Of a stretch of DNA of 64,000 nt, positions 1-64,000 are shown piece by piece. The stretch lies in assembly GCF_044372965.1 (NCBI RefSeq), contig NZ_JBILQX010000001.1, positions 40,806-104,805 on the forward strand. The letters are read 5' to 3'. This DNA is from Elstera sp. GTDB lineage: Bacteria; Pseudomonadota; Alphaproteobacteria; Elsterales; Elsteraceae. Every line of letters starts with the position of its first letter. Within the stretch, counting starts at the first letter, position 1. A program made the position numbers and the translations under genes. A model generated the notes under the pieces. That model did no database searches. It was given only the letters and a program-made list of their open reading frames with translations, and was not told the origin of the DNA.

Positions 1-1
1 T

Positions 2-154
2 AAGGGGCCGCAAGAAGAGCTATATCGGTTTTACAACACCGCAACAAATTCGCACTTCTTCACGACGTCAGAAGCAGAGCGCGATAGCATTATTGGATCC
101 CTTCCAAATTTCAAGTATGAAGGAATTGCTTTCTACGTGGATATTCTGACTTAA
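2..154 (+). CDS. C-terminal fragment (window-truncated) of a repeat protein paralogous to 1067..2470
   Basis: Frame 2 reads KGPQEELYRFYNTATNSHFFTTSEAERDSIIGSLPNFKYEGIAFYVDILT*. This is colinear with the C-terminus of the 467-aa ORF (QEELYRFYNTASGAHFFTTSEAERDNIVANLPLLTYEGVAFYVDIMT*). Confidence 0.6.
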   Translation, partial: KGPQEELYRFYNTATNSHFFTTSEAERDSIIGSLPNFKYEGIAFYVDILT

Positions 155-291
155 ACCCTGTCCAAATCGTGACAGAAACGTAAGTTGTGCCCCAGGGCGA
201 ATTCTGATGGAATCCGCCCTATGCGTTTTTCTGCCGAAATTTCGACAGGATCGTCGGCTAGAAAGAGCGCAATGGACTCATGTGGGGATAG

Positions 292-810
292 ATGATGATC
301 GGCACGAAATTAACCGCTGTTGGGCTGGTAGCCCTAGCTTTGGCGGGGTGCGCGGCAAATCCCGGCGGCTCGGGCCAGCTTGGCGATTCCTGTGGCGAGC
401 TTGGCTGGGGTCGCATCGGCGGTACCCTCGCGGGGGCCACCGGAGGCGCGTTTTTAGGCTCGGCTTTTCGTGGCGCGGGCCGCAGCACCCAAGGCGCGGC
501 GATTGCCGTGGGGGCGCTCGCGGGGGCTGCCGCAGGGTATTTCGCAGGCAATTCCATCGATAAGGGCCAGTGTGAACAGGCGATGGCCGCACGCAATCGC
601 GCCTTAGATAACGGCCAGATCGGCCAAACCATAGCCTGGAACCAGGGTGAAAGCCGGGGCACCTTTACGCCGACGCGCGAGGGCCGCGATCAATCCGGCG
701 CGGTCTGCAAAGAATATGAGCAAACGATCTATGTGGACGGCAAATCCGAAACCGGCATTGGCCGCGCCTGCCGCCGGGGCGATGGCCGCTGGCAGATCGT
801 GAACGACTGA
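292..810 (+). CDS. Outer-membrane lipoprotein, glycine-zipper / 17-kDa surface-antigen-like
   Basis: Signal peptide with lipobox LALAGC, then a Gly/Ala-rich glycine-zipper stretch. The C-terminal AVCKEY...GRACRRGDGRWQIV module is typical of this lipoprotein family (family name from memory). Confidence 0.75.
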   Translation: MMIGTKLTAVGLVALALAGCAANPGGSGQLGDSCGELGWGRIGGTLAGATGGAFLGSAFRGAGRSTQGAAIAVGALAGAAAGYFAGNSIDKGQCEQAMAARNRALDNGQIGQTIAWNQGESRGTFTPTREGRDQSGAVCKEYEQTIYVDGKSETGIGRACRRGDGRWQIVND

Positions 811-855
811 ATATTTTAGCGCTTCGACCGCAATCTAGCCGTCTCAAACATCGCT

Positions 856-888
856 CCCGGTCACGCCAAGGCTACCGGGGGCTTTTTT
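856..888 (+). terminator. Putative intrinsic terminator of the lipoprotein gene
   Basis: Stem CCCGGT/ACCGGG (856-861 / 874-879) followed by GGCTTTTTT. Confidence 0.4.
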
Positions 889-1066
889 ATATCGGCGACA
901 ATCTCTGTAACGCCTCTCCAGCAAGGTTAAAAAATCACTTCAATACAGATGTATTCGAGATAAAATTGCTAACAGAATGTTAATTTAATTTGCCATTTTA
1001 GGGAATTTTGATATGGTTCACCAACTTTCGCACCCGCCCCAAACATAGAGTAGGTGGCCATAAGCC

Positions 1067-2470
1067 ATGACCATTCGCGCAACTTACACCTTTACCGACG
1101 CGACTAACACCGCAGCTTCCTATAAGAATGCTATTCAATCGAATCTCACGGCGGCGGTCGAAGCGTGGTCCAAGGTGCTCGCGGGCGATGCGAGTATTCA
1201 GATTAGCGTTCAAACGTCGGGTTCGATCGGCAGCAATTACGGCGGCGGCTTTGCGGCGGATCTCGTGACGCACGGAGTTTCCGGTGGTAAATACCAGACG
1301 GAAGCGACGTTTGGTCACCAAATTCGGACGGGAATCGACGCAAACGGTAGCAAGTTCGACGCCAATATCATCATTAACGGTTATGGGTTGGATGAATTTT
1401 TCTTCGACCCATCGCCTTACGATAGCGGGGGAGATATCCCGAGCGATAAGTATGATTTTTATTCGTTGATGCTATACTCTGTTGGTAAAGCCCTTGGTTT
1501 TCATGGATTTCAAACAGCGGCGGCTAGTATTTACAGTAGAACCTATAAAACCATCTATGATGACCTCGTGGTTTATAAAGGTGGCACGCCCTATTTCAGC
1601 GGTGAAAACGTTAGAAAATATTATGGTTCGGATCTTGCGTTAAACCCGAATGATATTTACTCCATTAATACGAAAATATATAATGGCGAGCAGTTTACCA
1701 ATAGCGCCGTTAGCGAATCGGTTCTCCTCGGGCAGCGTCGGCAAATTTCGGCAATCGAAAAAGCCATGCTCGCCGACCAAGGGATTGGTACGGATCAGGC
1801 TGATATTTTAAAAGCCCATATCGATGTTTCGGGAAAGTCGATCAAACTCAATGCCGGGGCTGGAACCGATACGATCGTTTACGACGGCCGGAAAGCTGAC
1901 TATTCGGTTAAATACTCGGCCGCCGACGGGACCTACAAAGTAACCGGCAAGGGTTATGCCGATACATTGATTTCAGCCGAGCAAATTCGGTTTAGCGACG
2001 GCACCTATTGGATTGAAGATGCCGCTGGGGTGACTAATGGTGTTCACCGCTTCTATAATACTGCGACGAATTCCCATTTTTATACTGGCTCAAATGCAGA
2101 AACCAATAGCGTGCGCACGTCGATGCCCTATGCTGTCGAGGAAGGATTTGCCTTTGCCTCGGCGAGCGGTAAGACCGGCCTTGAGGTGTTCCGCTTCCAG
2201 AATGAAAAAACCGGCGCGTATTTTTATACGATCAGCACGTCTGAGCGGGACTCTATTCTAAAATCGCTACCGCAGTTTTCGTATCAGGGAAGCAGTTTCA
2301 AAGCCTATACCGCCGACAATGGCCCGCAGGAAGAACTTTATCGGTTCTACAATACGGCCAGCGGCGCGCATTTCTTCACAACGTCCGAAGCGGAGCGCGA
2401 TAATATTGTCGCCAACCTTCCTCTCTTGACCTACGAGGGCGTTGCCTTCTACGTCGATATTATGACCTAA
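1067..2470 (+). CDS. Large repeat protein with three C-terminal RFYN-x-G-HFYT-type repeats and a degenerate metzincin-like N-terminal region
   Basis: Three repeats: HRFYNTATNSHFYTGSNAETN, FRFQNEKTGAYFYTISTSERD, YRFYNTASGAHFFTTSEAERD (I recall this as a DUF5648-type repeat). LMLYSVGKALGF occupies the position of a HEIGHALGF zinc motif. No obvious signal peptide. G+C is lower than in neighbouring genes. Confidence 0.7.
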   Translation: MTIRATYTFTDATNTAASYKNAIQSNLTAAVEAWSKVLAGDASIQISVQTSGSIGSNYGGGFAADLVTHGVSGGKYQTEATFGHQIRTGIDANGSKFDANIIINGYGLDEFFFDPSPYDSGGDIPSDKYDFYSLMLYSVGKALGFHGFQTAAASIYSRTYKTIYDDLVVYKGGTPYFSGENVRKYYGSDLALNPNDIYSINTKIYNGEQFTNSAVSESVLLGQRRQISAIEKAMLADQGIGTDQADILKAHIDVSGKSIKLNAGAGTDTIVYDGRKADYSVKYSAADGTYKVTGKGYADTLISAEQIRFSDGTYWIEDAAGVTNGVHRFYNTATNSHFYTGSNAETNSVRTSMPYAVEEGFAFASASGKTGLEVFRFQNEKTGAYFYTISTSERDSILKSLPQFSYQGSSFKAYTADNGPQEELYRFYNTASGAHFFTTSEAERDNIVANLPLLTYEGVAFYVDIMT

Positions 2471-2474
2471 GCTG

Positions 2475-2511
2475 AAAAAAGTAGGGCCGCCCTGAGGGGC
2501 GGCCCTTTTTT
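2475..2511. terminator. Bidirectional intrinsic terminator between convergent genes
   Basis: A6, then stem GGGCCGCCC (2484-2492), loop TGAG, stem GGGCGGCCC (2497-2505), then T6. It lies between the stop at 2470 (+) and the clpA stop at 2518 (-). Confidence 0.8.
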
Positions 2512-2517
2512 GTGTTT

Positions 2518-4836
2518 CTACTCGACCAGTTCGGCTTCCGGCTCCGTCGCCTTGCGGCCCGGTGCGGAGGTAACAAGGAACGAGAGTTCCCCATCGCTCC
2601 CCACATCCACCTGAACATGCCCACCGTGGGCGAGCTTGCCGAACAGCAGTTCCTCGGCCAGCGGCTTTTTGACCGTATCTTGGATGACGCGGGCTAGAGG
2701 GCGCGCGCCATAGAGCGGATCGAAACCTTTCTTCGACAGCCAGGATTTGGCCGCTTCCGTTAGTTCCAGCACCACATGACGGTCGGCCAATTGCGCTTCG
2801 AGTTGGATAACGAACTTATCCACGACCCGATCCATCACCTCCGGCGACAGGTTGGCGAAGGGGATGGTGGCGTCCAGACGATTGCGGAACTCGGGCGTAA
2901 ACATCCGCTCGATGGCTTCTTTATCCTCGCCCGTGCGCCGTTCCCGCTCGAACCCGAAGGCGGCTTTAGCCATATCGGCCGCGCCCGCATTCGTCGTCAT
3001 GATCAGGATCACATTCCGGAAATCGACATTCTTGCCGTTGTGATCGGTCAGTTTGCCGTGGTCCATCACTTGCAGCAGGATATTGTACAGGTCCGGGTGG
3101 GCCTTTTCGATTTCATCCAGCAGCAGCACGCAATGGGGGTTCTGATCGATGGCATCGGTCAAGAGCCCGCCCTGATCGAAGCCTACATAGCCCGGCGGCG
3201 CACCAATCAGGCGGCTAACGGTATGGCGCTCCATATATTCCGACATGTCGAAGCGTTTCAGTTCGATGCCTAAAAGCCGCGCCAACTGGCGCGCCACTTC
3301 GGTCTTCCCGACGCCGGTAGGGCCGGAGAAAAGATAGTTCCCAATCGGCTTTTCAGCATCGCGCAGCCCCGCCCGCGCCAGTTTGATGGCGCTGGAGAGG
3401 GCTTTGATGGCTTCATCTTGCCCGAAGACCACCGTGGAAAGATCGCGCTCAAGGGTTTTCAGCACTTCGCGGTCGTCCGACGAGACGGCCTTTGGCGGGA
3501 TTCGGGCGATTTTGGCAACCACCCCCTCCACGTCTTTCACCGAAATCGTCTTCTTGCGTTTCGACAGCGGCAGCAGCATTTGCGCCGCCCCCACTTCGTC
3601 GATCACATCGATAGCCTTATCGGGCAGCTTGCGGTCGTTGATATAGCGCGCCGAAAGCTCCACCGCTGTGCGGATAGCCTCATTGGTGTAGCGCACCTTA
3701 TGGTGCTGCTCGTAATAGGGCTTGAGGCCCTTGAGGATCTTGATCGAATCTTCCACCGAAGGTTCGGCCACATCGATCTTCTGGAAGCGCCGCACCAACG
3801 CGCGGTCTTTTTCGAAGTAGCTGCGGTATTCCTTATAGGTAGTCGAGCCGATGCAGCGCAGGTTGCCCGCCGCTAACGCCGGTTTCAGCAGGTTCGAGGC
3901 ATCCATCGCCCCGCCCGAGGTTGCGCCGGCGCCGATAATCGTGTGGATTTCATCAATGAACAGCACGGCATTGGGATGGGCTTCAAGCTCGCCCAAAACT
4001 TGCTTCAACCGCTCTTCAAAATCGCCGCGATAACGCGTGCCCGCCAAGAGTGCGCCCATATCGAGCCCGAAGATAGTCGCGCCCAGCAACACTTCCGGCA
4101 CATCGCCATCGACGATACGTTTCGCCAGCCCCTCGGCAATCGCGGTTTTCCCCACGCCCGGATCGCCCACATAAAGCGGGTTATTCTTCGTGCGACGGCA
4201 CAAGATCTGGACGGTGCGATCCACTTCAGCCTCACGGCCGATCAGCGGATCGATCTTGCCGTTCGCCGCCTTCTTATTCAGATCGACGCAATAAGCTTCA
4301 AGCGCTTCTTGGCCCTTTTTCGCCTCTTTCCCCTCTTTCGGGGGCGATGACGGCGCAGCTTCCTCTTCAGCCCCCGCCGTGCGGCGGGTTTCCGAGCGGC
4401 CCGGCACTTTGGCGATACCGTGGGAGATGAAGTTCACCGCGTCGAACCGGCTCATATCCTGCTCTTGCAGGAAATACACGGCGTGACTTTCCCGTTCCGA
4501 GAACAGCGCCACCAGCACATTCGCGCCCGTAACTTCCGCCCGGCCCGACGATTGCACGTGGATCACCGCCCGCTGCACGACGCGCTGGAAGCCGGAGGTT
4601 GGCTTTGCGTCTTCGGTTCGGCTGCTGACGATATTCGACAGCTCGTTATCGAGATAATTGGTTAGGTCGCGGCGCAGCTTATCGAGATCGACACCGCAGG
4701 CGCGAAACACGCCCAACGCATCTTGATCGTCGGTGAGAGACATCAGGAGATGCTCCAGCGTGGCAAACTCGTGCCGACGCTTATTGGCAAGCTCCAGGGC
4801 CGTATGCAGGCTCTTTTCCAGGTTCCGCGAGAGCAT
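2518..4836 (-). CDS. clpA: ATP-dependent Clp protease ATP-binding subunit ClpA
   Basis: N-terminus MLSRNLEKSLHTALELANKRRHEFATLEHLL, and two AAA+ modules (GDPGVGKTAIAEG and GPTGVGKTEVARQL Walker A). It lies directly downstream of clpS. ATG at 4836 is preceded by GGAGAAGGAG; the ORF-track start at 4863 would overlap clpS. Confidence 0.95.
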   Translation of the reverse strand: MLSRNLEKSLHTALELANKRRHEFATLEHLLMSLTDDQDALGVFRACGVDLDKLRRDLTNYLDNELSNIVSSRTEDAKPTSGFQRVVQRAVIHVQSSGRAEVTGANVLVALFSERESHAVYFLQEQDMSRFDAVNFISHGIAKVPGRSETRRTAGAEEEAAPSSPPKEGKEAKKGQEALEAYCVDLNKKAANGKIDPLIGREAEVDRTVQILCRRTKNNPLYVGDPGVGKTAIAEGLAKRIVDGDVPEVLLGATIFGLDMGALLAGTRYRGDFEERLKQVLGELEAHPNAVLFIDEIHTIIGAGATSGGAMDASNLLKPALAAGNLRCIGSTTYKEYRSYFEKDRALVRRFQKIDVAEPSVEDSIKILKGLKPYYEQHHKVRYTNEAIRTAVELSARYINDRKLPDKAIDVIDEVGAAQMLLPLSKRKKTISVKDVEGVVAKIARIPPKAVSSDDREVLKTLERDLSTVVFGQDEAIKALSSAIKLARAGLRDAEKPIGNYLFSGPTGVGKTEVARQLARLLGIELKRFDMSEYMERHTVSRLIGAPPGYVGFDQGGLLTDAIDQNPHCVLLLDEIEKAHPDLYNILLQVMDHGKLTDHNGKNVDFRNVILIMTTNAGAADMAKAAFGFERERRTGEDKEAIERMFTPEFRNRLDATIPFANLSPEVMDRVVDKFVIQLEAQLADRHVVLELTEAAKSWLSKKGFDPLYGARPLARVIQDTVKKPLAEELLFGKLAHGGHVQVDVGSDGELSFLVTSAPGRKATEPEAELVE

Positions 4837-4841
4837 TAAGG

Positions 4842-5168
4842 CTACTCCTTCTCCAAGGTGCACTGCAAAGGGTGCTGGTGTCGGCGGGCAAAGTCCATCA
4901 CTTCCGTGACTTTCGTTTCCGCCACCTCATAGGTGAAGACACCGCACACCCCCACACCACGCTGATGGACATGCAGCATAATCCGCGTGGCTTCTTCCTT
5001 ATTCTTCTGGAAAAACCTTTCGAGAATGTGAACGACGAACTCCATCGGCGTGTAATCGTCGTTTAACATAAGAACCCTGTACATAGACGGCTTCTTGGTC
5101 TTTGGCTTGGCCTTGACCGCAACGCCCGTATTATTGCCAGGATTTCCGTTTTTCAGATCGTCGCTCAT
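4842..5168 (-). CDS. clpS: ATP-dependent Clp protease adaptor ClpS
   Basis: Core [24 protein letters not shown]...[27 protein letters not shown] is a textbook ClpS sequence. ATG at 5168 is preferred; an upstream GTG at 5192 is possible. Confidence 0.92.
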
Positions 5169-5555
5169 TCTACTCGAAGGTATTTTCCGCACGGGTGGGA
5201 GGGATTGGGTTGGAGAAATAGGGAACTATCTGGTCAGGCGGCGCGTTTAAACTGCCGGGCCGTGATTCATCATATGAGATGAAATCCGCCTTAGAAAAGG
5301 GGGGTTCTATCGCAGTGCCACAGGTTTTACCGGCCAAGGCAAGCGCCTTTCCTGACGTGCCCCGCTAAGCCCCTGAATTTGCCTACTTAACGCCGTTAGC
5401 ATCCCTGCCATCCCCCTGTCGCTCAAAATGGCGTGACGATTGCTTCTGCTTCACTGTAGCCTGACACGGTCGCGTGTCGTTGATCCGGTGATATACGGTT
5501 GCCGGATGGAAGCTTCGATCGAGTCCCCTCCAACGCTTGACGCGAGGCCCTGCCC

Positions 5556-6377
5556 ATGTTCATCCGCTATGGCTATGAAATCACTTTAAACTGCGCGCAA
5601 CCAACCGCGCTGGTCTGCCTCCTGTCGGTCACGGCGGATCGGGATGCCGATATTCGTGTGCCGGAAACGACCTTCACCAACCCTTCGGTGCCGACGACGG
5701 TCTACCACGACCTCTTCGGCAACTTGTGTCGCCGGATGGTGGCGCCCGCGGGCGACATCACCATTTGGGGCGATGCTACCATCGAAGATTCAGGTTTAGT
5801 CGACCGGGCCAATTTCGCGGCGCGGGAAATTCCCGTAACCGATTTACCCGATTCCTGCCTCGTCTATCTGATGGGCAGCCGCTATTGCGAAACTGATAAG
5901 CTGAGCCAAACCGCTTGGGATCTGTTCGGCCATCTGCCGCCGGGCTGGGCCCGCGTGCAGGCCGTGTGTGATTTCGTGCACAAGCATATTCGCTTTGATT
6001 ACATGCAGGCGCGCTCCACCCGCACGGCCTTCGAAGCCTATAACGAAGGCATCGGCGTTTGCCGCGATTATGCCCATCTTGCCCTCACGCTCTGCCGCTG
6101 CCTGAATATTCCAGCGCGCTACATTAATGGGCATTTGGGCGATATCGGCGTGCCGGTGGTCAATCCCATGGATTTTAGCGCCTGGATTGAGGTTTTCTTA
6201 GAGGGCGAATGGTATACCTTTGACCCGCGCAATAATAAGCCGCGCATTGGCCGCATTATCGTGGCCCGCGGTCGGGATGCCGCCGATATTCCGCTTATCA
6301 ATTCCTTCGGCCCGCACCTGCTGAAATCCTTCCGCGTCTGGACCTATGAAGTGCCCGATCCCCGGCTTGGGCAATAA
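5556..6377 (+). CDS. Transglutaminase-like cysteine peptidase family protein
   Basis: GVCRDYAHLALTLCRCLNIPARYINGH matches the transglutaminase-core Cys motif, with downstream His/Asp (FSAWIEVFLEGEWYTFDP). Confidence 0.85.
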   Translation: MFIRYGYEITLNCAQPTALVCLLSVTADRDADIRVPETTFTNPSVPTTVYHDLFGNLCRRMVAPAGDITIWGDATIEDSGLVDRANFAAREIPVTDLPDSCLVYLMGSRYCETDKLSQTAWDLFGHLPPGWARVQAVCDFVHKHIRFDYMQARSTRTAFEAYNEGIGVCRDYAHLALTLCRCLNIPARYINGHLGDIGVPVVNPMDFSAWIEVFLEGEWYTFDPRNNKPRIGRIIVARGRDAADIPLINSFGPHLLKSFRVWTYEVPDPRLGQ

Positions 6378-6434
6378 AGAAAAGGCTGGCCACCCGTTGG
6401 GGGTTGCCAGCCTTTTCGGCGCGTCGAATGGGGT

Positions 6435-8516
6435 TTAAGCCGCGCGGATATTCCCCAGGAACTCGGTGATTTCCGTACGCAGCGTGTTGCCCGCAAGTGT
6501 AAGCCGATCGGCGGCTTCCAGCACCACATCGGCGGCCTTTTTAGTCTCGCCAGCCCCTAAGGTGACATGGGCGATATTCTCGGTGACATGCTGGGTGCCA
6601 TTGGCCGCCTGTTGTACGTTGCGGGTAATTTCCTGGGTTGCCGTCCCTTGCTCTTCCACCGCCGCCGCAACCGCCGAGGTGATTTCGTTCATCCGGTCGA
6701 TGGTTTTGCCGATGGTTTCGATGGAGCCAACGACGGCACTGGTTTCGGTCTGAACGCCGGTGACTTGCGCTGCAATTTCCTCGGTGGCTTTCGCCGTTTG
6801 CTGCGCAAGGCTTTTGACTTCGGCGGCGACCACGGCAAAGCCCTTGCCCGCTTCCCCGGCGCGCGCCGCTTCGATGGTGGCGTTCAAGGCCAGAAGATTG
6901 GTTTGCGCGGCGATCCCGTTGATCATCGTCACCACCTCGCCGATGCGCTGGGCCGCGTCGCTAAGCTGGCGAACTTGGGAGACGGTACGCTCGGCCTCAT
7001 CGGTCGCCCGCAAGGCAATCGAGGCGCTTTCCTGAACCTGTCGGCCGATTTCGCGTATTGAACTGCTGAGTTCTTCCGAAGCCGCCGCTACCGTCTGCAC
7101 ATTCGCCGACGCTTGCTCGGAGGCAGCCGCTACTGCCGCCGCTTGATCGTCGGTGCGCGCAGCATTGGTGCTCATCACATTGGCGGTGCCCTGCATTTGA
7201 TCGGCCGCCGCGCCCATGGCCGTTAGAATTTCTGCCGTGCCCGAGCCGAAGGTCGCGATGAAGCTCTCAACTTTTTGCTGACGCTCCAGCTTGCGCGCCT
7301 GCTCTTGCGCTTGTTCGGCGTGCAACTGGTCGGCTTCGATGGCCTTGAGGCGCAGGTTTTCAATTGCACCCGCCATTTGACCGATTTCATTCTTGCGGTC
7401 GAGAAACGGCACCACCTGGTCGCGCTGGCCATTGGCGAGGACCGTCACGGTCTCGGTTAGTTTGAACAGCGGCGCCAAAACCTGACGCTGCATCAGAATA
7501 ATCAGGCGCACGAGCGCAAACCCGGTGACGAGAACCAGAAAGCCGCCGAAAGCAAGGCGCCGATAAGCGTTGGAAACTTCTGCCTCAGCCCGACTCTGGC
7601 TTTCCAGAAGCGCGGCATTGCGCAGGCCCATAATGCTTTGCAACTGCGGGACGATCTCCGTCACCATCTCGGTCACACTCTTGCTATAGGGGGCCTGCTG
7701 GCGCGATTCGGCCAGGTGCGTGCCGACGATCTCGCGCCCGCGCGTCATATAGCCTTGCTCCATCGCCCGTTGCGCGGCCAGAAGCTCCGGCGTGGCCCCC
7801 ACTTGCGCGATACCATTGCGCAACCGCTCCGACAGGGTCTCGACCCGCCCGCGCAACTGTTCGACGCGATCTGCTTCCACCTGTGTGAGCGGACGATTGG
7901 CGGTCATGCCCGTGCCCAAAGTCGCGGCCTGCTGGCCCGCGCTTTCACGCATATCGGCGGCAAGGCGCGCCAGCATATTCAAGGCCGCAACCGAAGGATC
8001 GGCAATCGTGGTTTCGGCTTCGAGCTTATTCAAGATGCCATCGGCCTGGGCGCTAATGGCGAACATGCGTTGGAAGTAACCCAGCACAATCTCGCCGCGC
8101 GCGCTGCGCGGTTTGGCAATATCGGTATCGACCGCCGCACGAACGCTGCTGAGCCCTTTGGTTAGGGTTGCCAGCGTCTCCTTCATCGCCGGCTCGCCGC
8201 CGAGGCTCGTAAGCCCAATCGAGACCTTCTGGATAAGATCGTCGGTGGCTTTGCGGGCCTGCTGAAGTTTGGCGAGCGCCGAGGCATCCGCCGCCGCTTC
8301 CGCTGCCAACAGATTATTCGACGGGCTGCGCTCCAGAGCTAAAAATTCGACCATGCGGAGTGTATCGGCAAAAACCGCCGCCGTGACCGATGCCCGATTC
8401 TTGGAAGACATGATGGAAACTTGTGTCGATAATATCTGAATCGCTAAAGCAAAAACGCAAACGCAAATAATGGCCAAGCCAAATTTTACGCGCGCACCGA
8501 TACTGATTTTCGACAC
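6435..8516 (-). CDS. Methyl-accepting chemotaxis protein
   Basis: N-terminal TM helix, second TM plus HAMP region, and the highly conserved signalling hairpin [37 protein letters not shown] at 8516 has a GAGGGG SD 6 nt upstream; the ORF-track TTG at 8549 is the alternative. Confidence 0.9.
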
Positions 8517-8603
8517 GACTGTCCCCTCACTATAGAATACGATTGCCAATACCCCTTGGACCTCGGAGGGTATTTTTCGGGTCAGACACTATGCGGGAAT
8601 TTC

Positions 8604-8618
8604 TTAATTCAAGCTTAA
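8604..8618. promoter_or_regulatory. Perfect CtrA-type box TTAA-N7-TTAA upstream of the MCP gene
   Basis: TTAATTCAAGCTTAA: TTAA at 8604-8607, 7-nt spacer, TTAA at 8615-8618. It lies in the AT-rich MCP/fliJ intergenic region, about 55-100 nt upstream of the MCP start candidates. Confidence 0.45.
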
Positions 8619-8728
8619 TATGATTATTTTATCAATTTTTTACTATGAATTAATTTTTGATTGATTCGGAAAAAATTTAGCCGCCAAAAGATCGAAGACG
8701 TAAATTTTGACAGGAAGACTGAAACAAT

Positions 8729-9148
8729 TCACTGCATCTTGCGTTGATGGGCGACTTCGGCGATTTCATCGAGACGTATGCGATCTTTACGATCCTGCTC
8801 TGCTTTTTCGCGGGCTAGGCGATTGGCTTCGGCCACTTCGAATTTTTTCAACTCTCGATAAGCATCTGTTACCGCATCTTCGGCTTTTAAGATTTGCTCG
8901 CCGATTTGCAGCCGGTTTTGAACCAACGCTTCCCGCCGCCCACGCGCCCAGTCGGAATAAGTCGGCCAATAGCGGGCCAGCAGCATATCATTGGCCGCAA
9001 GTTGGCGTTCGCGCATCACTTCCTGATCGAGCGCAACGATAGAGGCATCGATCTGGGTGGCCAGATCTTCGAGCGCTCGCAGTTCGCGGCGTCGCTCATC
9101 CAACTCGAACTTACGATAGCGGATCAGCGGCTTGAGGGACTTGCTCAC
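8729..9148 (-). CDS. fliJ: Flagellar export protein FliJ
   Basis: 139-aa coiled-coil protein (LIRYRKFELDERRRELRALEDL...). Its start overlaps the fliI stop by 4 nt, which is the canonical fliI-fliJ order. Confidence 0.75.
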   Translation of the reverse strand: MSKSLKPLIRYRKFELDERRRELRALEDLATQIDASIVALDQEVMRERQLAANDMLLARYWPTYSDWARGRREALVQNRLQIGEQILKAEDAVTDAYRELKKFEVAEANRLAREKAEQDRKDRIRLDEIAEVAHQRKMQ

Positions 9149-10476
9149 CCAACGCCACCGCTATTGAGAATATCGGCGAGTTGATAATAGCCCTGCACCA
9201 AATCGCCGCGCTCGCGCTTGCCTTGCGCTAGGAACTGTTCGATCAGCGGGTAATAGCGCATCGCCTCATCGGTCTTGGGGTCGGAGCCGGGGCGGTAGGC
9301 CCCCAGCCGGATCATTTCCGCCATATCCTCATAGGCCGCAAGCATCTGACGGGCGCGCGAAACGACGCCATTTTCATCGTCCGTATTGCAGCCCGGCATA
9401 ACGCGGCTAACCGAGCGCAAAATATTGATGGCGGGGTAGCGGCCCCGATCGGCAATGGTGCGTTCCAGCACGATATGCCCGTCGAGAATACCGCGCACGG
9501 CGTCCGAAATCGGCTCGTTATGGTCGTCGCCTTCGACCAGCACGGTGAAGAGGCCTGTGATCGACCCGGAGCCGCGCAAGCCCGGCCCGGCCCGCTCCAG
9601 CAGGCGCGGCAGTTCGGCAAAGACCGATGGCGTATACCCTTTACTGGCGGGCGGCTCGCCAACCGACAGGCCGATTTCGCGTTGGGCCATTGCAAAGCGG
9701 GTGACGCTATCCATGAGGCAGAGAACATTCTTACCCTGGTCGCGGAAATATTCGGCGACCGACAGCGTCAGATAGGCAGCTTGGCGGCGCATCAACGGCG
9801 GCTGATCGGAGGTTGCCACCACCAACACCGAGCGCGCCAAGCCTTCCGGCCCGAGATCGTCGTGAATAAAGTCCTGCACTTCGCGGCCGCGTTCGCCAAT
9901 CAGCCCGATCACAATGACATCGGCAGACGTGTAGCGCGCGATCATCGAGAGCAGCACGGATTTACCTACGCCGGAACCCGCGAAAATGCCCATGCGCTGC
10001 CCCTGGCAGCAAGTGAGGAACTGATTGAGTGCCCGCACGCCCATATCAATCTTGCCTGCGACACGCTGCCGCTGGTGTGCGGGCGGCGGCGCATTTCTTA
10101 ACGGATAGGCGATTTGCCCCGCATTGAGCGGCCCCAAATCATCAATCGGCTCGCCCATGCTGCCAACGACCCGGCCCAGCCAACTTTCGTGCGGATAGAT
10201 CACTGGGTCGGTTTGCGCGATTTCGGCTCGGCAGCCCAAACCGACACCGTCCAGCGTTCCGAAGGGCATCGCTAACGCCCGTTCACCCTTGAAACCAACG
10301 ATTTCCGCCGGTACGCGCCGGTCGCCACGCGCGATGATCGTCACCCGGTCGCCGACCGAAAGCGCCCGCTGCACCCCGCCGATTTCCACCATCATGCCCA
10401 AAACGCCGACGATGCGGCCATGCAGAACATGGTCAGCCATCCGGCCGACGCTGGAAATAAGGTTATCAATCAGCAT
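9145..10476 (-). CDS. fliI: Flagellum-specific ATP synthase FliI
   Basis: F1/T3SS-ATPase architecture with Walker A GSGVGKSVLL and Walker B VLCLMDSVTRFAMAQREIGL, followed by YPAINILRSVSR. Confidence 0.95.
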   Translation of the reverse strand: MLIDNLISSVGRMADHVLHGRIVGVLGMMVEIGGVQRALSVGDRVTIIARGDRRVPAEIVGFKGERALAMPFGTLDGVGLGCRAEIAQTDPVIYPHESWLGRVVGSMGEPIDDLGPLNAGQIAYPLRNAPPPAHQRQRVAGKIDMGVRALNQFLTCCQGQRMGIFAGSGVGKSVLLSMIARYTSADVIVIGLIGERGREVQDFIHDDLGPEGLARSVLVVATSDQPPLMRRQAAYLTLSVAEYFRDQGKNVLCLMDSVTRFAMAQREIGLSVGEPPASKGYTPSVFAELPRLLERAGPGLRGSGSITGLFTVLVEGDDHNEPISDAVRGILDGHIVLERTIADRGRYPAINILRSVSRVMPGCNTDDENGVVSRARQMLAAYEDMAEMIRLGAYRPGSDPKTDEAMRYYPLIEQFLAQGKRERGDLVQGYYQLADILNSGGVG

Positions 10477-10592
10477 CGCGCCGCTCCCCTTTGATACGCT
10501 TGGATAATAGCGAAGTGTAGCCCCAAAGGGAACCGGATCTATGACTCGGACAGCGCATATCCGCTTGCTTTATTGTGAGATATTAGGGATAG

Positions 10593-10610
10593 TTAACGGA
10601 CATTAACCAA
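10593..10610. promoter_or_regulatory. CtrA-box-like element in the ctrA / fliI divergent promoter region
   Basis: TTAACGGACATTAACCAA. It contains TTAACCAA, one mismatch from the TTAACCAT half-site. The two TTAA are spaced N6, not the canonical N7. It lies 41-58 nt upstream of the ctrA ATG. Confidence 0.3.
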
Positions 10611-10650
10611 TTTATCGAGCTCCTGGGCGGCTCGTTTAAGGTGGGGCACT

Positions 10651-11364
10651 ATGCGGATTCTCTTAGTTGAGGACGATGCCGCAACGTCGAAGAGCATCGC
10701 ACTGATGCTGTCTTCCGCTGGCTACATTGTCGATACCACCGATTTGGGCGAAGATGGCGTCGAGATCGGTAAGCTTTATGATTATGACATTATCCTGCTG
10801 GATTTGATCCTTCCGGATATTGACGGGTATGAAGTGTTGCGCCGTTTCCGCCAAGCGCGGGTGCGCACGCCGATTCTGATCCTTTCCGGCCTGTCGGAAC
10901 TCGATCATAAGATTAAGGGCCTGGGGTTCGGGGCCGACGATTATCTGACCAAACCGTTCGATAAGCGCGAGTTGGTAGCCCGGATTCAGGCCATCGTCCG
11001 CCGGGCGAAGGGCCATTCGGATTCGGTCATCCGCACGGGGCGCCTAACCGTGAACCTCGACGCTAAAACCGCCGATGTCGATGCCAAGCCCCTGCATCTC
11101 ACCGGCAAGGAATATGGCATTCTGGAACTGTTGGCCTTACGCAAAGGCACAACGCTGACCAAGGAAATGTTCCTCAATCATCTCTACGGCGGCATTGACG
11201 AGCCTGAACTGAAGATCATCGACGTCTTCGTCTGCAAGCTGCGCAAGAAGCTTAGCACGGCCACCGGCGGCGATAATTATATCGAAACCGTCTGGGGCCG
11301 TGGCTATGTGCTGCGCGAAAACGGCAACGAAACCGCGCCGGAACCGAAAAAAGCCAGCGCCTAA
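10651..11364 (+). CDS. ctrA: Cell-cycle response regulator CtrA (OmpR family)
   Basis: MRILLVEDD...[22 protein letters not shown]...[10 protein letters not shown] receiver domain, plus a winged-helix domain ([54 protein letters not shown]) characteristic of CtrA. Confidence 0.93.
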
Positions 11365-11372
11365 AGTCCCGA

Positions 11373-11398
11373 GCAGTAAGATCATGCGATCTTACTGC
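11373..11398 (+). terminator. Strong hairpin downstream of ctrA (terminator-like)
   Basis: 11-bp stem GCAGTAAGATC / GATCTTACTGC with loop ATGC, 9 nt after the ctrA stop. The T-run (TGGTTTTTT) is displaced about 15 nt. Confidence 0.5.
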
Positions 11399-11513
11399 CG
11401 TATCAGATATATGGTTTTTTATATTAATTTAATATTTGTTTAGCCTTTCCATATCTCCCCCCTCTCGTTTTTTCACCACGCCCGCCCTTGCCGTGGTGCA
11501 GTTTGTTGTTATA

Positions 11514-11539
11514 GTAATTTCAGAAATTACTGAAATTAC
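11514..11539. promoter_or_regulatory. Palindromic operator candidate upstream of the GbsR-like regulator / cydAB operon
   Basis: GTAATTTC-A-GAAATTAC is a perfect 8+8 palindrome (11514-11530). A further half-site TGAAATTAC (11531-11539) follows directly, ending 12 nt before the ATG at 11551. Confidence 0.45.
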
Positions 11540-11550
11540 GGAACACGCCG

Positions 11551-12201
11551 ATGCACCTCTCGCCGCTCCTTCAATCCTTCGTGCTGCATTTCGGCGAAAT
11601 GGGCAGCCGCTGGGGCATCAACCGCACCGTGGGGCAAATTTACGCGCTGCTCTTCGCCGCTGCTGAGCCGCTGAACGCCGATCAGATTATGGAAAAGCTC
11701 GGTTTTTCCCGCTCGAACGTCAGCATGGGGCTTAAGGAGCTCCAAACCTGGAACCTCGTGCGGCTTATTCACCGCCCCGGCGACCGGCGGGATTATTTCA
11801 CCACGCCGGACGATATTTGGGCCATCGTCCGCACCCTGGCGGAAGAGCGCAAAAAGCGCGAGATCGACCCCACCCTCTCCGTCTTACGCGAATTGCTCAT
11901 GCAAACGCCGGGCAATGAGGACGAGCGCCACGCCCAAGGGCGTATGCGCGAAATGCACGACCTCATCGAACTGCTCACCCGCTGGTATGGCGACGTGCAG
12001 GGGCTCGATACCGAACGGCTGGTGATGCTGCTGTCGCTGGGCGCGCGGGTGCAAAAGATTTTGGAAATCAAAGACAAGTTCACTTCCCTGCCCGGTCGCC
12101 GTGCCCGCCCAGCCCGCGCGGGTGAAACGAGCTCCGATACCCCCTTCGAGCCCGATCTCGACCCAAACCTCGATCCCACCTTCTCCAAAGGAGATACCTG
12201 A
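11551..12201 (+). CDS. GbsR/MarR-family winged-helix transcriptional regulator
   Basis: GINRTVGQIYALLFAAAEPLNADQIMEKLGFSRSNVSMGLKELQTWNLVR is the wHTH typical of GbsR-like regulators. Its stop overlaps the cydA ATG by 1 nt. Confidence 0.8.
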   Translation: MHLSPLLQSFVLHFGEMGSRWGINRTVGQIYALLFAAAEPLNADQIMEKLGFSRSNVSMGLKELQTWNLVRLIHRPGDRRDYFTTPDDIWAIVRTLAEERKKREIDPTLSVLRELLMQTPGNEDERHAQGRMREMHDLIELLTRWYGDVQGLDTERLVMLLSLGARVQKILEIKDKFTSLPGRRARPARAGETSSDTPFEPDLDPNLDPTFSKGDT

Positions 12202-13544
12202 TGGATGCCGTCATGCTGGCGCGCCTTCAGTTTGCCGCCAATATTTCCTTCCACATCCTCTTCCCCACCATCACCATTGCCTTGGGCTGGGTGCTGTTGT
12301 TCTTCAAACTGCGCTACAATCGCAGCGGCGATACCAAATGGATGGACGCGTATAATTTCTGGGTGAAGATCTTCGCCCTCTCCTTTGCCATGGGCGTCGT
12401 CTCCGGCATTACCATGAGCTTCCAGTTCGGCACCAATTGGCCGGGCTATATGGAAAAAGTCGGCAATATCGCGGGGCCATTGCTGGCCTATGAGGTGATG
12501 ACGGCCTTCTTCCTCGAAGCCGTTTTCCTTGGAATCATGCTGTTCGGCTTTCGCAAGGTCGCGGGCTGGGTGCATACGCTGGCGACTTTTCTTGTCGCTT
12601 TTGGCACCACCATGTCGGCCTTTTGGATCATCGCGCTCAATTCTTGGATGCAAACGCCCCAAGGGTTTGAAATGCGCGACGGCGTGGCCCATGCGACCGA
12701 CTGGATCGCCATTATCTTCAACCCGTCGATGCCCTATCGGCTTACCCACATGCTGATCGCCTCCGGCCTCACCGTGGCGTTTCTGGTCGCGGGCCTCTCG
12801 GCCTATCGCTGGCTGAAGGGCGACCGCAGCCCCGCCGTGCCCGCCGCGCTGAAAACCGGAGTTTGGCTCGCGGCCCTGCTGATCCCCGTGCAGATTTTCG
12901 TTGGCGATTTGCATGGGCTGAACACGCTGGAGCATCAACCGCAGAAAATCGCCGCGATGGAAGGCAATTGGGAAACGGGGCCGAACGTGCCTTTCCTGCC
13001 CTTCGCCTGGCCCGATGAAGCCGCCCGGCGCAACCACTTCGAGATCGCCATTCCCAATGGGGCCAGCTTGATCTTGAAGCATTCGGCTGACGGCGTCGTG
13101 CCCGGCCTCAACGATTACATCGGCAATCACCCGCCGGTGAAGCCTGTGTTCTTCGGCTTCCGCATCATGGTGGGCATGGGCCTCGCGATGCTCGCCCTCT
13201 CCTGGCTCGGCGCGTTTCTGCTGCTTCGGCGCGGCAGTCTTCCGCCACTGGTCGCCCGGCTGTTCGTTCTCATGAGTTTTTCGGGCTGGATCGCAACGCT
13301 CGCGGGCTGGTACGTCACCGAAATCGGCCGACAGCCCTGGCTGGTGACGGGGGTGCTGACGACCGCCCAAGCCGCCTCCAACGTTCCCGCGCCAATGATC
13401 GGCATCTCGCTCGCGGCCTATCTGCTGGTCTATGCGGCGCTGCTCACGGCCTATATCGGCGCGCTCTTCTACCTCGCGCGCAAAGCGGTCGGCGCGACGC
13501 CTGCCTCTAAAGCCTATCCCTTCGTTCCCGTAGCGGCGGAGTAA
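12201..13544 (+). CDS. cydA: Cytochrome bd-type ubiquinol oxidase subunit I (short form, CIO-like length)
   Basis: MLARLQFAANISFHILFPTITIALGW and GWYVTEIGRQPW motifs. The 447-aa length implies a short Q-loop. Confidence 0.93.
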   Translation: MDAVMLARLQFAANISFHILFPTITIALGWVLLFFKLRYNRSGDTKWMDAYNFWVKIFALSFAMGVVSGITMSFQFGTNWPGYMEKVGNIAGPLLAYEVMTAFFLEAVFLGIMLFGFRKVAGWVHTLATFLVAFGTTMSAFWIIALNSWMQTPQGFEMRDGVAHATDWIAIIFNPSMPYRLTHMLIASGLTVAFLVAGLSAYRWLKGDRSPAVPAALKTGVWLAALLIPVQIFVGDLHGLNTLEHQPQKIAAMEGNWETGPNVPFLPFAWPDEAARRNHFEIAIPNGASLILKHSADGVVPGLNDYIGNHPPVKPVFFGFRIMVGMGLAMLALSWLGAFLLLRRGSLPPLVARLFVLMSFSGWIATLAGWYVTEIGRQPWLVTGVLTTAQAASNVPAPMIGISLAAYLLVYAALLTAYIGALFYLARKAVGATPASKAYPFVPVAAE

Positions 13545-13549
13545 CCCCC

Positions 13550-14563
13550 ATGCTGACCCTTTTTGGTGATCCGACCGTGTGGCTCCCCCTGGTGTTTGCC
13601 GGGCTGATGGGCCTTTCAATCCTCATCTATGTCGTCCTTGACGGGTACGATCTCGGCGTTGGGCTGCTGTTTTCTGTGGCGGAGGACGCGCAGAAAGACC
13701 GGATGATTGCCGCCATCGGCCCCTTCTGGGACGCGAACGAGACGTGGCTCGTGCTGGCGGTCGGCCTGCTGCTGGTGGCTTTCCCCGCCGCCCACGGCAT
13801 GATTCTGACCGCGCTCTACCTGCCCGTGCTGATTATGCTCATCGGCCTCATTTTACGCGGCGTCGCCTTCGAGTTCCGCGCCAAGGTGAAGCCGAAGCAA
13901 AAGGGTTGGTGGAACCGGGCCTTCTTTATCGGCTCGCTGATGACCGCTTTGTCGCAAGGCTGGATGCTCGGCTTCTACGTGATGGGCCTTACCGAAACCG
14001 CCACCACCTACGGTTTTGCCGCCCTCACCGCCGTCTGCCTTGCCGCGAGCTATGCCTTCATCGGCGCGACCTGGCTGATTTTTAAGACCGAAGCGACGCT
14101 GCAAAAGCAAGCCGTGGTTTGGGCGCAGCGCTGCCTGATCTTCCTCGTCGTGGGTCTTGCCGCCGTTTCCATCGCTAGCCCCTGGGTGAGCCCGCGCATT
14201 TTCGAGAAATGGTTCAGCCTGCCGAACATCATTCTGCTCGCCCCCTTACCGATTGCCTGCGGGGCCTTGATGCTCGGCGTCGCCCTGGTGCTGAAGCATC
14301 TCCCCACCACGACCGACCGCTTCGCCTGGGTGCCGTTTGCCGGGGCCGTGGGGATTTATACGCTGGCCTTCTTTGGCCTCGCCTATTCCTTCTTCCCCTA
14401 TGTCGTGCCGGAGAAGCTGACGATTTTTGCGGCGGCCAGCGCGCCGGAAAGCCTGCTGATTATGCTGATCGGGGCGCTCTTCGTGCTTCCGGCGATCATC
14501 GGGTATAGCGCTTTCGCCTATTTCGTCTTCCGAGGGAAGGCAACCGAGTTGCGCTACGACTAG
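13550..14563 (+). CDS. cydB: Cytochrome bd-type ubiquinol oxidase subunit II
   Basis: YVVLDGYDLGVGLL and FWDANETWLVL motifs in a polytopic membrane protein immediately after cydA. Confidence 0.92.
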   Translation: MLTLFGDPTVWLPLVFAGLMGLSILIYVVLDGYDLGVGLLFSVAEDAQKDRMIAAIGPFWDANETWLVLAVGLLLVAFPAAHGMILTALYLPVLIMLIGLILRGVAFEFRAKVKPKQKGWWNRAFFIGSLMTALSQGWMLGFYVMGLTETATTYGFAALTAVCLAASYAFIGATWLIFKTEATLQKQAVVWAQRCLIFLVVGLAAVSIASPWVSPRIFEKWFSLPNIILLAPLPIACGALMLGVALVLKHLPTTTDRFAWVPFAGAVGIYTLAFFGLAYSFFPYVVPEKLTIFAAASAPESLLIMLIGALFVLPAIIGYSAFAYFVFRGKATELRYD

Positions 14564-14646
14564 GTTTTTGGGGGGCGGCGTCTTGCACGCCCCCCGTATT
14601 CCTCCCAGCTTAGGGGCAGTCCTAACCCTGCGTGAGGTTCCGTGTC

Positions 14647-15030
14647 ATGCCCCACCGTCTCGCCGCCCTCTGCCTGGGGCTTCCCCTCGCCCTCGGCACC
14701 ATTCTCCCCGCCGCTGCCCATCACGGTTGGTCCTGGGCCGAAAGCGAGCCTTTCGAATTGCAGGGCCGCATCGAGCGCATTTCGATGGACCCGCCGCACC
14801 CGACCCTGCACGTCAAAGCCGCCGACGGCATCCTCTGGCAGGTCGATCTGGGCAACCCGAACCAAACGGCGCGCTCCGGCTTTACTGGGACGACGGCTAA
14901 GCCGGGCGATGCCATCCTCGTACTCGGCAACCGGTCCTTAGAGAAAAACACGGCGCATATGAAGGCGGTGCGCATCACCCTCGCGGGCCAGAAATACGAT
15001 ATCTACCCCGAGCGCATCCGCCAGCCGTAA
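14647..15030 (+). CDS. Small secreted protein (DUF6152-like, name from memory)
   Basis: Signal peptide ending LPAAAHHGWSW, with a beta-rich mature part. ATG at 14647 lies within the ORF that opens at GTG 14632. Confidence 0.6.
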   Translation: MPHRLAALCLGLPLALGTILPAAAHHGWSWAESEPFELQGRIERISMDPPHPTLHVKAADGILWQVDLGNPNQTARSGFTGTTAKPGDAILVLGNRSLEKNTAHMKAVRITLAGQKYDIYPERIRQP

Positions 15031-15032
15031 AC

Positions 15033-15503
15033 GTGACACCGCTCGATTGGCTCGCAGCGACGCCCGTGGCGGCGGCGCTGCGCGGCTCCCCCACCCTCTA
15101 TCTCATCGTGAATGCCGCCCATATTCTCGGGATCGGCTTGATCCTCGGCGCGATTCTGCCGCTGGATTTGCGGTTGATGGGATTTTTTCGCCGCGCACTG
15201 CTGCCGGTCATCGGGCCGTTCCTGGTCCGCGCCGCCGCGACCGGCGTCGCCCTTGCCCTCGGCACCGGGCTTGCTCTTTTCTCCGTCCAACCTGCTGAAT
15301 ATATCGCTAATTTTGCTTTCGTAACGAAACTTACCTTGCTGACCGGGCTTGCGGGACTCATCATCGTGCAGCACACCAATCCCGGCTTTCGGGCCGCACT
15401 TCAGGGCTATCCGGTGCCGCTGTCCGTCCGCCTATGTGCGCTTCTCTCCTTCCTGCTGTGGCTCGCCGCCCTGCTGGCGGGCCGTTGGATCGGCTTTCTG
15501 TAG
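15033..15503 (+). CDS. Integral membrane protein (4-5 TM), partner of the preceding secreted protein
   Basis: Hydrophobic throughout (YLIVNAAHILGIGLILGAILPLDL...). Starts 3 nt after the previous stop. Confidence 0.6.
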   Translation: MTPLDWLAATPVAAALRGSPTLYLIVNAAHILGIGLILGAILPLDLRLMGFFRRALLPVIGPFLVRAAATGVALALGTGLALFSVQPAEYIANFAFVTKLTLLTGLAGLIIVQHTNPGFRAALQGYPVPLSVRLCALLSFLLWLAALLAGRWIGFL

Positions 15504-15509
15504 AAAATT

Positions 15510-15574
15510 ATGCTTCGGCAACCGAACTAACTTGACTCCTGCTTCAAGCCACTATATTTCGGTAGCCGAAGCAT
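15510..15574. promoter_or_regulatory. 17-nt inverted repeat bracketing a sigma70-like promoter upstream of the MarR gene
   Basis: ATGCTTCGGCAACCGAA (15510-15526) and TTCGGTAGCCGAAGCAT (15558-15574) match in 16/17 positions. The 31-nt spacer contains TTGACT (15532-15537) and TATATT (15553-15558). AGGAG and the ATG at 15588 follow. Confidence 0.4.
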
Positions 15575-15587
15575 AGGAGCCGCCGCG

Positions 15588-16259
15588 ATGGAAACGCCTT
15601 TCGATAAGATCAACGACCCCATCGGCATCCGCGTCGCCGCCGGGCTCTCGCGGCTGGCGCTGGCGTTGAAAACCAATGCCCAGCAGGGGGTAGCCCCGCA
15701 CGGGCTATCCCCAACGCAAGGCCAGATCCTCACCCTGCTGCGCAATCACACCGAGGGGCTGCGCCCCAGCCTGCTCGCTCAGTCGCTGGCCATCAAAGCC
15801 CCGGCGATGACCGAAGCCTTGCAACCCTTGCTGGCGCGCGGGCTCTCGGTCCAGACCCCCGACCCTGAAGATGGCCGGGCCAAGCGGATTTCGATTACCG
15901 ATGCGGGATTTGCCTTGCTCGCGACCATCGCCGATTGGCCCGACGCGCTGCTGGAAACCGTGGCTAACCTGCCGCCGCTGGAGCAAGCCGTCTTCTACCG
16001 GGTCATCCTAAAAATGATCCGGCAGATGCAGGTCCAGGGCACGATTCCCGTTGGTCGCCTCTGCATTACCTGCACGCATTTCCGCCCGAACGTGCATGCC
16101 GATGCGGACACACCGCACCATTGCGCTTTGGTCGATGCCCCCTTTGGCGACCGGCATTTGCGCCTTGACTGCCCCGAGCAGTCCCCCGCCCCGCCCGATC
16201 TTGCCGAAGCCGCGTGGCGGCGGTTCCTCGCCGCGCCGACACCCGCCTTTCCCGTGTAA
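15588..16259 (+). CDS. MarR-family transcriptional regulator with Cys/His-rich C-terminal extension
   Basis: wHTH LSPTQGQILTLLRNHTEGLRPSLLAQSLAIKAPAMTEALQPLLARGL...DGRAKRISITDAG. Extra C-terminal segment CITCTHFRPNVHADADTPHHCALVDAPFGDRHLRLDCPE. Confidence 0.8.
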   Translation: METPFDKINDPIGIRVAAGLSRLALALKTNAQQGVAPHGLSPTQGQILTLLRNHTEGLRPSLLAQSLAIKAPAMTEALQPLLARGLSVQTPDPEDGRAKRISITDAGFALLATIADWPDALLETVANLPPLEQAVFYRVILKMIRQMQVQGTIPVGRLCITCTHFRPNVHADADTPHHCALVDAPFGDRHLRLDCPEQSPAPPDLAEAAWRRFLAAPTPAFPV

Positions 16260-16279
16260 CCCCCCGAAGGACTAACATC

Positions 16280-16990
16280 ATGAACCTTTCCAACGCGGCC
16301 CGCGTGGCCGTGAGCGCTCTTCTTTTGTCTGCCGCCCCGGCGCTCGCCCACGATATCAAAGCAAAAGCCAATCCCGGCACATCGGCCCCTTTCGATCTGG
16401 TCGAAACCAGCATTCGCGTTGACGGTCCGCAGCTTGTGTTCCGCAGCCAGGTGCGGGGCACCGCTGGCAGCGAACGCCCAACCGCCACGGGCCAGTTTGC
16501 TGGCGCGCCGGTCTATGCCTATGTCTGGCCGACCAGCTTGAACAGCGGCGATATCGGCTTTGAGCGCGATCAAGGGATTGTTGCCCTGGCCGCCACCTTC
16601 CACCCAGATTTCGACGATGCCGCGAAGGGGGCCAAGAATCGCGACGTTTGGCATAGCCATTGGGTCATTCTCGCCCCCGATGCGGCCTGCGGCGGCGGCT
16701 TGAAAGTCCGGGATATCCCGAAGGACGCAAAGCCGAAAGTGCCGGAAACCTGGCCCGGCGTGCCGCTATTGATCGATAGCCCCGCCTATCCGCCTGAGTT
16801 TAAGGGCGAGGCCATCGAAATCCGCGTTCCGCGCGCCGCCATCGGGGTCCCCGCGAATTTCAAATTCGACGGCGTTACGGCGGGACTGAAGGTCAATGCC
16901 AATTTGCACGCACCACTGTTATGCGTCGATGCCGTCTTTAAGGTCGCTTCCGGCGATCTCAGCCTTCCGGGGCAGGTCACAGGGCAATAG
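16280..16990 (+). CDS. Secreted hypothetical protein
   Basis: ATG at 16280 gives MNLSNAARVAVSALLLSAAPALAHD (signal peptide). No recognisable catalytic motif. Followed 10 nt later by a redoxin gene. Confidence 0.65.
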   Translation: MNLSNAARVAVSALLLSAAPALAHDIKAKANPGTSAPFDLVETSIRVDGPQLVFRSQVRGTAGSERPTATGQFAGAPVYAYVWPTSLNSGDIGFERDQGIVALAATFHPDFDDAAKGAKNRDVWHSHWVILAPDAACGGGLKVRDIPKDAKPKVPETWPGVPLLIDSPAYPPEFKGEAIEIRVPRAAIGVPANFKFDGVTAGLKVNANLHAPLLCVDAVFKVASGDLSLPGQVTGQ

Positions 16991-16999
16991 GAGAGAGCC

Positions 17000-17521
17000 A
17001 TGCCAAAACTTCGCCCCGCGCCCGCTTGGTCGGTCGAGACCTGGTTGAACTCCCCGCATCCGCTGACCCTGGAGGGGTTCCGTGGTCGCGTCGTTCTGCT
17101 GGGCACCTTCCAGATGCTGTGCCCCGGCTGCGTGCAGGTTGGCCTACCGCAGCTTGCGCGCGCCTATGATCTCTTCCCGCGCGATCAAGTCGCCGTGATC
17201 GGCCTACATACCGTCTTCGAACACCATAGCGCCATGAACGAAGGGGCGTTGCGCGCCTTCGTTCATGAATATCGGTTGAAATTCCCCATCGGCATCGACC
17301 GCCCCGGCTCCCCCTTGCCCGAAACCATGGCGCGGTACGATTTGCAAGGCACGCCCAGCGTCATCCTGATCGACCAGCAGGGCCGCTTGCGCCTGAAACG
17401 CTTCGGGCATGTGGATGATCTTTGGTTGGGTGCCCAGATCGGCGCGCTGTTGACCGAGCCGCTCGGCCAAGCCGATTTTTCGGAAACCGCCGCCTGCACC
17501 CCGGAAGGATGCACGCCATGA
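17000..17521 (+). CDS. Thioredoxin-fold redoxin (TlpA/peroxiredoxin-like) with CPGC motif
   Basis: VVLLGTFQMLCPGCVQVGLPQ active-site context and a GTPSVILIDQQGRL cis-Pro loop region. Confidence 0.8.
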   Translation: MPKLRPAPAWSVETWLNSPHPLTLEGFRGRVVLLGTFQMLCPGCVQVGLPQLARAYDLFPRDQVAVIGLHTVFEHHSAMNEGALRAFVHEYRLKFPIGIDRPGSPLPETMARYDLQGTPSVILIDQQGRLRLKRFGHVDDLWLGAQIGALLTEPLGQADFSETAACTPEGCTP

Positions 17522-18219
17522 GCCGATCCGCGCTGGTTTTTCGCCATATCACCTTTGAAGATTTGGGCAGTTTTGCCGAACCGCTCGCGGCGGCGGGCTA
17601 TCAAATCACCTATTTAGATCCATCGGTCGAAAGCCTCGCCGGGATCGATCCGAACGCCGCCGATCTCTTGATCGTCCTCGGCGGGCCGATTGGGGCCTAT
17701 GAGGCGGCCCTCTACCCCTTCCTGACGGCAGAACTCGCCTTCATCGACGCGCGGCTCTCAGCGAAGCGCCCCACACTTGGTCTCTGCCTCGGCGCGCAAT
17801 TGATGGCCCACGCCCTCGGCGCAACGGTCGCGCCGATGGGGGTGAAGGAAATCGGCTGGTCGCCCCTCACCCTCACACCGGAGGGGCAGGCCAGCCCATT
17901 GAAGGCGCTCAACGGGGTGCCGGTGCTGCATTGGCATGGCGACGCCTTCACCCTGCCGCCCGGCGCTACCCGGCTTGCGGAAACGGCGATTTGTTCACAG
18001 CAAGCCTTCGCCCTCGGCCCCACCATCCTCGGGTTCCAGTGCCACCCGGAGGGCTGGGAACGCGGGTTCGAGCGTTGGCTGGTCGGGCACGCGGGCGAGT
18101 TGGCGGCGGCGGGGATCGATATTGCCGCCTTGCGCGCCGATGCCATCCGCTTCGGCTCCGGCGCTAGCCGCGCCGCCCGCCAAATGCTGCGCGATTGGCT
18201 AGAGGCTTTGCCCGCGTGA
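17518..18219 (+). CDS. Class I glutamine amidotransferase-like protein
   Basis: ATG at 17518 overlaps the previous stop (ATGA). LIVLGGPIGAYE...PTLGLCLGAQLMAHALG (nucleophile elbow Cys)...GFQCHPE. Confidence 0.8.
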   Translation: MSRSALVFRHITFEDLGSFAEPLAAAGYQITYLDPSVESLAGIDPNAADLLIVLGGPIGAYEAALYPFLTAELAFIDARLSAKRPTLGLCLGAQLMAHALGATVAPMGVKEIGWSPLTLTPEGQASPLKALNGVPVLHWHGDAFTLPPGATRLAETAICSQQAFALGPTILGFQCHPEGWERGFERWLVGHAGELAAAGIDIAALRADAIRFGSGASRAARQMLRDWLEALPA

Positions 18220-18236
18220 TCGGCTAAACTCGCCCG

Positions 18237-18959
18237 ATGAGCCGCAGCAACCGTCTGTTTTCCCTCGTCGAAGCCCTGCGCCGCCACCGCTATCCGGTGA
18301 CGGCGGCGGCTTTGGCCGAGGAGTTGGGCGTATCGGTGCGCACCATCTACCGCGATATCCAAACCCTCGTCGGCCAAGGCGCGACGATTGAGGGGGAAGC
18401 CGGACTTGGCTATCTGCTGAAGCCCGACTTTCTGCTGCCGCCGCTGATGTTCGCCGAAAGCGAGTTGGAAGCCCTTGGGCTCGGCATGCGCTGGGTCGCG
18501 CAGCAGGAGGATTCTGAGCTTGCCCGCGCCGCCCGACATGTGCTGGCAAAAGTGATGGCCGTGCTCCCGCCCGATCTAGCCGCGCAAGTGGAAGGGGCCG
18601 GGCTGCTGGTGCCGCCGACGCGCTCAACCGGGCCCGAAACCATCCTGCCGCCCGGCGATCTGCTCGCCGATCTGCGCCAAGCCCTGCGCAATGAGCAAAA
18701 ACTGCGGATCCACTACCGCGACCGCGACGCCCAGGCGAGCGAGCGGATCATTTGGCCGATTGCCCTCGCGTTTTTCCGCGACGCGCGCGTACTTGCCGCC
18801 TGGTGCGAAGCGCGGCAAGATTACCGCCATTTCCGGCTGGACCGGATTCACGCGCTGGAGATTCTGCCCGACCGCGCCCCGATCCGCCGCCGAACGCTGA
18901 TGATCCGCTGGCGGCGCAGCCTGAATATTCCCGACCCGGACCAACCCGCGCGCTCCTGA
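18237..18959 (+). CDS. YafY-family transcriptional regulator (HTH + WYL domain)
   Basis: N-terminus RLFSLVEALRRHRYPVTAAALAEELGVSVRTIYRDIQTL; C-terminal WYL-type region (RIHYRDRDAQASERIIWPIALAFF...RHFRLDRI). Confidence 0.85.
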   Translation: MSRSNRLFSLVEALRRHRYPVTAAALAEELGVSVRTIYRDIQTLVGQGATIEGEAGLGYLLKPDFLLPPLMFAESELEALGLGMRWVAQQEDSELARAARHVLAKVMAVLPPDLAAQVEGAGLLVPPTRSTGPETILPPGDLLADLRQALRNEQKLRIHYRDRDAQASERIIWPIALAFFRDARVLAAWCEARQDYRHFRLDRIHALEILPDRAPIRRRTLMIRWRRSLNIPDPDQPARS

Positions 18960-19030
18960 CAGAATCTGACACTGCCTCCCCTCACTCTCTGCCTATCGGC
19001 GCTGCCGACTGAAGCTGAGGAGAGAGCGAG

Positions 19031-19504
19031 ATGTTGCCCCTGAATCATCCCCCTGGAAATTGGATTGCGGTTGCCTCCGCCGACCACGTTGCCCGTGGGC
19101 TTGAGTGGGGCATTATGCAGGTTTGCCACGGCAAGGCCGCGCCGCTGAAACGGATCAAGCCCGGCGATAGGGTGGCCTATTATTCCCCGACCGAAAGTTT
19201 CCATCGCGTCGGCCCGCCGGGGGCGCGCTGCCAAGCCTTCACGGCCCTGGGAACCGTCCGCTCGGGCGAGGCCTATCAAGTGACGATGGCCGAGGATTTT
19301 CACCCTTTCCGCCGGGATGTTCTGTGGCAGGCGCAAGGCCGCGCCTCGATCCTACCGCTGCTGGAGCAGCTTTCCTTCACCCGAGGCAAGCGGTCGTGGG
19401 GCTATGCCTTCCGCTTCGGCCTTATTCCCGCAACCGCGGCCGATCTGGATTTGATCGCCGCCACCCTATCCCCCATCCCTGTTAAGGAACTTGAATATGT
19501 CTAA
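19031..19504 (+). CDS. EVE (PUA-like) domain protein
   Basis: [44 protein letters not shown] is typical of the EVE-domain N-terminus. Size is 157 aa. Confidence 0.7.
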
Positions 19505-19868
19505 CAATGTCGCCGTTTGGTTCGAAATTCCCTCGGCGGATTTTGACCGGGCCACCGGCTTTTACGAAAGCCTCTTCGGCGTTTCTTTACGCCGCGAAGA
19601 CCTCGGGCCGAACCGCCTTGGCATTTTCCCCTACGAACAACCCGCTCTCTCGGGCTGCGTCATTTCCGGCCCCGCTTACCGTCCCGCCAATGATGGCCCG
19701 GTGATTTACCTGAACTGCGAAGGCCGTTTAGACGATCTGTTAAGCCGCATCGAAACCCTGGGCGGCGGAATCGTTACGCCGAAAACCGCGCTGCCGCCCG
19801 GCATGGGCTTCTTCGCCCATATCCGCGACAGCGAGGGCAACCGCGTCGGACTGCATAGCGAAGCGTAA
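19497..19868 (+). CDS. VOC (glyoxalase/bleomycin-resistance fold) family protein
   Basis: [24 protein letters not shown]...[21 protein letters not shown] at 19497 lies within the ORF that opens at TTG 19491. Confidence 0.8.
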
Positions 19869-19921
19869 CTTTTGGGGGATGGGCGGCGAAACAGGATAAG
19901 TAACCTTCTTGGAGATTTCCG

Positions 19922-20302
19922 ATGAAATTCGCCGCCCTTGCCTTAACCGCCGTGCTGTCGTTTGCCGCGACAATGGCGAGTGCGCTGGAGAGCAAACCCT
20001 ATACGGCTGCGGCCCTTGCCGAAGCGCAGAACGCGGGAAAGCCGGTTGCCCTACATTTTCATGCCGATTGGTGCTCCACCTGCCGGGCGCAGACAAAAGT
20101 CTTCGGCGCCCTCAAAAGCGAAACAGACTTGGATATGACGATTTTGGTGGCCGATTACGATAAGGAAACCGAGTTGAAGCGCGCGCTCAAGGTTCGCACG
20201 CAGTCCACCCTCATCGTTTACAAAGGCAAGACCGAAACAACGCGCCTTGCGGGCGACACCAAAACGGACGCCTTGCGCAAAGCCCTAAAGTCCGCGCTGT
20301 AA
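19922..20302 (+). CDS. Periplasmic thioredoxin-family protein
   Basis: Signal peptide MKFAALALTAVLSFAATMASA and a WCSTC active site (HFHADWCSTCRAQ). Confidence 0.8.
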   Translation: MKFAALALTAVLSFAATMASALESKPYTAAALAEAQNAGKPVALHFHADWCSTCRAQTKVFGALKSETDLDMTILVADYDKETELKRALKVRTQSTLIVYKGKTETTRLAGDTKTDALRKALKSAL

Positions 20303-20303
20303 G

Positions 20304-21029
20304 ATGGTCTCCTTGACGCAAGCCGGGCTCAGTCTCGCTGCGGGCAGTTTGACGACGCTGAGCCCCTGTGTTTTCCCGATTCTGCCGTTGGTGGTGGGAA
20401 GCGCTACCGCCCGTCACCCCCTCGCCCCTGTGGCAATGGCCGGGGGGATGATTCTGTCTTTCGCCGCCCTGGGGGTTCTCATTGGGTTGTTCGGTGCCAG
20501 TTTGGGCTTCGATGCCGATGCGCTGCGCCCCATCGGCGGAAGCCTGCTACTGGCTTTTGGGCTTGTCATGCTTATTCCCGCGCTGGATAGCCGGTTCTCA
20601 GCCCTGCTGACCCCCATAGCGAGTGGGGCGGCGCGACTGAGTTCAAGCGGGTCCTCTGCCGATCTCGGGGGGGCGCTGTTGATCGGGGCGACGCTTGGGC
20701 TGGTTTGGAGCCCCTGCTCCGGCCCGCTGCTCGCGTCAACCCTCACCTTGGCCGCAAGTGAAGGGGGCGCGCTGACGGGGGGCGGGCTCTTGGCCCTGTT
20801 CGGCTTTGGCGCGGCTCTGCCATTGTTGGGGGTCGCCTATGCCTCGCGGCAAACCTTGGCCAAGCTCCGCCCGGCCTTATTGACCCGAGGGGGCACGCTC
20901 AAAAAGGCGTTCGGCCTTCTTCTCGGCCTCGCCGGATTAGCCGTTTTGACCGGGTTTGATAAGCGTTTAGAAGCCGCCATACTCGATGTGTTACCCGAGT
21001 CTTGGACCGCGCTGACGGTGTTATTCTAG
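20304..21029 (+). CDS. Cytochrome c biogenesis / thiol-disulfide transporter CcdA (DsbD-like) family
   Basis: LSPCVFPILPLVVG and WSPCSGPLL are the two conserved Cys-containing TM motifs. Six hydrophobic segments. Confidence 0.85.
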   Translation: MVSLTQAGLSLAAGSLTTLSPCVFPILPLVVGSATARHPLAPVAMAGGMILSFAALGVLIGLFGASLGFDADALRPIGGSLLLAFGLVMLIPALDSRFSALLTPIASGAARLSSSGSSADLGGALLIGATLGLVWSPCSGPLLASTLTLAASEGGALTGGGLLALFGFGAALPLLGVAYASRQTLAKLRPALLTRGGTLKKAFGLLLGLAGLAVLTGFDKRLEAAILDVLPESWTALTVLF

Positions 21030-22543
21030 TCCTGGCGCTTGAATACCCGCAGCGTGCCGATGCGTTTCAAGAGCCGGTAGTGGGTGAATTCGTCCGCGAA
21101 CCGAGGGTCTTGGCCAAAAAACTCCAAATAATCGAGCGGGCGCAGCCGAAAAGCCGCCTCATCTTGCGAGGTTTCGGCCAAGATCAGCGACGGTTTTTCG
21201 CGCCGCACCGAGTCGGCGACGCGCGTCAGCAGCAGCGTTTCCGCCGGGGAGCGCGCTTCGGGCGGGTGCAGGCGCAAGCGACCATCGGGGCCGGGCTCAT
21301 CTGCGTCGTAGAGTGCAGGCAGCAGCCAAAGCGACATGAAGGGCATCGCTAACCGATTGCCGGTATAGTTCAGCACCGGGGAGGTCGGATCAATATATTG
21401 GGTCAGCCAGAGCACTGGGCGGCCCCCGCCCTCGCGGCGGATTAACTCTTCCACCACGCGGGCGTCGCTTTTGGCGTAATCGAATTGAAGCCGTAACGGT
21501 GGGCTGAGATGGCCGCCGAGCGCCATCAAGGCAATGGCGAACGCTGCCAGAATGCGCCCGTCCGGCACCGCCTGCCCCCGACTCAAAATCCCTGCCAATC
21601 CGTAGGCGGCAAGCAGAATCAGCAGAATCCGCGCAGGCAGAAAATGATAATCCCAATCCTTGAACTGCAAGAGCCCCGCCAGAACCGCCGCCAGCGCCAT
21701 CAGCCATAGAACCGCCGCGACAGGACGCAGCCTGACCCGCAAGGCCCAGGGCGCAAGGCAGGCAAGACCGATCAACAGCGGCGGCAGTTCGACGCCAGTG
21801 ATCATATCGATGCCCTGATCGAGATCGAAAAGATCGTAGTGGTCGGAGGCCAGCGGTAGCATATCGGCGAGATAGGCGGGATAGAGCGCCGCAGTCGCCC
21901 CGACGTAAATCAGCCCAAGCAACAAAAACAGCCAAGGTTCGGGCCGCGTCAGCCAGCGCTTCGGCCCGAGACGGACGAGCAAGAGGAGTTCAACCATCGC
22001 CCCCAACAGCGCGAACTGCGGCTTTTGAGCAATCCCGATGAAAGCGATCACCGCCGCGAAAACCCGTAACGCTCGCCGTGCGGGCAGCCCCGCCACCGCC
22101 CGCACGGCGAGCGCCCCATAGGGCAGAATCAGCGCGAGCATCAGGTGTTCGCGCTCGCCAAACGAGTCACCGGGGCGGACCAGCAGCGTGATCGCCCCCG
22201 TGAGCGCGAGTAACCGCCGTTCGGTGTCGTTCAGAAGGGGCGCGAGGATGCGGAGTGCCAGCGACGCGCCGACGACCACGGCGAGCAGGCAGAGGGCAAT
22301 GAACCAAAATACCGCGCTACCGAGCCCGGTTTTAGCCAGACCCGCCGGGATCAGATCGAGCCAATAGCCCATCGGCGGGTTGAAATCGATGAGGTCGCGG
22401 TAAAGCATCTCACCGTCCAGCATGCGTTCGGCAAAGCGCAGCATCGCGCCCGCATCGGCGTTCAGCGGCGGAAAGAACGCGCCGACGCCCCAGAGCAGAA
22501 TGATACCTGCCAGCAGCAGCCGATCCGCCGGGAGCCCCCGCAT
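21026..22543 (-). CDS. Polytopic membrane protein, possible GT-C-type glycosyltransferase
   Basis: About 12 hydrophobic segments in the N-terminal two-thirds plus a soluble C-terminal domain. Located downstream of sugar-nucleotide genes. ATG at 22543 avoids overlap with the PMM gene. The family call is an inference. Confidence 0.5.
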   Translation of the reverse strand: MRGLPADRLLLAGIILLWGVGAFFPPLNADAGAMLRFAERMLDGEMLYRDLIDFNPPMGYWLDLIPAGLAKTGLGSAVFWFIALCLLAVVVGASLALRILAPLLNDTERRLLALTGAITLLVRPGDSFGEREHLMLALILPYGALAVRAVAGLPARRALRVFAAVIAFIGIAQKPQFALLGAMVELLLLVRLGPKRWLTRPEPWLFLLLGLIYVGATAALYPAYLADMLPLASDHYDLFDLDQGIDMITGVELPPLLIGLACLAPWALRVRLRPVAAVLWLMALAAVLAGLLQFKDWDYHFLPARILLILLAAYGLAGILSRGQAVPDGRILAAFAIALMALGGHLSPPLRLQFDYAKSDARVVEELIRREGGGRPVLWLTQYIDPTSPVLNYTGNRLAMPFMSLWLLPALYDADEPGPDGRLRLHPPEARSPAETLLLTRVADSVRREKPSLILAETSQDEAAFRLRPLDYLEFFGQDPRFADEFTHYRLLKRIGTLRVFKRQD

Positions 22544-22553
22544 GCTGTAGCGC

Positions 22554-23939
22554 TTAGAACTGCGGCGGCGTAACCCCACTGGGCGCGAGCGCGTCCAGCA
22601 ATGCTACCTTCAGGCGATCCAACCCGGCTTCGTCCGCTGCCTCGCAACGGGCAACCAGCACGTCTTGGGTATTGGAGGCGCGCAGCAGCCACCAGCCGTC
22701 GGCGGTTGTTACGCGCACGCCATCAACAGCGGAAACATTGGCCCCTGCCGCCGCCAATCTTTCTTTCACTTCCGCAACGACCGCGAATTTGCGCGTATCG
22801 GCGCAGGGGAAGCGCAGTTCCGGCGTGTTTTGGCGCTTCGGCAGCTCATCGCGTAAGGTCGCAAGGCTTTTTCCGGCCCAAGAGACGGTTTCGAGCACGC
22901 GCACCGCCGCATAAAGCGCATCGTCGAAGCCATAATAGCGGTCGGCGAAGAAAATATGGCCCGACATTTCACCCGCGAGCGGCGCGCCGGTTTGTTTCAT
23001 CTGCTTCTTAATCAGCGAATGGCCGGTCGCGCCCATTAGCGGTTTGCCGCCCAAGCGCGCAATTTCATCGAACAGCACTTGGCTGGCCTTAACGTCGGCA
23101 ATGATCGTGGCCCCCGGCAGGTCGGCCAGCACGGGCCGCGCCAGTAGCGCCAGAATCTGATCGCCCCACAGGACCCGCCCCTGCCCATCGACGAGGCCGA
23201 TGCGGTCGCCGTCGCCGTCAAAGGCAATGCCGAGGTCGGCCTGATGCTCAGCCACCGCCGCCTTCAACTGAACGAGGTTCTTCTCTTCGGTCGGGTCCGG
23301 GTGATGGGCCGGGAAAGTGCCGTCGATCACCTCGTTCAGCAGAATGTGACGGCCCGGCAGGCGGCGCGTCATACGGATCATCGCGTCGCCCGCAGCCCCA
23401 TTCCCCGCATCCCACACAACAGTAAGCGGGCCACCGCGGAAACCTTCAATCATTCGGGAAACGTAACGATCCATGAGATCGATCGAAATCGATGATCCTA
23501 CGCCCTTCTTGAACCGCCCTTCGGCGGCAATCTTGCCGATCTCCTGGATCATCGCCCCATATACCGGGCCGCCCAACAGCATCATTTTGAAACCGTTATA
23601 ATCGGGCGGATTGTGGGAGCCGGTAATCATGATCCCGGCTTCCAGCCCTTCGGAGGCCGTGGCGTAATAGAGCATCGGCGTGGGGCCGAGGCCGACGCGC
23701 GTGACCTGCGCGCCGGTGCTCATCATGCCATCGACCAGGGCGGCTTCGAGATCGGGCGAACTGAGGCGGCCATCATAGCCTACCGCAATGCGCGGTGCGA
23801 CCACGCCGCTTTGCTCGATCACGTACGAGCCGAACGCCTGCCCGAGCGCCTGCGCGTCCGCCCCCGAAAGGGTTTTGCCGACGATGCCGCGAATATCATA
23901 TTCCCGCAGAATGGTAGGCTCGAAGCGGTAGCCGCTCAT
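22554..23939 (-). CDS. Phosphomannomutase / phosphoglucomutase
   Basis: Active-site loop [14 protein letters not shown], metal loop FDGDGDRIG, sugar loop GEMSGH. Confidence 0.92.
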
Positions 23940-23968
23940 GGCAATTCGTCCTTAAAAGTCAGCAGAAG

Positions 23969-25291
23969 TTATTTTACCGCCGGAAGCGACACGCGCCCGA
24001 CGCAGGTATAGTCGAACCCGGCATTCGCCATCATATCCGGCTCATACACATTGCGCAGATCGACGAGAACCGAGCTTTTGAGCAAGCTCTTCACTCGTTT
24101 TAAGTCGAGCGCGCGGAATTCGTTCCATTCGGTGATGATCACCAGCGCATCCGCCCCGCCCATGGTTTCATAGGCGGTTTCGCACCATAGAATCCCCGGC
24201 AGCATTTTTTCCGCCTCGTGCATCCCAGCAGGATCGAAGGCACGCAAGGTTGCGCCCGCTTCTTGCAGCGCGGGGAGAATATCGAGGCTCGGGCTGTCGC
24301 GCATATCATCGGTATTCGGCTTGAAAGTGACGCCCAAGATCGCCAGCGTCTTGCCCTTTACCGACCCGCCGCAGGCGGAAATGATCTTATCGGCCATCGC
24401 GCGTTTGCGCTTGTCGTTGATATCGACGACGGTTTCGATGATCCGCAGCGGTGCCCCCGCTTCCTGGGCGGTGCGCACCAGGGCCAGCGTATCTTTCGGG
24501 AAGCAAGAGCCGCCGTAACCGGGGCCGGGGTGCAGGAATTTCTTGCCAATGCGCCCGTCGAGCCCGATGCCCTTGGCCACGTCATGGACATCCGCGCCCA
24601 GCTTTTCGCACAGATCGGCCACTTCGTTGATGAAGGTGATCTTCGCGGCAAGGAAGGTATTGGCGGCGTATTTGATGAGTTCCGAGGTTTCTACCGAGGT
24701 GAACACAATCGGCGTTTCGATCAAATACAGCGGGCGATACAGATTGCGCATAAGCTCGCGCGCTTTTTCCGTCCGTGCGCCGATCACAACCCGGTCGGGG
24801 CGCATGAAATCGCTGATAGCCGAGCCTTCGCGCAAAAATTCGGGGTTCGAAACGACGTCGAAATCGGCGTCCGGGCGAGTCTCGCGGATGATGCGTTCCA
24901 CTTCCCGGCCCGTGCCCACCGGCACGGTAGATTTGGTGACGACGACCGTATAGCCGCTCAAGGCTTCGGCAATTTCCTTAGCCGCGCCATAGACGTAGCT
25001 CAAGTCCGCGTGCCCATCGCCCCGACGCGACGGCGTCCCAACGGCGATAAACACCGCATCAGCTTCCGCCACCGCCGCCTTGAGGTCGGTGGTGAAGAAC
25101 AGGCGGCCTGCCTTAGCGCTATTCTCAACCAACTTATCGAGACCGGGCTCGTAAATCGGAATTTCACCGCGATTGAGCCGCTCGATCTTGCTGACATCCT
25201 TATCGACGCACGTCACCGTCACGCCGAACTCCGAGAAGCAAGCCCCCGACACCAGACCGACATAGCCGGTCCCAATCATGGCAATCCGCAT
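23969..25291 (-). CDS. ugd: UDP-glucose 6-dehydrogenase
   Basis: MRIAMIGTGYVGLVSGACFSEFG Rossmann N-terminus and the catalytic GGSCFPKD motif. Confidence 0.93.
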   Translation of the reverse strand: MRIAMIGTGYVGLVSGACFSEFGVTVTCVDKDVSKIERLNRGEIPIYEPGLDKLVENSAKAGRLFFTTDLKAAVAEADAVFIAVGTPSRRGDGHADLSYVYGAAKEIAEALSGYTVVVTKSTVPVGTGREVERIIRETRPDADFDVVSNPEFLREGSAISDFMRPDRVVIGARTEKARELMRNLYRPLYLIETPIVFTSVETSELIKYAANTFLAAKITFINEVADLCEKLGADVHDVAKGIGLDGRIGKKFLHPGPGYGGSCFPKDTLALVRTAQEAGAPLRIIETVVDINDKRKRAMADKIISACGGSVKGKTLAILGVTFKPNTDDMRDSPSLDILPALQEAGATLRAFDPAGMHEAEKMLPGILWCETAYETMGGADALVIITEWNEFRALDLKRVKSLLKSSVLVDLRNVYEPDMMANAGFDYTCVGRVSLPAVK

Positions 25292-25362
25292 AAAATCTTC
25301 CTTTCTGTCACGCCGTCTCTCTCAGGGGGAGGCGCGGTTACGCTAGTTTTGTTAGGCGCTCA

Positions 25363-26238
25363 TCACGCCGTATAGGAGGCCAGAATCCGGCGAACGGCGT
25401 CCGCCATATCGTCCCGGTCCAGGGCAAAGGCGATATTGGCTTCCAAGAAACCAACCTTATCGCCGCAATCGAACCGCCGACCTTCGAACCGAAGCCCGTG
25501 GAACGGCTGCTCGCCGATCACATCGGCCAGCGCATCGGTAAGCTGAATCTCCCCGCCCGCGCCCCGTTCCTGCCGCTCCAGATGGTTCAGCACCTGCGGG
25601 TCGAGGATGTAGCGGCCAATAATGGCGAGATTAGAGGGGGCCATCGCCGGTTTCGGCTTTTCCACCACACCGCGCACTTGCACCAAGCGACCATCATCGG
25701 AGATCGGATCGAGAATGCCGTAACGCGAGGTATGCTCGCGCGGCACATCCATCACCGCCACCATGCTGCCGCCCAAATCCTCATAGGCTTCGATCATCTG
25801 CTTCAGACACGGCTGATCGGACAGAATAAGATCGTCGGCCAGCAAAACCGCGAACGGCTCGCCATTAATCAGGGCGCGCGCGCACCAAACGGCATGACCA
25901 AGGCCGAGCGGCTCCGGCTGGCGCGTATAGGCGATGCGGCCCGGCCCCAGCGGAATATCTTTGATCAGCGCCCAAAGATCGTCCTTCCCCCGGCTCAGCA
26001 GCGCGTTCTGCAACTCGCCGGAGTGATCGAAATGATCTTCGATAGCTTCCTTGCCGCGCCCGGTGACGAAGATAAACTCTTCAATCCCGGCGTCGCGTGC
26101 CTCCTCGACCGCATATTGGATAAGGGGCTTATCCACGACCGGCAGCATTTCTTTCGGCATGGCCTTGGTGGCTGGCAAGAAACGGGTTCCCAATCCACCG
26201 ACGGGGAAAACAGCTTTACGGACCTTACGTGCGGCCAT
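25363..26238 (-). CDS. galU: UTP--glucose-1-phosphate uridylyltransferase
   Basis: KAVFPVGGLGTRFLPATKAMPKEMLPVVDKPLIQY signature. ATG at 26238 lies within the longer ORF. Confidence 0.93.
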   Translation of the reverse strand: MAARKVRKAVFPVGGLGTRFLPATKAMPKEMLPVVDKPLIQYAVEEARDAGIEEFIFVTGRGKEAIEDHFDHSGELQNALLSRGKDDLWALIKDIPLGPGRIAYTRQPEPLGLGHAVWCARALINGEPFAVLLADDLILSDQPCLKQMIEAYEDLGGSMVAVMDVPREHTSRYGILDPISDDGRLVQVRGVVEKPKPAMAPSNLAIIGRYILDPQVLNHLERQERGAGGEIQLTDALADVIGEQPFHGLRFEGRRFDCGDKVGFLEANIAFALDRDDMADAVRRILASYTA

Positions 26239-26352
26239 GAAATCCTCGGATTGCATTTCGCATCATCTGGCCACGGTCAGGCAGCCAAGGGGGTGATGCG
26301 ATTGCCCGCTTACTTGCCACATCCGCGCCTTGCGGCGCAAGCCGTGGGGCGA

Positions 26353-27153
26353 TTAAGCTTTAGTAATCTCGTCGGTCGAGACCGTCGGCAGGATCGGCAA
26401 ATTAAGCGATGCCAGCAGTGCCCGCACCTCTTGCCGAGCGGCAACATGGCTCATGGACACTTGGGCATTCACCCCTTCGTCGCGCAAATCCAGCAGCGTG
26501 AGGCCCTTCAAAAACAACTCGCGGAAGATCACGCGCTCGGAAAACCCAGGCGCAATGCGGAATCCCACCCGCCCGGCCAACGCCTCCAAGGCTTGCGCCA
26601 CGAGTTGCTTATTGCGCGCGTCCACATGGGCGAGACGATTGCGCATCACGATCCAATCCAGCGGCGGCAAGCGGCCCATCGCGCGGCGTTTGCGCTGCTC
26701 CCATACCATTTCGGCATAGGTGCTGGGCCGGATGACGGCCAGGGTTTCCGGGTCCACGTGGCCGATCACGTCGAAATCGATGAAACTATCATTGAGCGGT
26801 GTCACCAGCGTATCGGCGATAACATGAGCTTTGCGCGATAGCGGCGTATCGGCCCCTGGGCAGTCGATGACCAGCACCTGATGCCGCCGCCATAGGCCTT
26901 CGACCACCTCATCAAACTTCTCAGCTTCGGTGGGCAGCAAGGCGGCGTGCTCGGGAATCGGGATTTGTGCCCCGGTCATGGCGCGAAACGCTGTGCGATT
27001 CTGGAAATAGCGGGTGAGTGTGCCCTGACGCGCGTCGAGATCGAGCGAGGCGACGCTCAGCCCCTCCCGCAGCAACCCGATAATCAGGTGCATCGCGGTC
27101 GTGCTTTTGCCCGACCCGCCCTTTTCATTCCCCAAAACGATGATATGCGCCAT
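26353..27153 (-). CDS. mipZ: Division-plane positioning ATPase MipZ (ParA/MinD superfamily)
   Basis: MAHIIVLGNEKGGSGKSTTAMHLIIGLLREGLSVASLDLDARQGTLTRY is the deviant Walker A plus the MipZ-typical continuation. Size is 266 aa. Confidence 0.85.
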   Translation of the reverse strand: MAHIIVLGNEKGGSGKSTTAMHLIIGLLREGLSVASLDLDARQGTLTRYFQNRTAFRAMTGAQIPIPEHAALLPTEAEKFDEVVEGLWRRHQVLVIDCPGADTPLSRKAHVIADTLVTPLNDSFIDFDVIGHVDPETLAVIRPSTYAEMVWEQRKRRAMGRLPPLDWIVMRNRLAHVDARNKQLVAQALEALAGRVGFRIAPGFSERVIFRELFLKGLTLLDLRDEGVNAQVSMSHVAARQEVRALLASLNLPILPTVSTDEITKA

Positions 27154-27156
27154 TGG

Positions 27157-27936
27157 CTATATCCCTTTAAACACGGGGGCGGTTTTATTCACGAAAGCGG
27201 CAATGCCGGTTTGATAGTCTTCCGTATCGAAGCAGGCGAAGCCCTCGGCCAGTTCCGCTTCGGTCAATGGGGCCGCTTCGTCCAGACGGCGGGCGAAAGC
27301 CTTGTGCCAGCGGTTAACCAAAGGCGCGCCAGAGGCGATGCGCTCGGCGGCTTCCTGCGCTTCCACCAAAGCTTGCCCATCCTCGACAATGCGCGAAACG
27401 ATGCCATAGCCCTTGGCCTCGTCAACGCCGAAAATCCGGCCCTCCAGCAGAATCTCGACGGCGGCTTTGCGCCCTAACGCCCGAATGAAGGCCCCGATTT
27501 CGGGATAAGACATAACAAAGCCAAGCTTATTGATCGGCACGCCGAAGGTGGCGCTAGCCCCGGCGATGCGCACGTCCGAGAGGCACGCAAGCTCTACCCC
27601 GCCGCCGATGCAGCGGCCTTCGATGGCGGCGACGAGCGGATGCGGAAAATTCTCTAGCTGGGTAAGGGTCGCATACATCAGTTTGGCGTAGGCGCGCGCC
27701 GCATCGGGCGTCGCCCGCAAGGTTTGGAATTCCGAAATATCGCCGCCTGCGCAGAAATGATTGCCGGCACCGGTCAGAATAACGCAGCGAATACTATCGT
27801 CTTCGGCAAGCTCCGTGAGCGCCGCTCCCACGCCGCGCCAAAGATCGGCATTCAGCACATTGAGTTTCTCAGGGCGATTCAGCGTAACCGTTACAATCCC
27901 GCCCTGGCGCTCGCGTCCCAATGCTGCCGCACTCAT
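27157..27936 (-). CDS. Enoyl-CoA hydratase/isomerase (crotonase) family protein
   Basis: VTVTLNRPEKLNVLN...ILTGAGNHFCAGGDISEF...AAIEGRCIGGGVELA. ATG at 27936 is preceded by AAGGAGAG. Confidence 0.88.
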   Translation of the reverse strand: MSAAALGRERQGGIVTVTLNRPEKLNVLNADLWRGVGAALTELAEDDSIRCVILTGAGNHFCAGGDISEFQTLRATPDAARAYAKLMYATLTQLENFPHPLVAAIEGRCIGGGVELACLSDVRIAGASATFGVPINKLGFVMSYPEIGAFIRALGRKAAVEILLEGRIFGVDEAKGYGIVSRIVEDGQALVEAQEAAERIASGAPLVNRWHKAFARRLDEAAPLTEAELAEGFACFDTEDYQTGIAAFVNKTAPVFKGI

Positions 27937-28009
27937 GCCGCTCTCCTTCTGATGCCGCTCCTCATCAGAAATCAGAAGCCCGCAGCCCACGCAACAAGAT
28001 TCCCCCAAG

Positions 28010-28034
28010 GCTAGACAGGGACGCTAGACAGGGA
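28010..28034. promoter_or_regulatory. Tandem direct repeat GCTAGACAGGGA x2 in the divergent crotonase/pyrE promoter region
   Basis: GCTAGACAGGGA at 28010-28021 and again at 28023-28034, separated by a single C (13-nt period). Confidence 0.3.
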
Positions 28035-28088
28035 GGCGCGGGCGCTTTATCACGCCCTCACCGTGTTTGCGCCCGTAAAGGTCTCGCT

Positions 28089-28748
28089 ATGCCCCTCACC
28101 CCCGCCCAATCCGTCGCCCGACTCCTGCTCGAAATCGAAGCGGTGCATATTCGCCCGCAACAGCCGTTTACGCTCACCTCGGGCACCTTCAGCCCGGTGT
28201 ATGTGGATTGCCGCAAGATTATCGGCTTCCCGCGCGCCCGCACCGCCGTGATCGATTTCGCCGTGCAGAACATCGCTGAGAATATCGGCTACGAGCAGAT
28301 CGATGCAGTTGCGGGCGGGGAGACGGCGGGCATTCCTTACGCCGCGTGGCTCGCCGACAGGCTGGGCTTGCCGATGCTTTACGTGCGCAAAAAACCCAAA
28401 GGGTTCGGGCGGAATGCTCAGATCGAGGGGCATTTTAAGGATGGCGACCGCGTGCTGCTGGTGGAAGACCTAGCAAGCCAGGGCAGCAGCAAGATCACCT
28501 TTATCAACGCCCTGCGCGAAGCCGGGGCGCGCTGCGACCATACCCTCGTCGTCTTCTTCTACGCCGCCCTCACAGGGAGCTTGCAGGTGCTGGATGACCT
28601 CAACGTTACCCTGCACTACCTCTCCACCTGGAAAGAGGTGCTGGAAGTGGCAGATATCGATAGCCGTATTGCAAGTGCCGATTTAGCCGAAGTCCGCAGC
28701 TTCCTTGCCAACCCCGATGCATGGTCGAAAGCCCACGGCGGGCCGTAA
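28089..28748 (+). CDS. pyrE: Orotate phosphoribosyltransferase
   Basis: FTLTSGTFSPVYVDCRKI and the PRPP-binding loop VLLVEDLASQGSS. ATG at 28089. Confidence 0.9.
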   Translation: MPLTPAQSVARLLLEIEAVHIRPQQPFTLTSGTFSPVYVDCRKIIGFPRARTAVIDFAVQNIAENIGYEQIDAVAGGETAGIPYAAWLADRLGLPMLYVRKKPKGFGRNAQIEGHFKDGDRVLLVEDLASQGSSKITFINALREAGARCDHTLVVFFYAALTGSLQVLDDLNVTLHYLSTWKEVLEVADIDSRIASADLAEVRSFLANPDAWSKAHGGP

Positions 28749-28794
28749 GTTGCCCCCGCCCCCGGCAAATTTCGGGGGAGCGGTTATCGCAGGC

Positions 28795-29085
28795 TTACGA
28801 GTTACTGTTTGCGACTTTGGCCGCTATCCGGTCGGTTGAGAGAGCCCGTAGTTCACGCTGCAAGTTATGAATCTTGCAGCTTATATCGCTTTGCGTGTTT
28901 AGAAGGGATTGATACGCTTCGAAGAAAACATGCTTATCACTATCGAGCAATCTCATCTGATAATTTGTGTGAATATCGCTTTCCACGAGTGATCTGCTAA
29001 TCTTTATAAAACGATCCATTTCGCTTGATAGCAAAACTAAACAAGCAAGATTATATGATAAAATGTTTTCGGCTCTTTGAGTCAT
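28795..29085 (-). CDS. Small alpha-helical hypothetical protein (H1), paralogue of 31576..31950
   Basis: AT-rich ORF. RAENILSYNLACLVLLSSEMDRFIKISRSL aligns with RARY-LAANLSCLNLMVIELEKLIQLGTEL of H2 (11/30 identical by hand). ATG at 29085 has an AGGGTG SD; GTG at 29094 is the alternative. Confidence 0.5.
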   Translation of the reverse strand: MTQRAENILSYNLACLVLLSSEMDRFIKISRSLVESDIHTNYQMRLLDSDKHVFFEAYQSLLNTQSDISCKIHNLQRELRALSTDRIAAKVANSNS

Positions 29086-29178
29086 TTTTAGCACCCTGGC
29101 ACGATCTATATTTAGATTAATTTTCCGATATTATTTTAATTTTCGCATTTCTTATCCTCATTTTTGCGAGAAGATAGT

Positions 29179-29239
29179 GTTTGCGGCCTCACCGTGGCGA
29201 GATGGGCATGGGTGCCAGGGAATCGGTGAGGCCGCAAAC
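29179..29239. repeat. Perfect 16-bp inverted repeat with 29-nt loop
   Basis: GTTTGCGGCCTCACCG (29179-29194) and CGGTGAGGCCGCAAAC (29224-29239). G+C-rich, set in an AT-rich intergenic region, with no flanking T/A run. Confidence 0.6.
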
Positions 29240-29295
29240 AACGCACCGCCGAGCGTGGCGTTACGCAGCTCTACTCAAAGCGTTTTTGGCTCAAA

Positions 29296-29324
29296 CTGGC
29301 GTCCACGCCCACAGGGCAGGACGC
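29296..29324 (+). repeat. Copy 1 of a 29-nt hairpin-containing motif
   Basis: CTGGCGTCCACGCCCACAGGGCAGGACGC. Matches 32093-32121 at 27/29 positions. Internal stem GCGTCC/GGACGC, followed by a T-rich tail (AAAATTCACTTATTTTT). Confidence 0.6.
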
Positions 29325-29359
29325 AAAATTCACTTATTTTTAGCGCGATACATACGATG

Positions 29360-30529
29360 TTATTCAAAAGCATGCGTCTCATGAACCCGATGCGCTTGCA
29401 GCCATTGGGTCGGGGCGCACCCTGTCAAGCGTTTGAAGGCAGCATTAAAAGCGGATTTCGAATTGTACCCCACCAACAAGGCGACCTCTAAAATCGTCTT
29501 CTCGGTCCCCGCCGACGATAGCAGGATAGACTGCGCATCTTGTATTCGGAGCGCGTTGAGATATTCCGAAAAACTCTGCCCTAAACCATCGTTCAAGGCT
29601 TGGGAGATATATTCTCGGCGAATCGAAAGATGATCGGCTAAGGATTGCACCGTAAGGTTCGAATCGCGCCAGAGCTTACCTACCCGAAATTCAGTCTCAA
29701 TCCGGCCAACGATCCTTTGAATATCGGCATCGTCCAAACCCGATTTCTGATAGCGCACGGTTGGCGCGCTGGGCGGGCTCACTTGAAAGATAACAGGCCG
29801 TGCCTTCAGGGGTTTCCGCGCCCAAAACGCATAAGGTTGCGTGATTGCCTGAAATGTCATGAAATATACGACAATTGAAAATATCAAAATATCGATATCC
29901 ATTAATAGCATCCAGTCAAAATAATGATTTAAAACAACATTCGACATAAAAAATGCTGCCCAGCAGGTAAGAAGCGACCGGAAAAAGGCACAAATCCATC
30001 GTTTAGAATAATTATTCTTGAAGTGAGTCGCGGAGATTAATTTCCAAATGAATATAATCCCCCCACCCTGATGCAGGGTGACAAGCGCAACGCAAAATTT
30101 TATTGCGCCCTCAAAATCTTGATAGGCAGAAGCAATATCATCTGTATTACCGATAATAGCGCTGCGATAGAAACAAAAATAAAAGACAGGGAGGGACGTT
30201 ATAAAAATAAAAATTGATATAATTGAGTTTACTGTGAAAAATTTCTTAACACCCATATCTGGGTGAATAGATATTTTGAAATATGACAGCCCGAAAGGAG
30301 AGATTAACGTCATGAAAAAAAGATTTACAATATATCCATACGGACGCAATTCGAGCGCGATTAAACGCAAACTCACACCTGTAAAAATAGAAATTATATA
30401 AAAAACCAAAAATGCAACAAAAAAATAATTAGCCTTTGTCCGACGCGCTTTCCTAAGAAGCAACAATATAATAAAAAATGCTAGATTTACTGCCGTAAGT
30501 AATACCAAGAACTGTGAAACAATCTGCAT
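29360..30529 (-). CDS. Membrane-anchored AraC-family transcriptional regulator (multi-TM N-terminus + C-terminal HTH)
   Basis: The C-terminal 100 aa (LTVQSLADHLSIRREYISQALNDGLGQSFSEYLNALRIQDAQSILL...ILEVALLVGYNSKSAFNAAFKRLTGCAPTQW) form an AraC double HTH. The N-terminal ~250 aa contain about 7 hydrophobic helices. A spot count on a coding line gives ~37% G+C. ATG at 30529 has an AGGTG SD; the ORF opens at TTG 30616. Confidence 0.8.
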   Translation of the reverse strand: MQIVSQFLVLLTAVNLAFFIILLLLRKARRTKANYFFVAFLVFYIISIFTGVSLRLIALELRPYGYIVNLFFMTLISPFGLSYFKISIHPDMGVKKFFTVNSIISIFIFITSLPVFYFCFYRSAIIGNTDDIASAYQDFEGAIKFCVALVTLHQGGGIIFIWKLISATHFKNNYSKRWICAFFRSLLTCWAAFFMSNVVLNHYFDWMLLMDIDILIFSIVVYFMTFQAITQPYAFWARKPLKARPVIFQVSPPSAPTVRYQKSGLDDADIQRIVGRIETEFRVGKLWRDSNLTVQSLADHLSIRREYISQALNDGLGQSFSEYLNALRIQDAQSILLSSAGTEKTILEVALLVGYNSKSAFNAAFKRLTGCAPTQWLQAHRVHETHAFE

Positions 30530-30835
30530 AACCACACCTGGGACACTAATTTTGGGAGCACACTCTCTAACTCGCGAGTCGCTCAATCCCATACCAGGTC
30601 TTTTGTGGACAGACAATATACAATTAGAAAAAAATTGATGGAGACATCCAAAGAGCGCGTCATCAAAAATATTAACAAAACACTAACGCAATATAAAATA
30701 AGAAATTCTATAAATATTAATATTTTTTATATGAATTCTAAACGTAGAATACAAAAATAATAAAATAAATACACAAGCCAATAGGGGCGATATATAAGCT
30801 ATACGCTATACATTGCCCCCAGTAAAAAGCACATC

Positions 30836-31579
30836 TTACTTCCAGTCATTAACACCGTAGCGCATGAGAATCGCATTCAACTCGCCGGATGCCCGGAGCG
30901 CGCGGATTCCTGCATCGAATGTTGCCGCCAAATCCCGACTTCTAGCGGGCGATGCTGGAGATAATCCGAAATAGATCGCTTCCCCAGCCAAACACCCCGC
31001 CTTGGCGAGCTTGAGATTATTGGCCTTGATATAGTAGGAGCCAACGCCATCATCTTCCAATAGAATGGTCAACCGACCAGCGGCCAGTTTTCTAAAATTT
31101 TGATCGGTCCCACTGGTTGCCGTTAGGAAATCGACCGAAGCGGCATTAGCACGGTCCTCCAGCCAATCGGTTATTTCGGCATAAGAGACATCGCGCAAAG
31201 CGCCAATCTTCTGCCCTTTCAGACTTGCCGTGCCCTTGTACTGCCAGTCCGAATCCTCCCGGCGGAAAAAGCAATACCGTTGTACCCCGATTGGCTCCTC
31301 GGGAAAAATAAAGTCCGGCGCTTCAGTCTTGGCGGGGGACAGCGCCGCCGCAAAATCTCCTTGCCGTGTGCTTTCGAGAGCGCGCGCCCAAGAGGCGAAC
31401 GTCACAGAAACATTGTGTCCGCTGCGCTCTAAAACCCGTTTCGTAATATCGACAGCGTACCCCAAATCAGACGAATTCTCGCAAACAAAAGGGCAAAAAT
31501 CGGTCGTTATGATCTTCACTTCCTGGGCCTGCGCGGAAAAAGTGAAAATCAACGCACACAAAACACCTAGTTTTTTCAT
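30836..31579 (-). CDS. Periplasmic solute-binding protein (family 3 / amino-acid-binding type), orphan
   Basis: Signal peptide MKKLGVLCALIFTFSAQA and the two-lobe SBP pattern (YAVDITKRVLERSGHNV...FASWARAL...GDFAAAL...IGALRDVSY). Strong GGAGG SD. No permease or ATPase gene adjacent. Confidence 0.8.
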   Translation of the reverse strand: MKKLGVLCALIFTFSAQAQEVKIITTDFCPFVCENSSDLGYAVDITKRVLERSGHNVSVTFASWARALESTRQGDFAAALSPAKTEAPDFIFPEEPIGVQRYCFFRREDSDWQYKGTASLKGQKIGALRDVSYAEITDWLEDRANAASVDFLTATSGTDQNFRKLAAGRLTILLEDDGVGSYYIKANNLKLAKAGCLAGEAIYFGLSPASPARSRDLAATFDAGIRALRASGELNAILMRYGVNDWK

Positions 31580-31950
31580 GTTTTTCCTCCAGATAAGATT
31601 GACTTAACGCTATCCGATAACAGAATTATGTTTCTTTTAATTTCGGAGTTCATTGAATTGAGTCCATTATTATAGCGATATATAGTGTTAATAACATTTT
31701 GATCATTGGGATCGTCACCGAGCATATTCCGCATGCACTGTTCCAACTCCGTACCAAGTTGGATGAGTTTTTCGAGTTCGATGACCATCAAGTTCAAACA
31801 GGAAAGATTCGCGGCCAAGTATCTCGCGCGAAAATCCTCACGATCATCCATCAATGTCAGTTGAAGCTGAGCAATCGCGTCAAACGGCTTCAACTCAGTT
31901 CCGCCTGAACAGAGGCGCGTTATGGCAGAGGGCGGGTGTTGTGCGGACAT
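31576..31950 (-). CDS. Small alpha-helical hypothetical protein (H2), paralogue of H1, translationally coupled to the SBP gene
   Basis: The stop TGA overlaps the SBP ATG (ATGA at 31576-31579). Similarity to H1 begins at internal Met34 (alternative start 31851). Confidence 0.5.
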   Translation of the reverse strand: MSAQHPPSAITRLCSGGTELKPFDAIAQLQLTLMDDREDFRARYLAANLSCLNLMVIELEKLIQLGTELEQCMRNMLGDDPNDQNVINTIYRYNNGLNSMNSEIKRNIILLSDSVKSILSGGKT

Positions 31951-32092
31951 CGCGTCATCATCCCCTAGATGGGATCGTGTTGCTGAGGCGTCGACGGCGC
32001 GAACTTGGGATATGACAGGGGTGCCCGCGCCGCCAACGATCAGGGGATAACGGCCCGCCTGACTGGCGCAAATTGCGGGAAAATGGGCGGTT

Positions 32093-32121
32093 CTGGCGTC
32101 CTCGCCGACAGGGCAGGACGC
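32093..32121 (+). repeat. Copy 2 of the 29-nt hairpin-containing motif
   Basis: CTGGCGTCCTCGCCGACAGGGCAGGACGC followed by GACTTATTTAAAAATT. Same orientation as copy 1. Confidence 0.6.
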
Positions 32122-32261
32122 GACTTATTTAAAAATTATCTGGAATTCTGTATTTAGTTATGATCGACGATTGAGACCGTGCGCCAATATACGCGCACCA
32201 TACCCTAATCTCCCAAAGGCTTGGCAAGGAGCAACAGCGCAGAGAACTGCCGCCCGCTACA

Positions 32262-32285
32262 CCCCCCCCCCCCCCCCCCCCCCCC
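32262..32285. repeat. Homopolymeric C24 (G24 on the gltX-sense strand) tract
   Basis: 24 consecutive C. The count was cross-checked against the translation of ORF 32221..32409 (H then P x8). It lies 29 nt beyond the gltX stop codon. Confidence 0.95.
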
Positions 32286-32314
32286 GGGCCGACGGCATTC
32301 CCTCCATCCCTTAA

Positions 32315-33700
32315 TTAGGCGAGCGCGTCGGCGAGTCGCCCGAGGCTTTCTTCGCGCCCGAGCAGCGCCATCACCTCGGCAACGCCAGGGGAATTGGTTC
32401 GCCCGGTGAGCGCCGCCCGCAGGGGTTGGCCGAGTTTGACGAAGGGCACGTCCAGCGCTTTGGCCTGGGCTTTCACCAGCGCGGCCAACGCATCGTGCGA
32501 CCAATCATCAACGCCCTGCAACGCCTCATACACGGCGCGAACGCGGGCGAGCGCCTCCTCGGTCAGAACCGCGTGCGCCGCCTCTTCCACCGGAATCGGG
32601 CGCGGGGCGAGGTAGAAAGCCGCCGTTTCGGCTAAGTGAGGGACGGTTTTCGCCCGCTCCTTCAGCCCCGGCATCGCCGCCGTCAGCAGGGCTTTCGCCG
32701 GATCGTCGGGCGCGCGGCCCAGGTGCGGCAGAATGAGTTCCGCAAGGCGCGCATCATCGGCGTGTTTCATAAAGTGGAAATTGGCCGAAACCAGCGCGTC
32801 GGCATCGAGCCGCGCCGGGGATTTACCCAAATGCGACAGGTCGAACGCCGGAGCCGCGCTCTCCATCGTCGGATGCTCCAGCCCCGAGGCCCAGCCGAGC
32901 CCCATCAGGTAGGAGACCACCGCTTCCGGCAGGAAGCCTTGATCGCGATACTCGCCAATCCCGACCGCGCCGTGACGCTTGGAAAGCTTCTGCCCGTCCG
33001 GCCCGTGAATGAGCGGAATATGGGCATAAACCGGGCGCGCAACGCCCAAGGCGTCATAGATCTGCGCTTGGCGGGCGGCGTTGGTCATATGATCGTCGCC
33101 GCGAATAATATGGGTCACGCCCATATCGATATCGTCCACCACGGTCGAGAGCATATAGGTCGGCGAGCCGTCGCCGCGCAGCAGGATGAAATCATCGAGA
33201 TCGGAGTTGGCGAAGGTGATCGTGCTATGCACCCGGTCGGGGATGATCGTGCTGCCCGTGCGCGGGGTTTTCAGGCGAATGACGAAGGGCGCGCCCGCTG
33301 GGGCCTCGCTCGGGTCGCGGTCGCGCCAGCGGCCATCGTAGCGCGGCGGCAGCCCGCGCCGGGCGGCTGCCTTGCGCATCTCTTCCAGTTCTTCAGCAGT
33401 CGCGTAGCAGCGATAGGCTTTTCCCGCCGCCAGCAATTGTTCCGCGACTTCCACGTGCCGGGTGAGGCGCTGGTGCTGAAACACCGGCTCGCCGTCGAAT
33501 TTCAGGCCGAGCCAGTCCAGCCCCTCGAAAATCGCCTGAACCGCCGCGTCGGTCGAACGCTCGCGGTCGGTATCATCGATCCGCAGCAGCGCTTTGCCGC
33601 CCGTGTGGCGGGCGTACAGAAGGGTAAACAGGGCGGTGCGCGCCCCGCCGATATGCAGCATCCCCGTCGGCGACGGGGCGAAACGTGTGATGGTGCTCAT
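32315..33700 (-). CDS. gltX: Glutamate--tRNA ligase
   Basis: MSTITRFAPSPTGMLHIGGARTALF (HIGH motif) and KLSKRHG (KMSKS motif). Confidence 0.95.
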   Translation of the reverse strand: MSTITRFAPSPTGMLHIGGARTALFTLLYARHTGGKALLRIDDTDRERSTDAAVQAIFEGLDWLGLKFDGEPVFQHQRLTRHVEVAEQLLAAGKAYRCYATAEELEEMRKAAARRGLPPRYDGRWRDRDPSEAPAGAPFVIRLKTPRTGSTIIPDRVHSTITFANSDLDDFILLRGDGSPTYMLSTVVDDIDMGVTHIIRGDDHMTNAARQAQIYDALGVARPVYAHIPLIHGPDGQKLSKRHGAVGIGEYRDQGFLPEAVVSYLMGLGWASGLEHPTMESAAPAFDLSHLGKSPARLDADALVSANFHFMKHADDARLAELILPHLGRAPDDPAKALLTAAMPGLKERAKTVPHLAETAAFYLAPRPIPVEEAAHAVLTEEALARVRAVYEALQGVDDWSHDALAALVKAQAKALDVPFVKLGQPLRAALTGRTNSPGVAEVMALLGREESLGRLADALA

Positions 33701-33812
33701 GCCGGGCTTTGTAGCAGCGGGCGACGGTTTGGGCTAGGGTGGAGGCTCTCTGATGTTCGGGTCAACCCGCTTTCGCATTGGCTAACATGTATAAAGTAAT
33801 TTTTGAGTTAAC

Positions 33813-34298
33813 ATGAACCCAAACTCCCATCACTTCCTACGCTTAACCGTATACGCAGGATGCGAGATTCTTATTTATAGCCTTATACCCATGATAATAA
33901 TTTTATTCCTCCAATGGTTATTTTTTGCTTTGGCGGCATTTATATTTTTTCCAATACTCATTTTTGGTGGCGCAGGCTGGTGGGGCTTTATTAAAACAGC
34001 CTCTCGAACACTCAAAGGTGAGTCGAGCTTTAGGATGTTCGATACCGTTATGATATTCTTTGGAATGGTTATCTATGCGCCATATCTAATATGGGCCGGT
34101 GACAGTTTTTTTATGACGAAAACCTCAGGTGCTGGGACTGTAATTGCCTATTTGATTAATCTGTCACCGATTTTAATGGGAGTAACCTTGCTCGTTCGGC
34201 GCTTTCTTCTGACGCTCAAGCGCCCCGTCGCCGTCGATCCCACGCAAACAGTAGTGGCGCTAGAACCCGATCATAGAGCGCCACCGCCAGCGGTTTGA
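33813..34298 (+). CDS. AT-rich small membrane protein, four predicted TM helices (cassette B1)
   Basis: ATG start. Hydrophobic blocks at about aa 10-33, 35-58, 75-95 and 105-128. The last ~26 codons are read antisense through the DCC-derived repeat. A spot count gives ~30% G+C. Confidence 0.5.
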   Translation: MNPNSHHFLRLTVYAGCEILIYSLIPMIIILFLQWLFFALAAFIFFPILIFGGAGWWGFIKTASRTLKGESSFRMFDTVMIFFGMVIYAPYLIWAGDSFFMTKTSGAGTVIAYLINLSPILMGVTLLVRRFLLTLKRPVAVDPTQTVVALEPDHRAPPPAV

Positions 34299-34428
34299 TC
34301 CCCCGCGCGCCGACAATCCGCCCGAGCCAGCGGTAGCGCGGCAGGTGGGACCAGAGCAGCAGGAAGCCGTCCACGCCGATATGCAGCATCCCCGTCGGCA
34401 AAAGGGCGAAACGTGTGACGGTGCTCAT
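34216..34428 (-). pseudogene. Chimeric gltX'-'DCC ORF created by duplication junction
   Basis: MSTVTRFALLPTGMLHIG (GltX codons 1-18) is fused in frame to VDGFLLLWSHLPRYRWLGRIVGARGIKPLAVALYDRVLAPLLFAWDRRR (C-terminus of the DCC protein at 34959..35345). Confidence 0.65.
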
Positions 34429-34476
34429 GCTGGGCTTTGTAGCAGCGGGCGGCGGTTTGCGTTAGGGTTGAGACTG
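34228..34476. repeat. Composite duplicated block: DCC 3' end joined to gltX 5' end/upstream
   Basis: 34231-34383 matches 34971-35123 (9 mismatches in 153 nt by hand). 34374-34476 matches 33646-33748 (10 mismatches in 103 nt). The two overlap at the shared CGCCGATATG. Confidence 0.85.
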
Positions 34477-34507
34477 GTGAGCAGGCACTAATCAAACGAG
34501 ATCAAAT

Positions 34508-35038
34508 TTGTTAAATTTTTTAAAGAGCCCAACCCTAAAAGAGCCCCTCACCCGCACCCAAACGATATACAATATTTTTTTAATCATAATACAAATCTCA
34601 TTATACACCGCATCTCTTTTTAGCAATATTATAATATTGATTATCCTAATTTTATCATCCATTGGAATATTGATTGCAATATTTATTGCATGTATTGTTT
34701 ATTTATTTTCAGATAAACTTTTTTCCGATATTAGAATAGATTATAAAAAGAAAGTTTTTGATGCCAAAACAATAATATTATGCATTGTGTATTTTTTTCT
34801 ATCTATTCCTGCGTTATTTATAATCATATTTATAGGTGGTTACGAAGATTGGCCGGAATATATTTACATGATTATATTGTTCATGCCCTTCAACCCCATA
34901 CTGACCCTTACAGCCCTATCAACCCGGCGGCACTTCTATCGCCGACTCGCAAACAGCATCACGATGCCCGCCGCCGATCCCACGCAAACAGCAGCGGCGC
35001 CAGAACCCGATCATAGAGCGCCACCGCCAGCGGCTTGA
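34508..35038 (+). CDS. Very AT-rich small membrane protein, four predicted TM helices (cassette B2)
   Basis: Only a TTG start is available. Hydrophobic blocks at about aa 20-40, 41-68, 88-112 and 118-140. The C-terminal tail DPTQTAAAPEPDHRAPPPAA is encoded antisense to the DCC 3' end. A spot count gives ~20% G+C. Confidence 0.4.
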   Translation: MLNFLKSPTLKEPLTRTQTIYNIFLIIIQISLYTASLFSNIIILIILILSSIGILIAIFIACIVYLFSDKLFSDIRIDYKKKVFDAKTIILCIVYFFLSIPALFIIIFIGGYEDWPEYIYMIILFMPFNPILTLTALSTRRHFYRRLANSITMPAADPTQTAAAPEPDHRAPPPAA

Positions 35039-35345
35039 TCTCCCGCGCGCCAACGATCCGCCCAAGCCAGCGGTAGCGCGGCAGGTGGGACCAGAGCAGC
35101 AGGAAGCCGTCCACGCCGATATGAACCGCGCCTTGGGCATCCAGCACATGCAGGCGCTTGCGCACGTCAATCGGATCGAAGCCGCGCGCCCGCGCCGCTT
35201 CGGGGTCGCGGCCAATGTCGATCCAGCCGAGGCCGAGGCCCGCGCGGGCGTCCTGGGCGCGGTAATGGTCGATTTCCGTCCGGCAGACCGGGCAAGAGCC
35301 ATTGTAGAGCGTTGTGCAGGCGGGGAGGTTCGGCGTGTCGGTCAT
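34959..35345 (-). CDS. Thiol-disulfide oxidoreductase DCC family protein (DUF393)
   Basis: N-terminal LYNGSCPVCRTEIDHYR (CxxC) and the C-terminal region typical of DCC proteins. Its start overlaps the upstream permease stop by 4 nt. Confidence 0.85.
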   Translation of the reverse strand: MTDTPNLPACTTLYNGSCPVCRTEIDHYRAQDARAGLGLGWIDIGRDPEAARARGFDPIDVRKRLHVLDAQGAVHIGVDGFLLLWSHLPRYRWLGRIVGAREIKPLAVALYDRVLAPLLFAWDRRRAS

Positions 35346-36691
35346 GAACTCGTCTCGTTGCGCGTGCCGAACAATCCCGTCGGGCGGAGGATCAACACGC
35401 CGACCAGCAGCACGAACACGGCTAAATCGCGCATCTCATTGGAGATAAAGGCGGCGAAGAGGATTTCAACCAGCCCGACCAGCATTGCGCCTGCCATCGC
35501 TCCCGTCAGCGTGCCGATCCCGCCGAGAATCGCCCCCGTGAGCGCTTTGAAACCAAGGGCGAGGCCGATGCTATGGTCGGTCTGGCCGTAATAGACCACC
35601 GACACCAACCCGCCGACGCCCGCAAGCGCCGTTGAAAGCGCAAAAGCCCGCGCGATGACGCCATTCACCGGCACCCCCAGCAGCCCCGCCATCGTCGGAT
35701 CAGCGGCGCAGGCGCGCAAATCCCGCCCGAAGCGCGTGCGTTACACGGTAGTGTGCAACAGGAGGCCGATGATCGCCGTCAGCAGAATAATGGCAAGCTG
35801 GCTAAAGCTGAAATGCACGGTCGAGTCGCCCATGTGCAGCGTCCAGCCGCCTTGAATCAGGGGGGGAAGGATTTTACCGCGCGCGCCTTGGGCGAGCAGT
35901 ACCGAGTTTTGCACCACCAGCGACAGGCCAATCGCCGCCACCAGGGGCGAGAGCCGATTGCCGCGCCCGATCGGCCGGTAAACGGTGCGGTCAATCACCG
36001 CCCCCAGCACGCCACCATAGGCCAGAACGGCGATTAGGGCGGCAGGCAGCAGAATCCAGGCACTCTCCACCCCCGCCATACCGAGACCGAGAATAACGAT
36101 CACCGCCAGGATCGAGCCGACCATCGCCAGTTCACCAAAGGCGAAATTCACGATTTCCAGCAGGCTAAAAATCAACGCGTAGCCAACCGCGATGAGCGCA
36201 TAGAGGCTGCCGACGGTGAGCGCGTTCAGAAGCTGCTGAAGCCCATAGGCCGAGCCCGCCAGGGCGGATTTCTGCACCGGCTGCGCGGCGTCGAAGCGCT
36301 TCGGCCCCTCGCTTGCCATCCGCCCCCAAACCTCCAGCACGGTTACTTCGCGGTCCGACAGCGGGCCGCCGCGCAGGGTTTCGACGGCGCGCAAGGGCGG
36401 GGTTTCCAAGGCTTGCGCCCGACCAGCGAAATGGCAGATCAAGCCATCCTTCTGCCCATCCCCCCAGCGCCAAGCGATTTGGACCGAGAGCGGGCCGATC
36501 ACGTCGGGCGGCGCGCGAACGATGGTTTCTCCCGCCGGCTCGAAGGCCCCCGTGAGGGCGGCGCAGGCGCGAAACAAATCATCGGGCTTGCGCTCGCAGG
36601 CACCGAGCAACAACCCGGCGAGCAGCAGCAGGCCGAAGCGAGGGCGAGCGTGCCGGAGCCAACGCCTTAGGAAAGCCATAATCAGCGCCAA
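35342..36691 (-). pseudogene. LivH-type branched-chain amino acid ABC permease interrupted by an in-frame TAA, with lipoprotein-like N-terminal extension
   Basis: ORFs 35741..36691 and 35342..35719 are in the same frame, separated by a TAA (35741-35743) plus 7 sense codons (RTRFGRD). The joined sequence reads ...LLLHTTV*RTRFGRDLRACAADPTMAGLLGV..., the conserved LivH loop. The N-terminal 130 aa carry a lipobox-like LLLGAC. Confidence 0.7.
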
Positions 36692-36729
36692 CTCTATTCT
36701 CGACCCCTCGCAAGAGATTGCGACCTACA

Positions 36730-36768
36730 CCCTGCCCTACACTTTTGAAGGGCGGGGTTCTTTTTTTT
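36730..36768 (+). terminator. Orphan intrinsic-terminator-like hairpin upstream of the RND operon
   Basis: CCCTGCCCT (36730-36738) and AGGGCGGGG (36749-36757), with one G-U pair, followed by TTC and T8 (36761-36768). It lies 113 nt before the MFP start, with no + strand gene upstream. Confidence 0.5.
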
Positions 36769-36880
36769 GCGGTGCACCGAAGTTGCGGGGATGGGCAAGC
36801 CCCCGGAATCCTATATATGATTAGGCGTAGTCTGACTGCCGTCGGTTTTCAAGGGCGGCCATGATCGGGATGGGGTTCGA

Positions 36881-38191
36881 ATGCGGGCGAAATATGGTTG
36901 GTTGGGCGCGGGACTGATCTTAGCGGTCGGCGGGATCCTCCTCTGGCAATCCCCCACCGTGCGGGAACAGATCAGCGCAAAAATTTCGGGGGTTCAGGCC
37001 CCGACGGGCGCACCGCCAGCCGGTCAAGCCGCAGGCGGACGGCGCGCCACGCCGCAACCGGTTTTCGCCGCAACGGTAGAACGCGGCCCGCAACCGATTG
37101 AAATTACGGCCATCGGATCGGTGCAAGCCGCCGAAGTGGTTGGGGTCAAATCCCGCCTCGATGGCATTATTCTCGAGGTTCATATTGTTGACGGCCAGGA
37201 AGTGAAGGAAGGCGATCTGCTCTTCACCCTCGATGGCCGGGGGCTCGAAGCGCAGTTGCGCCAAGCCCAAGCCAATTTGCAGCGCGATATGGCGGTGTCG
37301 GCAAATGCCAAACGCACGCTGGAGCGCCAGCAGGCGCTTGTCGCCAGCAATATCGCATCGCAGCAAGCCTTCGATACCGCCCGCACCGCCGCCGCTACCG
37401 CCGACCAATCGATTAAAGCCAGCCAAGCCCAGATAGACACGTTTCGCGTTAGCCTCGGCTATACCAAGATCACCGCGCCAATCAGCGGCCGGGCCGGGGA
37501 AATTAAGCTCACCAAGGGCAATTTGGTGAAAGCCAACGATACTTCGACCCTGGTGACAATCCGCAAGCTCCGCCCGATCAATGTGATTTTCTCGGTCCCG
37601 CAGAAGCATTTCTCGGAAATGCGCGACGCGATGGCGGCGGGCAAAGTTGGCGTTGCCGCACAAGTCCCCGACCGGCCCGACCATCTGGTGATGGGGCAAG
37701 TCAGCTTCTACGATAACACCATCGATCAGACTACCGGCACCTTCCAGACCAAGGCGATCTTTCCGAACGAAGATAATAGCCTGTGGCCGGGGATGTTCGC
37801 ACCGCTCACCGTGCGCTTTGGCGTGCAGCAAGATGCGATCAGCGTGCCGAGCGCCGCGATCCAGACCGGCCAACAGGGTCAATATGTCTATGCCATCGTT
37901 CCGGCGGAAGGCGGCGCGGATGCCAAACAGGCGGAACTCCGCCCCGTCACCGTCGCGCGCACGGTGGGCAATCGCAGCATTGTTTCGAAGGGCCTTGCGG
38001 TCGGCGAAACGGTCGTGACCGACGGGCAGTTGCGCCTGACCAACGGTATTCGGGTCGACGTGCGCGATCCTGCTGCTGCTGCCCCGCCGGGCCGGGGCAA
38101 TCGTCCTGGCGGCGGCGCGCCTGGAACGCCGCCCGCCCCCGGCCAGTCGGGCGCCGCCCAGACCGGCCAACAGCCGCCCGCCCGTAGCTAA
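36881..38191 (+). CDS. RND efflux periplasmic adaptor (membrane fusion protein)
   Basis: N-terminal TM/signal, then the coiled-coil hairpin LRQAQANLQRD...QQALVASNIASQQAFD, lipoyl and beta-barrel segments (GYTKITAPISGRAGE), and a Pro/Gly-rich tail. Confidence 0.9.
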   Translation: MRAKYGWLGAGLILAVGGILLWQSPTVREQISAKISGVQAPTGAPPAGQAAGGRRATPQPVFAATVERGPQPIEITAIGSVQAAEVVGVKSRLDGIILEVHIVDGQEVKEGDLLFTLDGRGLEAQLRQAQANLQRDMAVSANAKRTLERQQALVASNIASQQAFDTARTAAATADQSIKASQAQIDTFRVSLGYTKITAPISGRAGEIKLTKGNLVKANDTSTLVTIRKLRPINVIFSVPQKHFSEMRDAMAAGKVGVAAQVPDRPDHLVMGQVSFYDNTIDQTTGTFQTKAIFPNEDNSLWPGMFAPLTVRFGVQQDAISVPSAAIQTGQQGQYVYAIVPAEGGADAKQAELRPVTVARTVGNRSIVSKGLAVGETVVTDGQLRLTNGIRVDVRDPAAAAPPGRGNRPGGGAPGTPPAPGQSGAAQTGQQPPARS

Positions 38192-38236
38192 ACAGTCGCC
38201 GTTAATCCCCTAGCCCGCTTCCCGCAGGAGCCTTCG

Positions 38237-41200
38237 ATGAATCTCTCCGAACTCTGCATCCGGCGCCCGGTCATGACGACGCTGCTTATGGCGGCGCTAT
38301 GCATTCTAGGGGTTGCGGGCTTCAAGCAAATGCCGGTGGCAGCCCTGCCGAAGGTGGATTTCCCCACCATCGTCGTCAGCGCAACCCTACCAGGGGCGAG
38401 CCCGGAGACGATGGGCGCGTCGGTAGCAACGCCGCTGGAGCGCGAGTTCTCCAATATCGCCGGGATCAGTTCGATCACCTCCACCAGCACCCTGGGCAGT
38501 ACTTCAGTGGTGCTGGAGTTCGATTTGAAGCGCGATATTGATGCGGCGGCGCTTGATGTTCAGTCCGCTCTATCGGTGGCAACGCGGCGTTTGCCGCGCG
38601 AAATGCCTAACCCGCCCTCCTTCCGCAAAGTAAACCCGGCGGACGAGCCGATTCTGTTCGTGGCCGTCAGTTCCTCGGTGCTGCCGCTCAGCCAAGTGAA
38701 CGAATACGCCGAAACCCTAATGGCGCAGCGGCTCTCGACGCTGACGGGCGTCTCGCAGGTCAATATCTTCGGCGGGCAGAAGTTTGCGGTGCGCGTGCAG
38801 ATCAATCCGCAGGCCATGGCCTCGCTGGGGGTGAGCATCGACGATGTTCAGCGCACCATTGTTTCCGCCACCTCGACAACGCCGGTCGGCAGCTTGAACG
38901 GCGACAAGCAAACCCTGATTTTGAAAACCTCAGGTCAGCCGGAAGTGGCTAAGGACTTTGTGCCGCTGGTTGTCGCCTACCGCAACGGCGCGCCGGTGCG
39001 GCTCGGCGATATTGCGACCGTGATCGACTCGGTGCAGAACGACCGGGTCGCTAGCTGGTACAATGGCACGCGCTCCATCACCCTCGCCATTCAGCGCCAG
39101 CCGGGGGCCAATACGATTGAAGTGGTCGATTCGATCAAGGCGCTGATCCCGGTCTTCCGCGCGCAAATTCCGCCCTCGGTCAATATTTCGGTGCTCAACG
39201 ACCGGTCGATCTCGATCCGCGATTCGATTGCTGATGTGGAGTTTACTTTCGTTCTCACCGTCATTCTGGTGGTGCTTACGATTTTCCTCTTTTTGCGCAA
39301 AATCTCCGCGACGCTTATCCCGTCGCTGGCCTTGCCCATGTCCATCGTCGGCACGCTCGGGGGCATGTATCTTTGCGGGTTCAGCCTGAATAATATCTCC
39401 TTGATGGCCCTCACCCTCGCGGTCGGCTTCGTCGTCGATGACGCTATCGTGATGTTGGAGAATATCGTTCGCTATACCGAAAAAGGCATGTCGCCGATGG
39501 AGGCCGCCTTGAAGGGCAGCCGGGAAATCGGCTTTACGATTATCTCAATTACACTCTCTTTGATTTCAGTCTTTATTCCCGTGCTGTTCATGGGCGGCGT
39601 CGTTGGGCGCGTTTTCTTCGAGTTTGCCGTGACGATTAGCATGGCTATTCTGGTCTCGGGCTTCGTCTCGCTCACCCTAACGCCAATGATGTGCGCGCGC
39701 TTTCTGCGCCCCCATAAGGAGGGCGACCGGGAAAATCTGTTCGGGCGGACGCTGGAAGGCGCGTTCATGGCCATGCAGAACGGCTATGATTTTACCCTGC
39801 GCCTCGTTCTGCGCCATAAGTTCGTGATGCTGATGTTCACCATCGCCCTCACCTTCTATACGGTGCACGAGTTCCGGCAGATTCCGCGCGGCTTCTTCCC
39901 CGAGGAAGACAATAGCCTGCTGACGATCTTCACCGAAACCAACCAAGATACCGCCTTCCCCGCGATGGCCGAAAAGCAGCAGCAGCTTGCCGCCATCGTC
40001 GCCGCCGATCCGAATGTCGAATCCGTCAGTTCCACGGCGGGCGGTGGTTTTGGCGGGCGCGGCGGCAATACCGGGCAAATGTTTGTTGGGCTGAAGCCGA
40101 AAGACCAGCGCACAACGCCGGAAATTCGCGCGGTTATCACGCAGTTGCGGAACAAACTGCAGTCGGTTCCGGGCATCAATGCCTTCATCAACCCGGTACA
40201 AAACTTGCGTATCGGCGGACGAACGTCGAACCTTGCCTATCAATATACGCTGCAAGGCGTGGATACGACCGAGCTTTTCGCCTGGGCCCCGCGCCTTGAA
40301 GCCGAACTGCGCCGCATTCCAGGCGTGCAAGACGTTTCCTCGGATCTGCGCATCCGCTCGCCGCAAGCGATGGTCGATATCGACCGGGATAAGGCCGCGT
40401 CCTTAGGCGTGGGCATCGATACGCTGCGCACCACCCTCTACAGTTATTTCGGCACGCGCCAAGCCTCGACCATCTTCACGTCGGTCAATGATTACGCCGT
40501 GATTGTCGAAGCCGACCCGAAGTTCCAAAGCAGCATGAACGGGCTCAACGCCGTCTATGTGCGCGCCGCCAATGGCACGCTGGTTCCGCTGGAAACCTTC
40601 GCCAGTATCAGCCGTTCGGTCGGCCCGCTGTCGGTGAACCACCAGGGGCAACTTGCCGCCGTCACCCTCTCCTTCGCCCTCAACGAAGGGGTCGCGCTCG
40701 GCCAGGTCGTGAGCGCGATCAAGGAGATGGAACAGCGTGTCGCCCTGCCCGTCACCATTTCCAGCGCCTTCCAGGGTTCGGCAAAGGTGTTTGAAGACGC
40801 CGAACGCGGGCAAGGGATGCTACTGCTGGTTGCGGTGCTCGCCGTCTACATCATTCTCGGCGTGCTCTACGAAAGCTTCATCCACCCGATCACGATTCTC
40901 TCCGGCCTGCCCTCGGCAGCCCTGGGGGCGCTCTGGTCGTTGCAGCTTTTCGATATGGACCTGTCGGTAATCGCCATCATCGGCATCATCATGCTGATCG
41001 GGATTGTGAAGAAAAACGCCATCATGATGATCGACTTCGCCCTAGAGCGAAAACGCGAGGGCGATGAGAATGCCGAAAAGAGCATCTACGACGCCTGTAT
41101 CATTCGCTTCCGCCCGATCATGATGACTACGTTCGCCGCCATCATGGGCGTGCTCCCCATCGCCCTGGGGCATGGGGCCGGGGCAGAACTCCGCCGCCCA

Positions 41201-41359
41201 CTCGGGATTGCCGTCGTCGGCGGACTGCTCGTCTCGCAACTGCTCACCCTCTACATCACCCCGGTCGTTTACCTTTATTTCGAGCGCCTGTCGGAATGGC
41301 TGACGCGCAAGCCCAGCGTTCCGGATGCGGCCATGCCGCCGCCGGCACCGGCGGAGTAG
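38237..41359 (+). CDS. RND efflux transporter permease (AcrB/MdtB/C family)
   Basis: MNLSELCIRRPVMTTLLM start, 1040 aa, 12-TM RND layout with two large periplasmic loops, and GFVVDDAIVMLENI in TM4. Confidence 0.95.
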   Translation: MNLSELCIRRPVMTTLLMAALCILGVAGFKQMPVAALPKVDFPTIVVSATLPGASPETMGASVATPLEREFSNIAGISSITSTSTLGSTSVVLEFDLKRDIDAAALDVQSALSVATRRLPREMPNPPSFRKVNPADEPILFVAVSSSVLPLSQVNEYAETLMAQRLSTLTGVSQVNIFGGQKFAVRVQINPQAMASLGVSIDDVQRTIVSATSTTPVGSLNGDKQTLILKTSGQPEVAKDFVPLVVAYRNGAPVRLGDIATVIDSVQNDRVASWYNGTRSITLAIQRQPGANTIEVVDSIKALIPVFRAQIPPSVNISVLNDRSISIRDSIADVEFTFVLTVILVVLTIFLFLRKISATLIPSLALPMSIVGTLGGMYLCGFSLNNISLMALTLAVGFVVDDAIVMLENIVRYTEKGMSPMEAALKGSREIGFTIISITLSLISVFIPVLFMGGVVGRVFFEFAVTISMAILVSGFVSLTLTPMMCARFLRPHKEGDRENLFGRTLEGAFMAMQNGYDFTLRLVLRHKFVMLMFTIALTFYTVHEFRQIPRGFFPEEDNSLLTIFTETNQDTAFPAMAEKQQQLAAIVAADPNVESVSSTAGGGFGGRGGNTGQMFVGLKPKDQRTTPEIRAVITQLRNKLQSVPGINAFINPVQNLRIGGRTSNLAYQYTLQGVDTTELFAWAPRLEAELRRIPGVQDVSSDLRIRSPQAMVDIDRDKAASLGVGIDTLRTTLYSYFGTRQASTIFTSVNDYAVIVEADPKFQSSMNGLNAVYVRAANGTLVPLETFASISRSVGPLSVNHQGQLAAVTLSFALNEGVALGQVVSAIKEMEQRVALPVTISSAFQGSAKVFEDAERGQGMLLLVAVLAVYIILGVLYESFIHPITILSGLPSAALGALWSLQLFDMDLSVIAIIGIIMLIGIVKKNAIMMIDFALERKREGDENAEKSIYDACIIRFRPIMMTTFAAIMGVLPIALGHGAGAELRRPLGIAVVGGLLVSQLLTLYITPVVYLYFERLSEWLTRKPSVPDAAMPPPAPAE

Positions 41360-41412
41360 AAGGATCGCTGACGCGATTGGGAGGGCGGCGCCCTCCCAAT
41401 CGCGTAGCGAGA

Positions 41413-43215
<1,803 letters not shown>

Positions 43216-43412
43216 CCTAATCGGCGGTCGGCAGTAATATGTACGGCGGGGGTCATAGCAGCCCCGCCCCCGAACAACAACCGGCAGAAAGCCGCAAAGA
43301 ATCGCATTCCATCTGACAAGCGCGCTGGACAGATGGGGGCACTTCGGGTAGAAGCCTCGCTTCACGAGTTTTGCTGTGCCGGAAACGGCCAACCTGTGCT
43401 GCGAGAGCGTCG

Positions 43413-43640
43413 ATGAAAAAGGACATTCACCCCGACTACCATCCGATCACTGTTGTGATGACGGATGGCCACACCTATCAGACCCGTTCGACCTACGGGA
43501 AGCCGGGGGATACGCTGCGTTTGGAAATCGATCCGACGTCGCACCCGGCTTGGACCGGTGGCCAGCAGCGTATGCTGGACATTGGTGGTCAGTTGGCACG
43601 CTTCAACAAGCGTTTCGCCAATCTGGGCATCAAAGGCTAA
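43413..43640 (+). CDS. rpmE: 50S ribosomal protein L31
   Basis: [29 protein letters not shown]...RFNKRF. Confidence 0.95.
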
Positions 43641-43677
43641 GGTTTTTCGAAACCCTAGGCTTTTGCCAAAATGGTTT

Positions 43678-43700
43678 AAGTGGCCCTTCGGGGCCACTTT
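43678..43700. terminator. Hairpin between convergent rpmE and DUF1465 genes
   Basis: AAGTGGCCC-TTCG-GGGCCACTT (9-bp stem) with short T/A runs on both sides. Confidence 0.6.
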
Positions 43701-43718
43701 CCATTTGGGGGAACGGGA

Positions 43719-44150
43719 TTAGTGGGTCGTGTGGATGGCACCGATCTCGGCGCACGCGGGCAGGGCTCCCATCGCCTTGTCCAGCCGATCCACGCGCGCA
43801 TAAAGACGGTAGGACCGCCCCAACAGATCTTTTAGACCGCGCGGCAGGGGGGCGGAATCATCGTCGCCTATCTGCATTAAGCAGACGCGATGCCCATCTA
43901 AGCGCCGATCGGTGTGGAGGGCTTCCTCAAAACTAATTTCCCCCTCCTGCACGGCCCGGCGCACAAGCAGCCATGCCATGACCTGGGTTAACCGGGACGT
44001 TAGGCGCATGGCTTCCCGATTGGCCGCAAGTCTCTGGTCGAGCGATAGCTCCGCCCGCTCCGATGGTTCGCGGTAGGTGAGATAGTCTCGGGCCTCGACC
44101 AAAAGCCGGAAGGCCTCGTCGTAGGTGCCCCGGAAAAAGACCGTTGCCAT
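43719..44150 (-). CDS. DUF1465 family protein (RcdA-like regulator of CtrA degradation)
   Basis: MATVFFRGTYDEAFRLLVEARDYL...RLTSRLTQVMAWLLVRRAV. Three-helix-bundle-type sequence next to rpmE, as in many alphaproteobacteria. Start taken at Met21 of the ORF. Confidence 0.75.
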   Translation of the reverse strand: MATVFFRGTYDEAFRLLVEARDYLTYREPSERAELSLDQRLAANREAMRLTSRLTQVMAWLLVRRAVQEGEISFEEALHTDRRLDGHRVCLMQIGDDDSAPLPRGLKDLLGRSYRLYARVDRLDKAMGALPACAEIGAIHTTH

Positions 44151-44308
44151 TGGCCCCCCTTTCCGCGTGATGGGATTTCCAACCAACGGACGGTGCGCCC
44201 GGATAAGCATCCCTCTTCCGATAGTGAATTAAATTTTCTCGCCTGGCGAGCAGATCAAGGGGGGTGAGTTAAAAATGTTACCGCCGCGTGACGGCCACAG
44301 CCGAGGCG

Positions 44309-44341
44309 AAAAAAAAGCCGCACGACATAACGTCGGCGGCT
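44309..44341 (-). terminator. Intrinsic terminator of the 44453..44923 gene
   Basis: On the minus strand: AGCCGCCGAC-GTTAT-GTCG(T)GCGGCT (10 bp with one bulge) followed by a U-run (A8 at 44309-44316 on the + strand). Confidence 0.6.
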
Positions 44342-44452
44342 CACAATAGTTTACCTCACCTGATACAACTTGCCTAAGCGGATTGACTCCTAATGGTTCG
44401 TCCGTTTGGGGTCAAGCGATTCGGTCAAATTTTTGACGCAATCGACCGGCGG

Positions 44453-44923
44453 TTAAGCCAGGTCGGCATCATCGACCGCCAAGGGTTGCGTTGGTGCGGC
44501 TGGCGCGGGGCCAAGGTTCCGGTTGCGGCGGCTCTCGGCACTGCCAGGAACCGTGCCATCGGGGTTGAGGCCAATGGCTTCGATTTCCTCGGGCGTCAGT
44601 TTGCGTAAGGCCTGTTCCTTGCGCTTGCGCCGCAAATCGGCCTCGCTGATAACCGTCGGCACCAGAAAAGCATGCACGCGCACCAGCGTTACGCTGGCAG
44701 GATCGATCCCATCGGCTTGCAGGGTTTCTTCAATCTTGATCGCCTTCAGGCTATCGGCGGCGTCCAGTGTTTCCAGAAAAAACAGCGCCTCGCCAATCCC
44801 GCCCCATTTGCCGATCCGGGTTAGGTAAACGCGGTCGCCGTTAGTGGTTTTCCCGGTAATGAGAAAGCCCAGCTTATCTTCGATCGAATTGGCGGGCACA
44901 TAACGCGGAATAACGCGGTTCAT
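44453..44923 (-). CDS. Conserved hypothetical protein
   Basis: ATG at 44923 is preceded by GAAGGA. MNRVIPRYVPANSIEDKLGFLITGKTTNGDRVYLTRIGKWGG... No recognisable motif. Confidence 0.6.
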   Translation of the reverse strand: MNRVIPRYVPANSIEDKLGFLITGKTTNGDRVYLTRIGKWGGIGEALFFLETLDAADSLKAIKIEETLQADGIDPASVTLVRVHAFLVPTVISEADLRRKRKEQALRKLTPEEIEAIGLNPDGTVPGSAESRRNRNLGPAPAAPTQPLAVDDADLA

Positions 44924-44936
44924 CGAAAATCCTTCT

Positions 44937-45134
44937 CTAGAATTTAAACAGAGCTTCAGCCGCCCCGCGCCGGTTGCGTTTGGTCTCGGCCTCGGCATCC
45001 ACCCGGGCGATTTCGGCGAGTAAGGCCAAGCGATAGGCCTGTAACTCCTCAATCCCCGCCCGCTCCAGCGCCGCGACCGACAGAAACACTGGCTGGTCTC
45101 CCGTTTGGCGTGGGCGTTCTTCCTCGGCTTGCAT
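44937..45134 (-). CDS. DUF1192 domain protein
   Basis: LSVAALERAGIEELQAYRLALLAEIARVDAE...AAEALFK matches the DUF1192 pattern (from memory). Confidence 0.65.
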   Translation of the reverse strand: MQAEEERPRQTGDQPVFLSVAALERAGIEELQAYRLALLAEIARVDAEAETKRNRRGAAEALFKF

Positions 45135-45241
45135 GCTCCGGCTTTCCCTTGCTAGGTCCCTTCGGGCGCGCATGATAAGACAGGATGGGCCGAAACTCGA
45201 CCCTCCTTCGTTAAAAAAGCTTATCGATAAGGGCCTTACCC

Positions 45242-46240
45242 GTGAACCTTCCCCCCGTGATGCGCGCGATTGCCATTGAAACCCCCGGTGGGCCGGAGGT
45301 TTTGACCCCTGTTACCATGCCCCGACCCCAGCCTCAGGCGGGCGAGGTCCTGATTAAGGTCGCCGCAGCGGGGGTCAATCGGCCCGACCTGCTGCAACGC
45401 CAGGGCACTTATCCGCCCCCGCCGGGTGCGAGCCCCCTGCCCGGCCTGGAGGTCGCTGGGGTGATTGTCGCGGTGGGGGATGGCGTCGCGCCCACCCGCA
45501 TCGGCGAACGGGTCTGTGCGCTCACCCCCGGCGGCGGCTATGCGGAATACGCAGCGGCCCCCGAGGGCCATTGCCTGCCCGTCCCCGCCGCCCTGTCGAT
45601 GATCGAAGCCGCAGCCCTACCGGAAGGCGCGTTCACAGTCTGGGGCAATGTGTTCGATCGCGGACGGTTGCAACCGGGTGAAACGCTGCTCATCCATGGC
45701 GGCACCTCCGGCATCGGCTCGCTCGCCATTCAAATGGCGAAAGCCCATGGTACCGCCGTGCTGGTCACGGTGGGCTCCGACGAAAAAGCCGCCGCCGCGC
45801 GCGCACTCGGAGCAGATCACGTAATCAACTATCGCACCGAGGATTTCGGGCTGAAAACCCTGGAGGCAACCCAAGGCCGGGGCGCGGATGTGATTCTGGA
45901 TATGGTGGGCGGCCCCTATATTCAGCGGAACATCGACTGCGCGGCGGTTGAAGGACGCATCGTCTTTATCGCTTTTCAGGGAGGATCGAGCGCCGAGGTT
46001 GATTTTCGCAAAGTCATGATGCGCCGCCTCACGCTCACCGGCACCACGCTGCGCCCGCAAAGCATTGCCGCAAAAACACGCCTTGCCGCCGCCCTGACCG
46101 AAACCGTGTGGCCTTGGGTGGAAAAAGGGCTGATTCGCCCCCAGATATACCGTGTTTTCCCGCTCGCCGAAGCCGCCGCCGCGCATGCTTTGCTGGAATC
46201 GGGCGAACCGATTGGAAAAATCGTCTTGGGTTTGGAGTAA
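45242..46240 (+). CDS. qor: NAD(P)H:quinone oxidoreductase (zeta-crystallin / MDR family)
   Basis: GEVLIKVAAAGVNRPDLLQRQGTYPPPPGASPLPGLEVAGV and the nucleotide loop LIHGGTSGIGSLAIQMAK. GTG start. Confidence 0.88.
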   Translation: MNLPPVMRAIAIETPGGPEVLTPVTMPRPQPQAGEVLIKVAAAGVNRPDLLQRQGTYPPPPGASPLPGLEVAGVIVAVGDGVAPTRIGERVCALTPGGGYAEYAAAPEGHCLPVPAALSMIEAAALPEGAFTVWGNVFDRGRLQPGETLLIHGGTSGIGSLAIQMAKAHGTAVLVTVGSDEKAAAARALGADHVINYRTEDFGLKTLEATQGRGADVILDMVGGPYIQRNIDCAAVEGRIVFIAFQGGSSAEVDFRKVMMRRLTLTGTTLRPQSIAAKTRLAAALTETVWPWVEKGLIRPQIYRVFPLAEAAAAHALLESGEPIGKIVLGLE

Positions 46241-46320
46241 CACGCCTGCTATAGACGATTCCATATCGTCCCGGCCCGCCCCCTAAGGCGGGCCGTCGCA
46301 GCTTATAGAGGGTTAGAATC

Positions 46321-46914
46321 ATGCCATTGCCGTTGATGCCGAAAGCCACCGCTGTTTGGCTCGTCGAAAACACGGCGCTGACGTTTGACCAGATCGCCGA
46401 TTTTTGCGGTCTGCATATGCTCGAAATCCAAGCCATCGCCGATGGTGAGGTTGCGGGCGGCATGCAGGGCCTCGATCCGATCATCAACGGTCAGCTCACC
46501 CACGAAGAAATCAAGCGCTGCGAGGCCGATACAAAGACCAAGCTGAAGCTTTTGGTCAGTAATCTGCCGCAGCCGATGGTGCGAACCAAGGGCGGGCGCT
46601 ATACGCCGATTGCCAAACGCCAAGATAAGCCCGACGCGATTGCCTGGCTGGTGCGGAACTATCCCGACATCACCGATGGGCAGATTTCCAAACTGCTGGG
46701 CACGACCAAGACGACCATCGCCTCGATCCGCGAGCGTAGCCATTGGAACATCAGCAATATTAAGGCGCGTGACCCGATTCAATTGGGTCTCTGCTCCTAT
46801 GCCGCGCTGCAAGAGGTACTGGATACGCTGCGCCGCCAAGGCAAGCATATTCCCGACCAACTGCCGGTCGAAGGCGAAGAAATCCATAACGAGCCGCCCG
46901 AATTTACGCTCTAA
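46321..46914 (+). CDS. DUF1013 domain protein (annotated in some genomes as cell-cycle transcriptional regulator TrcR)
   Basis: MPLPLMPKATAVWLVENTALTFDQIADFCGLHMLEIQAIADGEVA... and a second copy of the module, DAIAWLVRNYPDITDGQISKLLGTTKTTIASIRERSHWN. Confidence 0.8.
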   Translation: MPLPLMPKATAVWLVENTALTFDQIADFCGLHMLEIQAIADGEVAGGMQGLDPIINGQLTHEEIKRCEADTKTKLKLLVSNLPQPMVRTKGGRYTPIAKRQDKPDAIAWLVRNYPDITDGQISKLLGTTKTTIASIRERSHWNISNIKARDPIQLGLCSYAALQEVLDTLRRQGKHIPDQLPVEGEEIHNEPPEFTL

Positions 46915-46991
46915 GACTGCATCCAGACCTTCGGCTGGCCCGTAAGGCCGATTGATCTAATCCAGTTCGGCGCGGGCTGCGTATCAAGAGT

Positions 46992-48374
46992 ATGCAGCCC
47001 AACACCGCTCCTACGCTTTCCGGCCCCGCTTTAGCCGCTTATGCCGCGCCCGCCCTACCGTTGGCTGCGCTGGCCGTGCCGCTGTATATCTATCTCCCCA
47101 CGCTTTACGCCGAAACCCTAGGCCTCGGGCTGACCCTCGTCGGAACGTTGCTGTTGCTCGCCCGGGTTTTCGATGCGCTGACCGATCCGCTTGTCGGCGT
47201 GTTGGCCGACCGTTTTCCCCGGCGGAAACCCTGGCTTCTCGGCGCGCTTCCCCTAGTTTGCGTGTCGGTTTGGGCGCTGTTTTTCCCGCCCGAGGGCGCG
47301 GGCGGAGCCCATTTGCTTGGGTGGAGTCTGGCGCTGTATCTTGGCTGGACCGCCCTGCAAGTGCCCTATCTCGCGTGGGGCACCGACCTCACGCAGGCTT
47401 ACCATGGCCGCACACGGGTTGCGGGCGCGCGGGAAGCCGCCTTGCTGATTGGCACGCTCGCAGCGACCATCCTGCCCGCCGCCCTCGGCCTGACTGGGCT
47501 TGCGGCGGTGAATGTGCTCGGGGGGATGATTCTGGTGCTGCTGATCCCGGCGGTTCTGCTCGCCTGCTGGCGATTGCCGGAAAAACGCACCCCGCCCGCG
47601 CCCAAACCCTCGCGGAAAGAGGCCTGGCGGCTCCTGATCACGAATAAACCGTTCCGGCTGTTGCTCGCGGCCTATCTGCTGAATGGCATCGCCAACGGCC
47701 TGCCCGCGACGCTGTTTCTGAGTTTTGTTGGCGACCGTCTTGGCGCGCCCGAAGCCACCGGCCCGGCCCTGGCGCTCTATTTCATCTCGGGGCTTGCGGG
47801 CGTGCCGCTGTGGTTGTGGCTCAGCCGTCGCTGGGGGAAACATCGGGCGTGGCGAACCGGCCTACTGCTCTCCTGCGTCGCGTTTCTGCCCGCGCCGTTC
47901 TTGAGCCTCGGTGACGCCCCGATTTTCTTCGTCCTCGCCGTCGCGACAGGGTTCATGATGGGGGCCGACCTGATCCTGCCGCCCGCGATGCAGGCCGATG
48001 TGATCGAAGCCGATGCGCTGGCCGGCGGCGGCGACCGGGCCGGGCTCTACTTCGCCCTCTGGGGCATGGCGACGAAAGCCTCGTTGGCGCTGGCGGTTGG
48101 CCTTGCCTTTCCGCTGCTCGATCTTGCCGGGTTCGTGCCGGGAACAAATACCTCGCCCGGCGGTTGGGCTTTAGCCGCCCTCTACGGCGGTGCGCCGCTG
48201 TTGTTCAAACTTTTGGCCTGGCTGTTGTTGCGCGGCTATGCGCTCGACGAAGCCGCCCTCACCCGCCTCCGCCCTGCTTCAGGAGTATCCCCATGGTCCG
48301 CCGATGGCTCTACGCCGCCCCAATCGTCCTTTTCTTTGGCGCCTTTGCCCTGCTCACAGGATGCAGCACGATGA
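46992..48374 (+). CDS. MFS transporter (glycoside-pentoside-hexuronide-like)
   Basis: 12 hydrophobic segments and ARVFDALTDPLVGVLADR (GPH/MFS loop 2-3 motif). Confidence 0.85.
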   Translation: MQPNTAPTLSGPALAAYAAPALPLAALAVPLYIYLPTLYAETLGLGLTLVGTLLLLARVFDALTDPLVGVLADRFPRRKPWLLGALPLVCVSVWALFFPPEGAGGAHLLGWSLALYLGWTALQVPYLAWGTDLTQAYHGRTRVAGAREAALLIGTLAATILPAALGLTGLAAVNVLGGMILVLLIPAVLLACWRLPEKRTPPAPKPSRKEAWRLLITNKPFRLLLAAYLLNGIANGLPATLFLSFVGDRLGAPEATGPALALYFISGLAGVPLWLWLSRRWGKHRAWRTGLLLSCVAFLPAPFLSLGDAPIFFVLAVATGFMMGADLILPPAMQADVIEADALAGGGDRAGLYFALWGMATKASLALAVGLAFPLLDLAGFVPGTNTSPGGWALAALYGGAPLLFKLLAWLLLRGYALDEAALTRLRPASGVSPWSADGSTPPQSSFSLAPLPCSQDAAR

Positions 48375-48904
48375 AACCGCAGGATTTCGCCAATACCACC
48401 CCCCGCTTCGTCGTCGAAGAATATTTCGCCGGAAAGACCAAGGCCTGGGGCATTTTCGAGGATCGGTTCGGGAATTTGCGCCGCGACTTTATCGTCGAAA
48501 TCACCGGCACCTGGGACGGTAAAATCCTGACGCTGGACGAGGATTTCACCTATAGCGACGGCGAGAAGGACCGGCGGATCTGGACCATCGTCAAGAAGGA
48601 CGAGCATACCTACGAGGGCCGCGCTGCCGATGTCGTCGGCATCGCTACCGGGCTCGCTTACGGGAAGGCCCTCAACTGGCGCTATGATTTGAACCTCAAA
48701 GTCGGCGACGGCACCTGGCGCGTCGCCTTCAACGATTGGATGTTCCTGGCCGATAAGGACACGCTGATTAACCGCGCCCGCGTGTCGAAATTCGGCATCG
48801 AGATCGGCGAGGTCACGCTGTTTTTCCGCAAAGAACCCGCTGCCGCCCAGCGCACCGGCGCGCTTGAACCCTGGGCGGGGCAAGGAGTCGCTGCGGCTCA
48901 ATAA
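48293..48904 (+). CDS. DUF3833 family lipoprotein
   Basis: MVRRWLYAAPIVLFFGAFALLTGCS lipobox and FVVEEYFAGKTKAWGIFEDRFGNLRRDF. The ATG at 48293 is Met44 of the ORF. It overlaps the MFS 3' end by 82 nt. Confidence 0.8.
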   Translation: MVRRWLYAAPIVLFFGAFALLTGCSTMKPQDFANTTPRFVVEEYFAGKTKAWGIFEDRFGNLRRDFIVEITGTWDGKILTLDEDFTYSDGEKDRRIWTIVKKDEHTYEGRAADVVGIATGLAYGKALNWRYDLNLKVGDGTWRVAFNDWMFLADKDTLINRARVSKFGIEIGEVTLFFRKEPAAAQRTGALEPWAGQGVAAAQ

Positions 48905-49017
48905 TTTTGCCCCCGCTTAGGGACAAAATTACTTGCGGCATTTCGAAAGGCTCATTATACATGTCCCCGTACAGGGACATTGGATAGACCATTCCCTGAT
49001 TACTCAGGGAAACCGCT

Positions 49018-49638
49018 ATGCTCGCTCATCCGCCCACCCTCGCCCTTTTATCGCTGCTGCTGCTCGGGGCTTGCGCCAATCAACAAACCACCAATACCGG
49101 CTTCATCCAGGCGCAGGCCGGAAAGCCGGTCACTTTGGTCGCCGATGCCGAGGACGCCGACCGCAAAATCTTCACCGCCCCTCCGGCCGTGCTGGCAGGC
49201 TACCATAGCTTCATTCTCGATGAGGTCGCGCTGCGCCCCGGCCCGCAGGTGCCCGCCGATACCGCCACCGAGGTGCGGGACGATCTGAAGCAAACCTATG
49301 CCGATGCGTTGCGCCAGGCGTTCGGGGCGCGGCTGAAGCAGGTGCAGCAGCCCGGCCCCGGCGTTCTGCGGGTCAAAGCGGCGATCACTGGGTTTGAGCG
49401 GGCGAATGTCGCGCTGAATGTCGTCACCTCCACCCTTGTCGGCCCCGTGACCGCAGGCGGGGCGGCGTCGGAGGCCGTGGTTATCGATAGCCAGACCCAG
49501 GCCCCGGTTCTTGCGCTCGCCACCCATTCCAATGGCACGCCCCTGATGGGCGGCCCCGTCGGCTATTTCACCCAACACGGTCACGCCCGCCATGCTGAGG
49601 CGCTGGCCGGGCTGATGGCCCCAGTAGCGGCGCGTTAG
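49018..49638 (+). CDS. Lipoprotein (DUF3313-like)
   Basis: LALLSLLLLGAC lipobox. Family name from memory. Confidence 0.65.
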   Translation: MLAHPPTLALLSLLLLGACANQQTTNTGFIQAQAGKPVTLVADAEDADRKIFTAPPAVLAGYHSFILDEVALRPGPQVPADTATEVRDDLKQTYADALRQAFGARLKQVQQPGPGVLRVKAAITGFERANVALNVVTSTLVGPVTAGGAASEAVVIDSQTQAPVLALATHSNGTPLMGGPVGYFTQHGHARHAEALAGLMAPVAAR

Positions 49639-49655
49639 GGCGGGGAGATCGGATC

Positions 49656-50054
49656 ATGCTGCGATTGCTCGCCCCCGTCCTCACGAGCCTCGGTCTCGTC
49701 GCCTGTGCCGCTGGCGCGCAGGTTGGCGAAAAAAGCGCGAAAGATTTTTCAGAACGCACGGAAGTGGTCAACCTAACCAGCCAGGCCCCCGCCGCGCAGG
49801 TCGCCCGATGTTTTGAAACCCAGGCCCGCCTCCTACCACTCTCAACCGTCACCTACGAGGCCGATACGCGCCTCTACCGCTACCGGCTGAAAACCTATGA
49901 TCTGTGGTTGGAAGAAGCTGAGTTTAGCGATACAGCCACAGGCGGATCGCAGGTGCGATTTCGCTATGCCGCCAACTATGATGCCGGGTGGCGCAAGATG
50001 CTGGAGCGCGACCGCCTCGGCCCGCTGAAAGCCTGCACGGACGCGAAGGGATGA
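49656..50054 (+). CDS. Small lipoprotein / secreted hypothetical protein
   Basis: MLRLLAPVLTSLGLVACAAG lipobox-like signal. Follows the previous lipoprotein gene by 17 nt. Confidence 0.55.
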   Translation: MLRLLAPVLTSLGLVACAAGAQVGEKSAKDFSERTEVVNLTSQAPAAQVARCFETQARLLPLSTVTYEADTRLYRYRLKTYDLWLEEAEFSDTATGGSQVRFRYAANYDAGWRKMLERDRLGPLKACTDAKG

Positions 50055-50680
50055 GCATCATGACCGAAAACGAAACCAATCCACAGCGCCCGCGCAACCG
50101 TTCGGCCACCGAAACCCGGATTTTGGACGCGGCCCGCGTCATCATCGCCCGCGACGGCTTTACCGCCCTCGGCGTGAACGCCGTCGCCGCCGAAGCGGGG
50201 TGCGATAAAAAACTGATCACGCGCTATTTCGGCGGGATTGAAGGGGTTGTGGAAACCTTGGGCGGCGATCTTGGGTTTTGGGTCGGCCCGGTCCCGCCCA
50301 AAGCGCAGCCCAATACCTCCTACGCCGACCGAATGGCCGAGTTGCTCACCGCCTATCAGGCGACACTGACCGATAATGATTTGCTCCAGCGCGTGCTTGC
50401 CGCCGAACTGGATAGCCCTTCCGCCGCGCTACTCGCCGTCGAACAGAAGCGCACTATAGCGATGGGGCAGTGGATGGCCGAAGCGCGCGGCCCGCTCACC
50501 CCGCCCGAGGGGATTGATGCCCCTGCGATCAATGCGGTCTTGCTGGCAGCTTTGCATTATCTCACGCTGCGCACGCGCACCACGGGCAGTTTCGCCGGGG
50601 TCGATCTCACTTCGGAAGCCGGGCGGAACCGGATTTACGCGGCACTGCAAACGCTGCTCAAACAGGGGCTCGCCCCATGA
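50051..50680 (+). CDS. TetR/AcrR-family transcriptional regulator
   Basis: ETRILDAARVIIARDGFTALGVNAVAAEAGCDKKLITRYFGGIEGV HTH. The ATG at 50051 overlaps the previous stop (ATGA). Confidence 0.85.
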   Translation: MSIMTENETNPQRPRNRSATETRILDAARVIIARDGFTALGVNAVAAEAGCDKKLITRYFGGIEGVVETLGGDLGFWVGPVPPKAQPNTSYADRMAELLTAYQATLTDNDLLQRVLAAELDSPSAALLAVEQKRTIAMGQWMAEARGPLTPPEGIDAPAINAVLLAALHYLTLRTRTTGSFAGVDLTSEAGRNRIYAALQTLLKQGLAP

Positions 50681-51396
50681 ACGGCGCGCGGGGGCGGACT
50701 ATCGGCCCAATCGTTATCCTCTTCATCCTTGCGCTCAACCTGCCTTACGCCACACTCATCGAACTCTTCGGTTATGACGATATTCTGCGCGAACCCACGG
50801 GGGTAACGCTGGCGGCCTTTCGCGCAGGCGGCCCCCCCCTGCTGCTCGCGTGGCTCGGGTTTGCCGCAGGCGCGCTGCTGTTCGCGCCGCTCGCCGGGCT
50901 GCTGGAGCGGGCGATTGGCCTGCGGGCGGGCTGGACCGGGCAGGCCTCCGCCGTCGCCCAAACCGTCGGCCTTGCCCGCTGGGTGTTCATCGTGCCCCTT
51001 TTGGCGGAGGCACAAAAGGATGCCCCGCCGCCACTCGCGGCAACGATTGATCTGCTTTATCGCGCCCAACATCAAATGTTCGGCACGTTCATTGGGGAAA
51101 TTCTCGGGCAAATCCTGCTCGCCGCCTGGACCGCCCGCGTGGCGCGCCACCTTTGGAGCTTGAACCGACCGCTGGCGCTGATGGGGGCGGCGACCCTGCC
51201 GCTGTGGGTCTTAGGATTATCCGAGCCGCTGGCGACTGTCTTTCGGAGCCTGCCAGGAATCGAAGTAACGCCGCTCGCCTTTATCGGCTGGCAAGCGTGG
51301 TTGCTGTGGTTCGGTGGCTGGTTAATCTGGCGGAAGGGATCGCGACTATGCGGCGGAGGCTATTTTCCGCCGCAACAAGCGCAACACCCAACCTAG
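50677..51396 (+). CDS. Integral membrane protein (possibly DUF4386-like)
   Basis: Six hydrophobic segments. The start overlaps the TetR stop (ATGA). The family call is tentative. Confidence 0.5.
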   Translation: MNGARGRTIGPIVILFILALNLPYATLIELFGYDDILREPTGVTLAAFRAGGPPLLLAWLGFAAGALLFAPLAGLLERAIGLRAGWTGQASAVAQTVGLARWVFIVPLLAEAQKDAPPPLAATIDLLYRAQHQMFGTFIGEILGQILLAAWTARVARHLWSLNRPLALMGAATLPLWVLGLSEPLATVFRSLPGIEVTPLAFIGWQAWLLWFGGWLIWRKGSRLCGGGYFPPQQAQHPT

Positions 51397-51780
51397 GACG
51401 GGCAGTTTCTCGTAAAAGCCGCTCGCCGCGTCCCAATGGTCGCGGTAGAGGCGCACACGGCCTTCATCGTTAAAATAAATCTCGCTCATGCCGTCGAATT
51501 CGAACATTTGCCCGCCTTGGCGGCGATCGCCTTCAAAACGCCAGCGCAGATACCAGGCATTGCCTGACCAGGCGCGGTCGATCACCGTAAAGCGGACGTT
51601 CTTGAGCGATACGAAAATCGCAGCGAACACCCGCTGCATCGCCTGCGCCCCACTGACATCGTGAAACGGATCGATAAAGCGCACGTCGCTTGCTACGAGA
51701 TCCAGGATCTGCGGCACGGTTTCCGCCGTCAGGGTCTCCAAATACTGCTGAAACGGCTCAATAGGCGGCACGCTGGTCAT
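51346..51780 (-). CDS. NTF2-like (SnoaL-type) family protein
   Basis: VASDVRFIDPFHDVSGAQAMQRVF...WYLRWRFEG...GMSEIYFNDEGRVRLYRDHWD. Confidence 0.7.
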   Translation of the reverse strand: MTSVPPIEPFQQYLETLTAETVPQILDLVASDVRFIDPFHDVSGAQAMQRVFAAIFVSLKNVRFTVIDRAWSGNAWYLRWRFEGDRRQGGQMFEFDGMSEIYFNDEGRVRLYRDHWDAASGFYEKLPVLGWVLRLLRRKIASAA

Positions 51781-51783
51781 GTT

Positions 51784-52539
51784 TTACAATCCTGTCGAAA
51801 CCCCGGTCTGGCGGGCAACCAGCGCAAAATAGAGCCGATAGGGCAAGAGGCGAAGCAGTTTCAAGATAAAGACGAACCGGCGCGGAAAAGCGATTTCGAA
51901 CCCATCCCCCTCAAGTCCGGCCAAAATTCGCGCCGCCGCCGCCTCGGGCGTCATCAAAAACGGCATCGGAAAATCATTCTTATCGGTCAAGGGGGTACGC
52001 ACGAAGCCAGGGTGGATAACCTGCACGCGCACGCCAACCCCCGCGAGGTCCAAGCGCAAGGATTCCGCCAGCGCCGTCACCGCTGCCTTGCTGGCGCAAT
52101 AGGCCCCGGCTTTCGGCAGACCGCGATAGGCGGCAACCGACGAAACCAGCGCCACCCGCCCGCTTTTACGGGCCGTAAAGCGCGGCAGAATTGCGGCGAC
52201 GCTGTTAATGGCCCCGCCCAGGTTCACCCCAATCAGCCGGTCGTAAACGCTGGGATCGAAGGCGGCCCCATCCGTCGGCTGATGGGTGCCCGCGTTGAGC
52301 ACCGCCACTGTAATTGGCCCCTGTGCAGCTTCCACCGCGTCCACCACGGCGGCAAGGCCAGCCCGATCGGTGATATCGCCGGGGAAGGTCGAAATCCGCC
52401 CGCCGCCCTCGGCCACCAAGGCCGCGAGCTCCTCCGTCCCGCGCGCCGTCGCCGAGACCGTCCAGCCGCGCTGGGCTGCCGCGAGCGCTACTGCCCGGCC
52501 AATACCTTGGCTCGCGCCGGTAATCCACAGATGGGTCAT
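51784..52539 (-). CDS. SDR-family oxidoreductase
   Basis: WITGASQGIGRAVA (TGxxxGIG), NAG, and YCASKAAV (YxxxK). Confidence 0.9.
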   Translation of the reverse strand: MTHLWITGASQGIGRAVALAAAQRGWTVSATARGTEELAALVAEGGGRISTFPGDITDRAGLAAVVDAVEAAQGPITVAVLNAGTHQPTDGAAFDPSVYDRLIGVNLGGAINSVAAILPRFTARKSGRVALVSSVAAYRGLPKAGAYCASKAAVTALAESLRLDLAGVGVRVQVIHPGFVRTPLTDKNDFPMPFLMTPEAAAARILAGLEGDGFEIAFPRRFVFILKLLRLLPYRLYFALVARQTGVSTGL

Positions 52540-54089
52540 GGCTGAATCTCCAAGGTTTTGAAAAAGCAGCGCGAATCGTCCAAAATGGCGGCGCGGCGCT
52601 CGTCGGTCAGTTTGTCGAGGGTGCGGTAGGGCATGGCAAGGCGCGGGTTTCGCCCCAGCTTATCGCGGTGCTCGATCAGGAAGTTCCAGTAGAGATAGTT
52701 GAACGGGCAGGCTTTCGGGCCGTTCTTTTTGGCAACATCGAAGCGGCAGCGCTCGCAGTAATTCGACATTTTATCGATATAGGCCCCGCTCGCCGCATAG
52801 GGCTTGCTCGCCATCACCCCGCCATCGGCAAACAGCGCCATGCCGATAACGTTCGGCAGTTCCACCCATTCCACTGCATCGGCATAGACCGCCAAATACC
52901 ATTCGGCGACTTCCGCCGGGCGCGCGCCGATGAGAAGCGCGAAATTGCCGGTAATCATCAGGCGTTGGATATGGTGGGCATAGGCCGTGCGCTTGGTTTG
53001 ATCGATCACTTGGCGCAGGCAGTTCATCTCGGTCGCGGCCGACCAGTAGAAGCCCGGCAAGGGGCGCTCGGCCCCGAAGAAATTCACCTCGGCATAGGCG
53101 GGCATATGCCGCCAATAGAGCCCGCGCACATATTCGCGCCACCCCAAGATTTGCCGGATGAAGCCTTCCGCCGCATTCAGCGGCACGCGCCCGGCGCGGT
53201 ATTCGGCCTCCGCGCGGTCGCAAACGGCTTTCGGATCGAGCAGACCGATATTGAGATACAGGGCGATGCGGGCATGAAACAGCACGTCGCCCCCCTCAGG
53301 GGTTCTGTCCTGGCGCATCGCGTCCTGATAGGTGCCGAAGTTCGGCAGGGCGTGGCGGCAAAAATGCTGAAAGGCGGCGTCGGCATCAGTGGCGGTCACG
53401 GCGTAATCGAACCCGGCCAAATCGCCGAAATGATTGGCAAAGCGCGCTTCAACCAGCGCGAGCACCGCGTGCGTGATCGCATCCGGGGCAACCCGAAACA
53501 GCGGCGGCGCGGGAACCTCAGCGGGCAACGCGCCTCGGTTCTCCGCATCGAAATTCCACGCAGCCCCCTCCGGCTTGCCGTCAGCGGTCAGCAGAATCCC
53601 GGTGCGGCGGCGCATATCGCGGTAGAAATATTCCATCCGCAGGCCCTTACGGCCTTCGGCCCAAGCGGCAAACTCGGTGCGCGAACAAAGGAACTGATCA
53701 TCGGGGCGCATGTCGACGGGCAGCCCGAAGCGGCCCTGCCAGCTTTGCACTTCTTCCCACAGCCGCCACTCGCCCGGTGCCGTGAGGATCAGTCGATCCG
53801 GTTGAAGCGCCGCCTGAGCCCGCGCCACCGCGTCGGCCAGCGTCTCACAAGGGTTTGGGTCATCGAGGGCGATGTAGAAAACGCGAATCCCGCGCGCCCG
53901 CAAATCTTCAGCGAAATGGCGCATGGCCGACAGGAAAAAGGCGATTTTCTTGGGATGATGCGGCACATAGCGAGTTTCGGCGGCCACCTCCGCCATAAGC
54001 ACCCAATCCTGCGCCGGATCGATATCCCGTAAGGCTGATAGGTTTAGCGTGAGTTGATCGCCGAGAACCAGACGGAGCGCGCCGCTCAT
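52536..54089 (-). CDS. Cryptochrome/photolyase family protein of the Fe-S cluster type (FeS-BCP, PhrB/CryB-like)
   Basis: COG3046-like N-terminus (LRLVLGDQL). C-terminal Cys triad CERC-x12-C (YCERCRFDVAKKNGPKACPFNYLYWNF) has the C-x2-C-x12-C spacing of the 4Fe-4S ligands described for PhrB. Confidence 0.82.
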   Translation of the reverse strand: MSGALRLVLGDQLTLNLSALRDIDPAQDWVLMAEVAAETRYVPHHPKKIAFFLSAMRHFAEDLRARGIRVFYIALDDPNPCETLADAVARAQAALQPDRLILTAPGEWRLWEEVQSWQGRFGLPVDMRPDDQFLCSRTEFAAWAEGRKGLRMEYFYRDMRRRTGILLTADGKPEGAAWNFDAENRGALPAEVPAPPLFRVAPDAITHAVLALVEARFANHFGDLAGFDYAVTATDADAAFQHFCRHALPNFGTYQDAMRQDRTPEGGDVLFHARIALYLNIGLLDPKAVCDRAEAEYRAGRVPLNAAEGFIRQILGWREYVRGLYWRHMPAYAEVNFFGAERPLPGFYWSAATEMNCLRQVIDQTKRTAYAHHIQRLMITGNFALLIGARPAEVAEWYLAVYADAVEWVELPNVIGMALFADGGVMASKPYAASGAYIDKMSNYCERCRFDVAKKNGPKACPFNYLYWNFLIEHRDKLGRNPRLAMPYRTLDKLTDERRAAILDDSRCFFKTLEIQP

Positions 54090-54790
54090 TGTGCCGCAGA
54101 AGCTATGGCAGGCGCGGGCTTTGCCCCGTCGGGCAGCAGCGCCACCGTGGTGGGCGTGTTCCGGCGGTAGCGGATTTTAGAGCCGCGCGCTACGAACTCC
54201 AACCCGGCCCATTCGCCGTTCGGAAGATACCAAAGGTCCAGCTCCAGATCGCCGCTGACCCGATAGCGCGCGGCTTTCTCAAGGGAGCCTGCCACTGTGA
54301 TGGTCTCGTCACCAAGCCGCTGAATGGCGACCTTACGTAAGCGCCCGCTTTGGGTATCGAGCCAGGTATCGCGGTCCAGCGCTGCGCGGTGCCAGTAGCT
54401 CGTCGGCAGAATGTCTTTCGGCAGCGGGCTTGTCGCCTCGCCCTGTTGTAGCCGGAAGCTCTCGGGCAACGCGCCCCCGATAACCCGAAAAGCGTCGCCA
54501 TCATCATCGGTGGTCGTTTCTATCCGGGTCAGGCGGCCATTTTGCCAAGCTTCGCGGTTGCGGTGTGTATAGCGAAACACCGTAAGCGGGCCGAAATCCA
54601 CCTTCAAATCAATCGCGATGTCCACCTTCAAATCTTCAGCCGACCCGGAGAATTTGACGCTGTGGGTGCCGAACGGTGCGCCGTCGCGCTCCACGGTAAA
54701 CGCCAATTCGCGCGGCGGGGCTTGCTGGGCCGAAACGGCGGGGGCCAAAAGCAGCCCGCCCGCTAACGCTAAACCGAAGAGCGTGCGCAT
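54086..54790 (-). CDS. Secreted beta-rich protein (DUF6134-like)
   Basis: Signal peptide MRTLFGLALAGGLLLAPAVSAQ. LAFTVERDGAPFGTHSVKF...FRYTHRNREAWQNGRL. Family from memory. Confidence 0.6.
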   Translation of the reverse strand: MRTLFGLALAGGLLLAPAVSAQQAPPRELAFTVERDGAPFGTHSVKFSGSAEDLKVDIAIDLKVDFGPLTVFRYTHRNREAWQNGRLTRIETTTDDDGDAFRVIGGALPESFRLQQGEATSPLPKDILPTSYWHRAALDRDTWLDTQSGRLRKVAIQRLGDETITVAGSLEKAARYRVSGDLELDLWYLPNGEWAGLEFVARGSKIRYRRNTPTTVALLPDGAKPAPAIASAAQ

Positions 54791-54793
54791 CGC

Positions 54794-55513
54794 CTATCCT
54801 TTCACTCGAAGCGTGGACCGTCCGCCGTCCACTGCGAAAACCTGACCTGTGATCCATCCAGCCCGCTTAGGATCGAGCAAGAAAGCGGCAAGCTCAGCCA
54901 CCTCGTCGGCCTCGCCAAGCCGGGGGATTGGGTGCAAGGCTGCTATCCCTTTGGCCATTGCCTCATTCTTCGTAAAAGGTTCCGCCAGCGGCGTGCTGGT
55001 AAGGCTGGGGGCAATAGCATTCACCCGCAGTTTCGGCGCGAGTTCGGCGGCAAGCGACCGCGTGAGCCCTTCCACCGCCCCCTTGGCCATCGCAATAGCG
55101 GCATGATTGGCAAAGCCTTGCGCCACCGCCACGCTCGACACCAGCACTATACCCGCATCATGGTCTAAAAAAGGCTGGGCGGCTTGAACCGCCAGCGCTG
55201 CGCCGAGGGCGTTTAGCCGAAACGCCTCCAAGAAGTCCGCCTCGGTCAAGCGCGCCAGGGGCTTTAACGGGATGGAGCCAACCAGGTAGGCGAGCCCGGC
55301 AAGACCACCCGCGCCAAGCTGGCCGATAGCCGCTTTCAGCGCCGCAGTATCCATAACATCGGCAACGGCATAGGCAGCGCCCAACTCTTGCGCCAACGGG
55401 ACTAACGCCGCCTCTCGCCGCCCGATCAAGGCGACTGATTGGCCTTGCCGGTGCAAGTTCCGGGCAAGCGCCGCGCCAATCCCGCCAGGGCCAATAATCA
55501 AAATCGGGGCCAT
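54794..55513 (-). CDS. SDR-family oxidoreductase
   Basis: ILIIGPGGIGAALA nucleotide loop, SSVA, AMAKGAVEGL (YxxxK variant region). Confidence 0.85.
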   Translation of the reverse strand: MAPILIIGPGGIGAALARNLHRQGQSVALIGRREAALVPLAQELGAAYAVADVMDTAALKAAIGQLGAGGLAGLAYLVGSIPLKPLARLTEADFLEAFRLNALGAALAVQAAQPFLDHDAGIVLVSSVAVAQGFANHAAIAMAKGAVEGLTRSLAAELAPKLRVNAIAPSLTSTPLAEPFTKNEAMAKGIAALHPIPRLGEADEVAELAAFLLDPKRAGWITGQVFAVDGGRSTLRVKG

Positions 55514-55640
55514 GCTGCATCTCTCCTTGCTTTCTAAGTGTACGAGCCCGGCCCGGCCTTAGATCACTCGGCAGCCCCCCGCGATTAGCCGCTTGACAGG
55601 AAACGGCCCTGCTCCTAAAAACCACTCCTCGCTTTGGCGA

Positions 55641-55715
55641 GGGCGCTTAGCTCAGCGGTAGAGCACATCCTTCACACGGATGGGGTCACAGGTTCAATCC
55701 CTGTAGCGCCCACCA
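55641..55715 (+). tRNA. tRNA-Val (anticodon CAC), CCA encoded
   Basis: Hand-folded cloverleaf: acceptor GGGCGCT/AGCGCCC, D arm GCTC-AGCGGTA-GAGC, anticodon arm CATCC-TTCACAC-GGATG, variable loop GGGTC, T arm ACAGG-TTCAATC-CCTGT, then ACCA. Confidence 0.93.
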
Positions 55716-55719
55716 TTTT

Positions 55720-55756
55720 AAAAGCCTCCATCTTCATGAGATGGAAGGCTTTTTTA
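55720..55756 (+). terminator. Intrinsic terminator after tRNA-Val
   Basis: AAGCCTCCATCT / AGATGGA(A)GGCTT stem followed by TTTTT. Confidence 0.75.
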
Positions 55757-55866
55757 TTGATTGTAGGTTTCGCTGCGGCACCCCCGCGCAATTGCCACTG
55801 GTATCCCTCCCCGCGCCTGCCTATCTTGATGACGCTGTTAACAGGCAGGGTTCAAGGGAGAGAAGC

Positions 55867-58203
55867 ATGGGTCAGTTCGGCATGGGGCAGCCGGTTCGGC
55901 GGGTTGAAGATGCGCGTTTTCTGACCGGCGCGGGCCGCTATACGGATGATATTTCCCTGCCCAATCAAGCCTATGCCTTGGTGCTGCGCTCGCCTTACGC
56001 CCATGCCACCATCAGTAGCATTGATGCGAGCGATGCCCTGGCCATCCCCGGCGCGCTGGCGGTTCTGACGAGCGCGGATGTGAACGCGGCGGGCCTGAAG
56101 CCGATGATGACGCCGATCAAGCTGAAGAACCGCGACGGCTCGCCAATGGTGATGCTGCCGCGCCTGCTGCTGGCGGAAGGCAAAGTTCGCCATGTCGGCG
56201 ATGGCGTGGCGCTTATTGTCGCCGAAAACCTCGATGCCGCCCGCGATATGCTGGATGCGGTGATCGTGGATTACGACGATCATCCCGCCATCGTCGACAC
56301 CGCTGGCGCGGTCGCCCTGGATGCGGCGCAGGTTTATGCGGAAGCGCCGGGGAATATCTGCTTCGATTGGGGCTCGGGCCAGCCGGACGCGGTGGAAGCC
56401 GCCTTCGCCAAGGCCAGCAAAATCGCCCGACTGCGCCTGATCAACAACCGGCTGATTTCCCACGCGATGGAGCCGCGCAACGCGATTGGCGATGTGGATG
56501 CTGACGGGCGGTTGACGCTTTATACCAGCAGCCAGGGCGTGCATGACCTGCAAGAGGTCTTCGCCGATGAGGTCTTCGGCATTGGGCGCGAGAAGCTCCG
56601 CGTCGTCACCCCGGACGTCGGCGGCGGCTTCGGTACAAAGATTTTCCCCTACCCCGAACAGGCGCTAGTGCTGCTGGCGGCGCAAAAGCTGAACCGCCCG
56701 GTGAAATGGACCGGCGAGCGCTCCGATTCCTCGCAAGCCGACGCCCACGGCCGCGATAATGTGACCGAAGCCGCCCTTGCCCTCGATGCGGACGGCAAAT
56801 TCCTCGCTCTCTCGGTCGATACCATCGCCAATCTCGGCGGCTATATCTCGCCCTACGGGCCGTTCATCCCGACCCTGGCGGGCACGATGATGCTGACGGG
56901 CGTCTATGCGATTCCCGCCGCCTCGGTGCGCGTGCGCGGCGTCTTTACCCATACTGCCCCGGTCGATGCCTATCGCGGCGCGGGCCGCCCGGAAGCCGCT
57001 TATGTGATCGAACGGATGGTTGAGGAAGCGGCGCGCATCACCGGCCTGTCGTCGGCTGAAATCCGCCGCCGCAATTTCATTCCCGCCACCGCCATGCCGT
57101 TCAAAACCGCGCTGGGGCAAACCTACGACAGCGGCGACTTTAATCAAACGCTCGCCGAAGCGCTGAAAATCGCCGATGTTGCCGGGTTCGAAGCGCGTCG
57201 GATTGAGGCCAAAGCGCGCGGCAAACTGCGCGGGCTCGGCCTGTCCTCCTATATCGAAGCCTGCGCGGGCGGCAGCCCCGAGGATGCGCGGCTGGTGATG
57301 GATGACGCGGGTAAAGTGACGCTCTTCATCGGCACTCAATCTAACGGCCAGGGCCATGCCACCGCCTACGGGCAGTTGGCCGCCGATGGGCTCGGTATCG
57401 ATATCGCCGATATCCAGATGGTCCAGGGCGATACCGACCGGGTGCGCACCGGCGGCGGCACGGGCGGGTCGCGCTCGGTGCCCATTGGCGGCGTTGCCGT
57501 CACCAAAGCCGTTGAAGCCCTGATCGAAAAAGGCAAGCGCCTCGCCTCCCATCTGCTCGAAGCTGCCCCTGCCGATGTGGAGTTTTCGAGCGGCAGCTTT
57601 ACCATCGTCGGGACTGACCGGCGCGTCGGGCTGGCAGAAGTGGCGGCCCAAGCGAAAGCGGGCAAGGTGCCCGAGGGCGAAACGCCGGAACTGGACGGGG
57701 ACGGGCGCTGGAAGCCGCCTGCCGCCACCTATCCGAACGGCACGCACGTCGTTGAGTTGGAAATCGATCCCGACACCGGCGGCGTCACGCTGGAGCGTTA
57801 CGTCGTCGTCGATGATTTCGGCGCAGTGGTGAACCCGCTGATGCTGGCGGGCCAAGTCCACGGCGGCATCGCCCAGGGCGCAGGGCAAGCTCTGATCGAA
57901 GAAGCCGCCTACGATCCCGAGTCGGGCCAGCTTATCACCGGTTCCTTCATGGATTACGGCATGCCGCGCGCCGATCTACTGCCGCAGATCGAGTTCCACT
58001 TGAAGAATGTTCCCTGCACCACTAATCCGCTTGGCATCAAGGGTGCGGGGGAAGCCGGGGCGATTGGCGCGCCGCCCGCCGTTATCAACGGGCTGCTGAA
58101 TGCGCTCAGCCCCCTCGGCATCACCCATATCGATATGCCCGCAACGCCCCATAAGCTCTGGCAGGCGATTCAAGCCGCGCAAACTCGGGCCGCTGCCGAA
58201 TGA
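55867..58203 (+). CDS. Xanthine dehydrogenase-family molybdopterin-binding subunit (CoxL / aldehyde oxidase large subunit-like)
   Basis: MGQPVRRVEDARFLTGAGRYTDDI N-terminus, GGGFG (VGGGFGTK) and the C-terminal GAGEAGAIGAPPAV motif. ATG at 55867 lies within the longer ORF. Confidence 0.9.
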   Translation: MGQFGMGQPVRRVEDARFLTGAGRYTDDISLPNQAYALVLRSPYAHATISSIDASDALAIPGALAVLTSADVNAAGLKPMMTPIKLKNRDGSPMVMLPRLLLAEGKVRHVGDGVALIVAENLDAARDMLDAVIVDYDDHPAIVDTAGAVALDAAQVYAEAPGNICFDWGSGQPDAVEAAFAKASKIARLRLINNRLISHAMEPRNAIGDVDADGRLTLYTSSQGVHDLQEVFADEVFGIGREKLRVVTPDVGGGFGTKIFPYPEQALVLLAAQKLNRPVKWTGERSDSSQADAHGRDNVTEAALALDADGKFLALSVDTIANLGGYISPYGPFIPTLAGTMMLTGVYAIPAASVRVRGVFTHTAPVDAYRGAGRPEAAYVIERMVEEAARITGLSSAEIRRRNFIPATAMPFKTALGQTYDSGDFNQTLAEALKIADVAGFEARRIEAKARGKLRGLGLSSYIEACAGGSPEDARLVMDDAGKVTLFIGTQSNGQGHATAYGQLAADGLGIDIADIQMVQGDTDRVRTGGGTGGSRSVPIGGVAVTKAVEALIEKGKRLASHLLEAAPADVEFSSGSFTIVGTDRRVGLAEVAAQAKAGKVPEGETPELDGDGRWKPPAATYPNGTHVVELEIDPDTGGVTLERYVVVDDFGAVVNPLMLAGQVHGGIAQGAGQALIEEAAYDPESGQLITGSFMDYGMPRADLLPQIEFHLKNVPCTTNPLGIKGAGEAGAIGAPPAVINGLLNALSPLGITHIDMPATPHKLWQAIQAAQTRAAAE

Positions 58204-58973
58204 TCGATCTCGAAACGGTGCGCGGGCTCATCCCCGGCTTGGAGCGGATTGTGACCGAGGCAGGGGATGCGATTTTGCCGCTCTATGCGAGCGGCTGCAC
58301 GATGACCCAAAAGGGCGACGGCTCCCCCGTGACCGAGGCCGATCACGCGGCGGAAGCCGTGCTGCTGGCGGGGCTCGAAGCGCTGACGCCGCATATCCCC
58401 ATCGTCTCGGAAGAACAGGTCGCCGCCGGTTTCTGCCCAGATTGTTCGGGCGGGCTCTGGTGGTGCGTCGATCCGCTCGACGGCACGAAGGAATTCGTGA
58501 ACCGAACCGGAGAATTTGCCGTCTCGGTTGGGCTGATTTCCGGCCTCTATCCGGTCTTAGGGGCGCTGCGCGTGCCGGTGCAGGGCATTACCTATTCCGG
58601 CGGCCTTGGCCTCGGCGCGTGGAAACAGGTCGGCGACGACCGCCAGCCAATCCACATGCGCGCCGCCCCCGCCGGGGCGTTGGTCGCCATGATCTCCCGT
58701 TCCCACCGCGATGGGGCCGCCGCCGATGTGGCGCTTGCCGAGCATGGTGTGACCAAGCAGGTAAGCTGCGGCAGTGCCTGGAAATTCGGCCTACTCGCGG
58801 AGGGGGCTGCGGATATTATGATCCGCTACGGGCGCACCTGCGAATGGGACACGGCGGGCGGGCAAGCGATCATCGAAGGCGCAGGCGGAAGGGTGACGGA
58901 TTTAGGCGGCACACGTCTCGCCTATGGCAAGCCGGAATTCGGCAATAGTCCGTTTCAGGTTCTGGCGGGGTAG
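58200..58973 (+). CDS. cysQ: 3'(2'),5'-bisphosphate nucleotidase CysQ (inositol monophosphatase fold)
   Basis: SPVTEADHAAE, WCVDPLDGTKEF and EWDTAGGQAI motifs. Confidence 0.88.
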   Translation: MIDLETVRGLIPGLERIVTEAGDAILPLYASGCTMTQKGDGSPVTEADHAAEAVLLAGLEALTPHIPIVSEEQVAAGFCPDCSGGLWWCVDPLDGTKEFVNRTGEFAVSVGLISGLYPVLGALRVPVQGITYSGGLGLGAWKQVGDDRQPIHMRAAPAGALVAMISRSHRDGAAADVALAEHGVTKQVSCGSAWKFGLLAEGAADIMIRYGRTCEWDTAGGQAIIEGAGGRVTDLGGTRLAYGKPEFGNSPFQVLAG

Positions 58974-58979
58974 AGGGGC

Positions 58980-59309
58980 TTACTCGAATAAATCGGCATG
59001 GGTTCCTGCTCGCACAAAAACGATGCTATCGCCATCGACTTGATACAGCAGCAAAAAATCGCCACCGATATGACATTCCCGATAGTCCGCCCACTCGCCC
59101 TTCAGCGGATGATCGAGCCATTCCGGGCCTAAAGGTGCGTCATCCGCAATCAACATCAGCATGACCGCTTTAAGCTGCGGCATGTCGTAACGCCCCGAGC
59201 GCGAGAGGCGCAGCCAATCCTTAACAAAGCTTTTGGCGTAATCGACCGTGCGCGGCAGCGAAGCCTGCTTACTCTTTGCGGGCTTCTTGATCGAGGGCAT
59301 CAAAGACAT
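58980..59309 (-). CDS. yafQ: Type II toxin, YafQ family (RelE/ParE superfamily)
   Basis: DHPLKGEWADYRECHIGGDFLLLYQVDGDSIVFVRAGTHADLF parallels E. coli YafQ (DHPLQGSWKGYRDAHVEPDWILIYK...RTGTHAALF). The exact start is uncertain because it overlaps the dinJ 3' end. Confidence 0.85.
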   Translation of the reverse strand: MSLMPSIKKPAKSKQASLPRTVDYAKSFVKDWLRLSRSGRYDMPQLKAVMLMLIADDAPLGPEWLDHPLKGEWADYRECHIGGDFLLLYQVDGDSIVFVRAGTHADLFE

Positions 59310-59550
59310 CCTGAGCCTTGATAAAACGTGCCCGACGGGCTCGCAAGATTGCCCGCGACTCGGTCATTGCCGCGCGCGTTTCGGCGTTCGGCACCGTTAG
59401 ATCGAAGGGTAGCGCCTTATCCTTGGCTATGCGGGTCAAGGTGATGCGGACGATATCGGAAACCGTCAGCCCCATTTCCGCTAAAACGGCAGCGGCCTCG
59501 TCCTTCAGACCTTCATCAATACGCGCGCGCACGAAAGCATTAGAAGCCAT
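59269..59550 (-). CDS. dinJ: Type II antitoxin, RelB/DinJ family
   Basis: MASNAFVRARIDEGLKDEAAAVLAEMGLTVSDIVRITLTRIAKDKALPFDL (ribbon-helix-helix). ATG at 59550. Confidence 0.85.
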   Translation of the reverse strand: MASNAFVRARIDEGLKDEAAAVLAEMGLTVSDIVRITLTRIAKDKALPFDLTVPNAETRAAMTESRAILRARRARFIKAQDVFDALDQEARKE

Positions 59551-59575
59551 AACTACCTCCCTTCTAATACGCTCT

Positions 59576-59597
59576 TTGTAGCTCAAATGAGCTACAA
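59576..59597. promoter_or_regulatory. Perfect 10+10 palindrome upstream of dinJ (candidate TA operator)
   Basis: TTGTAGCTCA-AA-TGAGCTACAA, 26-47 nt upstream of the dinJ ATG. Confidence 0.5.
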
Positions 59598-59611
59598 ATT
59601 CAAAGCGCCCT

Positions 59612-60244
59612 TCAAGCTTTCGTTGGGTAGACCGACCCCGCCAAGGCCGCAATTTCCTGCGCCGCCACACCAGACGGTTCAAACTCGGAAATCCCCAAGC
59701 CCGCTGCGAGGGACGCCGCCAGCGCGGTGCGATTGCCGATGCGAAAGGCCGACAGAGGCAAACCTTGCCGCTCGGCTTCGTCGGCCACCTCCTGCGCCGC
59801 CTTGCCGCGCGGTGGTACCCGGTTGAGGACCAGTTGGGCCGGGCGCTTTTCCTCGGCGGCGAGATCGAGGGTGGCTTTCGTTGCCCACAAATCGAGCACG
59901 CTCGGTTGCAGCGGAATCAAGACCTGATGGGCGGCGCGCACAGCAATACGGGCTTCCGTGGCCGCGTGCGGCGGGCTATCGATCAACACAATGTCATAGG
60001 TTTTGGCGAGACGCTCCACCTCCCCCGCCGTGCGCCAGCCGGTGACGGGCAGCACGAAGGGCGCAGGCCGCCCTTGCTTCTCGGCGCGGAGCTTCGCCCA
60101 CTGCGTCACCGAGCCTTGCGGATCGATATCGGCGACGGCGACGCTGAGACCTTGCGCGCTCCAGAAGGTAGCGAGATGGACGATGAGGGTGGTTTTTCCC
60201 GCGCCGCCTTTTTGCTGAGCAATGGTGATAATTTTAGCCGTCAT
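59612..60244 (-). CDS. ParA-family ATPase (orphan, no parB adjacent)
   Basis: KIITIAQQKGGAGKTTLIVHLA deviant Walker A and DIVLIDSPP Walker B. ATG at 60244 lies within the longer ORF. Confidence 0.85.
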   Translation of the reverse strand: MTAKIITIAQQKGGAGKTTLIVHLATFWSAQGLSVAVADIDPQGSVTQWAKLRAEKQGRPAPFVLPVTGWRTAGEVERLAKTYDIVLIDSPPHAATEARIAVRAAHQVLIPLQPSVLDLWATKATLDLAAEEKRPAQLVLNRVPPRGKAAQEVADEAERQGLPLSAFRIGNRTALAASLAAGLGISEFEPSGVAAQEIAALAGSVYPTKA

Positions 60245-60366
60245 ACGGATATGATGACGCTCTCCGGCGCGGGCTGGCAAGGGCTGCGTGCGGTGCAAGC
60301 GCGCAAGCGCAAGAAAACCCATCGCATCGCTTGACCCACGGGGGCTAGAACGGCACGGTTGCCGCC

Positions 60367-61335
60367 ATGCCCATTCTGTCCGCCACCGCTGCCACCATCG
60401 CCGAAGCCGCGCGCCACCTCCGTTCTGGGGGGTTGGTCGCCTTTCCGACCGAGACCGTCTACGGGCTGGGGGCCGATGCGACCCAGGATAAGGCTGTGGC
60501 TGCGATTTACGAGCTGAAAAGCCGCCCCAGTTTCAACCCGCTCATAGCCCATGTCGCGGATTTGGAAACGGCGGAGCGCTATGCGATCTTCGATACCCGC
60601 GCCCGCTACCTCGCCCGCCGCCTGTGGCCCGGTGCGCTGACCCTGGTTTTGCCGCGCAACCCGAAAGCGCCGATTTCGGATCTCGTGACGGCGGGCCTGC
60701 CGACCCTGGCGATCCGGGTGCCCGACCATCCCGTCGCCTTGCAGCTTTTGCAGGCGCTGGGCCGCCCGGTCGCCGCCCCCTCCGCCAACCGCTCCGGCAA
60801 AGTCAGCCCGACCACTGCGGCCCATGTGGAGGAAGAATTCGGCGCGCGCCTTGCTATGATTCTCGACGGCGGGGCGACGCGCGTGGGGCTCGAATCGACC
60901 GTGCTTGATCTTACCAGCGACCGCCCCGTGCTGCTGCGCCCCGGCGGCGTGACGCGTGAGACGCTGGAAGCCTCGCTGGGGGAAATCGATGTCGCTGCCG
61001 AGGGCCAACCCGACGGCCCGAAAAGCCCCGGCATGCTGCTGAGCCATTACGCCCCCCGCCTGCCCGTTCGCCTGACCTGCGACGATCCACAGCCCGGCGA
61101 AGCGCTCCTAGCCTTCGGCCCGGATGTGCCGGAAGGGTTTGCCCTGGTCGAAAACCTGTCCCCCAGTGGAAACCCCGTGGAAGCCGCGACCAATCTGTTC
61201 GCCGCCCTGCGCCGCTTGGATCAGCCGGAGTTGACAGGCATCGCCGTGATGCCAATTCCCTCGCAGGGCCTCGGCCTTGCCCTTCAAGACCGGCTGCGCC
61301 GCGCCGCCAGCCCTCGCTCATCTTCTGGAGTTTGA
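60367..61335 (+). CDS. L-threonylcarbamoyladenylate synthase (YrdC + Sua5 domains)
   Basis: GGLVAFPTETVYGLGADA...FNPLIAHV...PSANRSGKVSPT, plus the C-terminal Sua5 extension. Confidence 0.9.
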   Translation: MPILSATAATIAEAARHLRSGGLVAFPTETVYGLGADATQDKAVAAIYELKSRPSFNPLIAHVADLETAERYAIFDTRARYLARRLWPGALTLVLPRNPKAPISDLVTAGLPTLAIRVPDHPVALQLLQALGRPVAAPSANRSGKVSPTTAAHVEEEFGARLAMILDGGATRVGLESTVLDLTSDRPVLLRPGGVTRETLEASLGEIDVAAEGQPDGPKSPGMLLSHYAPRLPVRLTCDDPQPGEALLAFGPDVPEGFALVENLSPSGNPVEAATNLFAALRRLDQPELTGIAVMPIPSQGLGLALQDRLRRAASPRSSSGV

Positions 61336-62756
61336 GACCGATCATGCCGACCGAGGCCGTTCTTTCCCGCCTGCACGAAATCCTCGGCCCGAAGGGCGTG
61401 ATCGTCGATCCCGCCCTGTTGGAACCGCATCTGGTGGAGTGGCGCGGCCTCTATCGCGGCACCGCCCGCGTGGTCGTCAAACCGGCCAATACCGAAGAAG
61501 TCGCCGCCGTGGTGAAGCTTTGTGCCGAAACCCGCACGCCTATCGTGCCGCAAGGGGGCAATACCGGCCTCGTTGGCGGGGCGGTTGCCGATGAGAAGGC
61601 GATTATCCTGTCGCTCGCCCGGATGAACAAAGTCCGTGCACTCGATAAATCGGCCTATACGCTCACCGTGGAAGCGGGCGTGGTGCTAGCCGATGTGCAG
61701 AAAGCGGCAGAAGAGGCCGACCGGCTGTTTCCCCTAAGCCTTGCGGCCGAAGGCTCCTGCCAGATCGGCGGCAATCTCTCCACCAATGCCGGCGGGACCG
61801 CCGTTTTGCGCTACGGCAATAGCCGCGATTTGGTGCTGGGGCTGGAAGTGGTGCTGCCAAACGGCGAAATCATCCACGGGCTGCACGGTTTGCGCAAAGA
61901 CAATACCGGCTATGACCTGCGACACCTGTTCTTAGGCGCGGAAGGCACGCTGGGGATCATCACGGCGGCAGTGCTGAAGCTGTTCCCGCGCCCGCGCGAT
62001 ATTGCCACCGCCTTCGTTGCCGTCGAGAACCCGCAAGCCGCTATCGATACGCTGGCGCTGTTGCGCGAAAGCTCCGGCGATACGGTGACGATGTTCGAGT
62101 TGATGAGCCGTTTTTCCATCGAAACCGTGCTTCGCCACGTTCCTGGCACTGCCGACCCGGTGGAAACCTTGAGCGCCTGGTACGCGCTGATCGAGCTTTC
62201 CTCCCCGCGCGCCGGGGGCGATTTGCAGTCGGCGCTGGAAGAAGGCTTAGGCGCTGCGATGGAGAACGGCTGGGTGACGGACGCCGCCATTGCCCAGAAC
62301 GACAGCCAGCGCGCCGCCTTCCGCCGCATCCGCGAGGAAATTTCGGACGCGCAAAAGCACGAGGGCGGCAGCATCAAACACGATATTTCCGTGCCCCTTG
62401 CCGCCATTCCGGCCTTTCTGGAGCGGGCCGACGCCGCCATCGAAAAACTGATCCCCGGAACCCGCCCTTGCAGTTTTGGGCATGCCGGAGACGGAAACTT
62501 ACACTATAATCTTTCCCAGCCGGTCGGGGCCGACCGGGAGGCCTATTTGCAGCAGTGGGAGGCGGCGAACCGGGTTGTGCATGATATCGTCCAGGACTTG
62601 GGCGGATCGTTCAGCGCCGAACATGGGATCGGCACGCTGAAGGTGCACGAGCTTGAACATTATAAATCGCCCGCCGCTCTTGAGGCGATGCGCCAAATCA
62701 AACGGGCCTTAGACCCGTATGCAATCATGAATCCAGGGAAGGTAATCGCGTCATGA
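61332..62756 (+). CDS. FAD-binding oxidoreductase (GlcD / D-2-hydroxyacid dehydrogenase-like)
   Basis: PQGGNTGLVGGAV FAD-binding PCMH motif, and C-terminal GGSFSAEHGIGTLK...LDPYAIMNPGK. Confidence 0.88.
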   Translation: MRPIMPTEAVLSRLHEILGPKGVIVDPALLEPHLVEWRGLYRGTARVVVKPANTEEVAAVVKLCAETRTPIVPQGGNTGLVGGAVADEKAIILSLARMNKVRALDKSAYTLTVEAGVVLADVQKAAEEADRLFPLSLAAEGSCQIGGNLSTNAGGTAVLRYGNSRDLVLGLEVVLPNGEIIHGLHGLRKDNTGYDLRHLFLGAEGTLGIITAAVLKLFPRPRDIATAFVAVENPQAAIDTLALLRESSGDTVTMFELMSRFSIETVLRHVPGTADPVETLSAWYALIELSSPRAGGDLQSALEEGLGAAMENGWVTDAAIAQNDSQRAAFRRIREEISDAQKHEGGSIKHDISVPLAAIPAFLERADAAIEKLIPGTRPCSFGHAGDGNLHYNLSQPVGADREAYLQQWEAANRVVHDIVQDLGGSFSAEHGIGTLKVHELEHYKSPAALEAMRQIKRALDPYAIMNPGKVIAS

Positions 62757-64000
62757 CGTATCAGGCACCGCTCGACGATATTCGCTTCACGCTGCACCGG
62801 GTTGTCGGGGTGGCCGATGTTCTCCCCGACGGCATTGATTCGACCGATGTCGATGCCATTCTGGAAGAAGCGGGTAAATTCGCAGGCTCGGTGATCGCCC
62901 CGCTCAATTGGGGTGGCGACCAGCATGGCGCGGTGCTTGAAAATGGCGTGGTGCGGACGGCCCCCGGCTTCCGCGACGCCTATCATGCTTTCGTCGAAGG
63001 CGGCTGGAACTCGGTCGGCGGCGATCCCGAATTCGGCGGTCAGGGGCTACCGATTGCGATTTCGGCGGCGCTCTCGGAACTGTGGAATAGCGCGAGCATG
63101 GCTTTCGCCCTCTGCCCGCTGCTGAACCTCGGCGCGATTGAATGCCTGGAACGCCACGGCTCGGACGCGCAAAAGCAAAAATACCTCGCCAAGATGATCG
63201 AAGGCACCTGGACCGGCACGATGAACCTGACCGAACCGCAAGCGGGGTCAGACCTCGCGGCGGTGCGCACGAAGGCCGTGCCGGTCGGGGATGGTACCTA
63301 CCGGATTTCCGGCCAGAAGATTTTCATCACCTATGGCGACCATGATTATACCGATAACATCATCCATCTGGTCCTCGCCCGCCTGCCCGATGCGCCGCCG
63401 GGCGTGAAAGGGATCAGCCTGTTCGTCGTGCCGAAACTGATGGTTCACGACGACGGCTCTTTGGGCGACAAGAATGATCTGCGCTGCGTGAGCCTGGAGC
63501 ATAAGCTCGGCATCCACGCCTCCCCCACCGCCGTCATGGCCTATGGCGACGGCGAGGGCGCGCTGGGTGAACTGATCGGCGAGGCCAATCGCGGCCTCGA
63601 ATATATGTTCGTGATGATGAACAATGCCCGGCTCAATGTCGGCGTGCAGGGCATCGGTATTGCTGAACGCGCCTATCAGCACGCGGTTGCCTATGCGCGC
63701 TCGCGCACCCAAGGGAAACCGCTGCCGGGCAGCCCGAGCCAAACGATCATTGCCCACCCGGACGTGCGCCGGATGCTCGTGCTCTCGAAAGTGAAAATTG
63801 AAGCCGCCCGTGCCCTGGCGCTCGAAGCCGCCGCCGTGCTCGACCGCGCCCATAAGGGCATCGCGGGCGCGCAAGCGCGTGGCGATTTGCTCATTCCCAT
63901 CGTCAAATCCTGGTCCACCGACCTCGGCGTTTCCGTCGCCTCCACTGGCGTGCAGATTCATGGCGGCATGGGCTTTATCGAGGAAACCGGCGCGGCCCAA
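62753..64000 (+). CDS. Acyl-CoA dehydrogenase (long N-terminal type), truncated by window end
   Basis: Missing from the ORF track because it has no stop in the window. ATG at 62753 overlaps the previous stop (ATGA). Translation: MTYQAPLDDIRFTL...GGDPEFGGQGLP...TMNLTEPQAGSDLAAVRTKA...GQKIFITYGDHD. Open through 64000 (416 codons). Confidence 0.9.
   Translation, partial: MTYQAPLDDIRFTLHRVVGVADVLPDGIDSTDVDAILEEAGKFAGSVIAPLNWGGDQHGAVLENGVVRTAPGFRDAYHAFVEGGWNSVGGDPEFGGQGLPIAISAALSELWNSASMAFALCPLLNLGAIECLERHGSDAQKQKYLAKMIEGTWTGTMNLTEPQAGSDLAAVRTKAVPVGDGTYRISGQKIFITYGDHDYTDNIIHLVLARLPDAPPGVKGISLFVVPKLMVHDDGSLGDKNDLRCVSLEHKLGIHASPTAVMAYGDGEGALGELIGEANRGLEYMFVMMNNARLNVGVQGIGIAERAYQHAVAYARSRTQGKPLPGSPSQTIIAHPDVRRMLVLSKVKIEAARALALEAAAVLDRAHKGIAGAQARGDLLIPIVKSWSTDLGVSVASTGVQIHGGMGFIEETGAAQ

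Follow-up and report, generated by a model that had tools for sequence, protein, structure and literature searches.

The convergent housekeeping genes pyrE and gltX of a freshwater Elstera are separated by an accessory segment of 3,566 bp, which comprises everything between their two stop codons. The segment lies within the window, i.e., the whole 64-kb stretch of DNA that was analyzed, and carries four genes, all on the minus strand, together with several non-coding elements:

28749..32314, no strand: whole accessory segment, delimited by blastn against L013-L016 and by composition
28795..29085, minus strand: H1, small helical protein of 96 aa (counted from its ATG), from the ORF and its orthologues; member of the H family
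29178..29240, no strand: perfect 17-bp inverted repeat with a 29-nt loop, between the palindromic motif and the H1 promoter region, from a repeat search
29296..29324, minus strand: 29-nt GC-rich imperfect palindrome, copy 1, 36 nt past the AraC stop and 211 nt before the H1 start, found as a direct repeat
29360..30529, minus strand: seven-transmembrane (7-TM) protein with a C-terminal AraC/XylS double helix-turn-helix (HTH), 389 aa (from MQIVSQF), from the domain match and hydrophobic segments
30530..30835, minus strand: intergenic region upstream of the AraC gene, 33% G+C by composition, its presumed promoter
30836..31579, minus strand: orphan periplasmic family-3 solute-binding protein (SBP) with a signal peptide, 247 aa, from the SBP_bac_3 match, PDB matches and N-terminus
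31576..31950, minus strand: H2, small helical protein of 124 aa, from the ORF
32093..32121, minus strand: 29-nt palindrome, copy 2, 143 nt before the H2 start, found as a direct repeat
32262..32285, no strand: homopolymer tract (C24 on the plus strand) at the gltX-proximal edge of the segment, read from the sequence

The G+C content of the segment is 46% against 60% for the window. The flanks have a G+C fraction of ~0.60-0.64, which drops to 0.33-0.40 within the region, and GC3 is 0.35-0.57 in the island genes vs. 0.68-0.82 in the flanking genes. The initial annotation had placed an AT-rich island at 28780-32300 using spot counts of G+C; the three counts were reproduced exactly (0.167, 0.367, and 0.609), windowed G+C and GC3 bear the island out, and its edges were refined to 28749-32314, where blastn homology to the island-free Elstera relatives L013-L016 stops exactly at both stop codons. 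The homopolymer tract is 8, 9, 9, and 10 nt long in the otherwise near-identical contigs L001-L004, a variation that possibly reflects slippage or a sequencing or assembly artefact. The neighboring gltX-DCC spacer holds variable AT-rich small membrane proteins.

The four ORFs reported earlier on the minus strand stand as genes: each is intact both in the window and in L011, and dN/dS values are 0.10-0.31 (H1, 0.20-0.22; H2, 0.20-0.31; AraC, about 0.10; SBP, 0.18) at dS of up to 0.75. Judged by these substitution rates, they are real genes under purifying selection, and the cassette is a coherent unit. The same values speak against the most improbable of the readings considered here, in which the segment would be an assortment of unrelated, functionless remnants of foreign DNA. 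The loss of SBP as a pseudogene in one sublineage and the orphan genes lacking annotated relatives would suit such decay; however, this reading was already disfavored by the strong ribosome-binding sites and translational coupling, by a conserved non-coding motif, and by the retention of the gene set in the divergent relative L093 described below.

The pyrE-gltX site is empty in L016, holds a RES/Xre toxin-antitoxin pair in L013-L015, and carries versions of the cassette in other relatives. Since the site is empty, toxin-antitoxin-bearing, or cassette-bearing in different relatives, comparison of these sequences identifies it as a recombination hot spot with variable accessory content. The segment thus shows the deviant composition and the variable presence among close relatives that characterize genomic islands. 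The hallmarks of a classical integrase-mediated island are absent: as noted initially, there is no integrase or transposase (recombinase) domain among the proteins scanned and no tRNA within 20 kb of the segment (none nearer than 55641), and there are no att-type direct repeats at the island ends, the sole direct repeat (29 nt) being internal, upstream of the two H genes. Synonymous divergence between lineages is similar in the island genes (0.19-0.75) and in the flanks (0.36-0.63), thus, within the subclade, cassette and flanks have been passed on together, and the acquisition was not recent. Neither a low-GC donor nor a relative outside Elstera was found for the cassette. The proposal of horizontal acquisition therefore holds insofar as the DNA is accessory, deviates in composition, and occupies a variable site, but not for a recent event or a low-GC donor. 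On the sequences compared, the cassette is genus-restricted, AT-rich, fast-evolving, and accessory.

A rearranged and very divergent version occupies the same locus in L093 in the order gltX-AraC-motif-H-SBP-pyrE. It retains the TM-AraC gene, one small helical protein (H3), and the SBP gene, which are 34, about 20, and 59% identical, respectively, to their counterparts in the window. The co-localization of homologues elsewhere, which had been proposed as a check on the original reading, is thus observed, and the joint retention of the three genes despite their divergence suggests that AraC, H, and SBP belong together functionally. In L094, no AraC gene separates the SBP gene from the H1-like gene that follows it, and the contig ends 467 nt upstream of the SBP start; given this arrangement, H and SBP may be able to work in the absence of the regulator.

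The C-terminal ~100 residues of the AraC protein contain the two HTH motifs of the AraC/XylS family (HTH_18, 66.1 bits against a cutoff of 33.6, profile positions 1-79 of 80; HTH_AraC, 40.1 bits); many NCBIfam AraC equivalogs also match this region, all under their full-length cutoffs. These profile matches and seven hydrophobic segments agree with the earlier description of about seven TM helices joined to a C-terminal AraC double HTH. The positive-inside rule, with alternating K/R-rich loops, predicts an N-out/C-in topology, by which the HTH domain would be cytoplasmic, and periplasmic loops of 7, 12, 25, and 11 residues. The L093 homologue is full-length (E 6e-59); beyond it no relatives of the TM domain were found, and none are detectable outside Elstera. 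Structure prediction for the TM domain gave a pLDDT of 42, too low to be of use, and only the conserved polar residues, for instance the HQG motif in TM5, point to a possible ligand-sensing bundle.

The SBP combines the SBP_bac_3 fold with an export signal, as expected of family-3 solute-binding proteins. Its match to SBP_bac_3 (PF00497) scores 27.0 bits, barely above the cutoff of 26.4, and its PDB matches comprise GlnPQ/LAO-type amino-acid binders and the periplasmic domain of a sensor kinase, 3h7m (E 7e-11 to 1e-7). Direct reading of the N-terminus, MKKLGVLCALIFTFSAQA followed by QE, gives a signal peptide with an AQA/QE site. The subfamily has four conserved Cys residues, including those of TDFCPFVCE where a PPF motif is usual. 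No permease or ATPase gene adjoins the SBP gene in the window, in L001-L012, L093, L094, and L096, or in the P0015 contig, which represent four kinds of context; the protein is thus not encoded with a cognate transporter, and no complete ABC system of which the locus could be a remnant was found near it in relatives. Closer SBP homologues also occur in unrelated contexts, adjoining DUF5648/RTX-type secreted proteins.

The initial annotation suggested that this SBP could report a ligand to the membrane AraC protein in the manner of ToxR or TcpP. In the strict form of this model, the SBP would be the obligatory periplasmic ligand sensor, docking on the AraC protein like a ToxR/ToxS or LuxP/LuxQ co-sensor and thereby controlling transcription, with H1 and H2 as accessories. 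The appeal of the model lies in the co-occurrence of SBP and TM-AraC at the same locus in two very divergent cassette versions, in the lack of transporter genes in any context examined, and in the presence of 3h7m among the closest solved relatives. However, the SBP gene is broken into fragments in L008/L098 and L009, where H2, AraC, and H1 remain intact and constrained, therefore the SBP is not an obligatory sensor. The short periplasmic loops of the AraC protein, the unrelated contexts of the closer SBP homologues, and the absence of an AraC gene between SBP and the H1-like gene in L094 further weaken the idea of a ToxR/TcpP-like unit, and we consider this model doubtful.

H1 has orthologues of 83-87% identity in L008, L009, and L011 and of 60% identity in L094, whereas H2 belongs to a set of only 4 clusters among 5.8 billion proteins. 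The AF2 model of H2 shows a hairpin of two antiparallel helices (residues 37-77 and 84-119, with pLDDT of 82-96 there). As seen originally, the H2 stop codon overlaps the SBP start as ATGA, whereby H2 reads as translationally coupled to SBP; the ribosome-binding site, GGAGGA, is 6 nt upstream. The conserved block described between H1 and H2 is real but marginal: BLASTP gives no match between the two proteins, whereas their Smith-Waterman score of 47 against 27 +/- 4.8 for shuffles was reached by 5-6 of 2000-3000 shuffles (p about 0.002), and hhalign of the two small H families yields P = 3.2e-4 over 70 columns. With H3 as the third homologue, the three pairwise Smith-Waterman tests give p of about 0.0003-0.002 and a mutually consistent alignment (H1 8-82, H2 44-118, H3 36-109), the core of which is covered by the confident hairpin model, H1 aligning to the helical hairpin of H2. 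Since H3 aligns consistently with both proteins and the palindrome lies upstream of each H gene, H1 and H2, weakly related by sequence, are probably diverged paralogues. Neither H1 nor H2 contains Trp or matches a Pfam or NCBIfam profile, and no relatives of the H proteins were detected outside Elstera. By the structural model, the H proteins would be coiled-coil hairpins of the cytoplasm, and they show no features of enzymes or transporters.

The H proteins diverge past BLAST recognition between positional orthologues. Such rapid divergence, the RES/Xre pair at the same site in the sister species L013-L015, and the content of the gltX-DCC spacer would befit a conflict module, i.e., a toxin-antitoxin-like, defense, or competition system. 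This reading is nevertheless very unlikely, given dN/dS well under 1, the absence of toxin, nuclease, or NTPase domains, and the lack of PADLOC and PHROG matches for H1, H2, and SBP; the PADLOC match of AraC is non-significant (E 0.88), and the locus fits no defense or toxin-antitoxin model.

The 29-nt palindrome occurs in exactly two copies in the window, where none are expected. It is essentially invariant in L001, L008, L009, and L011, against 80-86% identity in other intergenic DNA, and L093 has a variant matching at 22/29 positions, placed identically with respect to the AraC stop and the H start. Moreover, the sequence around copy 2, upstream of H2, can be aligned with that preceding H3 in L093. 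As RNA, the two copies form hairpins of -19.5 kcal/mol (copy 1) and -17.3 kcal/mol (copy 2). The 17-bp inverted repeat is conserved in L008, L009, and L011, with an RNA fold of -39 kcal/mol (z = -5.1). AraC-family sites are usually AT-rich direct repeats rather than GC-rich palindromes, and no AraC binding site was identified in the cassette; alternatively, the motif may form a 5' stem-loop in the RNA, terminate transcription of the preceding gene, or be recognized by a different factor.

The motif-H(-SBP) units have the appearance of regulated transcription units, which also accords with an arrangement in which AraC is the island's own activator or anti-silencer, and H and SBP are its cargo (e.g., a protein for periplasmic binding or scavenging, assisted by a helper in the cytoplasm) with no feedback on the regulator. 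AT-rich acquired DNA often brings its own AraC-type activator, examples of which are found in the ANR/AggR literature (PMC4983702). This counts for such an arrangement, as does L094, with SBP and H1 but no adjacent AraC gene. Featureless hairpins such as the H proteins are, however, hard to picture as a payload, and SBP, the sole obvious one, is the gene that decays; this arrangement therefore has, in our estimate, a rather small chance of being correct.

We propose instead, tentatively and at somewhat less than an even chance, that the segment is a lineage-specific membrane one-component regulatory cassette. The order motif-H2-SBP-AraC-motif-H1 would have arisen by tandem duplication of an AraC-motif-H-SBP unit, with subsequent loss of AraC from the first copy and of SBP from the last. 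The AraC protein would be a membrane-resident one-component regulator that senses its signal mainly by its own TM bundle and switches on H2-SBP and H1, the two transcription units that bear the motif. As coiled-coil partners in the cytoplasm, the H proteins may tune the activity of the regulator in the role of feedback or anti-activator proteins, and the SBP may be a dispensable periplasmic accessory, either a co-sensor or a regulated product.

Several known systems share some of these traits. Transmembrane transcription regulators (TTRs), which are membrane-integrated one-component systems, are widespread, and 27% of them have more than two TM regions (Demey et al., 2023, PMC10269533). By its predicted topology, the cassette AraC protein likewise joins a DNA-binding domain and TM segments in one polypeptide. 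However, the characterized TTRs ToxR, TcpP, and CadC combine an N-terminal winged-helix domain with one TM segment and a periplasmic domain, whereas the cassette regulator has a C-terminal AraC double HTH behind seven TM helices and almost no periplasmic mass. Regulators of the ToxR/TcpP/VtrA co-component type carry an N-terminal OmpR-type winged helix, a single TM segment, and a sensor domain in the periplasm, and their co-component is encoded by an adjacent gene; the cassette protein, with its longest periplasmic loop of 25 aa, is not one of them.

The ANR family (Aar, Rnr, Cnr) comprises small helical anti-activators found alongside AraC/XylS regulators; they are <10 kDa, with three predicted helices and a conserved A10/E14/A22/W26/A29/W43/R47 signature (PMC4983702). 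H1 and H2 may be functional analogues, being small, all-helical, probably oligomerizing, and located beside an AraC-family gene in AT-rich acquired DNA. Unlike ANRs, they are two-helix hairpins of 11-14 kDa (96 and 124 aa, two long helices) with no Trp and no Pfam or NCBIfam family, and they are not members of that family. Orphan family-3 SBPs that serve as sensor partners or domains (3h7m; GrrP-type, TIGR04262) share with the cassette SBP the SBP_bac_3 fold, the signal peptide, and the lack of cognate permease and ATPase genes, but the cassette protein scores 12.5 against the 190-bit cutoff for TIGR04262 and differs by its four conserved Cys residues and TDFCPFVCE in place of PPF.

The co-component systems ToxR/ToxS and VtrA/VtrC are described as fast-evolving virulence regulation cassettes (PMC9214523). 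The Elstera segment similarly has a membrane transcription factor adjoining a gene for a periplasmic partner in a small, rapidly diverging, horizontally mobile cassette, whereas its partner is a class-II SBP rather than a ToxS/VtrC-type protein, the family and topology of the regulator differ, and the SBP is dispensable in one sublineage. Membrane one-component regulators are known as a class; by homology searches, the 7-TM sequence and the H family have no detectable relatives outside Elstera. A further and bolder possibility, which we regard as unlikely, is that of an undescribed self-contained membrane signaling unit, in which a 7-TM receptor of novel sequence (and possibly novel fold) is fused to an AraC DNA-binding domain and works with a periplasmic SBP co-sensor and with dedicated two-helix hairpin proteins that bind the cytoplasmic linker of the regulator and set its activity, the whole diversifying rapidly at a hot spot. 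If true, this unit would be an AraC-based counterpart of the ToxR/ToxS-type co-component cassettes.

The spacer between the convergent pyrE and gltX genes carries a cassette of about 3.6 kb, which is real, coherent and restricted to one lineage. Its four minus-strand genes encode a small helical protein (H1), a membrane protein with a C-terminal AraC double helix-turn-helix (HTH), a family-3 periplasmic solute-binding protein (SBP, 247 aa), and a second small helical protein (H2). In blastn comparisons with Elstera relatives, homology ends exactly at the stop codons of pyrE (28748) and gltX (32315); thus positions 28749-32314 are accessory throughout, including the GC-richer stretches. Over windows of 300 nt, G+C stands at 0.60-0.64 on both flanks, 0.33-0.40 over 28800-29250, 29850-30900, and 31500-31800, and intermediate (0.48-0.55) between these three stretches. 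The GC3 values are 0.42 for H1, 0.56 for SBP, and 0.48 for H2, as against 0.68-0.82 in the flanking genes. The abrupt G+C drop over four minus-strand ORFs that was described in the initial annotation is therefore confirmed by windowed G+C, GC3, and the ORFs, and a recount of its spot measurements returned the same values (0.167, 0.367, and 0.609). The AraC gene (29360-30529) has a sharp internal GC3 break, from 0.35 in the TM-coding part to 0.57 in the linker/HTH part, which could reflect either a mosaic origin or the codon and amino-acid bias of TM helices. A homopolymer of 24 C is located at 32262-32285, downstream of gltX and 30 nt from its stop. In the near-identical contigs L001-L004, this tract has lengths of 8, 9, 9, and 10 nt, and the window carries about 9 extra bases beside it; the tract length may represent slipped-strand variation or a poly-G sequencing/assembly artefact.

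The host is an Elstera species (Rhodospirillales), since its GltX shares 96% identity with the GltX of Elstera litoralis Dia-1 and 91-94% with those of three Elstera-like MAGs. The pyrE-gltX site is empty in one relative (L016, spacer of 45 bp), carries a toxin-antitoxin pair of the RES/Xre type (1.1 kb) in L013 (E. litoralis), L014, and L015, and contains the four-gene cassette in the metagenome lineages L001-L012 and L098 (GltX 97-97.6% identical), the last of these, a MAG contig of 777 kb, being identical to L008 (same genome). Freshwater samples with the cassette include JGI 3300042446 and 3300042482 and SRR27420587. The RES/Xre pair, assigned to the RES and Xre/ParS families by reading the sequences, spans L013 5027-5971 and L014 6427-7415; its antitoxin is of the Xre/ParS type and DUF2384-like, and the L013 RES ORF is seemingly split into 139 + 83 aa. 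A search of the island for a RES/Xre remnant or for ancestral spacer DNA was negative. No tRNA lies near the island and a Pfam scan of the proteins detected no recombinase domain, so the earlier report of no integrase or tRNA held on re-examination. Rfam gave no match over 27000-36500, and scans for promoter and terminator consensus sequences showed no excess over the shuffle expectation. The site is a swap hot spot without an integrase signature, an example of a housekeeping intergenic spacer that accommodates varied accessory modules in a high-GC alphaproteobacterium.

The dN/dS values between the window and L008, L009, and L011 (AraC 0.10-0.11, SBP 0.18, H1 0.20-0.22, H2 0.20-0.31, pyrE and gltX 0.04-0.07) point to purifying selection on the island genes, somewhat relaxed, and we consider it scarcely credible that the cassette is junk. 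Synonymous divergence is alike in the island (0.19-0.75) and in the flanks (0.36-0.63), and the island genes have therefore been inherited with their flanks within the subclade. The initial annotation had proposed a horizontally acquired module; the accessory nature, foreign composition, and variable site agree with this proposal, whereas the synonymous divergence of the island, similar to that of the flanks, means that the acquisition is not recent.

On the other side of gltX, about 735 bp of the window are duplicated in tandem (33643-35123): 33643-33747 and 34371-34475 match at 90% (gltX 5' end and upstream DNA) and 34229-34383 and 34969-35123 match at 94% (3' part of a DCC1-like gene). Each duplicated unit holds a different AT-rich ORF:

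33813-34298, first unit: small multi-TM ORF, 161 aa, 45% G+C
34508-35038, second unit: small multi-TM ORF, 176 aa, 37% G+C

The C-termini of both ORFs (DPTQT..EPDHRAPPPA) reach into the GC-rich portion of the repeat, on the strand opposite to the DCC gene. Orthologs of the first ORF occur in E. litoralis, L014, and L015, the only ortholog of the second is in L098, and neither was found in L016. The duplicated region looks like a second variable spacer.

The gene set recurs at the same locus in contig L093, whose lineage is more distant (81% identity in the GltX C-terminus), in the order gltX, TM-AraC gene, H3, SBP, pyrE. The L093 TM-AraC protein is 34% identical over all 389 residues, TM domain included (E 6e-59), and H3 is a 119-aa helical protein. 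In contig L094, the SBP gene is flanked by a degenerate pyrE fragment on one side and, on the other, by an H1-like gene (60% identity with H1) that adjoins the real pyrE; no AraC gene intervenes between SBP and the H1-like gene. The fragment (L094 13-324, upstream of the SBP gene) is a 5'-truncated second pyrE with stops (56% amino-acid identity, residues 92-195) that shares the orientation of the intact pyrE; thus the SBP-H1 block is bracketed by direct pyrE repeats. This arrangement suggests homologous (Campbell-type) recombination through the flanking gene as the way in which the cassette moves. Co-localization of the genes outside this genome, which the initial annotation had set as a check, is therefore observed, but it is limited to this genus and this locus.

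The upstream regions of the cassette genes contain the motif GCGTCCTGCCCTGTSGGCGWGGACGCCAG (minus strand), a GC-rich imperfect palindrome of which the window has exactly two copies, with none expected:

29296-29324, minus strand: 29-nt motif, 211 nt upstream of H1
32093-32121, minus strand: 29-nt motif, 143 nt upstream of H2
29178-29240: a separate element, an inverted repeat of 17 bp without mismatches, loop of 29 nt, -39 kcal/mol (z = -5.1)

Both motif copies are essentially invariant in L001, L008, L009, and L011, and L093 has a variant (22/29) that lies 135 nt ahead of H3 and about 50 nt past the AraC stop. Folding of the motif gives a GC-rich hairpin (-17 to -19.5 kcal/mol). Sigma-54 and EcfG-type promoters within the 29 nt were considered by eye and rejected. 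The inverted repeat has the AraC-proximal motif on one side and the AT-rich stretch preceding H1 on the other; L008, L009, and L011 retain it, and it is absent upstream of H2. Two transcription-unit-like blocks share the one conserved element, and H2 and SBP are translationally coupled: the H2 stop and the SBP ATG overlap (ATGA), with GGAGGA 6 nt upstream of that ATG. As the simplest history of the gene order, we infer that an L093-like unit (AraC-motif-H-SBP) would have been duplicated in tandem, and that the first AraC gene and the last SBP gene would then have been lost, giving the present order motif-H2-SBP-AraC-motif-H1.

Comparison of orthologs sets the start of the AraC protein at MQIVSQF (389 aa). 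Its C-terminus matches Pfam HTH_18 (66 bits) and HTH_AraC (40 bits), and hydropathy reveals seven TM segments. The alternation of K/R-rich loops predicts an outside N-terminus and a cytoplasmic HTH domain, with outside-facing pieces of only 7, 12, 25, and 11 residues. Polar positions, such as HQG in TM5, are kept in the homolog at 34% identity; the AlphaFold2 model of the full protein has a pLDDT of 42, too low to be of use. A word-indexed search of the TM domain against 5.8 billion clustered proteins returned Elstera orthologs only, and an exhaustive HMMER search with its profile against 1.84 billion representatives returned its own cluster and one 61-aa fragment. The protein had no relative in GTDB species genomes, while its alignment recovered one extra full-length copy (L098) from JGI metagenomes, the remaining matches being unrelated HTH-only architectures such as YesN/YesS-like proteins. 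The TM domain matched nothing in viral contigs, and its profile nothing significant in PDB. By its HTH domain the protein belongs to the AraC/XylS family, and by its predicted topology to the transmembrane transcription regulators.

The start of H1 was set at MTQRAE (96 aa) by ortholog comparison. The similarity between H1 and H2 (124 aa) noticed by hand is weak but holds in proper alignments, although BLASTP detects none: the Smith-Waterman score is 47 vs. 27 +/- 4.8 in shuffles (p about 0.002), and an hhalign comparison of the H1 group with H2 and H3 combined returns P = 3.2e-4 over 70 columns. In the same shuffle analysis, H3 is similar to H1 (p about 0.002) and to H2 (p about 0.0003), and the three pairwise alignments are mutually consistent (H1 8-82 = H2 44-118 = H3 36-109). 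BLASTP also misses the H3-H2 relationship, yet H3 is the positional ortholog of H2, since the motif-flanking DNA of L093 aligns with the H2 upstream region; given such fast evolution of the H proteins, weak H1/H2 similarity is what paralogy predicts. In the AlphaFold2 model, the H2 core forms an antiparallel hairpin of two helices (residues 37-77 and 84-119, pLDDT 82-96), and the 36 N-terminal residues are unstructured. Foldseek of this model against PDB and BFVD returned only generic antiparallel coiled coils (all E > 0.1), an H profile search of PDB gave nothing significant, and the word-indexed search with H2 (5.8 billion clustered proteins) found Elstera orthologs only. In some relatives the site of the cassette holds a toxin-antitoxin pair instead, and H1 and H2 have no match in Pfam, NCBIfam, PADLOC, or PHROGs; that the cassette itself is a conflict module seems to us very unlikely.

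The SBP scores 27.0 bits against Pfam SBP_bac_3, barely over the 26.4 cutoff, and matches, in PDB, amino-acid binding proteins as well as the periplasmic domain of one sensor kinase (E 7e-11 to 1e-7). It bears a basic K/R/H at the position aligning with the conserved Arg of the solved binder 4zef, which we take to bind the carboxylate of the ligand. Among the searches, that with the SBP was informative: it has relatives in L093 at the same locus (59% identical) and in L094 (52%), and those of 46-48% identity sit elsewhere, beside secreted DUF5648/RTX/beta-lactamase-domain proteins. No permease or ATPase gene was found in any SBP context examined, so the SBP is not the remnant of an ABC operon considered previously. 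DUF5648 proteins adjoin SBP homologs in L096 and the P0015 contig; in the window, a G+C dip (48.6%) at 1067-2470 coincides with a 467-aa ORF whose C-terminal repeats (FRFYN..HFYT..E) resemble the DUF5648 domain. An SBP that reports a ligand to the regulator as its obligatory sensor is an improbable arrangement: in L008/L098 and L009 the SBP gene is broken into fragments of 105 + 88 aa and 94 + 51 aa, with the start and signal peptide gone, whereas H2, AraC, and H1 are intact. The SBP is dispensable.

We conjecture that the AraC protein would be a membrane-resident one-component regulator sensing through its own TM bundle and driving the H1 and H2-SBP units, that the H hairpins would act on the regulator by protein-protein contact, and that the SBP would be an optional periplasmic co-sensor or product. 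This combination is the reading we favor, tentatively; an activator with an unrelated payload, for which H1 and H2-SBP would be cargo, is also unlikely.

The locus is a compact natural test case for polytopic AraC-type regulators, with two candidate target promoters marked by the conserved motif and two candidate modulators (H1 and H2). Natural variants are available for comparison, one rearranged, one SBP-decayed, and a third that seems to lack a neighboring AraC gene; these variants and the conserved cis element make the cassette experimentally tractable. Its practical importance is limited, as the genes occur in only one freshwater genus, which has been little studied.

Membrane-resident one-component regulators are common. 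To our knowledge, their mechanisms are understood almost wholly from single-pass ToxR-like proteins, and the polytopic AraC-type members are uncharacterized; our literature search found no characterized example. Vibrio cholerae VC1825 was considered as a transmembrane AraC regulator, which the paper found did not bear out. Transmembrane transcription regulators are widespread, and 27% of them have more than two TM regions (PMC10269533). The cassette represents an AraC-type membrane one-component regulator of polytopic form, accompanied by orphan partners, and not a new category. It is also not a system of the ToxR/TcpP type to which it was initially likened: compared with ToxR, TcpP, and VtrA, the AraC protein differs in the type of DNA-binding domain, its position, and the number of TM segments, and it is devoid of a periplasmic domain. 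Members of the ANR family are smaller than 10 kDa and have three helices and conserved Trp residues (PMC4983702). By size, helix number, and Trp residues, H1 and H2 fall outside this family; however, the ANRs provide the best functional analogy for them.

Follow-up and report, generated by a model that had tools for sequence, protein, structure and literature searches.

Experiments in Acinetobacter, Streptococcus and Pseudomonas have demonstrated homology-facilitated illegitimate recombination (HFIR), which is said to operate in the uptake of foreign DNA, while the known mechanisms of duplication reportedly include a microhomology-mediated, RecA-independent formation of tandem repeats. Replacement-type flexible genomic islands are reportedly hypervariable slots between core genes. 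Orphan immunity arrays of polymorphic toxins comprise cdiA-CT/cdiI orphan modules, Rhs/T6SS immunity islands and acquired interbacterial defence clusters, and the immunity proteins of the colicin A/B type are 4-TM proteins of ~175 aa.

We compared a stretch of 64,000 nucleotides from Elstera sp. (the window) with nine related loci (Elstera, Alphaproteobacteria). The gltX-DCC interval of the window is probably the two-unit form of a strain-variable tandem array of predicted membrane-protein cassettes that occurs in the genus Elstera. The order, gltX-B1-DCC'/gltX'-B2-DCC, is a head-to-tail repeat of one unit, with a 10-nt microhomology at the join (slash). The left anchor is the essential gene gltX (32315..33700, minus strand), which encodes a glutamyl-tRNA synthetase of 461 aa (Pfam tRNA-synt_1c, 276 bits; Anticodon_2, 116 bits) with 96% identity to the E. 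litoralis GltX. The right anchor (34959..35345, minus strand) encodes a DCC1-like thiol-disulfide oxidoreductase of 128 aa (Pfam PF04134, 64.9 bits), whose identity to the E. litoralis protein is 97% by tblastn (residues 8-126) and 93% in the codon alignment. The cassettes are read from the other strand than both anchors, and their neighbours are gltX, DCC, a livH-like permease and an RND pump.

The 3' end of DCC is present twice (D repeats), as the true gene end at 34969..35123 and as a pseudogene fragment of codons ~77-128 at 34229..34383 (repeat family D1), which begins precisely at the native DCC end. The repeat search gives 155 nt at 94% identity with 9 mismatches, the number counted by hand in the initial annotation, over an extent 2-3 nt longer. 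The G repeats (repeat family D2) are the true gltX codons 1-19 with 47 nt upstream (33643..33747) and a pseudogene copy of the start of gltX, again with 47 nt upstream (34371..34475). This second repeat had also been noticed, with 10 mismatches in 103 nt; the repeat search sets it at 105 nt and 90% identity, with 11 mismatches. The start-to-start spacing between copies is 740 nt for D and 728 nt for G, and chance cannot explain repeats of such length and identity. The two repeat types overlap at 34374..34383, where the DCC fragment is fused to the gltX fragment in the shared 10-nt microhomology CGCCGATATG, as first described. This sequence occurs once in the true DCC (35114-35123), once in the true gltX (33646-33655) and once at the join.

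The resulting scar between units, J, spans ~250 nt and consists of the last ~52 DCC codons fused, at CGCCGATATG, to the first 18 gltX codons with 47 nt upstream. The join, CCGATATG followed by CAGC, is also found in L003 and L009 and is intact at the second scar (J2) of L011, while the first scar of that locus (J1) carries one substitution within the microhomology (CCGGTATG). The 70-aa chimeric gltX'-'DCC ORF reported across the window junction (34216..34428, minus strand, from the ORF list) does exist, and reads MSTVTRFALLPTGMLHIG (GltX 1-18) and then VDGFLLLW...RRRRGA (DCC tail). It scores 20.1 bits against the DCC1-like model, under the cut-off of 27.8. The ORF is intact at L011 J2, cut to 24 aa in L003 and to 41 aa in L009, and no ORF of at least 60 aa remains at L011 J1. 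Five junction copies were examined and three of them have the ORF broken, so we read it as a dispensable by-product of the junction and probably not a gene.

The first insert (33748..34228), the body of cassette B1, is missing from the empty locus L010. The inserts are indeed AT-rich, at 42% G+C (insert 1) and 35% (insert 2) over their whole length and 37.5% and 22% in their lowest 200-nt windows, compared with 66-69% in the flanking genes and 60% in the whole window; earlier spot counts of 30% and 20% are replaced by these values. The B2 core has ~32% G+C, with minima near 22%. Both plus-strand ORFs lie where they had been placed and encode predicted polytopic membrane proteins: B1, of 161 aa, with an ATG start (33813..34298), and B2, of 176 aa, with a TTG start (34508..35038). 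The JGI gene call for B1 is shorter, 135 aa from an ATG at 33891. The shared tail DPTQT..EPDHRAPPPA is present in both proteins and is an antisense reading of the DCC 3' end; each frame ends ~23 codons into the DCC-derived repeat, where ~26 had been given initially.

B1, B2 and Y, a third cassette type found in related loci, appear to be real genes under purifying selection, because dN/dS is below 1 and their frames stay open in AT-rich DNA. The dN/dS values are 0.12-0.36 for B1, 0.24-0.58 for B2 (0.58 being the window versus L011) and 0.20-0.28 for Y, with Fisher p values from 2e-6 to 6e-5 in three pairs, and the frame stays open in 11 of 20000 shuffles for B1 and in 0 of 20000 for B2. Orthologues of B1 occupy the same site in E. 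litoralis (~91% along the whole protein and 96% within the core), L011 (98%), L003 (90%), L001/L004 (69-72%) and L013 (44%). Against L001/L004 its dS is 0.7-0.8 and its dN 0.17-0.20, and DCC at the same depth has a dS of 0.63-0.68 and a dN of 0.15; the amino-acid identity of B1 is ~70% where that of DCC is ~80%. B1 is inherited vertically. Its divergence (dS ~0.7) matches that of gltX and DCC, so that B1 is not very fast evolving, and the proposal that the cassettes evolve very fast does not hold, with dN/dS mostly 0.12-0.36 and a single pair at 0.58. B2 has orthologues in L011 (84%) and L009 (87%). The idea that B2 may be decaying, raised on account of its TTG start, does not hold either: the 176-codon frame and the TTG are kept in these two genomes and in the window, and the B2 leader with its start (34476..34510, plus strand) is identical at 35 of 35 positions in all three, whereas the adjoining scar differs by ~8-10% among them.

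Hydropathy gives 3-4 hydrophobic segments per protein and the low-confidence AF2 models, too poor for fold comparison, give 3-5 helices, so the hydrophobic segments noted at the outset are present and the description as four helices at the same spacing is approximate. As stated there, B1 and B2 have no nucleotide similarity: the parts between the repeats do not align. As proteins they match only in the tail they have in common and in a short motif, (S/N)PIL..RR, and pairwise Smith-Waterman scores between cassette types are not above those of shuffles. In profile comparisons (hhalign), B1 and Y align end to end over 113 columns with P = 4e-4, and the two look like old, distantly homologous paralogues, while B1 versus B2 and B2 versus Y both give 0.18. 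Homology of B2 to B1 or Y could not be demonstrated, and a single family that includes B2 would draw on position, size and topology, together with one short motif.

In the compared loci the gltX-DCC slot contains 0, 1, 2 or 3 cassettes, and at least four types (Y, B1, B2 and B3) occur; it behaves as a variable form of the docking site suggested in the initial annotation. A single cassette is present in E. litoralis and in three MAGs. In the cultured isolate E. litoralis Dia-1, as in L001 and L004, the sole cassette is B1, at the same site, and in L006 it is of a different type, B3, with a remnant. L011, on a 188-kb contig, has three cassettes in the order gltX-Y-J1-B1-J2-B2-DCC, L009 has Y-J-B2-DCC and L003 has Y-J-B1. 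In the distant lineage L013 a Y-like cassette is followed by a B1-like one, and in the tail of the former 27 nt of the DCC fragment survive as a relic (z = 5.3). L010 is empty: DCC and gltX are contiguous and co-directional, with 33 nt between them and the DCC stop inside the G sequence, directly abutting; by gltX dS this locus is placed among cassette-bearing lineages. The identity between loci is mosaic. Positions 33743-33890 of the window, which include the 5' part of B1, are 93-94% identical to E. litoralis and 74-76% to L011, the identity to L011 jumps to 98-99% near B1 codon 27, and from the B1 core through B2 to DCC it is mostly 90-99%. The J of L009 is a hybrid, with a J1-like left part and a J2-like part next to B2. 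The mosaic identity and the hybrid scar indicate that homologous recombination reshuffles the array.

J differs by 6-10% from its parent sequences. With the scar only ~10% from its parents and B1 and B2 unalignable, the two cassettes would have been very different already when J formed, which argues for an array built by stacking of pre-diverged cassettes and against in-situ duplication followed by divergence. The tandem duplication through microhomology proposed initially stands as to layout and join, and is disfavoured as to the interiors, which do not align. Stacking could have taken two routes. DNA may have come in from a related strain that had another cassette in the same slot, and been attached by a single homologous crossover, in DCC or further on, together with a microhomology join. 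Alternatively, a unit may have been duplicated first, and allelic replacement that used the homologous flanks may have overwritten it later. Units would afterwards be added, removed and reshuffled by homologous recombination within B1, within gltX and from one J copy to another. Some observations fit stacking less well. Donor loci with B2 alone or Y alone, which the model predicts, were not found, but the sampling is tiny, as 5.8 billion proteins yield just 1-3 protein clusters for each type. The order Y before B1 is seen again in the distant L013, with a heavily decayed spacer, suggesting very old arrays, and this age is harder to square with the young J scars unless joins recurred at the microhomology or the scars were once homogenised.

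An ancient duplication or triplication of one cassette in situ, with paralogues that diverged while gene conversion kept the scar fragments similar, would account for the distant homology of the B1 and Y profiles and for the old arrays implied by the order and the decayed DCC relic in L013. It also has in its favour a few variants common to L011 J1 and J2 (CTTTC, GCGACC), from which it follows that some exchange between scar copies occurred; an earlier round of conversion among these copies could have taken place. However, over both repeats the site patterns between the window and L011, comparing J with the true copies, are 11 orthologous (abab) and 0 concerted (aabb). The J copies carry 25 private changes and the true copies 6, i.e., ~4 times more in J, as expected of an unconverted scar. 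The first D repeat copy decays faster than the true DCC copy, and the second G repeat copy shares 8 derived sites with L011 J2. J is orthologous between the window and L011, and by these patterns it decays like neutral DNA; it is also fairly young. Homogenisation of the flanks by gene conversion, suggested initially, has no support since the window and L011 split, and the decayed L013 spacer shows that conversion is at least not general. We consider this ancient in-situ origin unlikely.

Very unlikely, in our judgement, is a recent tandem duplication through the 10-nt microhomology, after which the cassette bodies diverged extremely rapidly, either under positive selection or through AT-biased decay. 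In its favour, layout and junction are those of microhomology-mediated tandem duplication, and between the window and L011 protein-level change is ~10 times faster in B2 (dN 0.08, dN/dS 0.58) than in B1 (dN 0.008). Yet each cassette type is conserved across genomes, with dN/dS of 0.12-0.36 in most pairs, B1 tracks gltX/DCC divergence, and the neutral scar has changed by ~10% while the selected cassettes share nothing alignable. The comparison of rates already contradicts a recent duplication with rapid divergence.

Site-specific mobile cassettes, inserted repeatedly by an integron or other recombinase at one DCC-gltX attachment site, are hardly credible. Different cassettes have identical boundaries in different genomes, an empty site exists (L010) and the left ends have the bases GTGGAG in common after GGGCTAGG; but the spacer is DCC 3' plus gltX 5' sequence and not an attC-like palindrome, the region from 32 to 37 kb has no inverted repeats of at least 20 nt except for three pairs that are weak and widely spaced, the called neighbours include neither an integrase nor a transposase, and the cassettes have no relatives on plasmids, phages or viral contigs. 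An integron array was rejected as a model for the locus on the composition of the spacers, the want of fitting inverted repeats and of an integrase among the neighbours. An assembly artefact (a collapsed or chimeric repeat) or AT-rich non-coding junk with accidental ORFs is scarcely conceivable, for although the window is part of a metagenome assembly and the short contigs L003, L009, L012 and L013 end at or near repeats, where assemblers struggle, four independent assemblies, with contigs of 107 kb and 188 kb among them, show the same junction and cassette order, the cultured isolate has B1 at the same site, and frame preservation and dN/dS below 1 speak against accidental ORFs.

As to function, the cassettes have no matches above the cut-off in PADLOC, PHROGs, Pfam, NCBIfam, PDB, plasmids or phages, PADLOC gives none for B1, B2, Y, B3 or P0008 at E ≤ 1, and no toxin gene is found among the neighbours of the array. 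Nothing in these results speaks positively for the immunity or phage-exclusion analogy drawn initially. The cassette proteins are most likely accessory inner-membrane factors, whose benefit would be additive across types. By analogy, we conjecture that they may protect against membrane-targeting toxins or phages.

Stacking of pre-diverged cassettes, as we favour it, has features of microhomology duplication and HFIR: the units stand head to tail, the new join coincides with a short GC-rich stretch (10 nt) that is identical in the two parent sites, and the junction yields a chimeric ORF as a by-product. At the opposite end, DCC and the sequence beyond it offer good homology as a possible anchor. 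A simple duplication, in contrast, is expected to give identical units, and here the bodies are unalignable and the scar is ~90% like its parents, so that the interiors lack the similarity of the edges (90-94%). Elstera is not known to be among the hosts in which HFIR was shown, and the donor allele is not observed alone.

Replacement-type slots are resembled in that the site between the same conserved core genes is the same in every relative, its content varies among genes of similar size and kind that align barely or not at all, and the mosaic flanks indicate exchange by homologous recombination. Unlike those islands, the Elstera locus is tiny (0.5 kb and a single gene per unit), its alleles are stacked in tandem and not merely replaced, and its products are predicted small inner-membrane proteins instead of surface-polysaccharide or similar clusters. 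Like the immunity proteins of pore-forming colicins, the cassette products are predicted to be small, polytopic proteins of the inner membrane; their lengths are similar and their genes typically AT-rich. No colicin-like gene is nearby. B2 was considered as a colicin E1 immunity protein (PF03526) and rejected at 15.7 bits (E = 0.013), under the 25-bit cut-off; none of B1, Y and B3 matches this family.

Like orphan immunity arrays, the locus consists of tandem, strain-variable, small and fast-diverging genes, often AT-rich and often coding for membrane proteins, with repeated stretches between units that promote recombination, and stacking of types would be advantageous in both. In contrast to them, it contains neither a toxin gene nor a fragment of one, and the only ORF that precedes each cassette is the gltX'-'DCC scar; its spacers derive from flanking housekeeping genes and its cassettes match no defence or immunity family. 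It is conceivable, if rather improbable, that the fused housekeeping-gene scar serves Elstera strains as a portable, recombinase-free cassette spacer for collecting, swapping and stacking highly divergent small membrane proteins at one slot, which would be additive immunity or exclusion factors directed at phages or membrane-targeting toxins. If so, the array would be a functional analogue of orphan-immunity arrays without a toxin gene, an integrase or an attC site.

The slot examined here lies between gltX (32315–33700, minus strand) and the gene for a DCC1-like thiol-disulfide oxidoreductase (DCC; 34959–35345, minus strand; PF04134, 64.9 bits). A repeat search recovered two direct repeats, one of 155 nt (34229–34383 vs 34969–35123, 94% identity), derived from the 3′ end of the DCC gene, and one of 105 nt (33643–33747 vs 34371–34475, 90% identity), derived from the first 18–19 codons of gltX and the 47 nt upstream. 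At CGCCGATATG (34374–34383), a string that occurs once in each parent gene, one repeat type runs into the other, and this overlap gives rise to a chimeric 70-aa ORF (34216..34428), where GltX residues 1–18 are in frame with the DCC tail. Between the repeats are two low-GC islands, with 42% and 35% G+C overall and 200-nt minima of 37.5% and 22%, while the flanking genes have 66–69%. Each island holds a single ORF on the plus strand, B1 (33813–34298, 161 aa) and B2 (34508–35038, 176 aa, TTG start), and no alignment was found between the bodies of the two inserts. Both ORFs enter the DCC-derived repeat and read ~23 codons of it antisense, which is the origin of their common tail. The repeat search and ORF calls thus bear out the repeats, 10-nt junction, chimeric ORF and gene placement of the initial annotation, and the feature is genuine, with a more complex structure than was given there. 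A possible target-site duplication around the insert (GCTAGG vs GCTCAAGCG) was dropped, the resemblance being too short and too degenerate. Rfam gave no match at E ≤ 1 across 28–38 kb, and a promoter/terminator scan was uninformative, with no terminators and only the promoter-like matches expected within AT-rich DNA.

The comparison of the gltX–DCC interval across relatives, proposed in that annotation, revealed a variable slot, with 0 to 3 cassettes. It is empty in the metagenome contig L010, where the DCC stop TAG falls within the gltX-derived repeat sequence GGGCTAGG and gltX starts 33 nt further on, on the same strand (1490–1535). The limits of the window repeats are exactly the native DCC end and native gltX leader that are contiguous in this contig. 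The two genes are probably co-transcribed in L010; insertion of an opposite-strand cassette must then part the essential gltX from the DCC operon and place different sequence upstream of it. In the window 112 nt separate gltX from B1, and the insert may supply the gltX promoter. One B1-type cassette is present in E. litoralis Dia-1, L001/L005 and L004. L006 carries a 152-aa type, B3, followed by ~210 nt (6385–6597, from the B3 stop to DCC) that are similar to the 3′-terminal part of the B1-like gene in the distant locus L013 (..TTTTGATGA[AG]GC[GA]CTACCTATGCCGCCGCCGGTCCC..), and that look like a truncated second cassette. Three units are found in L011, a 188-kb contig from another JGI sample, in the order gltX–Y–J1–B1–J2–B2–DCC, where Y is a further cassette type and J1 and J2 are copies of J, the ~250-nt scar that fuses the DCC 3′ end to the gltX 5′ end. 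L009 has Y–J–B2–DCC, and L003 has Y–J–B1 up to the beginning of the DCC repeat, at which point its contig stops. Among the loci compared, none carried B2 or Y as its sole cassette, and a metagenome scan with the gltX-leader pattern returned a single contig, that of the empty locus. As gltX dS places the empty L010 among the cassette-bearing lineages, the slot may ancestrally have been either empty or occupied.

The other side of gltX is variable too. At ~28750–32300 the window has a 3.5-kb low-GC island, encoding a membrane-anchored AraC-type regulator (29360–30616), an SBP_bac_3 protein (30836–31579) and a 124-aa orphan (31576–31950). This position is taken in E. litoralis, L001 and L004 by a RES toxin gene and its presumed partner, and in L011 gltX directly adjoins a phosphoribosyltransferase gene. 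Beside DCC, a livH-like branched-chain amino-acid permease gene (35342–36691, minus strand) is split into ORFs of 316 and 125 aa by an in-frame TAA (35738–35740), where relatives have CAA (Gln) and a single ORF of 445–449 aa; either the gene has become a pseudogene or the stop stems from a sequencing error.

The cassettes are genuine genes, under purifying selection. Nei–Gojobori dN/dS, calculated on the cassette cores with the tails excluded, is 0.12–0.36 for B1 (Fisher p = 2e-6, window vs L001), 0.20–0.28 for Y (p = 3e-6, L011 vs L009) and 0.24–0.27 for B2 against L009 (p = 6e-5, window vs L009), alongside 0.22–0.25 for DCC and 0.05–0.08 for gltX. The reading frame stayed open in 0 of 20,000 shuffles of the B2 core, and in 11 of 20,000 for B1. 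Relative to L001 and L004, B1 has a dS of 0.71–0.81 and a dN of 0.17–0.20, akin at equal depth to DCC (dS 0.63–0.68, dN ~0.15) and gltX (dS 0.58–0.63), which indicates that B1 was vertically inherited at an ordinary rate; the earlier idea of a very fast evolving cassette does not hold for this gene. Nor does B2 appear to be decaying, as had been proposed from its TTG start, since three genomes with 8–10% difference in the neighbouring scar all have the same 35 nt up to and including this codon. Between the window (34508–34966) and L011 (7370–7828), B2 has 84% protein identity, a dN of 0.08 and a dN/dS of 0.58 (p = 0.12, not significant), whereas B1 has 98% identity and a dN of 0.008. At the protein level the DCC-adjacent copy is therefore changing about ten times faster than B1, which could reflect relaxed or diversifying selection. 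In L001 (5916–6001) a TGA closes an N-terminal extension of the B1-type gene that is open in its close relative L004; the protein can apparently start at an internal ATG (132–135 aa), or there is an indel error in the MAG. In the window the candidate B1 start codons are at 33813 and 33891. This stop bears on whether the first hydrophobic segment belongs to the B1-type protein.

To date the scar, we aligned window J, L011 J2 and the native (true) gltX and DCC ends of both genomes, and counted site patterns over both repeats. Eleven sites have the orthologous pattern, in which the J copies are alike and differ from the true copies, and none has the concerted pattern, in which copies are alike within a genome; private changes number 25 in the J copies and 6 in the true copies. 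J is thus orthologous and essentially neutral, and it is older than the window/L011 split by a similar span of time. It has diverged from its parent sequences by only 6–10%. Genes under purifying selection should change less than such a scar, and nothing alignable was found between B1 and B2 despite selection on both, so B1 and B2 would already have been very different when J formed, unless an earlier conversion reset the clock. The scar on the Y side is either of greater age than the B1|B2 scar or quicker to decay, as indicated by the DCC fragment behind Y, which is only 83–86% identical to the true DCC end. This fragment has a 21-nt in-frame deletion common to L011 (6402–6517), L003 (220–358) and L009 (440–578), and an additional 18-nt gap in L011.

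On balance we favour a strain-variable array in which cassettes already divergent from one another were stacked. Incoming related DNA would have been joined at the microhomology, with a homology anchor in DCC, by homology-facilitated illegitimate recombination (HFIR), a process known from the literature; alternatively, a duplication would have been followed by allelic replacement through the flanks. Under either route, later reshuffling would proceed by homologous recombination. Literature searches on Elstera and on HFIR turned up nothing specific to the gltX–DCC locus.

An ancient array that arose in situ, with flanks homogenised by gene conversion, is a less probable account that draws on L013. 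There an AT-rich spacer of ~107 nt, with no recognisable J, separates a Y-like gene (46% identity to Y across 88 aa) from a distant B1-like homologue (P0008), beyond which comes DCC. The Y-like tail keeps a 27-nt relic of a DCC fragment (21/27 matches; z = 5.3; 0/300 shuffles), implying that such arrays arose before and that their scars decay; ancient arrays with once-homogenised scars are thus a rival. The homogenisation of flanks put forward in the initial annotation finds no trace in the window/L011 site patterns, although an earlier conversion could have reset the scar. Recent duplication in place followed by very fast divergence is very unlikely, being contradicted by a neutral scar only 6–10% diverged between selected genes that cannot be aligned. 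Site-specific mobile cassettes appear still less probable. An artefact or junk is the least credible reading. The structure is no assembly artefact, since the window, L003, L009 and L011 J2 all have the join ..CCGATATG|CAGC.., and L011 J1 has it with one internal substitution (CCGGTATG). In L013, the N-terminal part of the DCC homologue (799–1296, minus strand) is foreign and hydrophobic (MSGFGFLAGIAAARL...) and replaces the CxxC region, reflecting either a chimeric short contig or a DCC rearrangement in this lineage.

Recombination among cassette loci is apparent in several places. The L009 scar is J1-like at its left and J2-like beside B2, the outcome expected had J1 recombined with J2 and B1 been lost. 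The last bases of the gltX fragment track the downstream cassette, being GGGTTGAGAC with B2 and GGGTGGAGGC with B1. In the window, the B1 5′ region (33743–33890) is 93–94% identical to E. litoralis and just 74–76% to L011, whereas the stretch that runs from the B1 core across B2 and into DCC mostly has 90–99% identity to L011, with dips to 82–84% within B2 and at the 5′ end of DCC. There is thus a crossover near B1 codon 27, and the window looks like the product of recombination between an array and a locus with one cassette.

The chimeric ORF proves to be a scar: the window and L011 J2 keep it intact, truncation leaves 24 aa of it in L003 and 41 aa in L009, and at its site in L011 J1 no ORF reaches 60 aa. 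Its apparent dN/dS of 0.22 (window vs L011) comes from just 18 changes, in an ORF that overlaps the B1 tail and is composed of sequence derived from selected genes. We also rejected the shared C-terminal tail of the cassettes as a functional domain, as it is antisense to DCC, in another frame in P0008 of L013 and absent from B3; it is probably incidental read-through.

The cassette proteins, which are small, very hydrophobic and predicted to be helical, are genus-restricted orphans. In a collection of 5.8 billion proteins, B1 has three clusters including itself, B2 one and Y two, and when 1.84 billion representatives were searched exhaustively with an HMM of the B1 profile, only P0008 was added, the rest being repetitive false positives. 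Sequence searches of Pfam, NCBIfam, PADLOC, PHROGs and the PDB gave nothing above threshold, and no cassette relatives were found in plasmids and phages (tblastn) or viral contigs (pattern scans). The DCC protein is 97% identical to that of E. litoralis Dia-1 (tblastn, residues 8–126), its other matches being Elstera or alphaproteobacterial MAGs. AF2 models were poor for both B1 (three-sequence alignment; pLDDT 61.7, pTM 0.33) and B2 (two sequences; pLDDT 58.4, pTM 0.32). Pairwise Smith–Waterman comparisons with shuffles between cassette types were not significant. The one suggestive cross-type result is a B1–Y profile comparison, which aligned end to end (113 columns, P = 4e-4); B1 and Y are probably old paralogues, and B2 shares just a (S/N)PIL..RR motif in the last helix.

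The cassettes are oriented divergently from gltX and convergently into DCC, and their GC3 is 0.26–0.52 vs 0.79–0.83 for the neighbours (0.62 in the distant L013 copy). The stacked types, strain-variable copy number and faster-changing outer copies would suit membrane proteins with an accessory, protective role. No signature of a toxin, phage or defence system accompanies the cassettes, and we consider it unlikely that they are immunity or exclusion factors; if they were, this would be a defence-cassette array of a new type that needs no recombinase. This genus-restricted orphan membrane-protein family is clearly under selection, and with one member in the cultured E. litoralis Dia-1 its function is directly testable.

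The locus is a natural example of a bacterium that keeps several highly divergent versions of one accessory gene next to each other, in an array whose building needs just a 10-nt microhomology and ordinary homologous recombination. As a small, bounded test case, in which the number of units varies from 0 to 3 and the neutral scar can be dated, it helps to tell duplication followed by divergence from the stacking of already-diverged alleles, which are usually hard to distinguish. The mechanisms are of known kinds; what is unusual is their combination, in which a spacer fused from two flanking housekeeping genes occurs with deeply divergent orphan cassettes, in 0 to 3 copies across the genus.
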